A stretch of 64,000 nt of DNA from Candidatus Omnitrophota bacterium (GTDB taxonomy: Bacteria; Omnitrophota; Gorgyraeia; Ghiorseimicrobiales; Ghiorseimicrobiaceae): assembly GCA_030681595.1 (NCBI GenBank), contig JAUXSB010000014.1:23942-87941 (forward strand), written 5' to 3'. Made by a program: the position numbers and the translations under genes. The notes beneath the pieces were generated by a model. The model saw only the letters and a list, made by a program, of their open reading frames with translations. It searched no databases and was not told the origin of the DNA. Shown here in pieces: positions 1-64,000 of the stretch. The first letter of the stretch is position 1; every line of letters starts with the position of its first letter.

Positions 1-1270
1 CATAATTCTGTGAAAAAGTAAGCAGCCCAAAAAATATTACTATTGCCGCAATGACAAGCGAAACAATACTTTTCTTTACTGCTGGGTTATTATACAGGCC
101 TTCAAATCCGCAACTGATAGCCAAAAATATGCCTATTGAAGGCAGGTACAGATAGTGCTCTGCCATGAGTGCCACAAAAACAAACGTTGACTGCGGGAAA
201 AGAAAGATTAAAAACCAGATAGCCCCGAATATAACAAACCGCTTTTTCTCCTGGCGCAATCTCCTGACGATAAATAAAAAAACAACGAATATTAACATAA
301 ATACTAAAACATCAATATCAAAAATCGCCTTTGCCGGGACTATAAACCGCTCCATATGCAGGTTAACCGGCATAACTGTCAACCCTAAATAAAGAGCCGC
401 GCCCTTTAAAAAACTGAAAAACCTGATAATATTATTCGGAGAATAAAGGCTTGCTTTTTTCCAGATAGGTATTGCGGCAAAGTTAAGGATAGTTAAGCGC
501 AAAAATATGTAGAAAATGACGATGATCAGAAACGGTAAAATTCTCTTGACCCTCGAAGACAGCTTTTCATTCTCTCTAAAAAAATACTCGTAGCAAATCA
601 AGGCAAGAGGAAAAATAATACTCATCTCTTTAGAAAATAAAGCCAGAATAAAACAGAAAATAGATAACAAATAAAAGACGCCGAATGTTTCCGTTTTCTG
701 GTTTCTGGCCTGTGCCCGAAAGGGTATTACTGGTTTCTGGTTGCTAAGATATAATATCATCGCTGATAACAAGAAAAATCCCGATAGCAAATCTGCCCTG
801 CCGGAAATATAGCTGACGCTTTCTGTATGCGCGGGATGGACAACCCAGAGAAGGGCGGTGAACAAAGGAATGATTGCGGATTGCGGATTGCGGATTGCGG
901 ATTGTTTGTCCACAAATGCTTTACTTGATACTTGATACATGATACTTGATACCAAAACATATATTAATATCGCATTTAGGATATGCAGAAGAAAATTATG
1001 TAAATGGTACCCGAAAGGGTTCAGTTTCCAGAAATGATAATCCAGCATAAAACTGAATACCTGTAGCGGGCGGTAATAATTAGTTGCGGTTTTATCCATC
1101 AGTTCCTGGGTAATAATCTTATTAAAATTACTGATGTTTTTGATTAAGCCATTACCCAGAATAAGGACTTCATCATCCCAGATAAAACCATTGCTAAAAG
1201 AATTAGCGTAGGCAAGGAGCCCCGATAAAATAATTACTGTTAACGAAATTATAAAAAATTTTCCCCGCAT
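1..1270 (-). CDS. TPR-repeat integral membrane protein, paralog of 2365..4311 (N-terminal part only; gene runs off window start)
   Basis: Minus-strand frame opens at ATG 1270..1268 (MRGKFFIISLTVIILSGLLAYANSFSNGFIWDD...YRPLQVFSFMLDYHFWKL...GYHL) and stays open to position 1 by hand translation; N-terminus parallels the 2365..4311 product. Not in ORF track because no stop within window. Contains heptamer arrays 872..953. Confidence 0.55.
   Translation of the reverse strand, partial: MRGKFFIISLTVIILSGLLAYANSFSNGFIWDDEVLILGNGLIKNISNFNKIITQELMDKTATNYYRPLQVFSFMLDYHFWKLNPFGYHLHNFLLHILNAILIYVLVSSIMYQVSSKAFVDKQSAIRNPQSAIIPLFTALLWVVHPAHTESVSYISGRADLLSGFFLLSAMILYLSNQKPVIPFRAQARNQKTETFGVFYLLSIFCFILALFSKEMSIIFPLALICYEYFFRENEKLSSRVKRILPFLIIVIFYIFLRLTILNFAAIPIWKKASLYSPNNIIRFFSFLKGAALYLGLTVMPVNLHMERFIVPAKAIFDIDVLVFMLIFVVFLFIVRRLRQEKKRFVIFGAIWFLIFLFPQSTFVFVALMAEHYLYLPSIGIFLAISCGFEGLYNNPAVKKSIVSLVIAAIVIFFGLLTFSQNY
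872..953. repeat. Two adjacent heptamer tandem arrays (GATTGCG x4 plus partial; ACTTGAT x4 with one variant) inside the coding frame
   Basis: Direct reading of sequence; absent from the aligned position of the paralog at about 3940; hand translation stays in frame across it. Confidence 0.8.
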
Positions 1271-1335
1271 AATAAAAAGTAATCCCGAGTTAACATTGCG
1301 TCAACTCGGGATTATGCATAGCTTGTTATATTTCC

Positions 1336-1794
1336 TTACTCTAATACTGAATCGCCCACAACAGGTATGGCAGCGCTTGTGTTTGTCCAGTGAATAACAC
1401 CACTTTCATCCACAAAGAAACCTCTTACACCTGTAACCCCGGCAACGATTGGCCTGGCGCTAGCAGTAAAGGAGTTTGCTGCACCTGCAACGGCAAAACT
1501 ATAACCTTGCTTTCCGCAAGCTACACCACTTAAGCCGGCAGCGCAACCTAAAACCGTATCAATATAAGGCGGCGTTGCATTTGGAGCAGCCATTGAAGAT
1601 AAGCCAGTAGGATAATTTGGATTCGCACCCCTATAACTCTGAGCAGCGCTGGAAATAGTATGCAGGGCGGCTACAGCGGCGGCTTCGTTGGCGTTTACTC
1701 TTGCGCGCAGCAAGTTCGGTATCGCAATAGCGGCCAATAAAACGATGATCGCTACTACAATCATGATTTCAACTAAAGTAAAACCTTTTCTCAT
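1336..1794 (-). CDS. Prepilin-type N-terminal cleavage/methylation domain protein (type IV pilin / pseudopilin-like)
   Basis: N-terminus MRKGFTLVEIMIVVAIIVLLAAIAIPNLLRAR: G-F-T-L-V-E processing motif followed by hydrophobic helix. Confidence 0.75.
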   Translation of the reverse strand: MRKGFTLVEIMIVVAIIVLLAAIAIPNLLRARVNANEAAAVAALHTISSAAQSYRGANPNYPTGLSSMAAPNATPPYIDTVLGCAAGLSGVACGKQGYSFAVAGAANSFTASARPIVAGVTGVRGFFVDESGVIHWTNTSAAIPVVGDSVLE

Positions 1795-1985
1795 TTTAAA
1801 ACCCCTCCTTTCTAAGGCAGAATTGACTTACACGTTTTTACCTCTTTATTATCCTATGATGATTCCTTCCGGCTTTTAAAAAAGAGGTTTTTATCTAACG
1901 CGTTGTCGCCTTATCAGTTACCTTTATTTTTACCACCTCCTTCCCCAAAAGTCAAGACTTTTTATTTTTTCCCGATACTATCGCA

Positions 1986-2016
1986 AAAACAAAAAAAGCC
2001 CATCTGAAAATGGGCT
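1986..2016 (-). terminator. Rho-independent terminator candidate
   Basis: Stem agcccat/atgggct (1997..2003 and 2010..2016), loop ctgaaa, followed on the minus strand by a T-run (plus-strand A-run 1986..1997). Confidence 0.5.
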
Positions 2017-2364
2017 CATGCTTTACGAATTCCTACTTTTTATACGGAATACGGCAACCCGACTACCATATCCCGACGCAACGTGGCTTTGGCTATTATC
2101 GAACGCCAAACCACTACCATCTGGCTTGTCGGAACTTAGGCTCGCGGCTTTACGCCCTATCTTTTCAGATAGTTTGCCTTTATCCCGTTAGAGGCCTTTC
2201 TAAAATATATTTATAATACCGTTTTTGGCAATACTCACCTCTAAAGGGCATATTTTCATTACATATTTCAAAGAGCTTCTGTGGCTTGGGCTATTCGGAG
2301 GCCCAACCACTGCCTTCTGGCTTGTCGATTTCTTAGCTTAAGTATACCACATAAATAAGATATT

Positions 2365-4311
2365 TCAAGGGCTATCGATAAGCTTATCCCGCCATACCTT
2401 AACTTCGCTAAAAGCAGGGTTAATTACGAGTGCTTTGTCAAATTCTTCTTTTGCGCGGGTATAATCCCCCCTTTGCCAGTAAAATGCGCCTAAATTATAG
2501 TGAGCTATCGCGGAACTGTTATCCAGCTTAAGCGAATTCAAAAAATAATACTCTGCCTGGTCAAATTTTTGTAAAAGCGCGTAAACTATGCCTAAATTAA
2601 GGCTTGCCTCCGCACTCCCGGGCTCAAGATTAAGTACACACAAGTATTCCTTAAAAGCCAACTCATATAAACCAACCTTCTTATAGGCTGCGGCTAATTC
2701 ACTATGATATGCAGGATTTTTATTATCCAAAGCGGCTGCCGCGCGCAATGTTTCTATTGCTAAGCTTAAATCACCTGCCTCCTCATAAATAAGCCCCAAG
2801 AAATAATGATGATTAGGAATGGCGGGATTTATCCTTAAAGATTCCTTGTACGCCGCAACTGCCTCAGAAAATTGGCCGTTATTTGCATACATGCTGCCTA
2901 AATTTGCCCAGCCCCAGAAAGAGCTTGGGTGAGCCTCAAGAAAACTTTTAAGCTGGCTGAACGCGGCATCTTTACGGCCGCTTAAATATATAACCCTAAT
3001 CAGATTCAATAAAGATGTATCAAAATCCGGCCTTATATCTATGGCCTTTAAATAATATTTTTCCGCCTCTTTATAATTGCCTTCCTTTTCTTTTATCGCC
3101 GCCAGATTATTGTAAACATTGTAACTACCTTTAGAAAATTTTAGTATATGTTTGTAGAAACGCTCCGGGTTATGCCAGACAAAGTTATACTGTACGCTAA
3201 GGTAGGCGTAAAAAATAATTAAGCCCGCGGGTAAGAGGATGAATATTTTTTTCTTTGCGATTAGCCATGCGGCTATAATTGCCAAAACGAGAAACACCCC
3301 GATGGATGCAACGTAGCAAAAATGCTCAGCAAAATAGGCGTTTATCTGGAATATTCCGGAATGGGGCAAAAGAAACAAACCAAACCAAGCAAGGCCAAAA
3401 GAAAACAATTTAAATTTCCGGTATGCCTTTAGCGCCAAGAAAACAAGGCAGATTACGCCGACAATAGAAGCCCAGACGCTGGCATCCCATATTGATGAGA
3501 CAAGCCTAACCGCGTAAGACATGTGAAGGCCAAAAGGTAAAAGCAGGGTTTTGAGGTATAAAAAAATAGCTTTTATAAAAAAGAGAGCATTAATATAGCT
3601 ATCGCCTAATGAAGAAAAAATTGTTTTATTGGGAAGAATCACAACACGCAGGGCAACATACACTACGCTCAGTAAAAAGAATGGCAGGTAAACTATTTTG
3701 CGAGGTAACTTAGCCTTAGCCAAAGGTAAATTAAAACCATAGGTATACAACAGTAATAAGAAAGGGAAAATAAGAGCCAATTCCTTAGAAAGCAGCGCTA
3801 AACCAAAAGAAAGCAAAGAAAATACATAAGAACATTCAATGAATAATATTAAAGATAACAGCAAAAACAATGCTACCAGCATATCCGCCCTGCCGGAAAT
3901 ATAAGTTACCGCCTCTACATGTATGGGATGGACAACGAATAACAAAGCTGTAATCAACGAAATAACTGTATTAGCAGAAATAATCAGGATAAATTTATAT
4001 AAAAAACATGCTGTCAGGATATGCAGGATTATATTCGTAAGATGGTAACCTATGGGGCGCAGCTTCCAGACCTGATAATCCAGCATGTAGGAAAAGGCCT
4101 GGAATGGGCGGTAGAAATTCCTCGCTTCGCTTTTAGCATCAAATAAATCAGTGGAAAATACCCGCCCAAGATGGCGGAAGTCTTTTATCAAATAATTATT
4201 GCTGACCAGGCCGGTATCATCCCAAATAAAGGGGACAGACAAAGAATTAAAGTAACAAATAAAACCCAAAGCCGTTATTAAAATAACTGCTGTTAACTTT
4301 CGCTTATCCAT
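2365..4311 (-). CDS. TPR-repeat integral membrane protein (multi-TM N-terminal domain plus C-terminal TPR repeats; glycosyltransferase-like architecture)
   Basis: 648 aa; hydrophobic N-terminal two thirds, C-terminal region with repeated A-x-x-Y/L-G TPR-like units (AYHSELAAAYKKVGLYELAFKEY, AHYNLGAFYWQRGDYTRA). Confidence 0.7.
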   Translation of the reverse strand: MDKRKLTAVILITALGFICYFNSLSVPFIWDDTGLVSNNYLIKDFRHLGRVFSTDLFDAKSEARNFYRPFQAFSYMLDYQVWKLRPIGYHLTNIILHILTACFLYKFILIISANTVISLITALLFVVHPIHVEAVTYISGRADMLVALFLLLSLILFIECSYVFSLLSFGLALLSKELALIFPFLLLLYTYGFNLPLAKAKLPRKIVYLPFFLLSVVYVALRVVILPNKTIFSSLGDSYINALFFIKAIFLYLKTLLLPFGLHMSYAVRLVSSIWDASVWASIVGVICLVFLALKAYRKFKLFSFGLAWFGLFLLPHSGIFQINAYFAEHFCYVASIGVFLVLAIIAAWLIAKKKIFILLPAGLIIFYAYLSVQYNFVWHNPERFYKHILKFSKGSYNVYNNLAAIKEKEGNYKEAEKYYLKAIDIRPDFDTSLLNLIRVIYLSGRKDAAFSQLKSFLEAHPSSFWGWANLGSMYANNGQFSEAVAAYKESLRINPAIPNHHYFLGLIYEEAGDLSLAIETLRAAAALDNKNPAYHSELAAAYKKVGLYELAFKEYLCVLNLEPGSAEASLNLGIVYALLQKFDQAEYYFLNSLKLDNSSAIAHYNLGAFYWQRGDYTRAKEEFDKALVINPAFSEVKVWRDKLIDSP

Positions 4312-4357
4312 ATCGCAAATTTAACCAAACCCGGTATTTTCTTAACAATCTCAAAAC

Positions 4358-4398
4358 TTAACTTTACATTTTATGCAATGCTCAAAATGTAAAGTTAA
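4358..4398. promoter_or_regulatory. Perfect 15-bp inverted repeat (ttaactttacatttt / aaaatgtaaagttaa) with 11-nt spacer; terminator or operator
   Basis: Seen directly; overlaps stop codon of 4395..5306 and lies upstream of 2365..4311. Confidence 0.4.
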
Positions 4399-5306
4399 CT
4401 TGCGCTATCCAGAACCTGCTGCATATCTATAGGCAATACGTGCTCAAATTCCACGAACTCTTCTGTACGGGGATGAATAAAACCTATGTATTTAGCATAA
4501 AGGGCGAGTTTAATGCGTTTATCTTTCCTACCATATACTTCATCGCCTAATATCGGATGGCCTAATGCCGCCATATGCACTCTCAGCTGATGAGTACGCC
4601 CTGTCTGCGGGGTTAATTCTATAAAGGTAAAATTTTGATAGCGCTTTATTGTCTTATATCGCGTGTAAGCCGGCCGGGCGTCTTCCTTAAAATCTACCGC
4701 CATCTTCACTCTGTTTAAAGCATGCCTGCCAATGGGCAAATCCACTATTCCTTCATCAAATTGAACATTGCCTAAAACTATTGCCATGTAAATACGCTTT
4801 ATGGAATGTTCGGCGAATTGCTTTATTAAAGAAAGGTGTGCCTTATTATTTTTTGCCGCAACCAATAAACCTGCGGTGTCCTTGTCTAAACGGTGCACGA
4901 TACCAGGCCTATCCGGATTTATGGCAGATAATTCTTTACAATGAAATAATAACGCGTTCACCAGCGTTTTATCGGGATTGCCTGCCGCGGGATGCACCAC
5001 TAAACCGCGCGGCTTGTTGATTACTATTAAATCCTCGTCTTCATAAATAACTTCTAAAGGGATATCCTCCGGTTTAGGCCTGGCATCGGATGGGGGCGGG
5101 ATAATTATTTTTACCTCCTCTTTCGCTTTTATCTTATGGTGCGGCTTGGCAATTTTACCATCAAGCAGAATATTTCCTTCGCGCATAAGCTTCTGGATAG
5201 AAGCCCGGGAAAAACTAACGCCGGAGGATGAAAGCTGCCCTATTATGTACATGTCCAGCCTCAGGACGGAATCGGCATCTGAAACAGTAAAATTATATTC
5301 TTGCAT
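4395..5306 (-). CDS. rluD: RluA-family 23S rRNA pseudouridine synthase (RluD-like, with N-terminal S4 domain)
   Basis: HRLDKDTAGLLV catalytic motif region and S4-like N-terminus. Confidence 0.8.
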   Translation of the reverse strand: MQEYNFTVSDADSVLRLDMYIIGQLSSSGVSFSRASIQKLMREGNILLDGKIAKPHHKIKAKEEVKIIIPPPSDARPKPEDIPLEVIYEDEDLIVINKPRGLVVHPAAGNPDKTLVNALLFHCKELSAINPDRPGIVHRLDKDTAGLLVAAKNNKAHLSLIKQFAEHSIKRIYMAIVLGNVQFDEGIVDLPIGRHALNRVKMAVDFKEDARPAYTRYKTIKRYQNFTFIELTPQTGRTHQLRVHMAALGHPILGDEVYGRKDKRIKLALYAKYIGFIHPRTEEFVEFEHVLPIDMQQVLDSAS

Positions 5307-5446
5307 ATTTAATAGAAACCCGAAATCCTAATGTCTAAAACTAAAAAACATAGTTGTATGTTTTGAGCATTTTTGATTTCAAAGACTTAGGTATTGTTTC
5401 GCCTGCACTGCCGGCAGGAAGGGATTTCGAATTTTGTGCTTAGAAT

Positions 5447-6175
5447 TTATAACTTTCTTCTGTTTAAATCGGCTTGACAAAACAAAAGAAATATTAACGC
5501 TATCATAAATATACCTGCGCTGATAAGTTGAAATATGGTGAAGCCTAGAAAAATTGAAGGACTGTCTCCACGCAAGAATTCTATAAAAAATCTTTTGCCG
5601 GAATAGAAGATTAGATATAAGAAAAATATGTTGCCTGTTTTGAGATTGCGTTTTTGCAATATCCTTAAAACTAAAAAAACAAAAAGCATGATCAGCGAAG
5701 AAAAAACCTGCGTAGGATAAAAAATATTTACTCCCGGCCAGATTTTTCCGTAACAACAGCCGTTCAAAAAACAACCGATCCTGCCGATGGCTTGGCCCAA
5801 TGCTAGATACGGAGCCATTAAATCCAAAACGGGTAAAACCGCCTGTTTCTTTATCCGTACATATATTAGCCCTGCGGCTACGCCTGAGATTAATCCGCCG
5901 TACCAAACTAAACCGCCATGCCAAAGCTTGATTATTTCGTAAGGATCTTGCTTAAAAAAATCAAAATTAAGGATAATAAAGAATATTCTTGCTCCGATAA
6001 CTCCTGAAACCAGGCACAATAAACAAAGATTAGAAATAAAATACGGCGGGAAATTCCTTATTTGTGACTCCCTCTCGGCCAACATGCTGGCCGCCAAAAA
6101 AGCCAAAGCAAGGAAAAACCCGTAAGAGTAAATCGTTATCGGGCCGAATTGTAAAAGGATTGGATACATAGTCAA
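5447..6175 (-). CDS. lgt: Prolipoprotein diacylglyceryl transferase
   Basis: Multi-TM protein with the Lgt signature region GGLISGVAAG...YPTQ; conserved position next to lspA. Confidence 0.8.
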   Translation of the reverse strand: MTMYPILLQFGPITIYSYGFFLALAFLAASMLAERESQIRNFPPYFISNLCLLCLVSGVIGARIFFIILNFDFFKQDPYEIIKLWHGGLVWYGGLISGVAAGLIYVRIKKQAVLPVLDLMAPYLALGQAIGRIGCFLNGCCYGKIWPGVNIFYPTQVFSSLIMLFVFLVLRILQKRNLKTGNIFFLYLIFYSGKRFFIEFLRGDSPSIFLGFTIFQLISAGIFMIALIFLLFCQADLNRRKL

Positions 6176-6209
6176 ACAGAATTAAGCACTAAAGATTAAA
6201 CCTTAGTGC

Positions 6210-6665
6210 TTATTGCTTACCGCTTAGTCCTTGTTTTTGGTTTATTAGAATTCTTAAACCAATTAATACTGCCCCTATGGTAATACAAGAATCGGCGACA
6301 TTAAATACCGGCCAGACCCTAAAATCCAAAAAATCAACAACATAGCCAAAACGAAACCGGTCTATCAAATTGCCTATTGCCCCGCCTAAAATCAAAAATA
6401 AGGAAAATTTTACCAACCTGTCCAATTTTTCTTTTCTTAAAAACCAATAGCGCAATATAAACATAACGGCGATAAGGCTTATAAAGATAAGGATTATCGT
6501 TGAGTCTTTAAACAATCCGAAGGCGATACCGGTATTTCTTACTAAGGTCAGATGGAAAATATTTTTGAAGACGGGAACGGATATTCCGTAGTTTAATTTA
6601 TCTAAGGCGAGAAATTTAGTCAGCTGGTCAAAAAATACTACGCTAGCACTGACAATAAAACCCAT
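6210..6665 (-). CDS. lspA: Lipoprotein signal peptidase II
   Basis: 151-aa 4-TM protein with FNVADS motif; ileS-lspA linkage. Confidence 0.85.
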   Translation of the reverse strand: MGFIVSASVVFFDQLTKFLALDKLNYGISVPVFKNIFHLTLVRNTGIAFGLFKDSTIILIFISLIAVMFILRYWFLRKEKLDRLVKFSLFLILGGAIGNLIDRFRFGYVVDFLDFRVWPVFNVADSCITIGAVLIGLRILINQKQGLSGKQ

Positions 6666-6675
6666 TAAAATAGGA

Positions 6676-7113
6676 TTATTTTTCTCTTTTTTGCTGGCAC
6701 TTAAGGCAAAGCTTTGTATGCGGCACGGCCTTTAAGCGTATCTTAGTAATCAGGTTACGGCAGTCTTCACAGACACCATAGGAAGCATCTTCGATTCTCT
6801 TTAAGGCCTCATTAACTTCATAAAGCATCTCACGTTCGAAGCTGCCCAACCCCAGAGAAAATTCGCGGTCATACGTGTCGGTAGCCACATCCGCCATATG
6901 CAAGGTATAGGCCGAAATGTCGCCAGCTGCATCCTTCTGCGATTTTTTCATAGTGTCTTCTGAAACATGATTTATGCCTTCCAGAACTTCTTCTTTTCTT
7001 TTTAATAATAAATCTTTGAAAAGTTTTAGTTCTTTTTTATTCATTTTTTTTGCCGCTTTAGCTTTAACAACCTTAATGGTTCTGATAATTTTACTTTTTT
7101 TATTCTTTTTCAT
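6676..7113 (-). CDS. DksA/TraR-family C4 zinc-finger protein
   Basis: C-terminal CEDC...CLKC four-cysteine finger after a coiled-coil region; likely start MKKNKK at 7113, overlapping the ileS stop. Confidence 0.65.
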   Translation of the reverse strand: MKKNKKSKIIRTIKVVKAKAAKKMNKKELKLFKDLLLKRKEEVLEGINHVSEDTMKKSQKDAAGDISAYTLHMADVATDTYDREFSLGLGSFEREMLYEVNEALKRIEDASYGVCEDCRNLITKIRLKAVPHTKLCLKCQQKREK

Positions 7114-9851
7114 CAAATCGCCTCCAAGCATCTTTTACAAATTAAGCTATGCATATTATCTTCTCCAACGCTCAAACTGTAGTTCCAGCAACGCATACAT
7201 TTTTTTCCGTCGGCTTTTTCTACCACAATACCAAACTTATCGGCTTTCTCAATATTAACCGCTGAAACAATAAATATGGCCGCCAAATCGGGCAGGTAAG
7301 CCTTAAAAAAATTACAGTCCTCTTCTTTTATAAAAAAGAGGCTTACCTTTGCCTCCAAAGAACTTCCTATTTTACCACTATTTCTGTTTTCTTCAAGTAT
7401 TTTTAAAACAGAATTACGTAATTCTATAAGCCGGGCAAAATCGCTCTCCAAGCCGGAATTTATATATCCTTCCTTAACTTCGGGCCAATTACTTAAATGG
7501 ACGGAATCGGCAGAATCACAAACCTTCTCTTTAATAAGCTGCCAGATTTCTTCCGAACTAAAAGAGAATATCGGCGCAAGAGCCTTGGTAAGAAGGATTA
7601 ATATTTCAAATAAAACCGTCTGGGCGCTCCTGCGCGCAAGAGAATTTTTCCTGAAAGTGTAAAGCCGGTCCTTAAGGATATCCAGATAAAACGCGCTTAA
7701 ATCCACAATGCAAAAACTGTAAACTGAATGATAGACAGAATAAAAATTAAAGTTTTCGTAACTCGCATTTACTTCCTTTAAAATGTTTTGCAGCCGCGAA
7801 AGCGCCCACTTATCCAAAAAGAGAAGCTGTTCATATTTTACCGCATCTGCCTGCGGGTTAAAATCGTACAAGTTCCCCAGTATAAACCTCAAGGTATTCC
7901 TAATTTTACGGTAGCTTTCAGAAAGGCGGGTGATTATTTCATCGGAAATACGCACATCTTCGCGGTAATCACAGGATACAACCCATAGCCGCAGGATATC
8001 CGCGCCGTATTTCTGGATTATTTCTTGCGGCGAAATAACATTGCCTTCAGATTTAGACATCTTCCTGCCTTCGCCGTCAACGACAAAACCATGCGTAAGC
8101 ACGGATTTAAAAGCGCTTTTTTCATCAAGCGCAATAGATGGAATTAACGAAGACTGAAACCAGCCCCTATGCTGGTCAGAGCCCTCTAGATATAAATCCG
8201 CCGGGAATGCCAGGCCCAAACGCTCCTTTAAAACCGCCTGATTACTCACCCCTGAATCAAACCAGACATCAATAATGTCATTGCCTTTATCAAAATCGCT
8301 TTTTTTACACTCCGAGCAGATAAAACCGTCAGGCAATAAATCCTTAACGCAGCGGATAAACCATGCGTCAGAACCTTCTTTTGAAACAATTTCGGCAAAG
8401 TGCATAATTACAGTTTTATCTAACAGCTCTTTAGAGCAATGTTTACAATAAACCGAAGGAATAGGCACGCCCCATAGCCTTTGACGGGAAAGGCACCAAT
8501 CGGGCCTGGTTTCTAACATCGCATAAAACCTGTTTTCGCCAGCCCGAGGGAACCACTTTACATTTCTTACCGCGGATAACGCCCTTTTTCTTAAACCTTC
8601 GTGGTCAACATTTAAAAAATACTGCTCTGTGGCACGGAAAATTACTGGTTTTTTACAGCGCCAGCAATGCGGATAAGAATGCGTTACGTCTGCTTGAGCA
8701 ACAAGCGCTCCCGTCTCTTTTAGTTTTTCTACAATTGCTTTATCCGCTGCATGCACATTCATGCCGCGGATAAAATCCGGCGCCGATTCATTAAAAGCAC
8801 CCTTGTTATTTACCGGCATAAATACCGGCAGGCTATATTTTATGCCGGTTAAATAATCTTCCTGCCCGTGCCCGGGCGCGGTATGCACACATCCGGTGCC
8901 TTCATCAGCCAAAACATAATCCGCTAAAACTACAACGCCTTCCCGCCCGATGAAGGGATGTTCATACTTCAATCCGTCTAAATCCTTACCCTTTAAAGTT
9001 CCTTTTATTGTAAAATCTTTCAAAATTCCCGCTTCGCTTAATTGATCGATCCGGCTTTTAGCAAGAAAGAGAGTTTCACCGCCGATTTTCATAGATACAT
9101 ATAATAATTCCGGATTTACAGCTATGGCTACATTTGCCGGTAGGGTCCACGGCGTAGTAGTCCAAGCCAACAGATAATGTTTGCCGTCAGCGAATTGCGG
9201 GCCTTTAATTTTAAATTTAACGTATACCGAATGCGAAGTACGGTTGTCATACTCTACTTCTGCTTCAGCCAAGGCAGTCTCGCACTGGTAGCACCAGTTT
9301 ACCGGCTTAAAGCCGCGATAAATGTAACCCTTATCCGCTAACTCAGCCAAAGACTTTAATATGCTCACCTCATAATCTTTGGCTAAAGTAAGATATGGAT
9401 TAGACCAATCGCCTAAAACCCCAAGCCTGATGAATTGCTTTCTCTGAATATCAACGAATTTAAGCGCATATTTTTGCGCTTTTTTTCTAAAATCCGCCTG
9501 ATTGACTTCGTGTTTAGAAAGGTTCAAGTCCTTTAAGAGATTATATTCTATGGGCAAGCCATGGCAGTCCCAGCCGGGAACATACGGCGCGTCAAACCCC
9601 TGCATAGTCTTAAATTTTACCACCACATCTTTTAAGGTTTTGTTTAAGGCATGGCCGATATGGATTTCTCCGTTGGCATAAGGCGGGCCGTCATGCAAAA
9701 TATACTTAAGCTTACCATGATATTTTTTGCGGATTAAACTGTATAAACCTATCCTTTCCCAAAAAGCCAATATATCCGGCTCCCTTTTGGCGAGGTCGGC
9801 TTTCATTGGAAAACTGGTCTGGGGTAAATTAAGGGTAGATTTATAGTCCAT
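7113..9851 (-). CDS. ileS: Isoleucine--tRNA ligase
   Basis: 912 aa; HIGH motif ([14 protein letters not shown]), KMSKS motif, zinc-binding cysteines near C-terminus. Confidence 0.95.
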
Positions 9852-9886
9852 ATTTTTAGCGTTTAGTTTTAACTATACGCTATACG

Positions 9887-10747
9887 CTATTTGAGGTATT
9901 TTCCGATAATAATCTTTAAATCTTTTTTAATCTTTCGCGGTATAATTTTTTTATCTGTTACAATCGCGTGTTTTAGCGTATCCTTGCATCTGCAATCTTC
10001 TCTCTCAGGCAAGCTCAATATCACTTCGCGAATTATTTTCTTTGCATTGGCAACATTCTGGACGAGGTTTGCGATTACCATTTCAACGGTCACGCTGTCG
10101 TGCCCGGGATACCAGCAGTCATAATCGGTTACTGCCGCCAGTGTCGCATAGCAAATTTCCGCCTCGCGCGCTAACTTTGCCTCTGACATATTAGTCATGC
10201 CGATTATAGACATTCCCCAAGCGCGATATAGATTTGACTCAGCCCTTGTAGAAAATGCCGGCCCTTCCATATTTAGATATGCCCCGCCTGAATGCATTTT
10301 TAAATTAAGTTTTTTTCCAGAATCATAAAGAACTTTGGAGATTTGCGGGCAAACCGGATCCGCAAACCCGATATGGGCAACAATCCCTTTTTCAAAAAAA
10401 GTCATGGCGCGCGCCTGGTTTGTACGGTCAACAAATTGATCGGGAACTACAAAATCTAAAGGCGCAATTTCTTCTTTTAGGCTTCCGCAAGCAGAAACTG
10501 AAATAATACGCTGGACGCCTAATTTTTTCATCCCAAAGATGTTAGCGCGATAATTTATATGGCTTGGTGAAATTTTATGGCCTCTGCCATGACGAGGCAG
10601 AAAAACTACTTCTTTGCCTTCTAATTCACCGGTGACATATTTATCGGAAGGGCTGCCAAAAGGTGTAGTGACGCTCACTGATTTTACTTTTTTAATTCCC
10701 TCAATATTGTATAACCCGCTTCCGCCGATAATGCCGATTTTATCCAT
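9887..10747 (-). CDS. mtnP: S-methyl-5'-thioadenosine phosphorylase (PNP family)
   Basis: MDKIGIIGGSG start, HGRGH and typical MTAP segments; the ORF-track start at 10804 is probably an upstream extension. Confidence 0.8.
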   Translation of the reverse strand: MDKIGIIGGSGLYNIEGIKKVKSVSVTTPFGSPSDKYVTGELEGKEVVFLPRHGRGHKISPSHINYRANIFGMKKLGVQRIISVSACGSLKEEIAPLDFVVPDQFVDRTNQARAMTFFEKGIVAHIGFADPVCPQISKVLYDSGKKLNLKMHSGGAYLNMEGPAFSTRAESNLYRAWGMSIIGMTNMSEAKLAREAEICYATLAAVTDYDCWYPGHDSVTVEMVIANLVQNVANAKKIIREVILSLPEREDCRCKDTLKHAIVTDKKIIPRKIKKDLKIIIGKYLK

Positions 10748-10751
10748 AAAA

Positions 10752-11588
10752 TTATTCCTTTCGTGATAATTCTTTCGCACGCTTAACTGCTGCCTTAACC
10801 GCATCGGTTAAAGTACCGCCTTTATGCAATGCTTCTAAGCCTGCTTCGGTTGTGCCGCCCTTAGAAACAATGCTCCATTTAAATTTCGAAGGCTCTTCAC
10901 CCAAAAATTGCACCGTAACCAAAGTACCAATAGCTGTTGAACGAGCTAATAGCTTAGCATCTTTCCTGTTAAAACCTATTCCTTCGGCTGCAACAGTAAA
11001 CTCTGGAATAAATACTTCTTGGCTATATTTTTCCCACTGATCTTTAGGCTTATCCTCTAGACGTTCGCACCAAAATCCCGGCCCGCTTCCGGATACCGCG
11101 GTCGCCGCATCCATCATGTCCTCGTTTAAAATTAATGTCTTTCCTAAATTATCAAATAATTTTTTAGCAAATATAACGTCTCCTTTGCTTGCGAATTTCC
11201 CCTTGCACAGACAACTCATGCCTCTACCAATTCTTGCCGGCATATTCGGCATCACCCTCACCACCCGCACGTTACCCAACTGCTTCTCAATATAATTTGT
11301 AGTTATGCCGGCGGCGATAGAAACAAATAATTTGTTTTTCCAACAATCTTTGACCTCGCCTAAAACAAAGTCAAAATCTTGAGGTTTAACAGCCAATATA
11401 ATAACATCAGCATTTTTTGCCAATTCAGAACTATTTTCTGATAACTTTACGCCTTTAAACCTATTTACCTTCTCTTTATCCTTATCAAAAACAAAAAGAT
11501 GATACTTACGCTTAATGCGTTCTGCAATCGCCGAACCCATATTTCCGGCGCCGATTATTCCAATCTTTTTCCGAAAATTTTTAAACAT
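10752..11588 (-). CDS. proC: Pyrroline-5-carboxylate reductase
   Basis: N-terminal Rossmann motif IGIIGAGNMGSA; conserved yggS-proC linkage. Confidence 0.85.
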   Translation of the reverse strand: MFKNFRKKIGIIGAGNMGSAIAERIKRKYHLFVFDKDKEKVNRFKGVKLSENSSELAKNADVIILAVKPQDFDFVLGEVKDCWKNKLFVSIAAGITTNYIEKQLGNVRVVRVMPNMPARIGRGMSCLCKGKFASKGDVIFAKKLFDNLGKTLILNEDMMDAATAVSGSGPGFWCERLEDKPKDQWEKYSQEVFIPEFTVAAEGIGFNRKDAKLLARSTAIGTLVTVQFLGEEPSKFKWSIVSKGGTTEAGLEALHKGGTLTDAVKAAVKRAKELSRKE

Positions 11589-12343
11589 CAGCTGCCAAAT
11601 ATAGCCCTTCCGATTCTAACTATTGTAGCTCCCTCTTCTATCGCCACCTTGTAATCCTGGCTCATACCCATGGACAAAATTCCCAATTCCCAATTCCCAA
11701 TTCCCAATTTAACAACAATCTTTTCCTTGAGCTCTCGTAACATCTTAAAATATGGACGGGCTTCTTCTGGATTGTTTGATAGGGGCGCTATCGTCATCAG
11801 GCCATTTATGCGGATATTTTTAAACTCGGATGCCTTTTTTATAACCTCAATCGTTTCATCGGGTTTTAACCCGAATTTTGTTTTTTCACCCGAGGTATTT
11901 ACTTCTATTAAAATATCCTGAATTTTATTTATTTTTTTAGCCTGCTTATTTATTTCCTCCGCCAAATGCTGGCTGTCCACCGAATGAATCAAATCAAAGA
12001 TCCGCACAGCCTCTTTTACCTTATTGGTCTGCAAATGGCCGATCATGTGCCATTTTAGAGTATTGCGTATTGCCTGCCCGAATGACCGCGCCCGACTGAA
12101 CGTCGTTCGGGCGGGAGTCAGGCGGGGGTGTTGGGTATTGAGTTGATTATACTTGATCAGCGCTTCCCGGACTTTATTTTCGCCGAGGTCAAATATTCCC
12201 GCGTTTATCGCTTCTTTAATCTGCGCTAAATTTGCTTCTTTGACTACCGCAATCAAGGTAATCTCGCCCGGGCTTCTTTTTACTTTCCGGCAAACAAACT
12301 CTATTTCCTCGCGTACGCGCAGGACATTCTCTTTTGGGACCAT
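11588..12343 (-). CDS. yggS: YggS/YlmE-family PLP homeostasis protein carrying two in-frame repeat insertions
   Basis: Conserved LSMGMS and HxIGHLQTNK motifs; extra segments NQLNTQHPRLTPARTTFSRARSFGQAIRNT and LGIGNWELGIL are encoded by repeat DNA. Confidence 0.8.
   Translation of the reverse strand: MVPKENVLRVREEIEFVCRKVKRSPGEITLIAVVKEANLAQIKEAINAGIFDLGENKVREALIKYNQLNTQHPRLTPARTTFSRARSFGQAIRNTLKWHMIGHLQTNKVKEAVRIFDLIHSVDSQHLAEEINKQAKKINKIQDILIEVNTSGEKTKFGLKPDETIEVIKKASEFKNIRINGLMTIAPLSNNPEEARPYFKMLRELKEKIVVKLGIGNWELGILSMGMSQDYKVAIEEGATIVRIGRAIFGS
11678..11710. repeat. Heptamer tandem array (AATTCCC x4 plus partial) inside yggS
   Basis: Direct reading; encodes LGIGNWELGIL immediately before the conserved SMGMS motif. 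Confidence 0.8.
12073..12128. repeat. GC-rich palindromic element (family shared with 30921..31050 and 62960..63120) inserted in frame in yggS
   Basis: cctgcccgaatgaccgcgcccgactgaacgtcgttcgggcgggagtcaggcggg with self-complementary arms; near-identical copies in two intergenic regions. Confidence 0.75.
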
Positions 12344-12566
12344 TTTTAAAAAGATTACGGCTCTAATTCCCTAACATCATAACACAATCTAAAAACTGGT
12401 CAATAGAAAAATGGCGCTTAAAATGAGGCGTGCAGGTAGTTTTTAACCTGCCCATAAGCTGGATTCAGAGGGTGTGAATTGTTTGGTTAGATATATCCGC
12501 CAAAAAGCATGGCGGCTTAATTAGCAGGCGCCCTTCGGGCTATATTTACGAAAACATTGGCTTTCG

Positions 12567-12843
12567 CAAGCTACTGAACCTTCAATAAATAATGGGTACA
12601 TTGGCTGTGATGATTTTGGAGCGAGACAAGGAGCGAGGACGCCGGCGTAGTCTATGCACTACGCCAAGGACGAGCGACGCAGCCGCAGCCCAAAAGCGGC
12701 CAGCCCCGAAGGGGAGGCTTAATCTTTGGCCTGCTGCTTCGTTGCTTCTCCTCTGCGTGCCGCATTGGGCACGCCTTCGTCGTCGCGCCTTGCATCAGGC
12801 TCAAACCTAAGCCTCCAATGTATCCATTATTTATTGAAGGCTC
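12567..12843. mobile_element. MITE-like element: about 29-36 bp terminal inverted repeats flanking a GC-rich non-coding core
   Basis: Left arm gaaccttcaataaataatgggtacattgg, right arm ccaatgtatccattatttattgaaggctc (near-perfect reverse complement); core is much more GC-rich than flanks. Confidence 0.5.
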
Positions 12844-12855
12844 AGTAACTACTCA

Positions 12856-14136
12856 TTAAAAATATTCGCTGTAAATATCTTTTACCCTGCCGGTTACATA
12901 AGTCAGGATATTCTTATCTGGAGATTGAAATATGGCAAGCTTTTTCTCTTTTCTCGCGTTAAAACCGTAAATAACAAGGCCTATGACTGTGCTATAAATT
13001 ACCGAGCGGTTAGAAAAAGAAAAAAGGTCCTTGCCGTAGCCAGGCTGGCTTCTTTCTGATGGAATTTTGGCCTTGGGTATCCCCAATTTAACAGGCACCC
13101 CTAAAATTGACTCTGTCAATTCAAGGAGGCCTTCCATAAGGCTCGTTCCTCCGCTCATAATAACCGGATAATCTATGCCTTTTAGGCATGGCACTACGTC
13201 AATTTTCTCTTTAAGACGGACGAGTAGCTGAGTAACCTCCGGCTCGATAATACCGGAGATCGAACGGCGTTTTATTGGTTGGTATAAATCATCTTTCCTA
13301 ACCATCACCTCTTCATTCTCTCCGATGTCTTTAGAAGTGGCCGCGCCATGGGCATCTTTAATTTCTTCGGCTAATGTAAAAGGAAGCCTCAACACTTCAG
13401 ATATGGCACTGGCGATATTATTCCCCCCATAATTAATTATTTCTGAAAAACGCAAGATATTATCTTTAAAAACCAGCACTTGTGTCAAATCCGCGCCTAT
13501 ATCAATTAAAACACACCCGCTATTTTTTAAATTCTTGTCCAAAACCGCCAGGCTCGCCGCGACCCCAGAAAATACTATGTCCTCCACTTCAAACCCGGCC
13601 TGATTTATTAACCTGACAATATTCTCGATGTGGCTGAGTTTTCCGGCTATCAAATATAAATCAACGGCCAGTTTATGGCCATACAAACCTTTGGGGTTCT
13701 CCATGTAATTATGTTCATCTAAGATATAACGATGGGAGAATTTGTGGATTATTTCCTCATCCAGCTTTAGGTTTAGAGAACAGGCTTGGGAATTAATCAA
13801 ATTTATATCGGCGTTGGTTACAATTTTATTCCCTCTGTCACAAAGCGGCATAACTGCGCCGGCACACCTCAAGATTAAATCTTTCGCATTTATGTTTACA
13901 TAGACGCGCTTTATTTTATGTTTTATCTTATCTTCAAGCGAGCCTACCGTTTGTTTTAAGGTACGGCTCGTTGATGATATGTCCGTAACTAACCCCGCGC
14001 TCATGCCGGAACTTTTTGCTCCGGCATAATCCAACAAGGAAAAATCGCCTCTTTTATCCAATACGCCTGCCGCGATTTTAATCCTGTGCGAACCTAAATC
14101 TACACCGCAAATTATATTACTGCTGTAAGAAAACAT
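12856..14136 (-). CDS. ftsA: Cell division protein FtsA (actin-like ATPase)
   Basis: 426 aa, GVDLGS N-terminal phosphate loop, MSGGTS motif; follows ftsQ. Confidence 0.85.
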   Translation of the reverse strand: MFSYSSNIICGVDLGSHRIKIAAGVLDKRGDFSLLDYAGAKSSGMSAGLVTDISSTSRTLKQTVGSLEDKIKHKIKRVYVNINAKDLILRCAGAVMPLCDRGNKIVTNADINLINSQACSLNLKLDEEIIHKFSHRYILDEHNYMENPKGLYGHKLAVDLYLIAGKLSHIENIVRLINQAGFEVEDIVFSGVAASLAVLDKNLKNSGCVLIDIGADLTQVLVFKDNILRFSEIINYGGNNIASAISEVLRLPFTLAEEIKDAHGAATSKDIGENEEVMVRKDDLYQPIKRRSISGIIEPEVTQLLVRLKEKIDVVPCLKGIDYPVIMSGGTSLMEGLLELTESILGVPVKLGIPKAKIPSERSQPGYGKDLFSFSNRSVIYSTVIGLVIYGFNARKEKKLAIFQSPDKNILTYVTGRVKDIYSEYF

Positions 14137-14140
14137 CTTA

Positions 14141-14899
14141 TTATATTCCCGTTACCGGATCTTTAAACCTTAAATCTATATACTTTACACTACCTAGATT
14201 AGATTTTATCTTAGACAGAAGTACTGCGAGAGTCTTTATTTTTTTTACAATATCATCTTTACCTATAATCACCTTGATAATGCCCGTATCCTTATCCGTG
14301 CTGGCTACTTTATGGGAATTCAACCCGATGGTAAAAAAAACCTGCGAAAGGTCAGAAAGATTGATATCCTTTATCGGGTAATCTTTAGAAAAATCTATTT
14401 TACTGTATTCGGTTATCAACGTCAAAGCAATATTTAGATATTCTTTTTTAATACCTTGGGGATTTAAAAATTTATGTTCAAGCCCGACAATCTCCGGAAA
14501 GCCTGCTCCTGTTTCCTCAAAAGGCAAGTCCAATACTGCGCCGCCTAAATCAATAAAATACGGCTTTCTAAGCCGCAATTTGGCAACAGGTATCCTTGCT
14601 TTTATGCCGATTATCAAAGTATCCGGAAGGACCCGGGAAATTTCCACCCTTTCTAACGCCGGATAGTCAAAAAACACTTTTTTTTCAACGCTTTTTAAAT
14701 CGATGCTAAGTAAATTTTCCCCCAATAAATAACGTAGCGGGTCTATTTTAATACCCCCCTTAATCATTATTTTCTTGATATCAAAATAACTTGAAGCGGT
14801 TAAGAATCTTGTAAGCAGGAAAAATAATAATATACATAGAGCTACTGCCGACAAAAACAAAACTAAGGACCTAAGAAAATGAAATCTATTTTTTGCCAT
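14141..14899 (-). CDS. ftsQ: Cell division protein FtsQ/DivIB (single TM plus POTRA-like domain)
   Basis: N-terminal TM helix, about 250 aa, position between ddl and ftsA. Confidence 0.6.
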   Translation of the reverse strand: MAKNRFHFLRSLVLFLSAVALCILLFFLLTRFLTASSYFDIKKIMIKGGIKIDPLRYLLGENLLSIDLKSVEKKVFFDYPALERVEISRVLPDTLIIGIKARIPVAKLRLRKPYFIDLGGAVLDLPFEETGAGFPEIVGLEHKFLNPQGIKKEYLNIALTLITEYSKIDFSKDYPIKDINLSDLSQVFFTIGLNSHKVASTDKDTGIIKVIIGKDDIVKKIKTLAVLLSKIKSNLGSVKYIDLRFKDPVTGI

Positions 14900-15882
14900 C
14901 AGCGCATTTTTCTATCCTGCTTGCGCGGCGTCAACGCTAAAGACAATAACTTCATGCAAAGCTGGATAAAATTTACCCCTACAGCCTGTGCTGCCTTAGG
15001 AAGAAGGCTGGTTTGCGTCATGCCGGGAATAGTATTAAGTTCTAACACAAAAAGACGGTTGGTATTATCTATTATCATATCTACGCGCGAAAATCCGTAA
15101 CAGCCCAACGCCTTATGCGCAGCCAAAGCTGTTTCTTGTACCTTGCTATAAATATCCTGCGTAAACGCTGCCGGTACTATATATTCGGTTAACCCTTTGG
15201 TGTATTTTGCCTGATAATCAAAGAATTTCCTCTTAGGGATTACCTCTACCACAGCTAGCGGTTTATCTTCCAAAATACCAACGGTGCATTCACGCCCCTG
15301 TATATATTCTTCTATTAAAACGTTCTCATCATGGACAAACGCTTCCCTCAAGGCCGGCCATAGATCCTTCTCCTCTTCGACAATACTTAAACCTATACTT
15401 GAACCGGAAGTTGCCGGCTTGACTACTACGGGGAATTTTCCAAGTTTTTTCTTAAAAGGAATATTTTTGTTTACTATTTCTGCCTCCGGTACAGAAAGCC
15501 CGGCCTCCTTAAACCTTTTCCGCGCAGCTATCTTGTCTAAGGCTAACCTGCTGGCTTCTATTCCGGATCCGGTATACGGAACCCGCATTTCCTGGAGTAG
15601 TTTTTGTACTGTCCCGTCTTCGCCGAACTTTCCATGCAAAGCGATAAAAGCTATTTTAATCCGCGCTTTTTCGATCTGCGTACGCGCCTTTCCTGAATCG
15701 CTTTCGGTGATATCTAAAACTACCACGTCTAAATTTGAAGACTTAAACGCTTCAAATACAGCCGAGCCTGATTTCAGGGAAATCTCCCTCTCCGAGGAAG
15801 GCCCGCCCATTAATACGCCAATCCTTCCAAACTGATTCTTAGTTCTTGGTTCTTGTTTCTTAATCCTGCCTGCTACGGCCAT
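14899..15882 (-). CDS. ddl: D-alanine--D-alanine ligase
   Basis: ATP-grasp motifs; GVLMGGPSSEREISLKSG N-terminus typical of Ddl. Confidence 0.9.
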   Translation of the reverse strand: MAVAGRIKKQEPRTKNQFGRIGVLMGGPSSEREISLKSGSAVFEAFKSSNLDVVVLDITESDSGKARTQIEKARIKIAFIALHGKFGEDGTVQKLLQEMRVPYTGSGIEASRLALDKIAARKRFKEAGLSVPEAEIVNKNIPFKKKLGKFPVVVKPATSGSSIGLSIVEEEKDLWPALREAFVHDENVLIEEYIQGRECTVGILEDKPLAVVEVIPKRKFFDYQAKYTKGLTEYIVPAAFTQDIYSKVQETALAAHKALGCYGFSRVDMIIDNTNRLFVLELNTIPGMTQTSLLPKAAQAVGVNFIQLCMKLLSLALTPRKQDRKMR

Positions 15883-16832
15883 ATCTTTATCTCCGGCTCA
15901 AGCTCGACATTAAACTTATTCTTAACTTTTCTTCTTATTAAAGACATAAGGCGCAGTACGTCGCCTGCCTTGGCGTTACCGTTATTAAAAATAAAATTAG
16001 CATGTTTTAACGAAACAAACGCCCCACCGATAGACTTACCTTTTAGCCCGCATAAATCAATCAGGCGGCCTGCGCTTTCGTTTAAAGAAGGATTCTTAAA
16101 AATACACCCTGCTGAAGAGCATGATAGATCTTGCGTCATCCTGCGCCTGCTTAAATATTTATCAATATCCTCTTTTATCTTTTCCCTGTTTCTTTTCTTC
16201 AGCTTTAACGTCGCGTTTAAAATTACATACCCGGAAAGATTCGATGTGCGATAGCCGAAATCTAAATTTTTTTTATTTATCAGTTTAATATTGCCGTTGT
16301 AATCCATAACTGTTATATCCTCAACCAAATCTCCGATGCTCTTAGTCTTTGTCTTACCGTTTTTAATTTTTAATTTTTCATTTTTAATTACGGTTGCTAT
16401 GCCCGCATTCATCGCTAACGCGCCGCCGAATGTCCCCGGGATACCGCTTAGGAATTCTAAGCCGCCCAAATTGAAACTACGCGCTCTCCCCAATAAAAAA
16501 GTAAGCCTGGCGCCGGCACCGCATAAAATTTTGTTTTTCTTTGCTTCTATCTTTTTAAAATATCCCCTGTTCAAACTTATTACTATGCCCTTTATGCCCG
16601 CATCTAAGCCAAGAATATTACTCCCTGCGCCTATGATAAATAGCGGGATATTTTTTTTCTTGGCAACTCTTATTACAGAGGCCAGCTCCTTAAGGTTCCC
16701 CGGCTCAACCCAGAACTCTGCCGGCCCGCCGATTCTAAAAGTGGTATGCTCAGCAAGCGGTTCATTAAATTTTACCCCGTTAGGGATAAATTCCCCAATA
16801 CTATAAATTAAATCCTTGCGTTTTTCATTCAT
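15873..16832 (-). CDS. murB: UDP-N-acetylenolpyruvoylglucosamine reductase
   Basis: FAD-binding N-terminus (TTFRIGGPAEFW), C-terminal GGAFVS...HANFIFN region. Confidence 0.9.
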   Translation of the reverse strand: MNEKRKDLIYSIGEFIPNGVKFNEPLAEHTTFRIGGPAEFWVEPGNLKELASVIRVAKKKNIPLFIIGAGSNILGLDAGIKGIVISLNRGYFKKIEAKKNKILCGAGARLTFLLGRARSFNLGGLEFLSGIPGTFGGALAMNAGIATVIKNEKLKIKNGKTKTKSIGDLVEDITVMDYNGNIKLINKKNLDFGYRTSNLSGYVILNATLKLKKRNREKIKEDIDKYLSRRRMTQDLSCSSAGCIFKNPSLNESAGRLIDLCGLKGKSIGGAFVSLKHANFIFNNGNAKAGDVLRLMSLIRRKVKNKFNVELEPEIKIWP

Positions 16833-16849
16833 AAATCACTATTTTCCTA

Positions 16850-16979
16850 CGCCGCAAAAGTCTTTGCGGCATCAAACAAAATTCTTCCCGCAACAGCGGG
16901 ATCCCGTTAGCGGGAAAACGCCAGCCACCGCCTAATGGCGGGGTGCCGCCAACGGCGGCATCGGCAGATTTTGTTTGAT
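16850..16979. repeat. Palindromic GC-rich element flanked by 12-bp inverted repeat atcaaacaaaat / attttgtttgat; overlaps murC 3' end
   Basis: Several internal hairpins (gccgcaaa..tttgcggc, cccgcaacagcggg, gccgccaacggcggc); perfect 12-bp terminal inverted repeat at 16871..16882 and 16968..16979. Confidence 0.6.
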
Positions 16980-18344
16980 AAGCTTAAAAGATAACTCATC
17001 AGCCAGCTTTCCTACATCCCCTGCGCCCAGGGTAATAATTAAATCGCCGGAATTAACGATAACCAAAATCCTGTTTACAATTTTTTCTTTTTGAATAAAC
17101 TCTACGTTTTTCCTTCCCTTTTTTCTTATTTTCTCGCAAATAGTTTCTGCGTTTATCCCGGCTATAGGCAACTCGCTGGCGGCATAAATATCCGTTATGA
17201 TTAAGTAATCCGCCTGATCAAAACTATCTGAAAATTCATCCATAAGAAACTTGGTGCGGCTGAAACGGTGCGGCTGAAACACGACGATAAGCCTCTTGTA
17301 GCATTTATGTTCTGCGATGCTGCGCGCCGCGGATAACGTTGCCTTTATCTCGGTAGGATGATGCGCGTAATCGTCTATAATCAGATACTCGGGCGACTCT
17401 CCTTTTATTTCCAGCCTTCTTTCTGCGCCTTTGTAGGTTGAAAGGCTCTCACGGATAACATCCTTGGCTACGCCTAATTCCTGCCCCAGGGCAATTACTG
17501 CCAACGAATTTGAAACATTATGCAAGCCTGGAATAGATAACTTAAACCTCCCTAGCGGCTCATTGTGCCAAAAACAATCAAATCCGCAAGTAAAGCCTTC
17601 TTGGCTGACGCTGTCCGCCCGCACATCGCATCCCTGGCTTAACCCGAACGTAATGAAGCGTTTTTTAATACCGGATAATATTTTTCTGATATTTAAATCA
17701 TCGTAACAGGCAATAAGACAGCCTTCATCTTTAGTTTTTTCCATAAACTCAGCGAATGCCTTAACGATACTGGCATAATCTTTATAATAGTCCAGATGCT
17801 CATAATCAATATTGGTAACGATAGAATAGACGGGTTCGTATTTTAAAAATGTTCCGTCGCTTTCATCTGCCTCGGCGACAAAGTACCTGCTTTCGCCTAT
17901 AAAGATGTTATCATCCCAATTTCTCACTATGCCGCCGATTACGGCTGTGGGATTAAAACCTGCCTGAATCAGCATATGCGCAACCAGAGAAGTAGTGGTG
18001 GTTTTCCCGTGCGCGCCGCTTATCGTAATCGCTACTTTATCTTTCATGAGCGCTGCTAAACATTCCGCCCTGCGCATAAGCGGAATATTATGTTTTTCTG
18101 CCGCAATAAATTCTACATTATCCGGCTTAATCGCGGAAGAATAAACCGCTAAATCCGCGCCAGAAATATTTTCCGCCTGGTGCCCTAAATATACTTTAAT
18201 ACCCTCCCGTCTCAGCGATTCCAAAAGGCGGGAATCTTTAACATCCGAGCCGGAAACAAATACCCCCTTAGTGCGCAGTATAGAAGCAATCCCGCTCATT
18301 CCTATTCCACCGATACCGATAAAATGTACGTGTTTATAACGCAT
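16932..18344 (-). CDS. murC: UDP-N-acetylmuramate--L-alanine ligase
   Basis: GIGGIGMSG N-terminal motif, QPHRFSRT motif; C-terminal tail of the ORF is encoded by the palindromic element. Confidence 0.9.
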   Translation of the reverse strand: MRYKHVHFIGIGGIGMSGIASILRTKGVFVSGSDVKDSRLLESLRREGIKVYLGHQAENISGADLAVYSSAIKPDNVEFIAAEKHNIPLMRRAECLAALMKDKVAITISGAHGKTTTTSLVAHMLIQAGFNPTAVIGGIVRNWDDNIFIGESRYFVAEADESDGTFLKYEPVYSIVTNIDYEHLDYYKDYASIVKAFAEFMEKTKDEGCLIACYDDLNIRKILSGIKKRFITFGLSQGCDVRADSVSQEGFTCGFDCFWHNEPLGRFKLSIPGLHNVSNSLAVIALGQELGVAKDVIRESLSTYKGAERRLEIKGESPEYLIIDDYAHHPTEIKATLSAARSIAEHKCYKRLIVVFQPHRFSRTKFLMDEFSDSFDQADYLIITDIYAASELPIAGINAETICEKIRKKGRKNVEFIQKEKIVNRILVIVNSGDLIITLGAGDVGKLADELSFKLIKQNLPMPPLAAPRH

Positions 18345-18353
18345 AATTATTTA

Positions 18354-18475
18354 CCCCGCTAGAGATAGCCCCGAAGCTTCGGGGCGTCTATCGCGCATAA
18401 TTTTATTGATTAACCCATTGCTTCCGCATAAAACAATTACCTCATAAAATGTGTCTGCCGTTATCTCTAACGGGG
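18354..18475. repeat. Large imperfect stem-loop (ccccgctagagata ... tatctctaacgggg) with inner hairpin agccccgaagcttcggggcg
   Basis: Direct reading; related atctctaacggg motif recurs at about 25645 and 50665. Confidence 0.5.
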
Positions 18476-19264
18476 TTTATTCTTAAGATACTCCGTCCAC
18501 CTTTTATTCAGGGCAGCTAAATCACGACAGTTAAAACGCCACAACGCGTCCTCAAATGCTTTGCCGTCTCTTATATCGCGGCAAAACCAGCCGAAATGTT
18601 CTTTACCGAATTCAGAAATTATAAAACTCACCACGCTTATTGCTTCGGCATAAAAAAGTTCAACTGCCGCCTTATTAAAACTATTGCGGATATCCATTTT
18701 AGATAAGTCTTCCAAAGGGATAAAATTTTTGTCATTTATCGCTTGAATAACAATTTTGTCTGCGCCCAAGCGTTTTGACCTCTCCTGATAAGAAGCTACC
18801 CCTTCCTCAAACCAAAGAGGGATTTTTGATCCCCCTCCGATAAATTCCCTGAAAATAATATGGCCTAACTCATGCGGCATAACCGAATCAAAAAAACCTG
18901 CCATCTGCGGGTAAGTCATGATTATTTTTTCCTGATAATGTACAGCGCCCGCACTCCAGGCAGGCTGGTTTGTTTGACGGATATAATCTCCGCTGTCATT
19001 ATAAATATAAAACTTAGCCCGCTTATCCCAAAGCCAAAAATTATATCTGGCAAACCCGAGGTTTTCAGTTATTGATTTATAATACTCTTCAGCGTCATTT
19101 TTTACCTCGTCAATAAAATCCTCCGGGATAGCCCTAAAATAAACAATAAAATGTTCACTGCGGCTTTCATTCCATTTTTCTTCTGCAAAACTGACGCAAA
19201 GAGAAGAAAATAAAAGAACGATAGCGAAAACAAATCCTACCGGATGAAAATGCTTTATCCTCAA
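18467..19264 (-). CDS. Secreted HExxH zinc-metallopeptidase-like protein
   Basis: N-terminal signal peptide (VGFVFAIVLLFSSLCVSFA), HELGH motif followed by a downstream Glu (FEEG). Confidence 0.5.
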   Translation of the reverse strand: MRIKHFHPVGFVFAIVLLFSSLCVSFAEEKWNESRSEHFIVYFRAIPEDFIDEVKNDAEEYYKSITENLGFARYNFWLWDKRAKFYIYNDSGDYIRQTNQPAWSAGAVHYQEKIIMTYPQMAGFFDSVMPHELGHIIFREFIGGGSKIPLWFEEGVASYQERSKRLGADKIVIQAINDKNFIPLEDLSKMDIRNSFNKAAVELFYAEAISVVSFIISEFGKEHFGWFCRDIRDGKAFEDALWRFNCRDLAALNKRWTEYLKNKPR

Positions 19265-19281
19265 ATAAAAATTTCTTAATT

Positions 19282-20361
19282 TTAGCTTAATGCCAACACC
19301 TCTTGAACTATTTTTTCTCTCGAGTTAAGCTCGCTTTCCTTAAAAAACCGCTCCCTCATCATGCTTAATTTTTCAGGGTGCGCGATAAAATCCTCTATAT
19401 AGCCGGCTAATGTTTCAGCGTCCAGCTTATCATCTTCTATCATAACCGCTTTATTATTTTTAGTCAAAGCTTTTGCGTTTTCCTTCTGATGCGCGCCTGC
19501 ATAAGGGTAAGGGATTAAAACAGCCGGTACCTGAAAATAAGACAATTCGCTTATGGTAGAGCCGCCTGCGCGCGAAATAACTAAATCCGCGGCACTGAAA
19601 AAATAGGCGATTTCTTCGGAAAAACTGTATACCCGGCTTTTTAGATTGATCGTTTTGTAAAATTGATTAATAAATTCAAAATCGTTTTTACCCGTAAGAT
19701 GTATAACCTGGATCCCTTTATCTTTTATGTTTTTGCTCGTAAGTGCTTGAGCAAATTTTTCATTTATATTATGCGCGCCCGAACTGCCTCCCATAACCAA
19801 AATAGTAAATAAATTTTCCTCTAAACCAAGATACTTTATGGCCTGCCCTTTATCAATCTTTCTTAAGCCTTCCCTGATCGGGTTACCGGTTACCGTTATT
19901 TTACGGCTCTTTAATAATTCTTTTGTATCTTCAAAACTTACCAGAATTTTTTTTACCAAATATGACAAAACACGGTTTGCTTTTCCCATTACCACATTTT
20001 GCTCATGTATAGCCGCCGGGATTCCCAAAACACAGGCAGAAAAAACTAAAGGAAAGGCGGCATAACCGCCAAACCCCACCACAACCTGAGGCCTTATTTT
20101 CGCTAAATAATAAATAGAGGCAACCAGAGCAAAAAATAACATAAATAAACCGGAAATTAAAGAAAAAGGCGAATTTAATTTAATCCGGGGATTAGGGATA
20201 ATATACGCCTTAATGCCTTCTTTTGTAAGGATATTTTTTAGTTCTTTATTCGGGCTAACAAAAATAATTTCTACAGAAACTTTCTTTTTTAGCGCTGACG
20301 CCAAGCCTAACGCAGGATTAATATGCCCTTTTGTGCCTCCGGTAGCAATTATTATCTTCAC
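19282..20361 (-). CDS. murG: UDP-N-acetylglucosamine--N-acetylmuramyl-(pentapeptide) pyrophosphoryl-undecaprenol N-acetylglucosamine transferase
   Basis: GGTKGHINPAL N-terminal motif, GGS(G/S)G motif; dcw context. Confidence 0.9.
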   Translation of the reverse strand: MKIIIATGGTKGHINPALGLASALKKKVSVEIIFVSPNKELKNILTKEGIKAYIIPNPRIKLNSPFSLISGLFMLFFALVASIYYLAKIRPQVVVGFGGYAAFPLVFSACVLGIPAAIHEQNVVMGKANRVLSYLVKKILVSFEDTKELLKSRKITVTGNPIREGLRKIDKGQAIKYLGLEENLFTILVMGGSSGAHNINEKFAQALTSKNIKDKGIQVIHLTGKNDFEFINQFYKTINLKSRVYSFSEEIAYFFSAADLVISRAGGSTISELSYFQVPAVLIPYPYAGAHQKENAKALTKNNKAVMIEDDKLDAETLAGYIEDFIAHPEKLSMMRERFFKESELNSREKIVQEVLALS

Positions 20362-20410
20362 TACAGCCTTCCTTCTACAATTTCACTCTCTATGTTTAAG
20401 AAGGCCCGCT

Positions 20411-21571
20411 TCATGGATATTCTCCCGATCTTGAAATATTTAGCAATAAACCTACGCAGATCATATCAAAAATCAGGGACGTCCCACCATAACTGATAAA
20501 AGGAAGAGGCAAGCCCTTGGTAGGCAAAAAACCCAAGGAGGCGCCGATGTTTATGCAGACTTTAAGGCCTATCATGGAAAGAATACCCAGGCTTAACAAT
20601 TTCCCGAATGTATCAGGAGTATTACAGTAAATTAAAACCGCCTGCCAAATAAACATTATAAAAAGCGTAATTACCAAAAGCGCGCCAAGTAAGCCCAATT
20701 CTTCGACAATGATAGAAAATATGAAATCCGTATGCGCGGCAGGAAGATAAAATAGCTTTTGTTTACTTTGGCCGAGGCCGAGGCCAAAAACTCCTCCTGA
20801 AGCCAAAGCAATCTGAGACTGTATCAGCTGAAATCCGCTTCCTTTAGGATCGAGCCACGGATTTAAAAAGGCTAAAACCCTCGCCCTGCGGTAAGGAACC
20901 CTGAATATTAATAGATAAAGCGCGGGGATCGAAATAAAAGCACATAAGCCGATATAAGAAAGGCTTACACCGGAAACAAAAAGCATAATAAAGGCAATCA
21001 CAACCAATAAAAAAGCAGTCCCCAAATCAGGCTGTATCAATACTAACAGGCTTGCGCTTGCTAAAAGTAATAACGGCGGCACAAAACCCCGCCAGAAATC
21101 AAAAATTAAATTTTTCTTGCGGGAGATAAAATCTGCCAGATAGATAATCAGGCTTACCTGCATTAACTCAGACGGCTGGAAACTAAAACCAAAAGCCTTA
21201 AACCAGCGTTTTGCCCCTCCTGCCTCCCTGCCCAATATTAAAACCAACACCAGTAAAAACAAAGACACAACAAATAGCGGCTTGGCATATCTACGAAGCA
21301 GCTTATAATCAAAGCTCATCGCCAAAAGCATAAATAGGCACCCGATGCCTACATAGAGAAGCTGTCTTTTTAAATAATAGTTCGTATCTCCCAAAGTTTC
21401 CCATGCATAAATAGAGGACGCGCTGTAAATCATTACTATCCCGATACAAACAAGAAAAAACGTAATTAAAAATAATGAAATCCTTATGTTACGCATAGTT
21501 AAATAATAACGCTTCAAGCTGCAGGCTTCAGGCTCCAGGCTAAAACCTTTACAGCTTGGAGTTTGCAGCAT
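20411..21571 (-). CDS. ftsW: Lipid II flippase / SEDS protein FtsW (probable true start near 21496)
   Basis: 10-TM SEDS family sequence; the first 25 codons of the ORF are encoded by an intergenic hairpin, so MRNIRISLF is the likelier start. Confidence 0.85.
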   Translation of the reverse strand: MLQTPSCKGFSLEPEACSLKRYYLTMRNIRISLFLITFFLVCIGIVMIYSASSIYAWETLGDTNYYLKRQLLYVGIGCLFMLLAMSFDYKLLRRYAKPLFVVSLFLLVLVLILGREAGGAKRWFKAFGFSFQPSELMQVSLIIYLADFISRKKNLIFDFWRGFVPPLLLLASASLLVLIQPDLGTAFLLVVIAFIMLFVSGVSLSYIGLCAFISIPALYLLIFRVPYRRARVLAFLNPWLDPKGSGFQLIQSQIALASGGVFGLGLGQSKQKLFYLPAAHTDFIFSIIVEELGLLGALLVITLFIMFIWQAVLIYCNTPDTFGKLLSLGILSMIGLKVCINIGASLGFLPTKGLPLPFISYGGTSLIFDMICVGLLLNISRSGEYP

Positions 21572-21598
21572 GAAGCTTGTAGCCTGCGGCTAAATATT
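21511..21598. repeat. Imperfect long hairpin between murD and ftsW
   Basis: gcttcaagctgcaggcttcaggctccaggct ... agcttggagtttgcagcatgaagcttgtagcctgc are approximate reverse complements. Confidence 0.45.
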
Positions 21599-21602
21599 TT
21601 TT

Positions 21603-22874
21603 CTACTTCTTTAGCTCCCTGACTATTTCCTTGAAAACCCTTCCTCTTTCTTCGTAGTCGCGAAACATATCAAAACTTGCGCACATCGGGGAAAGCAAGA
21701 TACAGTCGCCTTCGCAACCCAAATCTTTAGCCGCATAAACAGCCGCCTTAAAATTGTCCAGCCCGATAACCGGTGTAACCCCTTTGTAGGCATCTTTAAT
21801 TTTATTTCCGGCTTCTCCGATAGCGATTAAAGTCTTTACTTTCCTACGTACCAAATCCCTTATGGACCTAAAATCAGCACCCTTATCCCTGCCTCCGGCA
21901 ATTAAAATTACGGGCTTATAGATATTTTTTAAAGCCCATGCGCAGGAATCTACCGTTGTAGCCTTTGAATCATTGATAAAATCTATTCCGGAAACCGTAT
22001 CCACAAATTCCATCCGGTGGGGAAGGCCTTTAAATCCGCGTATTACGCCAAGCGCATCTTTTTTCTCTATTTTGAATATCTCCCCCACTCTTAAGGCTGC
22101 CGCTTGATTCGCATTCAACTTAAACCCGCCGATATCCAACGATGACTCGAAGAACCTGACTTCTGCTTTAGTCTGGCAAGCCAAATTTTTTAATACCGCG
22201 TCATCCATGTTTAAAACCGTAAAATCATCCTTGTCCTGATTCATAAATATGCGCTTCTTCGCCATCAAATATTCATCCATATCTTTATGGCGGTCTAAAT
22301 GATTACGGTTAAAATTTAGTATCACGGAGACCTTAGGCTTAAAATCTACTATTGTTTCTAGTTGGAATGAACTCACCTCCAGTGAAACAATATCGTCTTT
22401 AGCAATTTTTACGGCTTCTTGGGAAAAAGCTTTACCGATATTGCCGCAAATATGCACTTTTCTTCCGCTAAGTTTTAAGATTTCACCGATTAGAGCAGTG
22501 GTAGTGGATTTTCCGTTAGTCCCGGTAACAGCAATAATCGGGGCAGGGCAAAAAGATGCGGCCAATTCAATTTCGCCGATTACGGGGATATTCTTTGCGC
22601 GCGCCCAGTTTAGGCATAAAGCGTCAAACCTTACGCCGGGGCTTACCACAACCAAATCCGCGCCGCAAAACAAGCCCGGAGAATGTTTCCCCAATTCCAC
22701 CTCTATTTGCTGCGCCTCTAATTCTTCCTTATTATTTCTGGTATCCACATCATCTTTTATATCACTGACAAATACCTTAGCGCCGGCACTTTTAAGCAAA
22801 ATTGCCGAAGCAACGCCGCTGCGGGCTAAGCCAACAACTACTACTTTTTTATTTTTTAGATCTATTTTATGCAT
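21603..22874 (-). CDS. murD: UDP-N-acetylmuramoylalanine--D-glutamate ligase
   Basis: VVVGLARSG N-terminal motif, GTNGKSTT P-loop. Confidence 0.9.
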   Translation of the reverse strand: MHKIDLKNKKVVVVGLARSGVASAILLKSAGAKVFVSDIKDDVDTRNNKEELEAQQIEVELGKHSPGLFCGADLVVVSPGVRFDALCLNWARAKNIPVIGEIELAASFCPAPIIAVTGTNGKSTTTALIGEILKLSGRKVHICGNIGKAFSQEAVKIAKDDIVSLEVSSFQLETIVDFKPKVSVILNFNRNHLDRHKDMDEYLMAKKRIFMNQDKDDFTVLNMDDAVLKNLACQTKAEVRFFESSLDIGGFKLNANQAAALRVGEIFKIEKKDALGVIRGFKGLPHRMEFVDTVSGIDFINDSKATTVDSCAWALKNIYKPVILIAGGRDKGADFRSIRDLVRRKVKTLIAIGEAGNKIKDAYKGVTPVIGLDNFKAAVYAAKDLGCEGDCILLSPMCASFDMFRDYEERGRVFKEIVRELKK

Positions 22875-22916
22875 TTTCGTTGTGCGCTATAGGTTATGCG
22901 CCATGCGCATAGCGCG

Positions 22917-24005
22917 TTATCTCAGCTTCAGTGTCATAAGCGTAAAAATAATAAAGATTATCCCGATAATCCAGAAACGGATGATTATTTTAGATTCATT
23001 CCATCCTTTCATCTGAAAATGATGATGTAAAGGCGACATCTTAAAAATCCGCTTTCCGGTCAATTTAAAGCTGGCCACTTGCAATATTACCGAAATTACC
23101 TCAATCACAAACACCCCGCCTACTAATCCCAGCAACAACTCTTTCTTAATCAATACGGCGATGGTACCGAGCATACCGCCCAATGCCAAAGAACCGGTAT
23201 CTCCCATGAAAACATTCGCCGGATAACAATTAAACCACAAAAAACCCAAAGATGCTCCGAATATTGCCGCGCAAAAAACCGTCAGCTCTGCGGCCTGTGG
23301 TATATACGGGATAAAAAGATAACTACTGAATACGGCATGCCCGGTCACATAGCTTAATATTGAAAAGGCTAAAGCCACCATCATCACCAGGCCAATAGCC
23401 AAGCCGTCTAAACCGTCGGTAATATTTACCGCATTAGATGAAGCGCAGATTACCAAGACAATAAAAAAAATATAGAATAAACCCAAATCCCAAACTACCC
23501 GTTTTAGGAAGGGAATATCAATAACCGTAGAGAATTCTCCGCTGAAAATAAGGACAACACCAATAACCAAACCCAATAATACCTGCCAAAATAGTTTTGC
23601 CTTTGCCGACAGGCCCTTGGATTTTTTTTTGACTAATTTCAGGTAATCGTCGCGGAATCCCACTAAACCCAGCCAAAATGAACTAACCATACAAAGTAGG
23701 ATATATTTATTACTTAGATCCGCCCACAAGAAAACAGAGATAAGTATAGAAGAAATGATAAGCAGGCCTCCCATGGTAGGCGTACCCTGTTTATGCGGCT
23801 GAAGGTTATAAAGAGTAAGGCATTCTTCCTTACGGATATTTTCTCCTATCTTCAAAAGAGCTAATTTCCTGACTACATAAGGCCCGAAAATAACACAGAG
23901 TAAAAAAGAAGTAACAATGGACATGCCGGCGCGGAAGGTAATATATTTAAATATATTAAAAGCGAAGAAAAAATCGCTTAGGGGATAAAGAAAATGATAA
24001 AACAT
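22917..24005 (-). CDS. mraY: Phospho-N-acetylmuramoyl-pentapeptide transferase
   Basis: 10-TM protein with NAVNITDGLDGLA and PANVFMGDTGSLALG motifs. Confidence 0.95.
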   Translation of the reverse strand: MFYHFLYPLSDFFFAFNIFKYITFRAGMSIVTSFLLCVIFGPYVVRKLALLKIGENIRKEECLTLYNLQPHKQGTPTMGGLLIISSILISVFLWADLSNKYILLCMVSSFWLGLVGFRDDYLKLVKKKSKGLSAKAKLFWQVLLGLVIGVVLIFSGEFSTVIDIPFLKRVVWDLGLFYIFFIVLVICASSNAVNITDGLDGLAIGLVMMVALAFSILSYVTGHAVFSSYLFIPYIPQAAELTVFCAAIFGASLGFLWFNCYPANVFMGDTGSLALGGMLGTIAVLIKKELLLGLVGGVFVIEVISVILQVASFKLTGKRIFKMSPLHHHFQMKGWNESKIIIRFWIIGIIFIIFTLMTLKLR

Positions 24006-24153
24006 ATTATTTTAAGTAATAACAAATGCCGAAATTAAAATGACAAAATAAATTCAAATGCCAAATAACAAATTTAAAGACATGGGGTTTTCACATTTGG
24101 AATTTGTGCTTTGATATTATTTTGAATTTTATGCTTTTGTATTTGTCCTTATT

Positions 24154-25566
24154 TTATAGACCCTGTATGGCCTTTTCCATCTGCATTGCCCGCGAGCCTT
24201 TTATTAAAACCAAGTCGTCAGCCTTAAGCAGGCTGCTTAATATTCCCCTGGCCTCAAGCGCGCACCCGCAAGAATAAACTTTTACTCCGGACGAGCTTTT
24301 CCTGACGAATTCCGCGGTTTCCGTAGAAAACCTTCCTACAGTGATTAGCGCGTCAATTCCCGAACTAAGTATTTTTTCGCCTGCCTTACGATGAAGAATA
24401 ATGCTTTTTTCTCCCAACTCCAGCATATCTCCCATAACCAACACTTTCCTGCCTTGGATGTCGAAATTTTTCAATACTTCTATCGCGCACTCCAATGATA
24501 ACGGATTTGAATTATAAGTGTCGTCAATTACCTGATAATCCCTAATCTTTTTTAAATTTATACGGGTAAAAGGCGGGGTAAAATTAGATAAGCGTTTTTT
24601 TAACTTCTCCGGGCTTAAGCCGAAAATTGTCCCGCAGGCAATTGCGGCAAGCGCATTATAAACATGATGTCTTCCTAAAATATCCATCCTAAAATTATGC
24701 CTTGCGCTTAAGCTAAATTCTACCCTGCTACTTCCAATTTTAATATCTGCGGCCTGAAAATCGCATTTATTCTTTATGCCGAAAGTAAAAATAGTTTTGC
24801 CTTTAGTTTTCCCTATCCTTTTCCTGAGCAGGGCATCGTCTCTGTTTAATATAGCTAAATATGGAAATTGCAAATTATCGATTAACTCAAATTTTTCTTT
24901 TAATACGGCGCCAAGCGAGCCGAAAAATTCCAGGTGTGCCGGCCCGATATTGGTGATTACGCCGGCATTGGGCCGGGCAATCTCAGCAAGCCTTTTAATC
25001 TCGCCTGCTTTGTTTGTGCCCATTTCCACTACTACAATTTCCGTATCTCGGTTTAGTTTTAAAAGTGTTTGCGGAAGGCCGATAAGGTTATTGAAGGTGC
25101 CTTCGTTCTTCAGCACGTTAAACCGCGCAGACAAAACTTCAGCAATCATATCTTTAGTGGTAGTCTTCCCGCATGAGCCGGTAACTGCAATCACAGGTAT
25201 TTTAAAACGCCTGCGGTGAAAAGAGGCGATATCTCCCAGGGCTTTTAATGTATCGCCGACCCTGACAAAAGCAATGCCTGCGTCAGCATTAAAAGATAAC
25301 TTTTTCTGGATGTTATCCAGCCTGAAATTGTTATCTACAATCAAAATCTGCGCGTTTTTCTTGACTGCTTCGGCAACAAAATTATGCCCGTCAAATTTTT
25401 CACCGCGTATGGCAATAAATAATTCGCCTGACTTAATAGTGCGTGAATCAGATGAAACGCCGGTTACAGAAACATTAAGATTTCCGTAAATAAACTTTCC
25501 TCCGGTCGCTTCCAATATTTCGTTAAGCGTAAACCCCGTTAGAGATGAATTCTGCATCTTATTCAT
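24154..25566 (-). CDS. murF: UDP-N-acetylmuramoyl-tripeptide--D-alanyl-D-alanine ligase
   Basis: Mur ligase P-loop GSCGKTTTK; position between murE and mraY. Confidence 0.9.
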   Translation of the reverse strand: MNKMQNSSLTGFTLNEILEATGGKFIYGNLNVSVTGVSSDSRTIKSGELFIAIRGEKFDGHNFVAEAVKKNAQILIVDNNFRLDNIQKKLSFNADAGIAFVRVGDTLKALGDIASFHRRRFKIPVIAVTGSCGKTTTKDMIAEVLSARFNVLKNEGTFNNLIGLPQTLLKLNRDTEIVVVEMGTNKAGEIKRLAEIARPNAGVITNIGPAHLEFFGSLGAVLKEKFELIDNLQFPYLAILNRDDALLRKRIGKTKGKTIFTFGIKNKCDFQAADIKIGSSRVEFSLSARHNFRMDILGRHHVYNALAAIACGTIFGLSPEKLKKRLSNFTPPFTRINLKKIRDYQVIDDTYNSNPLSLECAIEVLKNFDIQGRKVLVMGDMLELGEKSIILHRKAGEKILSSGIDALITVGRFSTETAEFVRKSSSGVKVYSCGCALEARGILSSLLKADDLVLIKGSRAMQMEKAIQGL

Positions 25567-25599
25567 AAAACAATGTTTATTAATTAAAGTGATAATTTT

Positions 25600-27129
25600 T
25601 TATTTATTTTCTCCCGGTATAGACGCTCCGCTAAAAGCGGAGCTATCTCTAACGGGGTAAACATTCTTATACCGTCTATCTAATATTTTTTTTACTGCTT
25701 GCCTATCATCAAAATGAACCATCTTGTCCTTAAATATCTGATATTGCTCATGGCCCTTTCCGGCAATAAGCACTATATCTTCTTCTTCGGCTGCTAACAA
25801 AGCCTTCTCTATTGCGATAAACCTGTCCTCTATAACTATAAAATTTTCTTTCGTAAATCCGGAGGCGATTTCTTCTATTATTTTTACGGGATTTTCATTC
25901 CTGGGGTTATCAGAAGTAATAACCGCTAAATCCGATAAAGAAGATGCCACGTAACCCATCTTGGGCCTTTTAGTGCGGTCTCTGTCCCCGCCGCAGCCGA
26001 ATACAAGAATAATCTTCCGGTGCTTGATTTTTGACAAAGAAGTTAAAACATTCTTTAAGGCATCCTCAGTGTGCGCGTAATCAACAAAGACACTAAAAGG
26101 GTATTCGCCCTTAATTCTTTCGAGGCGGCCTTCCACTTTCTCTAATTTATATATACCATCCTGTATATGCTCTTTCGCAATGCCTTCCGACAACGAAACA
26201 GCAATAGCAGACAATATATTATAAACATTGTGTTTGCCGATAAGCCTGGTTCTAACCTTAAATTCTTCTTTCTGCGCCACAACTCTAAATTCTGTGCCGT
26301 CTAAACTTAAGCTTAAATCTTTAGCGCGCACATCCGCCTTATTATCTATGCCATAAGTAACTATAGCGGTATCGGTACGCTCGACCAATTTCAGCCCACA
26401 TTCGTCATCGATGTTAATTATTGCGCAGGCCTGTTTATTAAGCATTTTAAAAAGTTTTGCCTTTGCCTCAAAATAATAAAGCCTGTTTTTATGATAATCA
26501 AGATGGTCGGAAGTTAAATTCGTAAATACCGCATACTTAAAATCAATACCCCTGACGCGTTCCTGTTCCAGGGAATGGCTTGAAACTTCCAAAGCGCAGT
26601 AATCAACCATAGAATCTCTCATTTCAGAAAGCAGCGATTGTAAGAATGCGGCATCGGGAGTAGTATTGGGCGCGGGGATTGCCTTATCGTTAAAATGATA
26701 ATTTATAGTGCCGATTACGCCGCAATTAAAACCCGCCTGCCTTAAGATACTCTCTAAAAGATAAGTAACGGTGGTTTTGCCGTTGGTGCCGGTTACACCG
26801 ACACATTTTACTTTTCGCGAAGGGTAATTATAAAATTTTCCGGCTAAATCCGCGAATGCCCTGCGCACATCTTCAACTTTTATGAAGGGCACATTTTTTA
26901 CCGGTGACCGGTGACCGGTGACCGATGACTGAATAACTATCGCCACTGCCCCTCTCTTTATCGCTTCATCAATAAAATTATTCCCATCCAGTTGCGCCCC
27001 CTTAACCGCCACAAATAAAAACCCTTCCCGCACATTACGGGAATCAGGTGTAACACCTTTTATCTCAATACCGGATAAACCATCCGCCTCTGCCACGCCT
27101 ATCTTATCTATCAACTCTTTTAATCGCAT
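25600..27129 (-). CDS. murE: UDP-N-acetylmuramoyl-L-alanyl-D-glutamate--2,6-diaminopimelate (or lysine) ligase
   Basis: GVTGTNGKTT P-loop and DNPR motif; contains an in-frame CCGGTGA heptamer array and a palindromic unit at its 3' end. Confidence 0.9.
   Translation of the reverse strand: MRLKELIDKIGVAEADGLSGIEIKGVTPDSRNVREGFLFVAVKGAQLDGNNFIDEAIKRGAVAIVIQSSVTGHRSPVKNVPFIKVEDVRRAFADLAGKFYNYPSRKVKCVGVTGTNGKTTVTYLLESILRQAGFNCGVIGTINYHFNDKAIPAPNTTPDAAFLQSLLSEMRDSMVDYCALEVSSHSLEQERVRGIDFKYAVFTNLTSDHLDYHKNRLYYFEAKAKLFKMLNKQACAIINIDDECGLKLVERTDTAIVTYGIDNKADVRAKDLSLSLDGTEFRVVAQKEEFKVRTRLIGKHNVYNILSAIAVSLSEGIAKEHIQDGIYKLEKVEGRLERIKGEYPFSVFVDYAHTEDALKNVLTSLSKIKHRKIILVFGCGGDRDRTKRPKMGYVASSLSDLAVITSDNPRNENPVKIIEEIASGFTKENFIVIEDRFIAIEKALLAAEEEDIVLIAGKGHEQYQIFKDKMVHFDDRQAVKKILDRRYKNVYPVRDSSAFSGASIPGENK
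26901..26928. repeat. Heptamer tandem array (CCGGTGA x3 plus variant) inside murE
   Basis: Direct reading; translated as SSVTGHRSPV within the N-terminal domain. Confidence 0.8.
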
Positions 27130-28820
27130 TAATTTCCCCTTGCTATCTCTAACGCTTTAGAAGCATCCAGATACTTTAAAACCTTATCGGCAACTTTTTT
27201 AAATACCGGGGCTGCCACCGTTCCGCCAAAATACGTCCCCTGCGGCTCATCTACCATTACCACCATAGCAAGGCGCGGGTTATCCGCAGGCACAAAACCG
27301 ATGAAAGTAGCGATAAATTTATCATGAGAATATGTGCCGCCATCTATCTTCTGGGCGGTTCCGGTCTTTCCGCCTACCTTAAAATTGGAAAGGCCGGCTA
27401 ATCTGCCTGTTCCTTCGCCAACTACATCGGTAAGAATATTCCTAAGCCTAAGGGCTGTCTCTCCTGAAATAACGCGGCGGATAACAACCGGGTTAAACTC
27501 TTTTATGGTTTCACCGCTTTTGTCTTTAATCGCTTTAAGCAGATAGGGCTTATACAGCAGCCCTCCGTTAGCAACACAAGATATCATATTTGCAAGCTGT
27601 AACACCGTAACACATACCTCCTGCCCTATAGGTATTGCCCCGATGGAAGTCTTTGACCACTGGCGGGGATTCTTAAGCACCCCCGATACTTCACCGGGAA
27701 GGTCTATCCCTGTCGATGAGCCGAACCCGAAAAGTTTGGCGTATTTATAAATAACTTCCGGGCCCAGGAGCTGTGCTACCTTAGTTGTACCAATATTGCT
27801 TGATTCAACTATTACTTCTCTAAAGGTAAGCCATCCGTTCGGGTGATGGTCATGCAACGTATGATTGCCCACACGGTAGGCGCCGTTCTCACAAAAAATT
27901 TTATCTTCCTCTTTAACCTTACCATCCTCTAAAGCGGCAGCGGCAGTCACGATTTTAAAGACTGAACCCGGCTCAAAGTAATCGCTGACCACCCTATTGC
28001 GCCTCGCCTCTTCTACCGCGGCTCCGGCATTAAGATCGAAACTTGGCCTGTTTGCCAAAGCAAGCACGGCACCCGTATTCGGGTCCATCACTAATATTGC
28101 AGCGCCCTTTGCGCCTGATTTATTATAAATTTCGTCTAATTCATACTCGGCAATAAACTGAATCACCTCATCAATAGTCAAGACTAAATCGTATCCGTCT
28201 TGCGCTGGAACAAATTTTTCTCCCATGGGGAGCGGCCGCTGCCTTGCATCCCTTATACTTGTAGACCAGCCAGATTCGCCACGCAGGTACTCATCATATA
28301 ATGCTTCCAGCCCCTCCAAGCCTTTATTATCTAAACCGGCAAACCCTATCGTATGGCTGGCAAACTGCTGGTTAGGATAACACCTTTTAGTTTCCCTTAT
28401 AAAACCCAATCCATCAATTTTCAGCTCCTTAATCCGCTCGGCATTCTCAGGAGAGATTTTTCTGGCCAACCAGATAAAAGATTTTTTACGGCTTAATCTT
28501 TCCAAAAAAAAGTTGGTATCTAAATTTAATATCGCCTTAAGCTGTAGCGCTGTACTACTTTTATTTTTTATCTGCTTCGGGACTGCATAAAGAGAATCAC
28601 AGGCTATATTAGTCGCCTGCGGCCTTAAATTCCTGTCGAATATCGTGCCCCTTACCGGCTCAAGCTCGGTAAAAAAGTTGTACTGCCTTTCGGCAAGATT
28701 AGTCAGATAGCGTGATCTGAAAAATTGGATAAAAAACAGACGGGCAGTTAAACAAAACAGGAAGAGAAAGAAAAAGGAAATTACCGCATAAAAGCGGAAG
28801 CGATGGTTTCGTATATGCAC
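27129..28820 (-). CDS. ftsI: Peptidoglycan D,D-transpeptidase FtsI (class B penicillin-binding protein)
   Basis: N-terminal TM anchor, SVFK (SxxK) active-site motif, SSN and KTGTA motifs. Confidence 0.85.
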   Translation of the reverse strand: MHIRNHRFRFYAVISFFFLFLFCLTARLFFIQFFRSRYLTNLAERQYNFFTELEPVRGTIFDRNLRPQATNIACDSLYAVPKQIKNKSSTALQLKAILNLDTNFFLERLSRKKSFIWLARKISPENAERIKELKIDGLGFIRETKRCYPNQQFASHTIGFAGLDNKGLEGLEALYDEYLRGESGWSTSIRDARQRPLPMGEKFVPAQDGYDLVLTIDEVIQFIAEYELDEIYNKSGAKGAAILVMDPNTGAVLALANRPSFDLNAGAAVEEARRNRVVSDYFEPGSVFKIVTAAAALEDGKVKEEDKIFCENGAYRVGNHTLHDHHPNGWLTFREVIVESSNIGTTKVAQLLGPEVIYKYAKLFGFGSSTGIDLPGEVSGVLKNPRQWSKTSIGAIPIGQEVCVTVLQLANMISCVANGGLLYKPYLLKAIKDKSGETIKEFNPVVIRRVISGETALRLRNILTDVVGEGTGRLAGLSNFKVGGKTGTAQKIDGGTYSHDKFIATFIGFVPADNPRLAMVVMVDEPQGTYFGGTVAAPVFKKVADKVLKYLDASKALEIARGN

Positions 28821-28908
28821 AATAGAATACGCTGCGCGGCATAGACCACCGCGCCAAAAAAAACGCGCCTGTCGCGTGAAAATATATCAACCCAAGTTTA
28901 TACGGCCA

Positions 28909-29313
28909 CTATTTTGTCTGGGCTTCTGCTTGGGATTTAGGACTAAATAAGCTTAATAAAATATTCTCTTTTATCTTTTCTTTATTAAGATTAAACCGTG
29001 TATCCTGCCGCCTGCCTGAAGCTAATTCTAAACTGCTTTTCTCCTGGCTGGTCCTTAAATCCACTATCTGCGTAAATGCCGGAATTTCATAATCAGCTTC
29101 AAATGCCTTTAAATTCTTGCTCAAATTACCCGATGATTCCAAGGTAATTAAATTATATCTTAAAAACATATTTCGGTCAAGCATCTGCTGGCAGAGTTTT
29201 ATTTTTTCCTGTCTTTCATAAGCAAACTCTACGATCTTTGCCTGTTGCCATACATAGACTAAAGACAAAGCGGTGATAAAAAGAGTAAGGAATATAATTT
29301 TAGATGTTTTCAT
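28909..29313 (-). CDS. ftsL: Cell division protein FtsL-like (single TM plus coiled coil)
   Basis: Small bitopic protein between rsmH and ftsI. Confidence 0.5.
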   Translation of the reverse strand: MKTSKIIFLTLFITALSLVYVWQQAKIVEFAYERQEKIKLCQQMLDRNMFLRYNLITLESSGNLSKNLKAFEADYEIPAFTQIVDLRTSQEKSSLELASGRRQDTRFNLNKEKIKENILLSLFSPKSQAEAQTK

Positions 29314-30197
29314 CTTATCTTTTCTATAACCCTTAATTTTGCCGAACGCGCGCGCGGATTTTCTCTGACCTCCTCAAAACTCGGAACCTGCGGTTTAGCA
29401 AAAATTAACCGTGCCCTGTCTTCATGATAAAACTTTTTAAATACATTTTTTACAATCCTGTCTTCCAGCGAATGAAAAGAAATAACGCTGATACGGCCTC
29501 CGGTATTTAAAAATTCTATTGTTTTATTCAAGGCTTCTTCTAATGATTCAAGCTCTCTATTTACGGCAATTCTAAACGCCTGAAAAGTCCTTGTCGCCGG
29601 GTGTATCCTCTGGTATCCCAAGCCGCGGGGCATTGCTCTTAGAACTATTGAACTTAACTGCCCCGTAGTCGCGATAGGGCGGCGCTCCCGTTCTCTTACC
29701 AAGAACCTGGCGATACGATTATGCCATCTTTCTTCGCCATAGCGCTTAAGAAGGCAGGATATTTCATTCTCGGTAAGATTATTCACTAAGTCATAAGCAG
29801 ATATATAGCTCGACCTGTCCATGCGCATATCCAAAGGAGCATCCACCTTTATGCCGAATCCCCTCTCTGGGCTGTCTAACTGCAACGAAGAAATCCCTAA
29901 GTCAAACAACATCGCGTCTACTTTATCTATTTTTAAATCTTTTATGATTTTATCCAGGTTCCTAAAATCATCCTGCACCAGAGTAACACTTGATATATAA
30001 TCATTCAAAGTTTTACGGGCACAATCCAAAGATTCGCTATCCCTGTCTATCCCGATGAGCCTGCCGCCGGGTAAAATTTTTCCCAGAATCAAAAGGCCAT
30101 GCCCGGCGCACCCTATCGTAGAGTCTAATACTGTGTTGCCGGGCTTTAGATTCAATGCCTCAACCGCTTCTTTTGCCATTACCGGCTTATGTTCCAT
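29310..30197 (-). CDS. rsmH: 16S rRNA (cytosine1402-N4)-methyltransferase
   Basis: HKPVM N-terminus, SAM-binding DSTIGCAGHG, FHSLEDRIVK motif. Confidence 0.9.
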   Translation of the reverse strand: MEHKPVMAKEAVEALNLKPGNTVLDSTIGCAGHGLLILGKILPGGRLIGIDRDSESLDCARKTLNDYISSVTLVQDDFRNLDKIIKDLKIDKVDAMLFDLGISSLQLDSPERGFGIKVDAPLDMRMDRSSYISAYDLVNNLTENEISCLLKRYGEERWHNRIARFLVRERERRPIATTGQLSSIVLRAMPRGLGYQRIHPATRTFQAFRIAVNRELESLEEALNKTIEFLNTGGRISVISFHSLEDRIVKNVFKKFYHEDRARLIFAKPQVPSFEEVRENPRARSAKLRVIEKIR

Positions 30198-30224
30198 TAC
30201 ATGCTTTCTATAAGTAAAACCCGC

Positions 30225-30662
30225 TTACTCTTCAATAAGCTTTTCGGCTATCTGCTCAAAGCTTTCTGCGGCAGTTTTGTAAAATTCCTGCCATAATGTT
30301 TTATCCCAAATCTCAATTCTGTTGGCAACGCCGATAATCACTATATCCCTCTTTATCCCGGCAAAATCTTTCAGGTATTGGGGGAGAAGAATCCTGCCTT
30401 GTTTATCCGCGGCCATTTCAACTGCGCCGGAAAAATACAGCCTATTAAACCTCCTGGCCTCCTGCTTTGTAAAAGGCATAGACTTAAATTTCTGCTCCTG
30501 ATTTTTCCATTCATCTTCGGCAAACATAAATAAACATTTATCCAAACCGCGGGTTACAAAGAATTTCTCAATGAAATTGCTTTTCGCAACTTCGCGGAAT
30601 TTAGAAGGGAGAATAATCCTTCCCTTGCGGTCAATAGTATGTTGATATTCTCCGTAAAACAT
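30225..30662 (-). CDS. mraZ: Transcriptional regulator MraZ
   Basis: Duplicated DxxGR motifs (IDRKGRI, DKQGRI); first gene of the dcw cluster. Confidence 0.9.
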   Translation of the reverse strand: MFYGEYQHTIDRKGRIILPSKFREVAKSNFIEKFFVTRGLDKCLFMFAEDEWKNQEQKFKSMPFTKQEARRFNRLYFSGAVEMAADKQGRILLPQYLKDFAGIKRDIVIIGVANRIEIWDKTLWQEFYKTAAESFEQIAEKLIEE

Positions 30663-30889
30663 AAATGAAACCTTTTTTAATAATTATTAAATCAAAATAA
30701 ACAGTTAACTAGATTAAAAATTTTTAAAAATTAAAAAAACGAGAAATTAGCGGCTTACTCCACTTTACACCACTATAAACCACTACATGTAACTATAAGC
30801 AACAATCCCCCTCTTGTCAAGGAAAATTGCAAAGCGAAGCGTAATTTTACTTGATCTTGAGGCCAACGGCCGAAAGATCTAATATAATT

Positions 30890-31250
30890 TCCTATTGCTT
30901 CAAGCGAAAAATGCAAACTTGCCGCGCCCGACCTGCCCGAATGACCGCGCCCGACTAGATGTCGTTCGGGCGAGAGTCAGGCGGGCTGAATGTCGTTCGG
31001 GCGGGCGCTTATTTTTCGCGCGATGCCCCGCCACAAAGCGTTGGCGGGCAGGCCGCGAATCCTTTAAATGAAACCATAAGTTATGGAAGCCTAAAGGCGA
31101 CATAACTTATTTGGTTGAATTTATCCCGATACTTGCAAGAAAATTTAGAATAAATTTTTGCAGTGTTTTAGTATCGGGGGCGGCACAATGGAAAAATTAA
31201 ACCTAACTTTATGTATTACAATGGATAGAATATGGCTGAGATTGTACGTT
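30890..31250. repeat. Composite intergenic repeat: GC-rich palindromic units (30921..31050) plus two-hairpin module (31076..31178)
   Basis: Near-identical to 62940..63250; module related to the leaders at 52686..52934, 54032..54268 and 62214..62370. Confidence 0.7.
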
Positions 31251-32184
31251 AACGCAGGATTGACCGGGCTTTGGTGATATCCCGTTTTATCTGAAAAGAA
31301 AGAAGATCCAGGGAAGGAAATTGCCTCTCTTGCCGTATCTTTTTGATAAATTCTATTTCTACTTCTCGGTTATAAATATTCCTATGAAAATTCAAAATAT
31401 ATACTTCCAGGCGCGGCCTCCGGTAGCCAAAATGCAATGTGGGGCTGGTCCCTATATAGGCTGCGCCATTAAATTTTTTATTTTTTATTTTTGTCTTTAC
31501 CGCGTAAACTCCTGCCGGAGGGATAATTTCATGCCCTACATCAATATTCGCCGTATGGTAACCCAATTTTCTCCCCACTCGCCTCCCTTTAACTACCCTG
31601 CCCAAAACAGAAACATTCCTGCCTAAGTATTTTTTCGCCAAATCTAACTTGCCGTTTTTTATCAAAGCACGGATAAATGTGCTGCTGATAACCCTACGGT
31701 TTAATTTTAAAGGCGCGATTGCCTTTAGCTTAAAATTGTATCTCTCCGCCATAACTTTAAGTAAATTTATTCCTCCTGAACCTCCTCGCCCAAAAGTAAA
31801 ATTATTCCCCACAAATACGGCCGCAGGATTGACTTTTTTCTTTAACAACTCTATAAAATGTCCCGGGCTAATTTCTGAAAAATGACGATTGAAATTTATG
31901 ATAATGCAGGTGTCAAGGCCTAAGCCTGCGATAAGTTTTAAGCGATGCTCTAATGAAATCAGGTGCACAAAAACATTTTTTGAGCTTAAAATTTTTTCCG
32001 GATGCGGATAAAAGGTAACACAAACACTATTTTTATCGGCATCCTTGGCTTGACGTAACATAGCCTTCAGGATATACTGATGGCCCAAATGCACGCCGTC
32101 AAAAATGCCTAAAGCAACATATGGCCTGTTAAGATTTTTGATTTTCTTTCCAAGGCCGTAAATGACTCTCATTAACTTCCTCAA
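31249..32184 (-). CDS. ribF: Bifunctional riboflavin kinase / FAD synthetase
   Basis: ALGIFDGVHLGHQ nucleotidyltransferase motif and C-terminal riboflavin kinase region. Confidence 0.85.
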   Translation of the reverse strand: MRKLMRVIYGLGKKIKNLNRPYVALGIFDGVHLGHQYILKAMLRQAKDADKNSVCVTFYPHPEKILSSKNVFVHLISLEHRLKLIAGLGLDTCIIINFNRHFSEISPGHFIELLKKKVNPAAVFVGNNFTFGRGGSGGINLLKVMAERYNFKLKAIAPLKLNRRVISSTFIRALIKNGKLDLAKKYLGRNVSVLGRVVKGRRVGRKLGYHTANIDVGHEIIPPAGVYAVKTKIKNKKFNGAAYIGTSPTLHFGYRRPRLEVYILNFHRNIYNREVEIEFIKKIRQERQFPSLDLLSFQIKRDITKARSILR

Positions 32185-32803
32185 CGCTTATGCTATCTTT
32201 AATACTAAACGGGCCGACGTTTATCCTTTTAATGCTGGAGATATGCCCGCCGCCGCCGAGGCCCTTGGCAATATCTTCCCCTAACGTACGTACATATGTC
32301 CCCTTAGAACACCTTACTTCAAAAACGATATCCGGCAGATGAAAACCCAAAAGCTTTAAACTGTGAATAGTAATTTGCCTAGCCAGGCGCGGAACCTCTA
32401 TACCGGAGCGGGCTAGCTTATAGAGCGGCTGGCCTTTATACTTTAGAGCTGACACCATCGGCGGAATCTGATTAATCTTCCCTGTAAAATCGCTAAATAC
32501 TTCTTTTACTTTTTCTTCTCTGACGCCATCGTAAGAAAATGTCTTTAGGATCTTTCCGCGGGAATCTGCCGTATCGGTAATTGCGCCTAAGGTAAGGGTC
32601 GCCTCATAAACTTTATCAAAATCAGTAAAGGTTTTAAAAAGCCGGGTTGCCCTTCCTACTAAAATTATCAAAACCCCGGTGGCTAACGGGTCTAATGTGC
32701 CGGCGTGGCCTACCTTTTTTATCTTTAGGCGGCGGCGCACGATATTCACCACATCGTGCGATGTTATATTTTGCGGCTTATTTACAATTAATATCCCTTC
32801 CAT
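32129..32803 (-). CDS. truB: tRNA pseudouridine(55) synthase
   Basis: VGHAGTLDPLATGVL catalytic Asp motif. Confidence 0.85.
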   Translation of the reverse strand: MEGILIVNKPQNITSHDVVNIVRRRLKIKKVGHAGTLDPLATGVLIILVGRATRLFKTFTDFDKVYEATLTLGAITDTADSRGKILKTFSYDGVREEKVKEVFSDFTGKINQIPPMVSALKYKGQPLYKLARSGIEVPRLARQITIHSLKLLGFHLPDIVFEVRCSKGTYVRTLGEDIAKGLGGGGHISSIKRINVGPFSIKDSISVEEVNESHLRPWKENQKS

Positions 32804-33762
32804 TTATTGAGTTCTTGTTTTATTCTGTTCAAAACTTTATTTTCTACGCCGGCGAATGTCCCTTTTATAGTGCAGCCGCTGGCATTTTTATGCCCGCCGC
32901 CGCCAAAATACTGAGCAATTTTACTGACATTAATCTTTCCTCTCGACCTCAAGTTAACACGGACAAACCTTTTGTCTTTTGCCCTCTTTAGCAAAAAACA
33001 GGCCTCGATGCCTTTTATCCTTCTGGCAAAATCCAAAACAGAATCTGTTTGGTCTGTTTGCGTTTGAGAATCGGAATGATCTTTGTCTATCTTAAACCAG
33101 GCAATACGGCCGTTCCTGTCTAACTTTAAAGTATTCAACGCTTCTTTTAATAAGAGTACGTCGGAATAAGAATTAGACTGATAAACATTTTGATAAATTT
33201 TTTCGGCAGAGATATTGAATTTAAGCAATTCCGCCGCCGCCTGATGAGTTTTATAACTGGTAGTGGAATAGCGAAACGATCCGCTATCCGTCATTATCGC
33301 GGTATACAAACAAAGAGCGCTTGCGCGGCCAAAGGGGACGCCCATTGCTTTATAAAGCTCATAAATCATCTCGCCGGTAGAAGAACTTTGCGGCTTCACC
33401 CAGTTTATATCAGCAAACTGGGAATTACTGATATGGTGGTCTATAGCGATTAAAGGCAGGCCTTTTGGTATAATTTTAACCACCTTGCCGCAGCGGCTAA
33501 GCTCAGAACAATCTAAAATAAAAATTGCCTCGGGATACTTTATTTTGGAGCCGAGCGGCTTGATTAAGCCGCGATTGTTTAAAAACCCATAATTTTTAGG
33601 GACATTATCTTCATTGATAATAACTGCGCTTTTGCCTTTAGTTTTTAAAAGCAGCGCTAAAGCCAATTCGCCGCCAATCGCATCCCCTTCCAGGCCGACA
33701 TGCGCTGTAATCAGAAACCGCTTATATTTATTTATTGCGCCTATGACTTTTTTTAGACTCAC
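32788..33762 (-). CDS. nrnA: DHH-family phosphoesterase (NrnA-like oligoribonuclease / pAp phosphatase)
   Basis: DHH motif (IAIDHHISN), GGGH motif in the C-terminal DHHA1 region. Confidence 0.75.
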   Translation of the reverse strand: MSLKKVIGAINKYKRFLITAHVGLEGDAIGGELALALLLKTKGKSAVIINEDNVPKNYGFLNNRGLIKPLGSKIKYPEAIFILDCSELSRCGKVVKIIPKGLPLIAIDHHISNSQFADINWVKPQSSSTGEMIYELYKAMGVPFGRASALCLYTAIMTDSGSFRYSTTSYKTHQAAAELLKFNISAEKIYQNVYQSNSYSDVLLLKEALNTLKLDRNGRIAWFKIDKDHSDSQTQTDQTDSVLDFARRIKGIEACFLLKRAKDKRFVRVNLRSRGKINVSKIAQYFGGGGHKNASGCTIKGTFAGVENKVLNRIKQELNKWKGY

Positions 33763-34202
33763 GCCTTTCTTCCTTTCTTATCTTTACGCGGACGCAAGGA
33801 AAGGTGAGACTCATCCGGCTTTTCCTTTCTTGATTTTTCATCGTCATTTTCTAAAGGTGGATAGGGCTCATTCTTTAATCCTTCCAGTTCTTTCTGAATT
33901 TCTATGCTGTATTTTATAGAGTTATCCAGTCTTAAAATTATTTCCGGGGCAAAGCGTAAGTTTAACTCTTTAGCGATAATGCTGCGGATAAAACCCATAG
34001 CCGAATTCATCGCTGCGGCAGTATCTTTTTCTTCCTTGTCCGTTCCCAACACGCTGTAATATATCTTCGCGTACCTTAAGTCATCGCTTACTTCAACCCT
34101 GGTTACCGTGACAAACCGTATACGGGGATCGTGCAATTCTTCCTGGATAATCCTACCCATTTCTCTCCTTATCGCTTCCTGGACTCTTTCTTTTCTGCGC
34201 AT
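33759..34202 (-). CDS. rbfA: Ribosome-binding factor A (with C-terminal extension)
   Basis: KH-like RbfA core (RV.EVSDDLRYAKIYYSV) and conserved neighbourhood with truB. Confidence 0.8.
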   Translation of the reverse strand: MRRKERVQEAIRREMGRIIQEELHDPRIRFVTVTRVEVSDDLRYAKIYYSVLGTDKEEKDTAAAMNSAMGFIRSIIAKELNLRFAPEIILRLDNSIKYSIEIQKELEGLKNEPYPPLENDDEKSRKEKPDESHLSLRPRKDKKGRKA

Positions 34203-34483
34203 TAAATCATCTCCATTTCATAATCAAGCAACACAGCACCATTAACATCGGAAGTAAAATCCACTATTTTAGACAGAGTGCTGTTTACTAAACCAGAATA
34301 AGGCCCGATACAGGCAAAAGCCAAAAGTGTTACCTGCCATTTATCCTGATGGTCTGCTTCCATAACCGAAACGTTAAAATTATTACGCACCCTGTCTTTT
34401 ATGCTTTTTAGCACCATTCTCTTTCTCTTTAGAGAATTACTCTTTGGAATCTGCAGCTTAAGTTTTAATATGCCGACTACCAT
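34202..34483 (-). CDS. DUF503-family (YlxP-like) protein
   Basis: 93-aa protein at the position YlxP-like proteins occupy next to rbfA. Confidence 0.55.
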   Translation of the reverse strand: MVVGILKLKLQIPKSNSLKRKRMVLKSIKDRVRNNFNVSVMEADHQDKWQVTLLAFACIGPYSGLVNSTLSKIVDFTSDVNGAVLLDYEMEMI

Positions 34484-35819
34484 GTTCTTTTATAAATTTA
34501 ATTTCTTCGTTTTTATCTTTAACTACTTTATCTATTTTGGCGTATAATGCCTTAACTAACATCTCCTTAAAATGCGGCCCCGGCACAAAACCCAGCTCCT
34601 TTAAATCGCTTCCGTCAACAGCAAGCCTTATACCGTTATGCACAAACAGATACTCATTTATTTTTTTTATTATATCAGATTTATTTTGTTTAGCCATTAT
34701 TAAAACTATCACTTCAAAACTCAATGGCTCAAGCAAATGATAAACGCTGGACGGCCTGATATTCTTTTCAGAAAGGCGTTTTATAACTTCACTGTGGCTG
34801 TCAAAATAAGAAACAATACGCTTAGTATCGCCCCTGGCAAAAGCAAAATCAGCACAAATCTTTTTCACTGCCTCTAAATCCAAACCGTCTAATAAACCAA
34901 TAAGGAAAATGAGCCATGAATCCAAAACCCTTTTTTTGGGGTGATGCTTCCTAAAAATCATGACGGCCTTATTAAGCTTTCTCAAAAAATCAAGCTTTAC
35001 GCCGCTTAACCTGATTCCTGTGTCAATAAAAGAAAAACCGTAAAGTTTACGGATAGAACTGATTACTTTTAAAGGCCTGTCTTCTTTAAGCATTAAAATA
35101 AGCTCATCTCTTAGCCTGTGTTTAGTGACTTTGTTTAACGCGTCTTCCTTCCTTGCCGCTTTAAAAAGCTGAAGGGTTTTTCTTTCCAGGCTAAACCCGT
35201 ACCTTTCCCCAAAGCGTATTGCCCTCAGCATCCGCGTAGGGTCGTCCGCAAAACTTAAGCTGTGTAAAACACGGATCCTCTTTCTTTTTAAATCGGCTAT
35301 TCCGCTAAAATAATCAGAGAGCTTCCCAAAATTATGCTTACTTATAGTAACCGCCATGGCATTAATGCTAAAATCCCGCCGCAGGAGGTCATCGTATATT
35401 GAACCGCCAGACACAACCGGCAAAGCCCCCGGCCTTGCGTATGTTTCTTTTCTCGCTGTGGCGATATCAATTTTCTTGTGGTTAGGCAGTGTCAATACGG
35501 CGGTTCCGAACCTTTTATGCTTTATCAGGCGCGCGCCAAGAACTTCCGCTAATTTCTCCGCAAATAATATCCCGTCCATCTGAACGCCTTCGCTATGGTG
35601 AGCCTGCCCGACTTCTCTGTGGCGAGCCTGCTCGACTTCTCTGTGGCGAGCCTCAATTACAATGTCCAAATCTAAATTCGGCCTGCGTAAAAGCATATCC
35701 CGCACAAACCCGCCAACTAAATAGGCGTGGACATCCATGCTATCCGCTAAACTACCGGCTTTTTTAATTACCGATAAAATATCTTTCGGCAGCAATTTTA
35801 TTTTACTTTCTAAATTCAC
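34458..35819 (-). CDS. CCA-adding enzyme / poly(A) polymerase-family tRNA nucleotidyltransferase with in-frame tandem repeat
   Basis: GGFVRDMLL plus DLDIV nucleotidyltransferase motif; repeat region translates as ARHREVEQARHREVGQAHH. Confidence 0.75.
   Translation of the reverse strand: MNLESKIKLLPKDILSVIKKAGSLADSMDVHAYLVGGFVRDMLLRRPNLDLDIVIEARHREVEQARHREVGQAHHSEGVQMDGILFAEKLAEVLGARLIKHKRFGTAVLTLPNHKKIDIATARKETYARPGALPVVSGGSIYDDLLRRDFSINAMAVTISKHNFGKLSDYFSGIADLKRKRIRVLHSLSFADDPTRMLRAIRFGERYGFSLERKTLQLFKAARKEDALNKVTKHRLRDELILMLKEDRPLKVISSIRKLYGFSFIDTGIRLSGVKLDFLRKLNKAVMIFRKHHPKKRVLDSWLIFLIGLLDGLDLEAVKKICADFAFARGDTKRIVSYFDSHSEVIKRLSEKNIRPSSVYHLLEPLSFEVIVLIMAKQNKSDIIKKINEYLFVHNGIRLAVDGSDLKELGFVPGPHFKEMLVKALYAKIDKVVKDKNEEIKFIKEHGSRHIKT
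35596..35654. repeat. 21-nt tandem duplication (about 2.5 copies) inside the CCA-enzyme gene
   Basis: gtggcgagcctgc(c/t)cgacttctct repeated in tandem; in frame. Confidence 0.75.
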
Positions 35820-35917
35820 CCCGGTCTTCCTTTCTTAGGTTTATATATACGCTAAATTTTATATTTATACCCGCCTCTTTCCTATACGTATATCGCTTTA
35901 GGAAAGGCAAGAGCTAT

Positions 35918-36805
35918 TTATCCTCTTGGGTGGAACTGTTTATGTATAGCTTTTAACCTGTCTTTATGTATATGCGTATAAATCTGCGTCGTTGAAATAT
36001 CTGAATGCCCGAGCATTTCCTGTACGCTTCTTAAATCCGCGCCGCCTTCCAATAAATGCGTGGCAAAAGAATGCCTTAAAGTATGCGGCTTAATTTGGCG
36101 CTTGATTTTGGCAACCTCGGCATATTTCTTTATAATACTCCAGAGGCTTTGGCGGGAAATTTTTTTTCCTAACCGGCTTAAAAAAATTTCCGGGCTGGTC
36201 TTATTTTTCAGCAATTTCGGCCGGACTCGCTCAAGGTACCTTATCAAGGCTTCTTTGGCCTTGCCGCCTAAAGGAACAATGCGCTCTTTTCTCCCCTTGC
36301 CAAAACAGCGTACAAACCCTACCTCCAAATTTATATCTTCTAATTTAAGGTTAACGAGCTCCGAGGCGCGCATGCCGGTGGCATACAGCATTTCTAAAAT
36401 CGAGCGGTCGCGTACCCCTTCCTTATCTTTCAAATCCGGGGAATTTATCAAGGCTTCAACTTCTGGCAGAGACATCACCTCAGGCAGCCTCTTCCATAAT
36501 TTAGGAGCCTCTAAGACAGACGTCGGATCCGCCTTTAAGATACGTTCCCTGACTAAAAACCGGTATAATGTTTTTATGGCAACTAAATTTCTGGCAATAG
36601 AGGAAGCAGACAACCCGCTTTCTTTTTCCTTAAACATAAAATTCGAAATTTCATCCCTAGTTATTTTAGCTAGAGAGTCTATCTTGTTATTCTCTAAGTA
36701 AGCCGCGTATTTATTCAGGTCCCTTCGGTAAGCAGAAATAGTATTATTGCTTAGGCCGCGCTCGACCGATAAATAATTTAAAAACATCTCTATTAAATCA
36801 TGCAT
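35918..36805 (-). CDS. xerD: Tyrosine recombinase XerD/XerC
   Basis: C-terminal [38 protein letters not shown] catalytic box; 295 aa; lacks the IntI-specific insertion. Confidence 0.8.
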   Translation of the reverse strand: MHDLIEMFLNYLSVERGLSNNTISAYRRDLNKYAAYLENNKIDSLAKITRDEISNFMFKEKESGLSASSIARNLVAIKTLYRFLVRERILKADPTSVLEAPKLWKRLPEVMSLPEVEALINSPDLKDKEGVRDRSILEMLYATGMRASELVNLKLEDINLEVGFVRCFGKGRKERIVPLGGKAKEALIRYLERVRPKLLKNKTSPEIFLSRLGKKISRQSLWSIIKKYAEVAKIKRQIKPHTLRHSFATHLLEGGADLRSVQEMLGHSDISTTQIYTHIHKDRLKAIHKQFHPRG

Positions 36806-36821
36806 AAAATGAAGGCATAAG

Positions 36822-37460
36822 TTATGGGCTCATTAAAAACGGATTGCCCTCTTTTTCCTTGCCTATCGTTGTCGGCTCTCCGTGGCCGGGATAAACTACA
36901 ATATTATCCGCTAACTTAAATAATTTTTCTCTTATAGAGCTGATTAATAAATCACCTGATGCCCCGGGGAAATCGGTCCTGCCGATACCAAAAGCAAACA
37001 ACGTATCGCCGCTAAAAAGCGCCTCATCCAAAAGTATACCTATGCCTCCTGCGGTATGGCCGGGAATATGTATAATCTTTAAAACAGAATCCCCAAATTT
37101 TATTTCGCTGCCATCTTCAAGGGTGTTTATCTGTTTTTCTGTCAGCTTAAACGGATAGCCAAAAAATCCTGAAAGATTTTTTTGCGCATCGGATAAGCAA
37201 TCCCTATCTAACTTATGGATATAAATCGGCAGGTTAAAATCGCTGTCGGCGCCGATATGGTCGTAATGGCCGTGGGTATGGATAATAAATTGCGGCCTTA
37301 ACTTGTTAGAATCTAAATACCTATTAATATCGCCAAAATCATCTCCCGGGTCAACGATAAACGCATTCTTTGTGCTTTTATCGCTTACGATATAGCAATT
37401 TACTGCCATCGGGCCGACGACAATTGTCTTAAGGGTTAAGTTATTATTTAATACAGCCAT
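36822..37460 (-). CDS. MBL-fold metallo-hydrolase (glyoxalase II-like)
   Basis: HTHGHYDH zinc-binding motif. Confidence 0.75.
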   Translation of the reverse strand: MAVLNNNLTLKTIVVGPMAVNCYIVSDKSTKNAFIVDPGDDFGDINRYLDSNKLRPQFIIHTHGHYDHIGADSDFNLPIYIHKLDRDCLSDAQKNLSGFFGYPFKLTEKQINTLEDGSEIKFGDSVLKIIHIPGHTAGGIGILLDEALFSGDTLFAFGIGRTDFPGASGDLLISSIREKLFKLADNIVVYPGHGEPTTIGKEKEGNPFLMSP

Positions 37461-37464
37461 AATT

Positions 37465-40747
<3,283 letters not shown>

Positions 40748-40849
40748 AATTTACAGAACGACAGTGAATGTAAATTGTATGTACGAATTTATCCCGCCGA
40801 ATGTGTAAAAATTGTAGTATAGAATTTTTACACATTTTATGAGGCGGGA

Positions 40850-41122
40850 TTAAAATCGAATCCCAAAATCCTTAAACTCTCCGGTGGCAGGTTGCCACTG
40901 AATATCTTTATCCTGAAGATATTCAGAAAAGCTTTCTTCTATTTTTTTAAGAAAATCTTTCAGGGTTCCTTCTTCCGCTTCAGCCGCTAATTCTACCCTG
41001 CCGTCGCGCAGGTTTTTCACCCAACCGCCGACTCCCATATCTCGCGCAATATCTTCGGCAGTGTAGCGAAACCCCACCCCCTGGACTCTCCCGCTATAAT
41101 AAACATGCGCTTGTTTTCTCAT
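40850..41122 (-). CDS. acyP: Acylphosphatase
   Basis: VYYSGRVQGVGFRY and GWVKNLRDGRVE motifs; upstream part of the ORF-track frame overlaps the tRNA and is not coding. Confidence 0.75.
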   Translation of the reverse strand: MRKQAHVYYSGRVQGVGFRYTAEDIARDMGVGGWVKNLRDGRVELAAEAEEGTLKDFLKKIEESFSEYLQDKDIQWQPATGEFKDFGIRF

Positions 41123-41127
41123 ATAAT

Positions 41128-41205
41128 TGGTCGGGAAGGGCGGACTTGAACCGCCGACCTCTTGCTCCCGAAGCAAGCGCTCTAGCCAAACTAAGCTACT
41201 TCCCG
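41128..41205 (-). tRNA. tRNA-Pro (anticodon CGG), CCA encoded
   Basis: Hand-folded reverse complement CGGGAAG-TA-GCTTAGTTTGGCTAGAGC-GC-TTGCT-TCGGGAG-CAAG..GGCGGTTCAAGTCCGCC-CTTCCCG-ACCA: 7-bp acceptor stem, GTTCAAGTC T-loop, anticodon loop TTCGGGA. Confidence 0.85.
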
Positions 41206-41314
41206 ATTAAATAATCTATTCTTTATGAAATACTACGCCATCCGCCACTAAAGATTCGGCGGATGCCCGCCAACGCATCAGTGGCGGGCAAACTGAGCTA
41301 CTCCCCGATTAAAA
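41187..41314. repeat. 26-bp direct repeat (caaact[a/g]agctact[t/c]cccgattaaa) duplicating the tRNA 5' end, flanking a GC-rich palindromic insert
   Basis: Copies at about 41187..41212 and 41289..41314; insert contains gccatccgcc...ggcggatgc and cccgccaac...tggcggg hairpins. Confidence 0.55.
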
Positions 41315-41357
41315 CAGTATACCAAAAAATTGCCATTCCGCCAAATTAAACTATGGA

Positions 41358-42668
41358 TTAAACTACGGATTCCTTGTTTGAATAAAGGCTGTCCAGCGGG
41401 CTTTTTGGGGCATTACTCATATTCCGCAGGACATGCGTATAAATCATCGTTGTTTCAACATTATTATGGCCCAAAAGCTCCTGCACTTCCCTGATGTTCA
41501 CCCCATTCATCAAAAGATGAGTAGCAAAACTGTGCCGCAAAGTATGAACAGAAACGCGTTTAACAATACCTGCCGCGTCTGCCGCTTTTTTAACTGCCTG
41601 CTGGATAGATTTATCGCTTATATGGTGGCGGCGCGCCTTGCCGCTTCTTGGGTCAACGGAAAGGTTAGGCGAAGGAAAAACATATTGCCAACGCCAATCT
41701 TTCGCGGCATTAGGATATTTGCGCGAAAGCGCGTCCGGTAAATATACCTCGCCATAGCCGGCTTTTAGGTCTTTTTCACGCAACTCTTTAACCCTCTCAA
41801 GATGAAGGCATAAATCATTTTTAATTTTATCAGGAAGCATAGTAGTCCTGTCTTTATCCTGTTTAGCCGCGCGGATAAATATTGTATTTGAGCTAAAATC
41901 AATATCCTGAACCCGCAAGCGCGCAAGCTCCATCAACCGAAGGCCTGAACCATAAAGTAACTGCATAATAAGCCGCCCTTTGCCTTCTATGTGCCTGAAT
42001 AATGCTTCAACTTCCCCTATTGTCAAAACCGTAGGCACTTTTGACCCGCGTTTTGCCCTGACCGCCTTATCCAAATCCTTGAGTTCAACCTCAAGCACCT
42101 CACGGAATAAAAATAAAAGCGCGTTAAACGCCTGATTCTGCGTGGAAGACGAAACCCGCCTTTGGATAGCCAAATAACTTAAGAAATTTCTCACGTCTTC
42201 TGAACCTAGCCTACCATCTTGGGCGCCCTTTTTCTTTACCTCTTCAATATAAGCGTAAAAACGCTTTGCCCAATCAGTGTATGAACGTTCTGTCTTGTAA
42301 GAATAATGCCTAAGCCGTATTGCCTCCCGCATTTTATTTATAATTTCTGAAATCGGCAGGGAAACTTTTTGAGGATTCAATAAATTTTCCTGGCGGGCAT
42401 CCGCGTTTTTTGACAAAAATTGCCCGGAATATAACTTTAGCGCTTCCTCTGCCTGTTTTATCTGCCAATCAGCAAACTCGCCCTGCGCCGCGAGACATAT
42501 CAAAAATTTCCTGATAAGCAAATCCCGGCTCTCTTCTCCGCTATTATTCGCAAAACCAAGGAATTTGCTTACCCAGCGCGCATAATATGAAACGCTCTTT
42601 TCAGGCACAAGTTTACGAGAAGTCAAAAACTCCTGAAATTCTGGCAAAACGTCACTAAGCATCTGCAA
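41358..42668 (-). CDS. intI: Integron integrase (IntI-type tyrosine recombinase); true start possibly near 42362
   Basis: C-terminal [12 protein letters not shown]...[16 protein letters not shown] catalytic box preceded by [40 protein letters not shown], which parallels the IntI-specific extra segment of IntI1 that XerC/D lack; divergent from downstream cassettes. Confidence 0.8.
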
Positions 42669-42843
42669 AACCCTCTCTTTACCAAAATTCCCTTCTTAAA
42701 CGAACTTCGTATTTTCCGTTATTATATGGTAATTGCGAAAATTAGCAAGATGATTTTGATTTTTTTATTGTTTACCCCTAGAAAATATGCTATATTTAAC
42801 TGAACAATAAAAAATTACGAACTTCGTCTATTAATTGTTAGGC
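42669..42843. promoter_or_regulatory. Candidate attI region with core site GTTAGGC (42837..42843) and two copies of the palindrome acgaacttcgt
   Basis: Canonical GTTRRRY core between intI start and first cassette ORF; the 11-bp palindrome occurs at about 42703 and 42817. Confidence 0.4.
42768..42796 (+). promoter_or_regulatory. Candidate cassette promoter (TTGTTT, 17-bp spacer, TATATT)
   Basis: Hexamer match by eye in AT-rich DNA; weak evidence. Confidence 0.2.
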
Positions 42844-42899
42844 GAAATAAAATTAATAGACATCAAAACTAGAAACCCATGTGAGTTTAAGTTAATCTT

Positions 42900-43505
42900 A
42901 TGTATAAAAAATTATTAATCATTTCTATTGGTATCTGTGCAATAGTTAGTAGTTTGTTTGGTTTAGTAAAATTAATGGAAAAAACCAGTGAAAGTTATTA
43001 TCTTAAAATTCCTTATTCATCATATTGTGCAGAATTTCAATCTGGCGGAATTAATTGTGATATGATAGGCGGCAATCTTATATTCGAAAGCGATTCGGAA
43101 AGACCCCTCATTTATTTTAAAAGAGAATTAACAAATAACTCTTTTGAAATTGATCTAAAAAATAAAATAATTCAGCAGATGCAGCATGCTTTTAATAACG
43201 ATTCGGCTCCAGCTTACTCCCCTTGCAACCCCGATCGAAAATATTGTGCTGCCTATAAAACAAAAGGTATTCTGAAAAAAGGAGGCGGAATCGGATTTTG
43301 GGTATCGCCTGATAAATTGTTTGGGTTAGAAATTTTCGAAATAAAAAGTATGCAAACAAAAAAGACATTCTTTCGAAAAATGAATCTGAAGTTCGGTGGT
43401 GCTTCCCCCACACTAAAATATGATACCTTCTGGAGTGAGGATGGTAAATATGTAGTTATCTTTGATAATTCAAATAATCTAATAATTCAAAGAATAAAAG
43501 AATAA
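42900..43505 (+). CDS. Integron cassette ORF: secreted or membrane-anchored protein of unknown function with four cysteines
   Basis: N-terminal hydrophobic signal or anchor (LLIISIGICAIVSSLFGLV); no recognisable family. Confidence 0.5.
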   Translation: MYKKLLIISIGICAIVSSLFGLVKLMEKTSESYYLKIPYSSYCAEFQSGGINCDMIGGNLIFESDSERPLIYFKRELTNNSFEIDLKNKIIQQMQHAFNNDSAPAYSPCNPDRKYCAAYKTKGILKKGGGIGFWVSPDKLFGLEIFEIKSMQTKKTFFRKMNLKFGGASPTLKYDTFWSEDGKYVVIFDNSNNLIIQRIKE

Positions 43506-43580
43506 ATGTTTCTTAATTTTAGAGAGTAGGAACAAACACCTATTATTCAAAGTCAAGATTTAAGATAAAATAATAAAGTC

Positions 43581-43655
43581 GTCTAACAACGCACTGCACC
43601 TGACCTTTCCCGCCGCTAAAGCGGCGCTCAAGGCAGGTGAGTTTGAATGTTATAT
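43581..43655 (+). other. attC-like recombination site 1
   Basis: Starts GTCTAAC (fits RYYYAAC), internal palindromes (cacctgacc...ggcaggtg; cgccgct aaa gcggcg), ends GTTATAT. Confidence 0.4.
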
Positions 43656-44159
43656 AACAAAATGGATAATTTAGACTATGATGCACAGCAGAGGAGAGAA
43701 GTATTTGCCATGTATGGTTTAGCCATGTATCATGCCCAATGTTTTGAAAAAAGCTTGGTTATATTGGTATCCGTTGCATTCAACAAAGAATATTTCAAGA
43801 GTAATTACGAAAAAAGAGAGGAACTTTTTTCTGATACTTTCAAAAAAACAGCCGGACAACTAGTAGAAAAACTTAAAGTGATGGTAAAAGTCCCGAATAC
43901 CCTGGAAAATGACTTATCCAAAGCGGTAAAAAAAAGAAATTGGTTGGCACATGATTATTTTTGGGGAAATTCTTATGATATTTTGACAACAGCCGGAAGA
44001 GAGAGAAAACTAAATGAACTGCATGAAATTTCAGAATATTTTTCAAAGATGGATGAAAGAATGACAAAAATATATCAACGTGTATTCGATAAAATTGGAT
44101 TGACTGAAGATAAAGTTATGGCATATTTAGAGAAAATGGTAGATAAACACAAAATATAA
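43647..44159 (+). CDS. Integron cassette ORF: possible HEPN-motif protein (R-x4-H); true start may be the second ATG at 43662
   Basis: RNWLAH fits the HEPN Rx4-6H motif; otherwise unrecognised; the first five codons overlap the attC right end. Confidence 0.45.
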   Translation: MLYNKMDNLDYDAQQRREVFAMYGLAMYHAQCFEKSLVILVSVAFNKEYFKSNYEKREELFSDTFKKTAGQLVEKLKVMVKVPNTLENDLSKAVKKRNWLAHDYFWGNSYDILTTAGRERKLNELHEISEYFSKMDERMTKIYQRVFDKIGLTEDKVMAYLEKMVDKHKI

Positions 44160-44215
44160 CAAATCAATCCAGCGGAATTTGCCTCTGGCAAATCCGCTGA
44201 TTTCTGGTGTTATGC
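44154..44215 (+). other. attC-like recombination site 2
   Basis: ataacaaatcaatccagcggaatttgcc / ggcaaatccgctgatttctggtgttatgc imperfect inverted repeat, ATAAC...GTTAT cores. Confidence 0.45.
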
Positions 44216-44222
44216 TAAAAAA

Positions 44223-45146
44223 ATGGAAGAAAAGCAAATGTTGTTATCATGGCTCATAATCTCTATTCTGATTACATCCTATTCTACCATTCGGAATGTC
44301 GAATTCGTGGAAGCGAATACTGAATCCATGAGAAGTGATAATTCAGACATTTTCTACGAAAAAAGAGGAAACGGGAAACAAAAGATGCTTTTAATTCACG
44401 GATACGGAGCAACGAGAATGAGCTTTTATGATATAGCCCCGTTTCTAGAAAATCAGTATGAACTGTATTTAATCGACTTAATTGGTTTCGGAGATTCGCG
44501 GGCTCCATTTGGTTGGGAATACAAACCACAAAATCAAGCAGAGGCGGTATACCGATTCATAAAGAAAAATGAACTAACTGACATTACAGTTGTGGGTCAC
44601 TCATATGGCGGAATGGTGGTACTGTTACTCCTTCAAAAGATCGAAAAAGCGAAGGAATATTTTTTAATCAGGAATGCAGTTTTGATCGACCCTGCAGCTT
44701 ATCCGCAGAGGTTCCCTTTTTTTGTTCAAATTCCCAAAATACCTATTGTTAATACGATCTTTCTTTCGCTAATACCTGCAAGAAAACAAGCGCAATACAC
44801 TTTAAAGCGTCTGTTTTATGATGACAAAAAGGTCACAGATGAAAGAATCGAAAGATATGCATCCTATTACAGAAAAGGAACTCATAGAAAGGCGATAATT
44901 GAGTCTGCCAAGAATATGATTCCTAAAAATATTGATCAATTAGAAGAGGATATCAAAACAATTTCGATCCGAACGCTTATAATATGGGGTAGTAAAGATC
45001 CTGTCATACCAAAGTCAAACATAGATAGACTCCATAAAGAGCTGAAAAATTCAAATCTTATGGTGATTGAAGACGCAGGCCATATACCCCATGAAGAAAA
45101 GCCAGAGGAAACATATAATGCATTTATTGAGTTTATTCGAGATTAG
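44223..45146 (+). CDS. Integron cassette ORF: alpha/beta-fold hydrolase with N-terminal TM anchor
   Basis: HGYG oxyanion region, GHSYGG nucleophile elbow, downstream Asp and His (DAGHIPH). Confidence 0.75.
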   Translation: MEEKQMLLSWLIISILITSYSTIRNVEFVEANTESMRSDNSDIFYEKRGNGKQKMLLIHGYGATRMSFYDIAPFLENQYELYLIDLIGFGDSRAPFGWEYKPQNQAEAVYRFIKKNELTDITVVGHSYGGMVVLLLLQKIEKAKEYFLIRNAVLIDPAAYPQRFPFFVQIPKIPIVNTIFLSLIPARKQAQYTLKRLFYDDKKVTDERIERYASYYRKGTHRKAIIESAKNMIPKNIDQLEEDIKTISIRTLIIWGSKDPVIPKSNIDRLHKELKNSNLMVIEDAGHIPHEEKPEETYNAFIEFIRD

Positions 45147-45157
45147 GTTTCATTAGT

Positions 45158-45997
45158 ATGAAATTCATTCTTGAGGTTCTTAATATATTCTGGTCCATTT
45201 GCTTAGCGATTATTGCAATAGTTGTATCGTTTCTTATCCCTAAGTCTAAAAAAAGAAAAGAAGTAGGAGTAGGACTCTCAATTTTTTCTTTTACGATTAA
45301 TTTTAGAAAAGATACCTATATAAGGGGGCTTCTGGTTCTTCTAGGAATTTCCTTTCTAGGATTTACATTTGTACGTGATTACTCTTCTTTTTTTCCAAAA
45401 CGGGTGTCATTTGAGATTTATTATGACTCAAATGGGTTGAAACAGGCCATAGAAAGTATAAGGCCGTTATTGGAAGATGGCATGAAGATTTCTCCAGATT
45501 GGGAAAACAAAAGGAGGGCATATTTCCAAGAACTTGATAAAATTATTAAGTCAAAAATACCGCAGTATGAACTATTCTTTTCATATGATCATGTTGAAGA
45601 TTATTTAGTGAGCAAAGGTAAAGCAGAACATGTTGTTGAGTTGTTTAGATTTTGGCAGCAATATAAGATCACCAAGGTCAATGGCTTGGTTCAACATCGG
45701 CTTCACCCGCCTGATATGAATCCGATTGAACTCGAAACCAGGTATAATCTTTTAGATAGACCGAAAAACTTAGTTTTACCCACTATAAGAGATTTCTTCA
45801 GGGGCAGAAAACTTGTTGCACCAACAATGGCACAATCTCTCATAATTCACACAGATAAGGTTTATGAGGCCGAAATTGTAGGACTTACGGAGGTCAGGTT
45901 TTTTCCGTATAATACTTTGGAAAAGACGATATTTTGCTTTAAATCGGAAGCGGGATTAGTTCCTTTTTCGTATACATTTTATAAAGAAGAAGAATAA
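45158..45997 (+). CDS. Integron cassette ORF: 2-TM membrane protein of unknown function (same cassette as the hydrolase)
   Basis: Two N-terminal hydrophobic helices; only 11 bp after the hydrolase stop with no intervening attC. Confidence 0.5.
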   Translation: MKFILEVLNIFWSICLAIIAIVVSFLIPKSKKRKEVGVGLSIFSFTINFRKDTYIRGLLVLLGISFLGFTFVRDYSSFFPKRVSFEIYYDSNGLKQAIESIRPLLEDGMKISPDWENKRRAYFQELDKIIKSKIPQYELFFSYDHVEDYLVSKGKAEHVVELFRFWQQYKITKVNGLVQHRLHPPDMNPIELETRYNLLDRPKNLVLPTIRDFFRGRKLVAPTMAQSLIIHTDKVYEAEIVGLTEVRFFPYNTLEKTIFCFKSEAGLVPFSYTFYKEEE

Positions 45998-46002
45998 AAA
46001 AA

Positions 46003-46059
46003 GCATAACAACTCGCTGCAGCCGACCGCCTACGCGGCGGCTGAGCTCAATCGTTATAG
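46003..46059 (+). other. attC-like recombination site 3
   Basis: gcataacaactcgctgcagccgaccgcc / ggcggctgagctcaatcgttatagg imperfect inverted repeat with ATAAC...GTTAT cores. Confidence 0.45.
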
Positions 46060-46150
46060 GAAAAAATAAAAATGATCAGGCCAAAAAAACACAAGATTTG
46101 GAGTGAGAACTTGAATCTATAATATAACCGGTAAAAAAGAGAGGAAAACT

Positions 46151-46243
46151 ATGAGCAAAAGTCATGATGCTAAAAAAGATGTAAAAAAGAAAGCAGCAAA
46201 AACGCTAAAAGAGAAACGGCTTGATAAAAAAGCGAAAAAATAG
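46151..46243 (+). CDS. Small Lys-rich ORF (30 aa, MSKSHDAKKDVKKKAAKTLKEKRLDKKAKK), possible mini-cassette
   Basis: Good Shine-Dalgarno (agaggaaaact) 5 nt upstream of ATG; followed by a GTTAGGC core at 46270..46276. Below the ORF-track size cutoff. Confidence 0.25.
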   Translation: MSKSHDAKKDVKKKAAKTLKEKRLDKKAKK

Positions 46244-46385
46244 ACAAATAAAAATAATCGAAATTTGGTGTTAGGCCATGAATCTGAAATATAGGATATT
46301 AATAAGGTCAGCCCCTAAATTTTCCTGCCTTTTTCCCAGAGCGAAGCGGCGGAAAAAAATAGGTGAAGGTATACCTTGCCCCTGC

Positions 46386-49300
46386 CTAAACCAAATACAC
46401 GTCGATTTTCTTGATTAGGCCAGAGCGGATTTTTTCTGCGTAGGGGTGGGTGATAATACCGGACTTTATGGTAATAAGTTCTCCGCTATCATCTTCAAAG
46501 ATATACATTCCGACAGAAACACCTTTAGGGCCGAATGTATTTCGCAGCTTAGGATTATGATAGACAACTAAAGTTTTATTTAAGAACTTAAAAGAGTAAT
46601 TTTTTTTCTTGGTGAATAGTTTTTTGTGCAGTATCGGCTTAAATTCTAAGGTTAACTTCCCTTCTTTATCTAATTTAAAAAGGTTAAAGCCGATGTTCAT
46701 TGCCAGCCAGATGCTGATAAACTCAGCGGTCGAGCCGGAAAGACGCGCAACAAAGCCGTTACCGTGAAGACTATCGTCGCAAAATGCACTGCTGGCCAAA
46801 AATGAAGAATTCTCTAAAATACTCCTACCGTATTTTTTGGCATCCAAAAACGGAATAAAGCAATTAAAGAAATCATTATAAAACTCTTCGTATAAACCGC
46901 ATCTTAATAATTCAAGCAGGAATTTATACTCCATGTGCAGCCATACCGATTCGTTTTCCAGCCAACCCGGAGTGAACACTCTGCATCTGCCGATTTCAAT
47001 GGGCGCTTCTTTAAGCGGCGCGCAAACCTTATACATTTTAAGCTTCCTGTCGTAGAGCGAAGACGAACGTATTGCCTTGTATAAACTGGCGGCCTTAGCA
47101 GTGTCTTTTTCTAACCTTAAAGCGTGCACCTGCGCTTCTAAGAAAAACGGCAAAGGCTCCTGCTTAAACTTACGCACTCTTACAGAGCCGGAGTATAACT
47201 CATAATCAACTACTTCGTTTATAAAATAAGCCCGGTAAATGCCTGTCTTTTTATCAACGGCGCGGGATAGCCCAAAAGATATCTTGCGCTCTGCCGCATT
47301 AAGAATAGAAAATAATTCCGCCAGCTTAATCCCGCTTTCTTTCCCGCTAAACCCGAATCTGCTGTTTGCCCTGTAGCCTTCCTTTAAGGCATACGCCTTA
47401 TCCCAAAAGATAAAATCCCGCTCTTTACTGCCAGACGCGAAATATTCCTCAAGCAGTTTGCCTAAATTTTTCAGGAAATTATTTATTTCCAAAGGTAAAA
47501 TCATATCCTCATATTGAAAAGCGCGCGAATTTTTTAGCGCATCTTTAATAAAAATAATAAGGCGCTTCAGCTCAAAAGTTTCATTAGTAGATGAACCGAA
47601 AAGCGCGGGCAGGCCGTTTAAAGAATCAAACCAATTTGGTTTATTTGCCTCCATTTCAACGCCTATCCCTTGCGCGTCCAGCGAGGCAAGCTTATTTACA
47701 AAAAGACAGAGCAGCTTTGTCAGCAAGCTTACATAAATGATATCTCCCTTGCCGAAATCCGCCCTTACCCTATGCGCATCATGCGCTCTTGAACGGATTA
47801 ACTCCTCCTTCTCGGGGTCTTTTTTAAGCGAATGATGCTGGGATACCTTATTGGCGCCAGTTAAAACATACTTTACATCACGCGGCTGGACTATTTCAGC
47901 ATTATCAAAAAAGCTAAATATTTTTTTATCAACAAATATCTCTTTTAGTTTTTCAGGATATAAGGCGAGGTAGCTTTCTATTAAGTCTAAGTTATACGCC
48001 CAATGGTCGCTCCAGAACCCTTCAGAATGTTCCGCATCCTCTATTCTCGCGGATAAACATAGCGCCTCCTTAAGAAACTCCGGCATATCAACATCCAGCC
48101 CGATGTTGTTTTCTTCGATAAGCATAGCAAGCGAGCCCGGAGTAAATGGTTTGTTAAAAAATTGGCCCAAATTTTCCCTGTCTTTCGTGTCAACAATATG
48201 GTTTAAAAGTTCAGGTCTATTCTTTTCTTCCAAGGAAAAACTTAACCCCTTAATTACTAATGGGTTAAAACCATCGGTTTGAATGAGATTTAAGAAATCC
48301 ACCAGATTCGACTCCGCCACATCCGAATTAAACCAGTTATCCGAACGGCGGTTCTGATTCATATCACGGTAATTACCGTTACCTTGAGAAAAATACGTCG
48401 GGCTAAGCAAAAAATTATTGTAATCGCGCTCTAAATCTCCGTGCTTACGAGAATAGAGATAAAATACGGATTTTTTACCTGCACGCGAAAACGAGACGGG
48501 ATATCCGCCCCTTAAAACATTATCTAAAAATGTCTGTTTTGCGTATAAGTTAAACTCACCAAAAGCGCTTTCCGTGTGAATATTATCCTCAATTTCTCGG
48601 ATTAAGTTTGCGTTTTCCTGCTGCTTTTCCTGAATAAAACTATTGTTTAGAATCCTCTCGATCTGAGGAATTAACTTTTCCTTACCGGAAGCATATCCAA
48701 CGATAGAAAAAATTGACTTAGGCTCATCCGGCTTAATAGATGAGCTGAAATAAGAAAAAGCGCACGGGGTCCTGCTTTCTTTAATCTGTTTTGATAAGGC
48801 GGGGTTAAATTTTTCCTTGTTGATGAAATTACGGGGATAAGAAAAATCGCCTTGGCCGAACAGGCATACCGGGTCAACTATAGCATCAAGCAGCTTATTC
48901 TTATTGCCCTCGCGGCAGAAAGGAAGGTAAAAATTCCCCCCCTCTATATAAAAAGTCTCCGGCCTGTCTGCAGGGTCAATATAAAGGTTGTAAAAAGGAA
49001 TCTTATTATTCAAGAAATCAACGCGCATCCATGCTTCAATAGTGCGCGACATGTCTTTTAAGAAAAAGTTAGCTGTGCCATAAGGCGTAATTTTAGGCAG
49101 CCCGTCAACCGCTTCTATTTCAAGGATTTTTTTTCCGGTATTTGTAATTTTTAATTCTCTGATTATCGCGGCTATGGGTTCGCCGGAAAGCGTAAAATAA
49201 CGCACATCAATTTTCAGGCCAAGAAGGGGATTTATTTCCTCTAAAGCAAGCTCGTAAGATTTAATCCTCATTAGGCGGCGTAAGTCAAAAGAAAGATTAT

Positions 49301-49613
49301 CCAGGCTGTCCTGAAAAGGCTCATAATAGGCAACCCTTGAGCCGTTTTTAACTTTCAGAAATGTCCTGAAGCCTTCAGATGCGGCAGACTGCCATGCCTG
49401 ATTCGCGGGAAGGAATTCCAGAATAGAATGATTTTTATCCTTGGTGCCGAAGCTGATTACGAGTTGCCCGCGGTTGACATAAAAAACCCACATCGGTATC
49501 CCGAAGAAACCGGCAATACCCGGGAAAAAGCTGGCAAACGGCTTCGCGGAATTATAATTTTCAATTACAAACTCACCGGTTTTATTATCAAGGTAATATT
49601 TTGGTTTTAACAT
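46386..49613 (-). CDS. Large (1075 aa) protein of unknown function, possibly carbohydrate-active
   Basis: Long uninterrupted ORF; Trp/Asp-rich segments (FWSDHWAYNLD, GNGNYRDMNQNRR) and an adjacent sugar kinase give only contextual hints. Confidence 0.55.
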   Translation of the reverse strand: MLKPKYYLDNKTGEFVIENYNSAKPFASFFPGIAGFFGIPMWVFYVNRGQLVISFGTKDKNHSILEFLPANQAWQSAASEGFRTFLKVKNGSRVAYYEPFQDSLDNLSFDLRRLMRIKSYELALEEINPLLGLKIDVRYFTLSGEPIAAIIRELKITNTGKKILEIEAVDGLPKITPYGTANFFLKDMSRTIEAWMRVDFLNNKIPFYNLYIDPADRPETFYIEGGNFYLPFCREGNKNKLLDAIVDPVCLFGQGDFSYPRNFINKEKFNPALSKQIKESRTPCAFSYFSSSIKPDEPKSIFSIVGYASGKEKLIPQIERILNNSFIQEKQQENANLIREIEDNIHTESAFGEFNLYAKQTFLDNVLRGGYPVSFSRAGKKSVFYLYSRKHGDLERDYNNFLLSPTYFSQGNGNYRDMNQNRRSDNWFNSDVAESNLVDFLNLIQTDGFNPLVIKGLSFSLEEKNRPELLNHIVDTKDRENLGQFFNKPFTPGSLAMLIEENNIGLDVDMPEFLKEALCLSARIEDAEHSEGFWSDHWAYNLDLIESYLALYPEKLKEIFVDKKIFSFFDNAEIVQPRDVKYVLTGANKVSQHHSLKKDPEKEELIRSRAHDAHRVRADFGKGDIIYVSLLTKLLCLFVNKLASLDAQGIGVEMEANKPNWFDSLNGLPALFGSSTNETFELKRLIIFIKDALKNSRAFQYEDMILPLEINNFLKNLGKLLEEYFASGSKERDFIFWDKAYALKEGYRANSRFGFSGKESGIKLAELFSILNAAERKISFGLSRAVDKKTGIYRAYFINEVVDYELYSGSVRVRKFKQEPLPFFLEAQVHALRLEKDTAKAASLYKAIRSSSLYDRKLKMYKVCAPLKEAPIEIGRCRVFTPGWLENESVWLHMEYKFLLELLRCGLYEEFYNDFFNCFIPFLDAKKYGRSILENSSFLASSAFCDDSLHGNGFVARLSGSTAEFISIWLAMNIGFNLFKLDKEGKLTLEFKPILHKKLFTKKKNYSFKFLNKTLVVYHNPKLRNTFGPKGVSVGMYIFEDDSGELITIKSGIITHPYAEKIRSGLIKKIDVYLV

Positions 49614-49641
49614 ATTTATCCTGTAACTACTGATTAATTAC

Positions 49642-50541
49642 CTAAAAGGCCAGAATATTTCTAAATTTATTCAGACGGGAATGAATATCTTTTTTTGTAA
49701 GCCGCGCTATCCTCTCGATGCCGAAACCTTCCACATTGAAAGAAGATAAGATTGTCCCATAAATAATCGCCTTTTTTAATGTTTTTCCGTTAATTTTTCC
49801 TGCCTGCGCCAGATACCCCATAAACCCGCCGGCAAAAGTATCGCCTGCCCCCGTAGGGTCAACTACGTGTTCAACCGGATATGCCGGATAAGAAAAGATA
49901 AATTTATCACAGTAAAATAAAACACCGTGCTCGCCTTTTTTTATGACAATAAAACGGGGGCCTAACCGACGTAATGCCCTTGCCGCCTTTATTAAGTTAT
50001 GCTCGCCGGACAAATCGCGCGCCTCCTGGTCATTGGCGACATAGATATCCACATCTTTTAATAACCTAACCAAGTCCTGGCGTTTATTATGTATCCAGTA
50101 ATTCATACTATCTAAACCGACAAGTTTAGGACGATGCATGCTTTTTAAAAGATGCATCTGTATCTCGGGGTCAACGTTGGCTAAAAAAACATTTTCAATT
50201 TTTTTCTGATGTTCGGGAATGGTGGGTTTAAAAATAGATAAAACTCCTAATTCAGTACTTAAGGTAAGGGCGGTATTTAAATCGCCTTTATATTCGCCTG
50301 ACCAACGGAATGTTTTACCGTTACCTTTAATTAATGAGGTAAGGATAATGCCTTTTTTATGCAGAAAATTGATATGTTTCCCCGGAAAGTCTTCTCCGAC
50401 GATCGCCACAAGGTTCACATCGGTAAAAAACCGCGCGGCAAGCGAAAAATGCGCGGCTGAGCCGCCTAATAAATTATGCCGCCGGCCTTCGGGCGTCTTT
50501 ACTGTATCGAGGGCAACCGTACCCAGAACGATTATGCTCAT
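49642..50541 (-). CDS. PfkB-family carbohydrate kinase
   Basis: C-terminal DPTGAGDTFAGGF motif and N-terminal GG substrate motif. Confidence 0.8.
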   Translation of the reverse strand: MSIIVLGTVALDTVKTPEGRRHNLLGGSAAHFSLAARFFTDVNLVAIVGEDFPGKHINFLHKKGIILTSLIKGNGKTFRWSGEYKGDLNTALTLSTELGVLSIFKPTIPEHQKKIENVFLANVDPEIQMHLLKSMHRPKLVGLDSMNYWIHNKRQDLVRLLKDVDIYVANDQEARDLSGEHNLIKAARALRRLGPRFIVIKKGEHGVLFYCDKFIFSYPAYPVEHVVDPTGAGDTFAGGFMGYLAQAGKINGKTLKKAIIYGTILSSFNVEGFGIERIARLTKKDIHSRLNKFRNILAF

Positions 50542-50670
50542 ACCATCAATATTAAGCTAAGGATTAAGTTCTAAGTAATTTACCCCATTAGATAAAACAT
50601 AGATATACTTTATGGGGAATTTTTACATAAAAAAACAACCTTCGGGCAGTCCGTCTCTAACGGGATTTGG

Positions 50671-50898
50671 TTATAGCGCTTCGACTTGCTTTATCTCAGG
50701 GATTTCTTTTTTAAGCATCTTTTCTACGCCGTTTTTAAGCGTCATCTGACTCATCGGGCAACAACCGCAGGTGCCGGTAAGCTTTAAGCGTACGACATTA
50801 TCTTGTGTTACCTCAACCAACTGCACGTCTCCGCCATCCGCGGCAAGCATAGGACGGACCTTATCCAACGCTTTTTCTACCTTTGCTTTATCAATCAT
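50671..50898 (-). CDS. nfuA: NifU-like (Nfu) Fe-S cluster carrier domain protein
   Basis: LTGTCGCCPMS CxxC-type motif in a 75-aa protein. Confidence 0.8.
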   Translation of the reverse strand: MIDKAKVEKALDKVRPMLAADGGDVQLVEVTQDNVVRLKLTGTCGCCPMSQMTLKNGVEKMLKKEIPEIKQVEAL

Positions 50899-51527
50899 TT
50901 TGCCCTCCCGGTTATTTTAGATAGTAACCTATTATGCTTTAAACAAAACTTTCCGCTTTTCACTTGCGAATATATCAAATCTTCCTGCCAGTGGGCATTG
51001 TATAAGCGGCAACTTTTGGATTTACAGAATGGCTCGCCGCGCAAATAAAAGAACATCGCCTGCGCCGCTAATCCCTTTACCACTTCCAAAAGGCGCTTAT
51101 CGTTATAATCAATGAAACGGCCTTTTAATTTTTGCTTAAGCCTTGCCTCTTCCGGCTCCCAAAGTCCGCTGCCGGATAAACTCTGCTTTGCCAGATAATA
51201 TTCTCTCGGTTTTGCCGGCGCCTCAACTATGCCTGAAAGCGAAATTACCGAAGGATAACTAAAAACAGATGACCTTAGATGCATCTGCCTACCTTTGCCA
51301 TCGCCTGTGGCAAAAAGGCGCTTTGTAACAATTATAGCATACGCACCGGGCGTATCCCTAATTTTTTTCTGTGTTCCGATGACATCCAACAAGAGGCCGT
51401 TTGTTACAACTATATCTTTTGCTTTCTTAACAACTACGCTAACCTCAAATGTTTTTTCTAAGAAAGCCTTTATTTTTTTAAAATCCAGGGAACTATTTTC
51501 GTCATACAAATAAACTTTATTAATCAC
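50895..51527 (-). CDS. Hypothetical protein with C-terminal cysteine cluster
   Basis: 210 aa; CKSKSC ... CLKH cysteines; no family recognised; translationally coupled in the Thi4 operon. Confidence 0.4.
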   Translation of the reverse strand: MINKVYLYDENSSLDFKKIKAFLEKTFEVSVVVKKAKDIVVTNGLLLDVIGTQKKIRDTPGAYAIIVTKRLFATGDGKGRQMHLRSSVFSYPSVISLSGIVEAPAKPREYYLAKQSLSGSGLWEPEEARLKQKLKGRFIDYNDKRLLEVVKGLAAQAMFFYLRGEPFCKSKSCRLYNAHWQEDLIYSQVKSGKFCLKHNRLLSKITGRAK

Positions 51528-51538
51528 GAATTTATAAG

Positions 51539-52342
51539 CTATTTATTCTTTTTTAAAATCTCCAGCGCGACCTCTGCGGCTTTTTTACCGGACAAAAGCA
51601 TTGAGCCGAAAGTCGGCCCCATCCTTGGAAGCCCGTAGGTCGTGGAAACGCTCATACCGCAGACAATCAAGCCAGGGTGCGCTTCTTGTGTATATTCTAT
51701 GACCAAGTCTTCCGAACGCTCAACCCACATTGCGCCAAACCCGACTTTTTTCATGATACCGCGCTCTTCAAGCTTTGATACAACGCAAGCATCATGGCCG
51801 GTTGAATCAATAACCAGTTTTGACTCGATTGCCACCGGGTCAACACAGGTTATCTCGCGAGGCAAAGCTTTTACCGGCGTCCAGTTAATTACCACGCCTG
51901 CCACACGGTTATCTTCGCGTAAAACCACATCTTCGAAAATGGTCATATTGGCAAATTTTACCCCGGCATCACAGGCAGAGGCAATAAGCTTTGAACAGGC
52001 ATGCGGCCCTTCAGCGACATAAAGCCCCTTTGAATATTCTTTATGGGGTATACCCAATTCTTTTAAAACTTTTTCTGCCGGCGCCCTTACCGTCAACGTA
52101 TTCATTAAGTAGCCGCCAATCCAAAATCCGCCGCCTAAGTAGTTATTCCTCTCGATGATAAAAACCTTAACTCCGGCACGCGCCAAATTGCGGCCGCACA
52201 TAAGCCCGGAAGGCCCTGCGCCGATGATTACACAGTCAGAATCCACATAACTCTGGAATTGTTTAGAAAACTGATCTACAATTGCCCGTGTTACTTCCTT
52301 CTCTCCTACCTCAGCAAAAATCTTTTTATGTTTCTGTGCCAT
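51539..52342 (-). CDS. thi4: Thi4-family thiazole synthase
   Basis: FAD-binding [12 protein letters not shown] motif and Thi4-type core; 267 aa. Confidence 0.8.
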
Positions 52343-52445
52343 TTTATTTACCTCAATTATAATTGATTACACTGATTTTAAAAAGATTACACAGATTATC
52401 AATCGGTGTAATCATATTTGTAATCTGTGCAATCACAAGTTAATA

Positions 52446-52685
52446 TTACTCAATAATATCTCCTATTACCGGTTCAACCACTACTCCGGCTTTTTCCAAA
52501 AATTTAATTCCTTTCTGCAGGTTTTCCTCTTTACCGTCTAATTCCAAGACTATCTCGCCGATTTTATCGGTTACCCGCGCTCTTCTAATATTCGGCATCA
52601 CGTCAAATTTCTTCGCCATCTGAAAAGTCAAAGGCTGTTTTATGGTTTCGCCGGTAAAAGTAAGTTTTACGATTTTTTTAGCCAT
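52446..52685 (-). CDS. Stand-alone NIL-domain protein
   Basis: VKLTFTGETIKQPL...FDVMPNIRRARV...GEIVLELDG...VVVEPVIG parallels the NIL domain at the C-terminus of MetN. Confidence 0.7.
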   Translation of the reverse strand: MAKKIVKLTFTGETIKQPLTFQMAKKFDVMPNIRRARVTDKIGEIVLELDGKEENLQKGIKFLEKAGVVVEPVIGDIIE

Positions 52686-52934
52686 TATTTATCCTTTCAA
52701 TGAGCGCATAACTTACGAATACACAGTATGAGTAAGTTATTTGCGCGAATTGATGCCGAAAGCTACGGGAAAATTTAGTATAAATTTTCGCAGTGTTTTG
52801 CTTTCGGCGCAATGCATAACTTACGAATACACAGTATGAGTAAGTTATTTGCGCGAATTAATCCCGATAGCTACAAGAAAATTTAGTATAAATTTTCGCA
52901 GTGTTTTGCTATCGGGGCCAATTAAATATTCCTG
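52686..52934 (-). promoter_or_regulatory. Two tandem copies of a two-hairpin leader module immediately upstream of the NIL gene start
   Basis: Each copy: hairpin ataacttac-N15-gtaagttat, then GC-clamped stem (gccgaaagc/gctttcggc in copy 1, cccgatagc/gctatcggg in copy 2) enclosing AT palindrome gaaaatttagtataaattttc; ends in the Shine-Dalgarno context of the gene. Confidence 0.55.
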
Positions 52935-53750
52935 TTATTCCATCTCTTCTTTTATCTGACAAGCCTGCTGTTCATAATCTACTAACTTAGTAATCGTAGG
53001 GTGATCCGAGCAAACCGCGCAGTCATTATCTTTGGGCACCTTGACTGTGCGAAAAGTTGAGGTAAGCGCGTCAAAGATAAGCAGCCTCCCTGTTAATAAT
53101 TCCCCGATACCCAAGATAAATTTTAAAACCTCATTTGCCTGCAATACCCCCAGGATACCGGCTACCGCGCCCAATATACCCCCTTCCTGGCAAGAAGGCA
53201 CTGCTCCCGGAGGGGGCGGTTCAGGGAAAAGGCAACGATAACACGGCCCGGCCTTCGGTAATATAGTCATAATCTGGCCGTCAAACCTGAAAATTCCCGC
53301 ATGCACAAGCGGCTTTTTAGTCATCACGCAGGCATCGTTTACCAAAAAACGGGTAGGAAAATTATCGGTTCCGTCTACGACTATATCATAATTTTTAAGT
53401 AAAGCTAAAATATTTTCTGAATTTATCCTAAGGTTATAAGCATCAACTTTTACATCCGGGTTAAGCTCGGAAAGCCGCCTTCTGCCTGATTCTGCCTTAG
53501 GCATCCCCACACTAGGAGTGCTATGAATAATCTGGCGTTGCAAATTATTCACTTCAACTTTATCGGAATCCACCAAACCAATCCTACCTACGCCAGCCGC
53601 CGCCAAATAAAGGGCGCTTGGAGCGCCTAAACCGCCTGTGCCGATAATCAGCACTTTAGCATTTAAGAGTTTCTCCTGCCCCTTTCCGCCCACTTGCGGA
53701 AGGATAATCTGGCGTGAGTAGCGCTCAATCTGTAAATCATTTAAACTCAT
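52935..53750 (-). CDS. ThiF/MoeB-family E1-like adenylyltransferase
   Basis: GTGGLGAP nucleotide-binding motif, zinc-binding CYRC and CAVC pairs; no rhodanese domain. Confidence 0.85.
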   Translation of the reverse strand: MSLNDLQIERYSRQIILPQVGGKGQEKLLNAKVLIIGTGGLGAPSALYLAAAGVGRIGLVDSDKVEVNNLQRQIIHSTPSVGMPKAESGRRRLSELNPDVKVDAYNLRINSENILALLKNYDIVVDGTDNFPTRFLVNDACVMTKKPLVHAGIFRFDGQIMTILPKAGPCYRCLFPEPPPPGAVPSCQEGGILGAVAGILGVLQANEVLKFILGIGELLTGRLLIFDALTSTFRTVKVPKDNDCAVCSDHPTITKLVDYEQQACQIKEEME

Positions 53751-54031
53751 TATTCTGAACCTCCGGCTATAGCAGGGATAATTGATACTTCATCATTATT
53801 TTTCAATTCTGTGTCATATCCTTTTAAAAAACGGATATCTTCGTTGTTGACATAAAAGTTAATGAAACGGCGGATTTTACCGTTTTCGTCGCAAATCCTT
53901 GCTTTTACCCCGGGGAAACGTTTTTCCAGATCATCCACCAGTTCATTAATATTACCTGCTTCAACTTCTACCTCTACCTTATTCTGCGTCAATTTCTGCA
54001 GGGGTGCCGGGATTCTCACTTTTATAGACAT
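53750..54031 (-). CDS. ThiS/MoaD-like sulfur-carrier protein with 2-residue extension beyond Gly-Gly (..IAGGSE)
   Basis: 93-aa protein ending AGG-SE; stop overlaps the ThiF/MoeB start. Confidence 0.65.
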   Translation of the reverse strand: MSIKVRIPAPLQKLTQNKVEVEVEAGNINELVDDLEKRFPGVKARICDENGKIRRFINFYVNNEDIRFLKGYDTELKNNDEVSIIPAIAGGSE

Positions 54032-54268
54032 ATTTTTATCCTTTCAATGAGCGCATAACTTACGAATACACAGTATGAGTAAGTTATTTGCGCGAATTGA
54101 TGCCGAAAGCTACGAGAAAATTTACAATAAATTTTCGAGCGTTTTGCTTTCGGCGCAATGCATAACTTACGAATACACAGTATGAGTAAGTTATTTGCGC
54201 GAATTGATGCCAAAGCCTACGCAATCCCGAAATTTCAGGACAAGCGTTTAGGCAAGGGGCGCTACCAT
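54032..54268 (-). promoter_or_regulatory. Leader module (one full copy plus a partial second copy) immediately upstream of the sulfur-carrier gene
   Basis: Same ataacttac/gtaagttat hairpin and gccgaaagc/gctttcggc stem around palindrome gaaaatttacaataaattttc. Confidence 0.55.
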
Positions 54269-55522
54269 TTAAATTGAATAATGATCGGCCGTCGGACGCT
54301 TCTTTTGTTCTTCTTCAAAAGAACCTAAACTCGGCTTTATTTTTAACGGCTTTGCCAACTTATCGGCCACCACTTCCTGCGTTTTTAAACCGTTTCCGGT
54401 AATACATATTACGATTGACTCATCCTTTGGGATACGCTTCTCTTTTATAAACTTTATCGTTGCCGCAACCGTAACTCCTCCGGCAGTCTCAGTAAATATG
54501 CCTTCGGTCTCAGCCAATAATTTAATCGCATTAATAATTTCGTCATCGCTTGCCGCCTCTGCCCAGCCGCCGGACTTTTTCACTACATCATAGGCATAAA
54601 AACCGTCAGCAGGATTTCCTATGGCTAAAGACTTGGCGATTGTTTTTGGCTTAACCGGCTTAATGATTTCATTATCTTCTTTTATCGCGGTAACTATAGG
54701 AGCGCAGCCCTCGCCTTGCGCCACATAAAGTTTTGTTTTAAATTCAGGAATTAAGCCTAATTGATAAAATTCCTGCAGCGATTTTTTAATTTTGGTAACC
54801 AGAGAACCTCCTGCCGCAGGCACAATTATATGCTTAGGCGCGCGCCATCCTAATTGCTCGGCAATCTCAAAACCGTAGGTCTTTGAACCTTCGGCATAAT
54901 ATGGGCGTATGTTGATATTTACAAATGCCCACTTATATTTAGCGGCAATCTCGGAACACAGGCGGTTTACTTCGTCATAATTCCCTTCAACCTTTACTAG
55001 CACCGGATTATAAATTGATGAGGCGATAATTTTGCCTTGCTCTAAATCCGCCGGGATAAAAATAAAAGCGCGCAGCCCCGCGATAGCGGCATTTGCCGCA
55101 ACAGAATTAGCCAAATTTCCTGTTGAGGCACAGGCAACCGTGCGGAAACCGAATTCTTTAGCCTTTGAAAGAGCAACCGCCACAACCCGGTCTTTAAAAG
55201 AAAGGGTGGGATGATTTACCGAATCATCTTTTATGTAAAGCTCTTTTACGCCTAAAACTTTAGCTAAATTATGCGACCGGACGAGCGGAGTAAATCCGGT
55301 TGTTAAGCCATCACTCGGCTCTTTAGAAAGCGGCAATAACTCCTTATACCTCCACATATTCTTGGGGCGTTTCTCTATTTCCTGGCGCGTAAGCACCTTT
55401 TTAATCTTATCGTAATCATAAGCTACTTCTATTGAACCAAAACAATACTCGCAGACAAATAATATATTTGCCGGGTATTCCCGCCCGCATTCGCGGCATT
55501 TTAGGCCTTTTACGTAAGACAT
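54269..55522 (-). CDS. Threonine synthase-family PLP enzyme with N-terminal zinc ribbon (function in this context uncertain)
   Basis: CRECG...CEYC ribbon; PLP-lysine motif PTLSFKDR; 417 aa. Confidence 0.75.
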   Translation of the reverse strand: MSYVKGLKCRECGREYPANILFVCEYCFGSIEVAYDYDKIKKVLTRQEIEKRPKNMWRYKELLPLSKEPSDGLTTGFTPLVRSHNLAKVLGVKELYIKDDSVNHPTLSFKDRVVAVALSKAKEFGFRTVACASTGNLANSVAANAAIAGLRAFIFIPADLEQGKIIASSIYNPVLVKVEGNYDEVNRLCSEIAAKYKWAFVNINIRPYYAEGSKTYGFEIAEQLGWRAPKHIIVPAAGGSLVTKIKKSLQEFYQLGLIPEFKTKLYVAQGEGCAPIVTAIKEDNEIIKPVKPKTIAKSLAIGNPADGFYAYDVVKKSGGWAEAASDDEIINAIKLLAETEGIFTETAGGVTVAATIKFIKEKRIPKDESIVICITGNGLKTQEVVADKLAKPLKIKPSLGSFEEEQKKRPTADHYSI

Positions 55523-55526
55523 ATCC

Positions 55527-57869
55527 TTACCCTTTCTTAATCAGAATCCTGTAAAACTTACCTTCTTGTTTTACGCTTAATACCTGGTGGCCGTCATTCT
55601 TTAGGCTCTCAGGCACATTCCTTATCGGCTCCCCTTCGTCAAGAATTACCTCTAATATATCACCGGTATCTAAATCTTCCAAGGCCAGCTTCGCCTTGAT
55701 ATAATTTATCGGACAAGGGGTGCCTTTTAAATCCATAATTCGCTTTGGCGCCTCATTATTTTTTAAAGAAGGTTTTGATTCACCTGCGCAATTAGGGAAA
55801 CTAAACGATGGATCCATGCTTTTATATAGCTCATTTATATGAGCAGTAAACTTCCCGGCATAAAGGAATTTCTCTTTTTTCTGTTCCGCATTAAGCTTAT
55901 CATTTATAGCCTTAAAAACATTTTCTATATCGGCATATTCGTCTGAAGCGATTTTTGCATCAACAAATTTTTTCTTAAACTCCGATACCGCATCCTCCGG
56001 ATTATATGGATCTACGCCCTTGACTATTAAAAGGGCGCGGGAGGCGCTAAAAAATGCCTTCTTTATTTTTTCAATATCATAAGATTTTTTTTCTGCCTCC
56101 TCTATCGCAATCTTAGCATCGGCTAAATCCGCCTCAATCATATCAATAACCCCGGCGCCACATTCGCCTGTACCCAGGCCGGATAAAGAAAAATCATCTT
56201 CTCTGCCCCAGTCAACATAAAAATTACGGCCTTCTAAATAAGACGGCATATAGGCATGCCTGGCCAAAAGTTCCTTGGCAATGACTACCGCCTCAGCCTC
56301 CAGGAATTCATAAATATCAATGCTTTCCCGGAATTTTTCTTCCACCTTATTTAAGAATTCTTCTAAAAAAAGCGGGGCATTTTTTGCCGCAATCATACCC
56401 GCCTCTTTGGCCAAAGCCGTCTTCTCCGCTTCCCTTCTGCCGCCCAAAAGTACTTTGTAAAATGGCACCGGGCGGTTATCTACTCTCTTTGCCGCGCCAA
56501 CAAAAGAAATCTTGCCTATGGGATGCTGACCGCAGGAATTAGGGCAACCGTTTAATTTTATATCCAGCCTCTTAAATACCTCTTTACCGATAAAGCGTGC
56601 CTTAATCATTTCTTCTATCTTGCGGGAAAGCGCCGGTGAATTACATAAACCCAGGTTACAGGTTGTCGCTCCCTTACAGACAGTTACGTCCAGAAGCGTA
56701 TCGGGATATAAAAAATCCTGTAAAATATTTTTTATTTTTAGAAAAATATCAAAGAGGCAGCTATTCTCAACCCAAGCGATAGCAATATCCTGGCTCTGCA
56801 GGGCGCGGAATTCGATATCCTTAAAATCGCCTTCTAAGCCGGCAAGTGCTGCCAGTTCTTCTGCTTTAATATCGCCCTGCGGGATACGCAGTAGAATACA
56901 GGAGTACCCTTTTTGGCGCTGAGGCCTTATATTATACCTCAAAAAATCCCTGTATTGCTTATCTTCTTTTACGGGGATTTCTGAATTTATCTCTTGCATG
57001 GAAAACGCCTGTATATCTTTTAACGCGATATGCTCTGCGTCTTTAACCGCCTTAAACTCGCTTAAATATAATTTTTTAAATTCATCTAGCCCCATTTTTT
57101 CAACCAGAAACCGCAAGCGGTTGTGATGCCGGTCTTTTCTGTCGCCGTTTTTGTAAAAAACATTTTTTAAAGCAGTTACGCAATAACCTAATTCGCTCTC
57201 GGGGATGAATTCTTCCAAAAGCTTCCCTATCCGCGAGCTTGCCCCCAAGCCTCCGCCGACAAAAATTTTAAAACCTTTTTTCCCGCCACGGATATCAGCA
57301 AGTAAGCCGACGTCATTTATCAATATGCCGCTGCAATCTTTAACGCATCCTGAAAACGTAATTTTAAACTTGCGCGGCAGCATAAAAGAACTTTCCTGCC
57401 GTAAAAAATATTCGGTCAGGGCAATGGCATTGGCCCTTACATCAAATACCTCATCTTTACATATTCCGCTAAATGGGCAAGCAGTAATATTCCTCAAAGT
57501 ATTTCCTCCTCCGCCGCGCGGCGAAAGGCCGTAGTCTTGCAGGTAATCAATAACTTTAAACGTATCTTCTAATTTTATATTGTGTATCTGAATATCCTGC
57601 CGTGTCGTTATGTGCAAGCGCCCGTCGCCGTATTTTTTAGCCGCCTCTGCTAATGCCTTTAACTGCGCGGTATTAACTGCGCCGGCAGGGATTCGTATCC
57701 GGCTCATAAATGCTTTTCCCCCGCGGTGCGAATATACACCCCATGGCACACGCACGCCCTTAAAACGCGCATCAGGAATTTTATCTGCTAAAAATTCCTC
57801 CAGGGAACGCCGGTAATTTTCCGCATCCTTTTTTACTTCTTCCGGTAAATTAAATAAATTATAATTCAA
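55527..57869 (-). CDS. Siroheme/[4Fe-4S] sulfite (or nitrite) reductase fused to a C-terminal TusA-like domain
   Basis: Two reductase half-domains with CxxxxC and NGCPNSC cysteine motifs; C-terminal about 70 aa ([35 protein letters not shown]...) has the TusA/SirA-like two-layered fold signature. Confidence 0.75.
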
Positions 57870-58788
57870 AGTACTGCTCCATACTGAAATAGCGCTCGCC
57901 CGTATCGGGAAATACCGTAACTACTTTTTTCCCTTTGCCTAATGCGCCTGCCACTTTTAATGCCGCCCAACAGGCAGCGCCGCTGGATATACCCACAAAC
58001 AACGACTCTTCCTTACATAATCTTTTAGAGGTAAAGAAAGCATCATTATCGCTGACTTGAATGATTTCGTCAATAATTTCCCTGTTTAAGACTTTGGGGA
58101 TAAACCCTGCGCCTATGCCTTGTATCTTATGCGGGCCGGGCTTTCCACCGGATAAAACCGGCGAATTTACCGGCTCAACCGCTACAATCTTAACCCGCGG
58201 ATTTTTCTCTTTTAGTACCTCGCCTACGCCTGTGATTGTGCCGCCAGTACCAACGCCGGAAACAAAGGCATCTATCTTTCCGCCTGCCTCTTCTAAAATT
58301 TCAAGCGCGGTCGTACGGCGGTGCACCTCGGGGTTTGCCGGATTATTAAACTGCTGAGGCATAAAGGCACCGGGAGTATTACACACTAACTCTTCGGCAT
58401 ACCTTACTGCCCCGCTCATTCCTTCGATTCCGGGAGTCAAAACTATCTCCGCACCGTAGGATTTTAAAATATGCCTCCTCTCTAAACTCATTGTTTCAGG
58501 CATGGTTAAAATTACCTTATACCCCTTAACCGCTCCGATCATACTTAAGCCGATACCGGTATTTCCACTGGTAGGCTCAATAATAACCGACCCGGGCTTA
58601 AGCAAGCCTTTCTTTTCGGCATCTTCAACCATGGCAAGGCAAATCCTGTCTTTGACCGAGCCGCCGGGATTGGCAGATTCAAGTTTTGCAAAAATTTCTG
58701 CCGAATTAACCTCCGGCATCTTTCTTAATTTTACTAAAGGGGTATTTCCGATTAACTGCGCAACACTTTCTACAGTTATTCTAGGCAT
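57859..58788 (-). CDS. cysM: Cysteine synthase (CysM/CysK family, PLP-dependent)
   Basis: SVKDR PLP-lysine motif, GTGGT motif; probable start MPRITVES, 4 nt after the carrier stop. Confidence 0.85.
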
Positions 58789-58792
58789 AGCC

Positions 58793-59026
58793 TCACCTCT
58801 TAAAATAAAAATTCCGGCGGATTGAGCCACCACCCATAAAATAGACAAACTCTAACCTGTCGCCTTCTTTTATTGCCACTGAGCCGTAATCTTTTCTTTC
58901 TATGATATTGTCGTTTAATTCTATTGTCACTACTTCCGGACGGATGTTTTTACGTTTTAATAACTCCGCAATACTTATATTTTTATCCAGCACCTCTTTT
59001 TTGCCGTTAATGGTAATATCTGCCAT
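58793..59026 (-). CDS. ThiS/MoaD/CysO-like sulfur-carrier protein with about 10-residue extension after Gly-Gly (..[15 protein letters not shown])
   Basis: 77-aa beta-grasp-sized protein; lies between JAMM and CysM as in the mec-cysO-cysM arrangement. Confidence 0.6.
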
Positions 59027-59038
59027 GTTTTTCTCCCT

Positions 59039-59482
59039 TTAATTCCTGATACTTACCTCGGTTACATTATTTTCTGCGATTCTAAACGCGCGGATTTGCG
59101 GGTTAAATTTATCCGCCAGAGATACTATAACATAAAAACTTTCCGGATAAAATGCTAATTCCAGATCCTTTGCCGAAGGATATGCCGGGCTTTCCGTATG
59201 CGAATGATAAATCGCCACCAAATCCAATTCTTGCGCCCGGAGTTCCTTAAAAATCTTTAGCTGCTCCTTGGGATCTATAAGGTAGCAGAATTCCGGCTTA
59301 TCTGAAATATTTACTAAAGGATAAACCGAGGCTGCCTTAGCGGCCTTGCCTGCCAAAATCCCGCAGGCCTCTTTGGGGTAATTTTTTTGGCAGTCAGCAA
59401 TTATCTTATCCTGAATATCTTTTGCGATAAAAATCTTCTCTATTTTATTATTCATATGCCGTGCTGGCTCCTTCGCCAACAA
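59039..59482 (-). CDS. JAMM/MPN+ metalloprotease (Mec-like)
   Basis: E...HSHTESPAYPSAKD matches the JAMM zinc motif (HxH-x7-S-xx-D). Confidence 0.8.
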   Translation of the reverse strand: MLAKEPARHMNNKIEKIFIAKDIQDKIIADCQKNYPKEACGILAGKAAKAASVYPLVNISDKPEFCYLIDPKEQLKIFKELRAQELDLVAIYHSHTESPAYPSAKDLELAFYPESFYVIVSLADKFNPQIRAFRIAENNVTEVSIRN

Positions 59483-59551
59483 ATAATCAGTGTAATCTTT
59501 TTTCTGCCGGAGGCGGATCCGCCTTTGGCAGAAATCTGTGTAATCGCTTTT

Positions 59552-60487
59552 TTACGCCTCAAAATACTGTTGCACTGAAAAATACCTCTCTCCCGTATCC
59601 GGAAATATTGTTAATACGGTTTTATTCTTGCCTAATTCATTAGCGATAGAGAGTGCTGCAAATCCTGCCGCCCCCGCGGATATGCCGACAAACAAACCTT
59701 CTCTTTTAGCCAATTGTTTGGCGGTATTAAAGGCATCGCTATCAGAAACCGGGATTATCTTATCAATAATTTTGGTATTAAGGATATCCGGCACAAACCC
59801 CACGCCGATACCCTGTATCTTATGCGGGCCTGCCTTATGCCCCGATAATACAGCGCAGGTTTTAGGCTCAACCGCAACTATTTTAATCTCCGGATTATAC
59901 TTTTTCAAAATTTCGCCTACCCCGGTAATAGTTCCTCCGGTACCAACACCAGCAACAAAGGCATCTAAATTACCGCGGGTAACTTTCAATATTTCTTCCG
60001 CGGTTGTCTTGCGGTGTATTTCTGGATTAGCGGAATTTTTAAATTGTTGCGGCATAAAGCTATTATCGGTTTTCCTCAATAACTCTTCTGCCTTATCAAT
60101 CGCCCCCTGCATCCCCTTAAAATTAGGCGTCAATACTACCTCAGCGTCATATGACTTAAGGATATAGACTCTTTCTAAGCTCATCGCCTCCGGCATAACA
60201 ATGATACAACGATAGCCTCTTACCGCGCAAATCATCGCTAGGCCTATTCCGGTATTACCGCTGGTTGGCTCAATAATAGTATGGCCGGGCTTAAGCAGGC
60301 CTTTCTTTTCGGCATCCTCAATCATCGAAAGGCAAACCCTGTCCTTTACGCTCCCGCCGGGATTAAACATCTCTAACTTTGCCAAAACTAAAGCCGAATC
60401 TTTTCCTGTGATATGGTTTAACTTTACTACAGGCGTATTATAGATTAATTCCGTAATATCGTTGGCAACTCTATCTGAAAACGGCAT
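59552..60487 (-). CDS. cysK: Cysteine synthase (CysK/CysM family), second copy
   Basis: SVKDR and GTGGT motifs; clearly homologous to 57859..58788. Confidence 0.85.
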   Translation of the reverse strand: MPFSDRVANDITELIYNTPVVKLNHITGKDSALVLAKLEMFNPGGSVKDRVCLSMIEDAEKKGLLKPGHTIIEPTSGNTGIGLAMICAVRGYRCIIVMPEAMSLERVYILKSYDAEVVLTPNFKGMQGAIDKAEELLRKTDNSFMPQQFKNSANPEIHRKTTAEEILKVTRGNLDAFVAGVGTGGTITGVGEILKKYNPEIKIVAVEPKTCAVLSGHKAGPHKIQGIGVGFVPDILNTKIIDKIIPVSDSDAFNTAKQLAKREGLFVGISAGAAGFAALSIANELGKNKTVLTIFPDTGERYFSVQQYFEA

Positions 60488-60503
60488 GGCTATCCTCCTA
60501 AAC

Positions 60504-61472
60504 CTATCGTTTAAATACTAATAATAAAAAATAAGAAAGTAAAACTGACAATAAAGGCGTAATCGCCCAAACAAAAAATGTCTTTTTGGTTATGTGGCTA
60601 CCTAATGTGTGGCGATGGCCATTTTTTAAACAACTAATCGCGAAAATCGCGGCAAGGTTTAACTGCACCAGCGACTGAGGAATTCCTAAAAAAGAAGCAA
60701 AAATAAGCAGGGTTGCCGTAACAAAAGAAACCAAGGTGCTTGAGACCAATCCCAACGGCACAATCTCTTTACCTGCGGTTTCAAGCGGCCCCTTTCCTAA
60801 AATACCGGCACCCACACCAAATAAAGGCGAAATCAAAAACAACCCCAAGTTTACGCTTATAAGCCCCGCGCCAAATAACGGCCCAACCGCGTTCGCCACA
60901 TTATTTGAACCAATAGCAAAAGCAACATAACAACTTGCCACTAAACTAGCTAACCTTATCTTTTTTTCATTAGAAAATATCTTCTGATAAATATGCAAGT
61001 TATCATGCTCAGGCGGATAAATATTCCTATATAATAAAAAAGTTAAGATATAAGAAGCTAGGGGCAAAATAACCCACATCGGTAGTATCTTTACAGACAA
61101 AGTAGCAAGATTAAGATGTTTAAAATATAGCCCCGCGCCGACAATAGCGCCTACTGTAACCTGGCTCGTGGACTGAGGAATCTTTAAAATATTAGCCAGA
61201 AAAAGGCTTAAAGCCGCAGAAATAAGAACTATTAAAGCTACATCAAAACTTATAAATTCGCTGGGTATTAAATTCTTGCCTAAAGTCAGAGAAACATTCC
61301 TGCCCAACAGAGAAGCGCCCAAAATAACAAAAATCCCAAATAAAATCAGGGCCTTATTTTTTCTTATTAATTTTCCGCCGTAAGCCGCCGCAAAAGAGGG
61401 TGCGATACCGCTGCCTCCCATATTTACGGCAAAAAATATTACAACTAGGATTAAAATAAGAGTTCCAGCCAA
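60504..61472 (-). CDS. PiT-family inorganic anion permease (candidate sulfate permease)
   Basis: Multi-TM protein with duplicated G(S/A)N(N/D)VANA-type motifs (NMGGSGIAPSFAAA; AIGSNNVANAVGPL). Confidence 0.7.
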   Translation of the reverse strand: MAGTLILILVVIFFAVNMGGSGIAPSFAAAYGGKLIRKNKALILFGIFVILGASLLGRNVSLTLGKNLIPSEFISFDVALIVLISAALSLFLANILKIPQSTSQVTVGAIVGAGLYFKHLNLATLSVKILPMWVILPLASYILTFLLYRNIYPPEHDNLHIYQKIFSNEKKIRLASLVASCYVAFAIGSNNVANAVGPLFGAGLISVNLGLFLISPLFGVGAGILGKGPLETAGKEIVPLGLVSSTLVSFVTATLLIFASFLGIPQSLVQLNLAAIFAISCLKNGHRHTLGSHITKKTFFVWAITPLLSVLLSYFLLLVFKR

Positions 61473-61487
61473 TTTATTCTCTCCTGG

Positions 61488-62213
61488 TTAAATTCCCGCG
61501 CCCTGGGTGTTTGTCTTAAGCGGCCGGGTGTGTATGCCGCATTCGCCACCGCATTTTGAAGTGCCTATCCAGCGGCCGGAACGCTCGTTTTCATCGCTTG
61601 AAATATGTGTGCATGGTGCGCATCCCAATGAACGGTATCCCGCCGCGTAAAGCGGGTTAACAAGGACTTGATATAAAGCCAAGTACTGCCAAACTTCGCG
61701 CTCTTTCCAGATTAATATAGGATTAAGCTTAACTAACCCCTTATCCCTTTCCTCCACTTCCTTATAGTCAGTGCGGGTCCTGCCTTCGGTGCAGCGTAGC
61801 CCCGTTACCCAACATGTTACATGCATTTCTTCTACAGCACGCTTTACCGGCTCAACCTTAAGTATATCGCAGCATTTATCCGGATCGGTTTTATAAAGGT
61901 CATTTGAAATTTGGGCATGGCTTTCATAAACTTTTAATTCCGGATAACGGGCCACGGCTTCATGCATAAACTTTTTGGTCTCCGCCGGCTTAAATCTGGT
62001 AGTAACAATAAACCCCTTTATCTTCGGGTTTACCTTTTTGGCTAAATCCCAGACTGCTACCGAATCCTTACCTAAACTGTTTGCTACGACTAAACCATCC
62101 TTATACTTTTTATAAGCCTCTTCGATAAGCGCAAGCGACCTATCTACTTTCTCTTTAAAGTTTAGCTTCTCCACCAATTCCTTTAAATCATCCTTGTTGT
62201 TTAATAAACTCAT
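61488..62213 (-). CDS. cysH: APS/PAPS reductase-family protein (with CC...CxxC cysteine signature)
   Basis: PP-loop-like SLGKDS, C-terminal ECGIH motif, Cys pairs (KCC, CAPC); probable start MSLLNNK, since the ORF-track N-terminus runs through the leader repeat. Confidence 0.8.
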   Translation of the reverse strand: MSLLNNKDDLKELVEKLNFKEKVDRSLALIEEAYKKYKDGLVVANSLGKDSVAVWDLAKKVNPKIKGFIVTTRFKPAETKKFMHEAVARYPELKVYESHAQISNDLYKTDPDKCCDILKVEPVKRAVEEMHVTCWVTGLRCTEGRTRTDYKEVEERDKGLVKLNPILIWKEREVWQYLALYQVLVNPLYAAGYRSLGCAPCTHISSDENERSGRWIGTSKCGGECGIHTRPLKTNTQGAGI

Positions 62214-62370
62214 TTTACTTTTCCTTTCAATGAGCGCATAACTTACGAATACAGAGTATGAGTAAGTTATTTGCGCGAATTGATGCCGAAAGCTACGAGA
62301 AAATTTACAATAAATTTTCGAGCGTTTTGCTTTCGGCGCAATGCATAATCCCGAAGCTTCGGGATTACAG
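62214..62370 (-). promoter_or_regulatory. Leader module upstream of cysH, followed by the atcccgaagcttcgggat palindrome
   Basis: Same two-hairpin architecture and Shine-Dalgarno context as at 52686 and 54032. Confidence 0.55.
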
Positions 62371-62452
62371 AGGTACGCAAAACTAATGGAATTTCGTATG
62401 CGAAGAGGTTCCATTGGCTTTACGTTTCTCAATAGTATAGGCGAACACGCAT

Positions 62453-62893
62453 TTAAACTGCGTACACCAACCTTTGTTTAGCTGATTTCACCTTGCTGAC
62501 CAAATCTTCGAAAGTCACATTATCCACTATTTCTGTGGCACTTTCTGCCACATCCCTCCAGATCTTCCTGAAGACACATCTATATAAATCCTTGCAATTA
62601 GAATATCCGCTTCCAACACAAGCGATAGGCTCGATTGGGCCGTCAATATACCTAACCACCTCTCCTAGTTTTATGCGTGAAGGGTGCTTAGCTAACAGGT
62701 ATCCGCCAATTTTCCCGCGCCGGCTTTCCACAAAACCGCCTTTTTTTAACTCTAATAGTATCTGCTCTAAAAACTTAACCGGTATATCTAACCTTTTAGC
62801 CAAATCATGAATAGCAATAACGCCGTTACCGTAATGTATAGACAGATCCAATATTGTTTTTAAGGCGTAATCGCCTTTATAAGTGATTTTCAT
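62453..62893 (-). CDS. Rrf2-family transcriptional regulator (CymR/IscR-like)
   Basis: N-terminal wHTH typical of Rrf2 (YALKTILDLS...); heads the sulfur cluster. Confidence 0.85.
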   Translation of the reverse strand: MKITYKGDYALKTILDLSIHYGNGVIAIHDLAKRLDIPVKFLEQILLELKKGGFVESRRGKIGGYLLAKHPSRIKLGEVVRYIDGPIEPIACVGSGYSNCKDLYRCVFRKIWRDVAESATEIVDNVTFEDLVSKVKSAKQRLVYAV

Positions 62894-62924
62894 CGTATTC
62901 CTATAATCTCTATTAGATTAGTAT

Positions 62925-62952
62925 AGTATACAATAAAAAAATATTTTGTCAA
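62925..62952 (-). promoter_or_regulatory. Sigma-70-type promoter candidate for the Rrf2 gene (TTGACA, 16-nt spacer, TATACT)
   Basis: Minus strand reads cgcTTGACAaaatatttttttattgTATACT about 30 nt upstream of the Rrf2 start. Confidence 0.45.
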
Positions 62953-63250
62953 GCGAAAAATGCAAACTTGCCGCGCCCGACCCGCCTGACTTCATTCGGG
63001 CAGGCTGAATGTCGTTCGGGCGGGCGCTTATTTTTCGCGCGATGCCCCGCCACAAAGCCCGCCACTAAAACATCAGCGGGTTCGCCTAAGATTTGTGGCG
63101 AACGTTGGCGGGCAGGCGCAAATACTTTAAATGAAACCATAAGTTATGGAAGCCTAAAGGCGACATAACTTATTTGGTTGAATTTATCCCGATACTTGCA
63201 AGAAAATTTAGAATAAATTTTCGCGGTGTTTTAGTATCGGGGCGCGGCGC
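62940..63250. repeat. Composite intergenic repeat (GC-rich palindromic units plus two-hairpin module), second copy of the 30890..31250 element
   Basis: Long stretches identical to 30900..31190; module stem cccgatact/agtatcggg around palindrome aaaatttagaataaatttt. Confidence 0.7.
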
Positions 63251-63337
63251 AAGCCATTTTTAATATTTTTCAGAAGCGGTTTTTATTATTTGAAACGGTG
63301 GGTAAAGACAGAAAAACAGTTGCGAGTAAGCGCGGTT

Positions 63338-64000
63338 TTATTCTTTCACGTAAGACATGTAAACATCAATATCTATCAGCCCCTTATCACACAGGCTCTT
63401 TATGTCATCTTCCATTAAATGCATGCCATATTTTGCGCCGGTCTTAACAATAGAAGCAAGGCCGGAAAAATTCATAGAGCGAATCATATTCTTAACAGCA
63501 TCTGTGGCCACTAAAACTTCCGTGGCTACTATCCTGCCGTGGATCATTTTAGCGGGCAAGAGAATCTGGACTACCGCGCCCTCAAAACAACGGGAAAGCT
63601 GCTGCGCTATCAACCGCTGCTGATCCGCGGGAAAAACGCCAAGCATACGGTCAAATAACTGCGCTGTATCAGGAGCGTGCAGAGAAGATAAGACTAAATG
63701 GCCTGTCTCGGCAGCGATAATGGCAGTAGAAATCGTTTCCCGGTCTGACATTTCTCCGACAACGATAACATCGGGATCCTGGCGCAGGGCGCTTTGAAAA
63801 CCCGCGGCAAAAGAAGCCGTATCTATGCCAATTTCTCTCTGTTTTATTATACTTTTCTTATTTTGATGAATATACTCGATGGGTTTCTCTAACGAGATCA
63901 CCACCGCCTCGCGCGTGTTGTTTATCAAATCCACCATAGCTGATAAAGTTGTAGTTTTACCTGAACCGGTAGGGCCGCCGATAATCACAATCCCTTTCTT
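63338..64000 (-). CDS. pilT: PilT/PilU-family twitching-motility ATPase (C-terminal part; N-terminus beyond window end)
   Basis: Walker A GPTGSGKTTT; sequence continues past the window end on the minus strand. Confidence 0.8.
   Translation of the reverse strand, partial: KKGIVIIGGPTGSGKTTTLSAMVDLINNTREAVVISLEKPIEYIHQNKKSIIKQREIGIDTASFAAGFQSALRQDPDVIVVGEMSDRETISTAIIAAETGHLVLSSLHAPDTAQLFDRMLGVFPADQQRLIAQQLSRCFEGAVVQILLPAKMIHGRIVATEVLVATDAVKNMIRSMNFSGLASIVKTGAKYGMHLMEDDIKSLCDKGLIDIDVYMSYVKE

Follow-up and report, generated by a model that had tools for sequence, protein, structure and literature searches.

Organization of the locus

The window (the whole 64,000-nucleotide stretch of DNA analyzed, from a Candidatus Omnitrophota bacterium) contains a sulfate-assimilation operon headed by an Rrf2-family regulator gene, with the following features, in which MetM and MetO are names taken from the homocysteine pathway of S. 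albulus.

52446..52685, minus strand: stand-alone NIL-domain protein, 79 aa (Pfam NIL)
52935..53750, minus strand: MoeB/ThiF-type E1 adenylyltransferase, 271 aa (Pfam ThiF, 1.1e-87)
53750..54031, minus strand: MetO/CysO-like sulfur carrier, 93 aa (Pfam ThiS)
54022..54236, minus strand: two tandem structured leader cassettes of ~108 nt, between the MetM-like and MetO-like genes
54269..55522, minus strand: MetM-like PLP enzyme, annotated as threonine synthase (ATG start, 417 aa)
55527..57869, minus strand: assimilatory hemoprotein of the sulfite/nitrite reductase type (Pfam NIR_SIR, NIR_SIR_ferr, and TusA)
57859..58788, minus strand: CysK/CysM-like PLP enzyme 1
58793..59026, minus strand: second sulfur carrier, ThiS-type, 77 aa (TIGR01683; GGG followed by a 10-residue extension)
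59039..59482, minus strand: JAMM/JAB metallopeptidase, Mec/HcyD-like (Pfam Prok-JAB; HSHx7SxxD motif in the translation)
59552..60487, minus strand: CysK/CysM-like PLP enzyme 2
60504..61472, minus strand: PiT/PHO4-type sulfate permease, CysP-like
61488..62213, minus strand: APS/PAPS reductase CysH
62453..62893, minus strand: Rrf2-family regulator, CymR/IscR-like, at the head of the cluster
52675-52926, 62205-62348, and 63166-63243: further copies of the leader cassette

The neighbors agree with the preliminary description: the gene at 54269-55522 is flanked upstream by the sulfite reductase-TusA gene, at a distance of 4 nt, and downstream by the carrier and E1 genes, all on the minus strand. 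The TusA domain of the sulfite reductase is C-terminal (about 55533-55736), and the protein is presumed to be the source of sulfide or persulfide. The MetO/CysO-like carrier has IPAIAGG near its C-terminus and, beyond it, the 2 residues SE; its best solved relatives were 4n6e_B and M. tuberculosis CysO 3dwg_C (E=2.6e-16 for 3dwg_C), and it is CysO-like, neither MoaD-like nor ThiS-like. The E1 has no rhodanese domain, and its alignments to the MoeB and MoeZ models cover only their non-rhodanese parts. The JAMM/JAB peptidase is presumed to trim the C-termini of the carriers and to split the carrier adduct, freeing the amino acid. The second carrier is probably that of a cysteine branch, and its homologue is fused to a CysK-like enzyme in three Omnitrophota relatives (L086-L088). 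The true start of CysK/CysM-like enzyme 1 is probably an ATG at 58788 with an RBS of its own. The CysH ORF as listed (314 aa) extends into the upstream repeat; CysH of relatives has 239-240 aa, and M74 (MSLLNN) is the likely start. A Thi4 protein, annotated as the sulfide-dependent type, is encoded four genes downstream of the MetM-like gene.

The intergenic repeats of the window were compared with known RNA families and gave no match at the gathering threshold or at E<=1. An anti-phage ubiquitin-like system of E1, JAB, and Ubl components was also considered for the locus and rejected, as the cap2-type model scored 48.6 and 18.3 bits (cutoff 320) and the context is entirely one of sulfur metabolism.

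Sequence and domains of the ThrC-fold protein

The product of 54269-55522 was matched by Pfam PALP (E=2.4e-68, residues 75-376) and by the NCBIfam thrC model TIGR00260 (289.8 bits, above the cutoff of 167.1), and the PTLSFKDR motif occupies residues 105-112 with K110 as the PLP lysine, confirming the ThrC-fold PLP enzyme of the preliminary description. No other S-F-K-D-R site was found in the 64-kb window except in the two CysK-like genes. TIGR00260 is a general model whose score does not separate the MetM-like clade described below from canonical ThrC. It was the only one passed: NF006050, the best-scoring threonine-synthase equivalog model of NCBIfam, gave 300.9 bits, just below its cutoff of 303, and the family-specific threonine-synthase equivalogs NF004170, NF005035, NF006205, and NF004996 were all below their cutoffs. 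The best solved relatives of the query were true threonine synthases (2zsj at E=2.5e-57), with 36-39% identity to solved ThrCs, and the query retains the PLP and substrate-carboxylate scaffolds of ThrC. The identical protein is deposited under the name 'MAG: threonine synthase [Candidatus Omnitrophota bacterium]'.

The N-terminal Cys4 ribbon (aa 9-27; C9/C12/C24/C27, CxxC-x11-CxxC) is invariant or at least 90% conserved at its cysteines in 24 homologues. This zinc ribbon, named in the preliminary description, is not diagnostic, because canonical-type ThrCs in hom/thrB operons also carry it; it was found in the control P0255, a canonical-signature ThrC in a thrB/hom/ask operon, and in archaeal PadR-fused ThrC-like proteins.

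Cysteate synthase, mentioned in the preliminary description as a member of this fold, is contradicted by its model TIGR03844, which scored 76 bits where the cutoff is 324.9. The broader reading, that another phospho-amino acid is the substrate (O-phosphoserine with sulfite, as in cysteate synthase, or O-phosphoserine with a carrier thiocarboxylate, giving cysteine), would agree with the inclusion of cysteate synthase in the ThrC fold and with the abundance of cysteine-type enzymes in the cluster. It is nevertheless hardly credible, since in addition to the low TIGR03844 score the cluster already has a ThiS-type carrier and two CysK-like enzymes that would serve cysteine, and the regulatory link in relatives (see below) is to SAM and methionine, not to cysteine.

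Phylogenetic clade and residue signature

Relatives were collected from 1.84 billion cluster representatives, among which 12,779 representative clusters matched at E<=0.001, and a set of full-length relatives was assembled. In the neighbor-joining tree the query was placed in a 46-member clade (bootstrap 94/100) apart from all structurally characterized threonine synthases; the clade was defined from the tree and excludes the ThrCs of Aquifex, Bacillus, Thermus, and Mycobacterium (the four solved ones) and other ThrC-like subfamilies. Proteins of Actinoplanes and Micromonosporaceae lie inside it, and a Nonomuraea protein that carries the clade signature was found separately, outside the tree. 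The tie to characterized MetM is indirect, because the S. albulus sequence is absent from the tree, and runs via actinomycete and cyanobacterial homologues with the published gene arrangement.

The clade differs from canonical ThrC at T88L, N157R, R160Y, and W249G (T. thermophilus numbering, in which K61 maps to the PLP lysine). T88, N157, and R160 are conserved in all solved ThrCs, instead of which the query has the clade-specific residues L137, R206, and Y209; query-type substitutions at these three sites were present in 35-41 of 41 clade members, and T88 and R160 were conserved in all five canonical-type ThrCs compared (the four solved structures and P0255). In T. thermophilus ThrC we take T88 and R160 to have a role in phosphate binding; a literature search on the phosphate-site residues of this enzyme returned nothing. 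At the motif level, STGNL and VNxNxRPYY in the MetM-like clade stand against STGNT and VNSVNPxR in canonical ThrC, and STGN[LV] plus N-x-N-x-R-P-Y-Y, together with a downstream carrier ending in PAIAGG, provides a simple rule for distinguishing the MetM type from ThrC.

Strict monophyly of the set defined by regular expression received 0/100 bootstrap support, because five clade members have variant motifs. Two kinds of candidate fusion were discarded: in relatives of 490-500 aa the fused domain is PadR and not a carrier, and in P0184, an apparent ThiF-ThrC-like fusion, the ThrC-like ORF is split in a long-read contig, which is probably a frameshift artifact.

Conservation of the gene neighborhood

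Gene context was sampled at 80 loci from many phyla (55-70% identity), the profile for the genome scan having been built from 8 sequences. A homologue of the window carrier was encoded just downstream of the MetM-like gene, on the same strand, at 75 of the 80 loci (median gap 115 nt). E1 was present at 26/80 loci and JAB at 14-15/80, and a nearby Thi4 or sulfite reductase gene was found at two and five loci, respectively. In the Omnitrophota relatives (L086-L088) the order TusA-MetM-MetO-E1-NIL is conserved, with TusA encoded by a gene of its own immediately before the MetM-like gene; in L087 and L088 this TusA gene is in turn preceded by a small, separate Sir gene, and no Sir gene was found in L086.

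These counts bear on a reading in which the enzyme would be a carrier-independent O-phosphohomoserine sulfhydrylase using free sulfide, with the carrier and E1 serving another purpose, such as molybdopterin or the thiazole synthase Thi4. The position of the gene directly after the sulfite reductase, the downstream Thi4 gene, and the lack of a rhodanese domain in the E1 would all suit such an enzyme. It is quite unlikely, however, given that the carrier directly follows the ThrC-like gene at nearly all sampled loci, mostly with neither Thi4 nor sulfite reductase nearby, that the carrier is of the CysO and not the MoaD or ThiS kind, that published MetM uses thiocarboxylated MetO, and that a Thi4 of the window's type is annotated as sulfide-dependent.

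SAM riboswitches and separate threonine synthase genes

By nhmmer, a SAM-I riboswitch was detected directly upstream of the MetM-like gene at 30/80 loci; SAM riboswitches were also present upstream in three more distant relatives. Rfam SAM-I scores of 72-83 bits were obtained directly upstream at L024 and at L054, in Actinoplanes derwentensis, and in two metagenomic relatives. The full published arrangement of SAM riboswitch-metM-metO is present in Nonomuraea: on the N. gerenzanensis replicon, SAM riboswitch-MetM-like-MetO-like (11.81 Mb) occurs along with thrC-thrB lacking a SAM element or carrier (2.50 Mb). In the window, no SAM riboswitch was found at the gathering threshold, and none in 52600-54300 at E<=1; the riboswitch is a supporting, not a defining, feature of MetM.

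Separate threonine synthase genes were also encountered next to the MetM-like gene, as in L011 and L016, where a canonical-signature thrC lies a few hundred bases downstream of MetM-MetO-NIL. In the 64-kb window no second thrC was found, nor were hom, thrB, or ask.

That the window gene encodes an ordinary threonine synthase placed in a sulfur operon by chance would accord with its database name, the TIGR00260 score, and the best PDB matches, all ThrCs. Such an assignment is very improbable in view of the separate, well-supported clade, the carrier synteny kept across phyla, the SAM riboswitches of relatives, the missed cutoffs of NF006050 and the other family-specific equivalogs, and the location of P0255, a canonical ThrC that shares the zinc ribbon, in a thrB/hom/ask operon. 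A bifunctional enzyme, forming homocysteine with the carrier and, as the organism's only ThrC, also supplying the cell's threonine (or deaminating threonine), is somewhat easier to accommodate. The thrC HMM score above cutoff, the PLP and substrate-carboxylate scaffolds shared with ThrC, the weak threonine synthase and deaminase activity of a Microcystis homologue in vitro, and the single thrC-like gene in the window are all compatible with this double role. It is still unlikely: where relatives could be checked, a canonical thrC was present as well, either at the locus or elsewhere in the genome, the whole clade has other residues in place of T88 and R160, and control by a SAM riboswitch fits badly with a gene needed for threonine. 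The clade, the carrier synteny, and the riboswitches and thrC paralogues of relatives are four independent lines of comparative evidence that together support the suggestion in the preliminary description that the gene acts in sulfur metabolism rather than in threonine synthesis.

Proposed homocysteine pathway

From these sequence comparisons, 54269-55522 probably encodes a MetM-type homocysteine synthase and not a threonine synthase. The gene would thus be a new example of a known system, because its features match the MetM/MetO pathway from O-phosphohomoserine to homocysteine published in 2024.

In the proposed mechanism, which is based throughout on homology and gene context, sulfate would be taken up by the CysP-like permease and reduced by CysH and the sulfite reductase-TusA protein. 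The JAB peptidase would clip the SE extension off the 93-aa MetO/CysO-like carrier to leave Gly-Gly at its end, the rhodanese-less E1 would adenylate the carrier's C-terminal glycine, and sulfide or TusA-bound persulfide would then convert it to the thiocarboxylate. The ThrC-fold enzyme would bind O-phosphohomoserine on PLP and eliminate phosphate as in threonine synthase, after which the carrier thiocarboxylate would attack C-gamma, in place of the addition of water at C-beta. By analogy with CysM/CysO/Mec and HcyS/MetY/HcyD, an S-to-N acyl shift would follow, and the JAB peptidase would release homocysteine and regenerate the carrier. Homocysteine would finally be converted to methionine by a methylating enzyme encoded elsewhere. 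The ThiS-type carrier and the two CysK-like enzymes probably run a parallel cysteine branch. Since MoeZ has a rhodanese domain and the E1 of the window does not, the sulfur-loading step must differ from that of the published system; in Omnitrophota, the TusA domain beside the sulfite reductase may channel sulfur straight to the rhodanese-less E1.

NIL-domain protein

A NIL domain was found at 36/80 loci, encoded right after MetO or after E1, and at 8/80 loci, from several phyla, it was fused directly after the MetO Gly-Gly as a C-terminal extension. A JAB gene was present at seven of these eight fusion loci, against 8/72 of the others. The sole solved relatives of the NIL protein were C-terminal domains of MetN, which are methionine-binding regulatory domains. 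In the literature searched, NIL in connection with homocysteine and sulfur led to the DUF39/NIL-ferredoxin homocysteine pathway and to coenzyme M synthesis; nothing was found on MetM/MetO, and a link of NIL to MetM-MetO is not described there.

Tentatively, NIL may be an unrecognized third component of the MetM/MetO pathway. Because its solved relatives are methionine-binding domains of MetN, it could sense methionine and thereby gate the maturation or activation of the carrier, and, if so, it would provide protein-level feedback control in place of the SAM riboswitch absent from this lineage. Alternatively, NIL could take part in a sulfur relay, a role suspected for the NIL/ferredoxin protein of the DUF39 pathway. 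The NIL association and the MetO-NIL fusions offer a lead on the control or sulfur supply of the pathway.

Implications for annotation

The practical value of the finding lies in annotation. The MetM-like clade is widespread and spans Omnitrophota, Planctomycetota, Nitrospirota, Cyanobacteria, Verrucomicrobiota, Chloroflexota, Actinomycetota, and others, and the source-given names encountered for its members were all 'threonine synthase'. Reconstructions of uncultured phyla would therefore miss a methionine route or wrongly infer auxotrophy, and the misnaming would also make metabolic reconstructions count threonine synthase twice.

Comparison with known systems

Hasebe et al. (2024, Appl Environ Microbiol 90:e01247-24) described the conversion of O-phosphohomoserine to homocysteine by MetM and MetO of S. 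albulus, together with Mec and MoeZ; MetM 'is often misannotated', the name given being threonine synthase. A SAM riboswitch lies upstream of S. albulus metM; cyanobacterial homologues are 51.6% identical to it and have no riboswitch, and the study that reported the weak in vitro activities of the Microcystis homologue could not demonstrate a MetM-like function in vivo. The window shares with S. albulus a ThrC-homologous PLP enzyme, annotated as threonine synthase, beside a small Gly-Gly carrier, and encodes the E1 and JAMM peptidase that such a pair needs; the SAM riboswitch-metM-metO array is seen in actinomycete relatives of the query. Unlike the S. albulus gene, that of the window has no SAM riboswitch, belongs to a sulfate-assimilation operon headed by an Rrf2 regulator, and is directly preceded by a sulfite reductase-TusA fusion. 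Further differences are an E1 that does not have the rhodanese of MoeZ, a carrier extended by 2 residues at its C-terminus, a NIL protein in the conserved module, and a host that belongs to Omnitrophota, not Actinomycetota.

Canonical threonine synthases (2zsj, 6cgq, 1uim, and 2d1f) have the same fold and PLP-lysine motif and probably the same substrate, but they occur in a hom/thrB context that includes neither a carrier gene nor a SAM riboswitch.

In the CysM/CysO/Mec/MoeZ system of M. tuberculosis, reportedly described by Burns et al. in 2005, a protein thiocarboxylate is said to be the sulfide donor for the conversion of O-phosphoserine to cysteine (structures 3dwg/3dwm). Transfer from a carrier thiocarboxylate to a fold-type II PLP enzyme is predicted here too, with JAMM and E1 present; whereas CysM is of the CysK/CysM family, the window enzyme is of the ThrC family, with a regulatory link to methionine in relatives.

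A homocysteine pathway of Wolinella succinogenes (HcyS/HcyD/HcyF/MetY) was reportedly described by Krishnamoorthy and Begley in 2011. The window resembles the HcyS cluster in its sulfite reductase, C-terminally extended carrier with JAMM protease, rhodanese-less E1, and predicted homocysteine-forming PLP enzyme; however, MetY is of fold type I and acts on O-acetylhomoserine, and the window enzyme is a ThrC homologue for which O-phosphohomoserine is predicted.

In the homocysteine pathway of methanogens and Desulfovibrio, DUF39 and a NIL/ferredoxin protein act together on aspartate semialdehyde (PMC5764234). There, and by prediction here, a NIL-domain protein is genetically tied to homocysteine formation, but in place of the NIL-ferredoxin fusion the present system combines a ThrC-fold enzyme with NIL as a bare 79-aa protein or as a C-terminal part of the carrier.

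The ThrC-like protein and the sulfur cluster

The ThrC-like gene starts with ATG and encodes a protein of 417 aa, which is assigned to the fold-type II PLP enzymes by its Pfam PALP match (E = 2.4e-68). PTLSFKDR, given in the preliminary description as the PLP-lysine motif of the threonine synthase fold, lies at residues 105-112 and is the sole ThrC-type lysine motif within the window, and an N-terminal CxxC-x11-CxxC zinc ribbon (C9, C12, C24, and C27) is kept among homologues. The gene had further been described as lying between a sulfite reductase and a carrier/E1 pair, and the observation was confirmed as written, since ORF, motif, ribbon, and neighbours were all found in the window. An identical protein is on record as 'threonine synthase' from a Candidatus Omnitrophota MAG (186.8-kb contig). 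Between 62.9 and 50.7 kb, every gene is on the minus strand.

Genes of the sulfur cluster in cluster order
1st, minus strand, Rrf2 regulator
2nd, minus strand, CysH
3rd, minus strand, PiT-type sulfate permease (CysP-like)
4th, minus strand, CysK-like enzyme
5th, minus strand, JAB peptidase (HSHx7SxxD motif read from the translation)
6th, minus strand, ThiS-type carrier
7th, minus strand, second CysK-like enzyme
8th, minus strand, sulfite reductase with C-terminal TusA domain
9th, 54269-55522, minus strand, ThrC-like gene
10th, 53750-54031, minus strand, ThiS/MoaD-family carrier, 93 aa (MetO-like)
11th, 52935-53750, minus strand, ThiF/MoeB E1
12th, 52446-52685, minus strand, stand-alone NIL-domain protein, 79 aa
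13th, minus strand, Thi4
14th, minus strand, DUF6775 protein
15th (last), minus strand, Nfu

The remaining genes are housekeeping genes (dcw cluster, IleRS, LigA, and others), and no hom, thrB, second thrC, or conventional met genes were found within the 64-kb window. The sulfite reductase at 55527-57869 is a 780-aa two-module enzyme fused to TusA, the relatives L087 (8870-9996) and L088 (8867-9990) encode a 296-aa small Sir and a separate TusA of 78-79 aa, and L086 (9834-9989) retains a 51-aa TusA remnant only, without Sir; the TusA Cys motif is CPIN instead of CPxP. In the cluster tail, a DUF6775/DUF7001 gene, the product of which is a probable metallopeptidase, is kept between Thi4 and Nfu (window 50895-51527; L086 14245-14874).

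In these Omnitrophota relatives the ThiS-type carrier is joined via its GGG to the CysK-like enzyme, giving proteins of 377-386 aa (L086 8661-9794, L087 7718-8857, and L088 7697-8854). A cysteine branch is probably made up of the ThiS-type carrier together with the two CysK-like enzymes. In the window (58788-59026) each is encoded by an ORF of its own, and the frames differ; the GGG of ThiS is followed by a 10-residue tail, and the CysK-like gene is provided with a separate RBS and with an ATG at 58788.

Phylogenetic placement and residue signature

The query scored 289.8 bits with the general NCBIfam thrC model (cutoff, 167.1), and its top-scoring NCBIfam model was NF006050, 'threonine synthase' (300.9, narrowly under the cutoff of 303). 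Its nearest solved structures are true threonine synthases of 36-39% identity (Aquifex 2zsj, Bacillus 6cgq, Thermus 1uim, and Mycobacterium 2d1f), and no closer structure was found in the PDB. These matches fit a plain threonine synthase, a reading that is very improbable in the light of the following placement.

A search of 1.84 billion cluster representatives gave 12,779 matches to the query, and alignment of the full-length representatives revealed a sharp split in motifs: the query and relatives down to about 40% identity have STGN(L/V) and VN-x-N-x-RPYYAEGSKT, whereas the solved ThrCs have STGNT and VN-SVNPxRxEGQKT. As expected, the PLP lysine of the query corresponds to K61 in T. thermophilus numbering. 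The clade-specific replacements T88L, N157R, R160Y, W249G (same numbering), and a few more are found in 33-41 of 41 members and in none of five canonical sequences. T88 and R160 of T. thermophilus ThrC presumably touch the substrate phosphate, and we infer that their replacement may have a functional meaning. In an NJ tree, the query was set apart from the solved threonine synthases, within a 46-member clade (bootstrap, 94/100) that also leaves out several other ThrC-like subfamilies. Subfamilies outside the clade include proteins of about 495 aa with PadR C-terminal domains and a 620-aa type with a LeuA allosteric domain (P0188, P0221, P0256, P0268; P0249).

The zinc ribbon was rejected as a discriminator, as it is also present in archaeal PadR-fused ThrC-like proteins and in a homologue with the canonical signature (P0255), which is located in a thrB/thrC-hom-ask cluster. 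Cysteate synthase, which had been offered as one option, fell away, the TIGR03844 model scoring 76 against a cutoff of 324.9; use of some other phospho-amino acid as substrate is regarded as the remotest of the readings.

Gene neighbourhood in relatives

Among more distant clade members, three were inspected: one from Actinoplanes derwentensis, sharing 52% identity with the query, and two metagenomic representatives, sharing 51% and 46%. In all three, the gene is directly preceded by a SAM-I riboswitch (Rfam, 72-77 bits), and in two it is directly followed by a ThiS-family gene.

Species-representative genomes were then scanned with the clade's own motifs, which yielded 80 loci (55-70% identity) from Planctomycetota, Nitrospirota, Omnitrophota, Cyanobacteria, Verrucomicrobiota, Chloroflexota, Acidobacteriota, Thermodesulfobacteriota, Aquificaceae, and others, and these loci were queried with the window's own proteins. 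A homologue of the 93-aa carrier lies on the same strand just 3' of the ThrC-like gene in 75 of the 80 loci, 64 of these no more than 250 nt away (the median gap is 115 nt); of the five carrier-less loci, one is a contig end. A C-terminus of the form ..SI(V/I)PA(I/V)AGG is common to the carriers, and the carrier of the window is CysO-like (M. tuberculosis CysO 3dwg_C, E = 2.6e-16; 4n6e_B, E = 2.6e-20). A sulfide-using sulfhydrylase working independently of this carrier is accordingly a poor candidate. E1 was found near the ThrC-like gene in 26/80 loci and JAB in 14-15/80, and the order TusA, MetM-like, MetO, E1, NIL is kept in three Omnitrophota relatives (75-89% identity).

Using nhmmer with an HMM built from the three Rfam hits, a SAM-I element was detected 5' of the ThrC-like gene, on the same strand, in 30/80 loci; both positives re-tested with Rfam were confirmed. 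In an Acidobacteriota MAG, the MetM-like gene has a SAM-II (SAM_alpha) riboswitch 1.2 kb to its 5' side (L073, 3737-3810), which suggests that the same operon is there under another SAM riboswitch class. One long-read contig (L092, 4004-7068; gene order CysK-like, E1, MetM-like) carries an apparent ThiF-ThrC-like fusion (P0184), probably a frameshift artefact since its ThrC-like part falls into two ORFs.

A thrC with the canonical signature follows directly after MetM-MetO-NIL in two Nitrospirota loci (L011 and L016). On the 11.85-Mb replicon of Nonomuraea gerenzanensis, the site at 11.81 Mb combines a MetM-like gene (51% identity to the query, full clade signature) with a SAM-I-like element and a MetO-like gene; at 2.50 Mb, where SAM element and carrier are absent, thrB comes after a canonical thrC whose product is 65% identical to M. 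tuberculosis ThrC. Beside these paralogues stands a Microcystis homologue reported to have in vitro ThrC and deaminase activity, which favours a bifunctional enzyme also supplying threonine; for the query this is unlikely. By clade, carrier synteny, SAM-I, and paralogues, the suggestion that the enzyme acts in sulfur metabolism rather than in threonine synthesis is supported.

Proposed pathway

The query is probably a MetM-type homocysteine synthase using a carrier thiocarboxylate. Sulfate would be imported and reduced by the CysP-like permease, CysH, and sulfite reductase-TusA, and the SE dipeptide past the carrier Gly-Gly would be cut off by the JAB peptidase. The carrier would then be adenylated by E1 and converted to the thiocarboxylate by sulfide or a TusA persulfide. 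From PLP-bound O-phosphohomoserine, the ThrC-fold enzyme would eliminate phosphate, the thiocarboxylate would add at C-gamma, and after an acyl shift homocysteine would be freed by the JAB peptidase.

NIL-domain protein

NIL is tied to MetM-MetO in 36/80 loci, and in eight of the 80, spread over several phyla, its reading frame continues that of the carrier directly past Gly-Gly (L008, L009, L014, L015, L018, L031, L039, and L040). A JAB gene is present in 7/8 fusion loci versus 8/72 others (Fisher p = 1.5e-5; the loci are not phylogenetically independent). The solved relatives of NIL are MetN C-terminal domains only, and database names for the family are inconsistent (ferredoxin, methionine ABC ATPase subunit, and aspartate-semialdehyde sulfurtransferase ferredoxin). 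A NIL/ferredoxin protein is needed in the unrelated DUF39 homocysteine pathway (PMC5764234); a literature search not covering Hasebe et al. (2024) found no paper linking NIL to MetM/MetO. Tentatively, NIL might be a functional third component that either controls carrier maturation, by sensing methionine or as a pro-domain, or relays sulfur; in Omnitrophota, TusA might hand the sulfur on.

Leader cassette

A cassette of about 108 nt, with a ribosome-binding site as its 3' end, occurs in two tandem copies before MetO, in two before NIL, and before cysH, with a partial copy 5' of the Rrf2 gene.

Leader cassette copies
54022-54236, minus strand, leader
52675-52926, minus strand, leader
62205-62348, minus strand, leader
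63166-63243, minus strand, leader
11300-11500 and 12690-12840, relative L086

The cassette contains two long palindromes, GCCGAAAGC..GAAAATTTA-N3-TAAATTTTC..GCTTTCGGC and ATAACTTAC-N15-GTAAGTTAT, the second of which occurs five times in 64 kb (0.04 expected), solely in cassettes. The region folds far more strongly than shuffled sequence (z = -7.6), matched no Rfam family, and recurs in an 89%-identical relative with symmetric changes in both arms. The cassette could serve as an operator for Rrf2 or, as RNA, as a leader or processing element; alternatively, it could be a repeat element. The mechanical cysH ORF (61488-62432, 314 aa) runs through the upstream cassette, and M74 at 62213 is the likely start, from which the protein would measure 241 aa, in line with relatives. 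The same read-through accounts for a spurious ORF of 63 aa at 54022-54213.

Other features of the window

In the region 41131-46000, an integron-type integrase (41358-42668, minus strand; TIGR02249, 426 bits; cutoff, 265) adjoins a tRNA (41131-41205), and past it lies a low-GC (35%) stretch of cassette-like look with plus-strand ORFs. A c-di-GMP-I riboswitch (2050-2188, minus strand, 67 bits) has a 55-nt insertion in one stem.

Comparison with known systems

The pathway indicated here was described in 2024 and is already encoded in a pathway-annotation tool. As summarised in later literature on Hasebe et al. (2024), S. albulus MetM is a threonine synthase homologue that converts O-phosphohomoserine to homocysteine with thiocarboxylated MetO, helped by Mec and MoeZ, and B. 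subtilis ThrC is given as 33% identical to MetM, about its distance to the query. MetM 'is often misannotated' as threonine synthase (GapMind 2026). A cyanobacterial study places a SAM riboswitch 5' of S. albulus metM and reports a Microcystis homologue 51.6% identical to MetM with a metO-like neighbour. Putative membership of the query in the MetM group is anchored via actinomycete and cyanobacterial homologues, not the S. albulus MetM sequence itself.

The gene arrangement of S. albulus MetM/MetO is that of the query's relatives. The window differs in that no SAM riboswitch was found in it by Rfam search; no separate leader precedes the MetM-like gene, which starts 4 nt past the sulfite reductase gene, and MetO, NIL, and cysH each stand behind the structured cassette. 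Furthermore, its E1 lacks a rhodanese domain, and a TusA domain is either part of the sulfite reductase or encoded next to it. The CysM/CysO/Mec/MoeZ system of M. tuberculosis follows the same wider logic, and the HcyS/HcyD/HcyF/MetY cluster of Wolinella likewise combines sulfite reductase, a C-terminal carrier extension that is trimmed, and a rhodanese-less E1.
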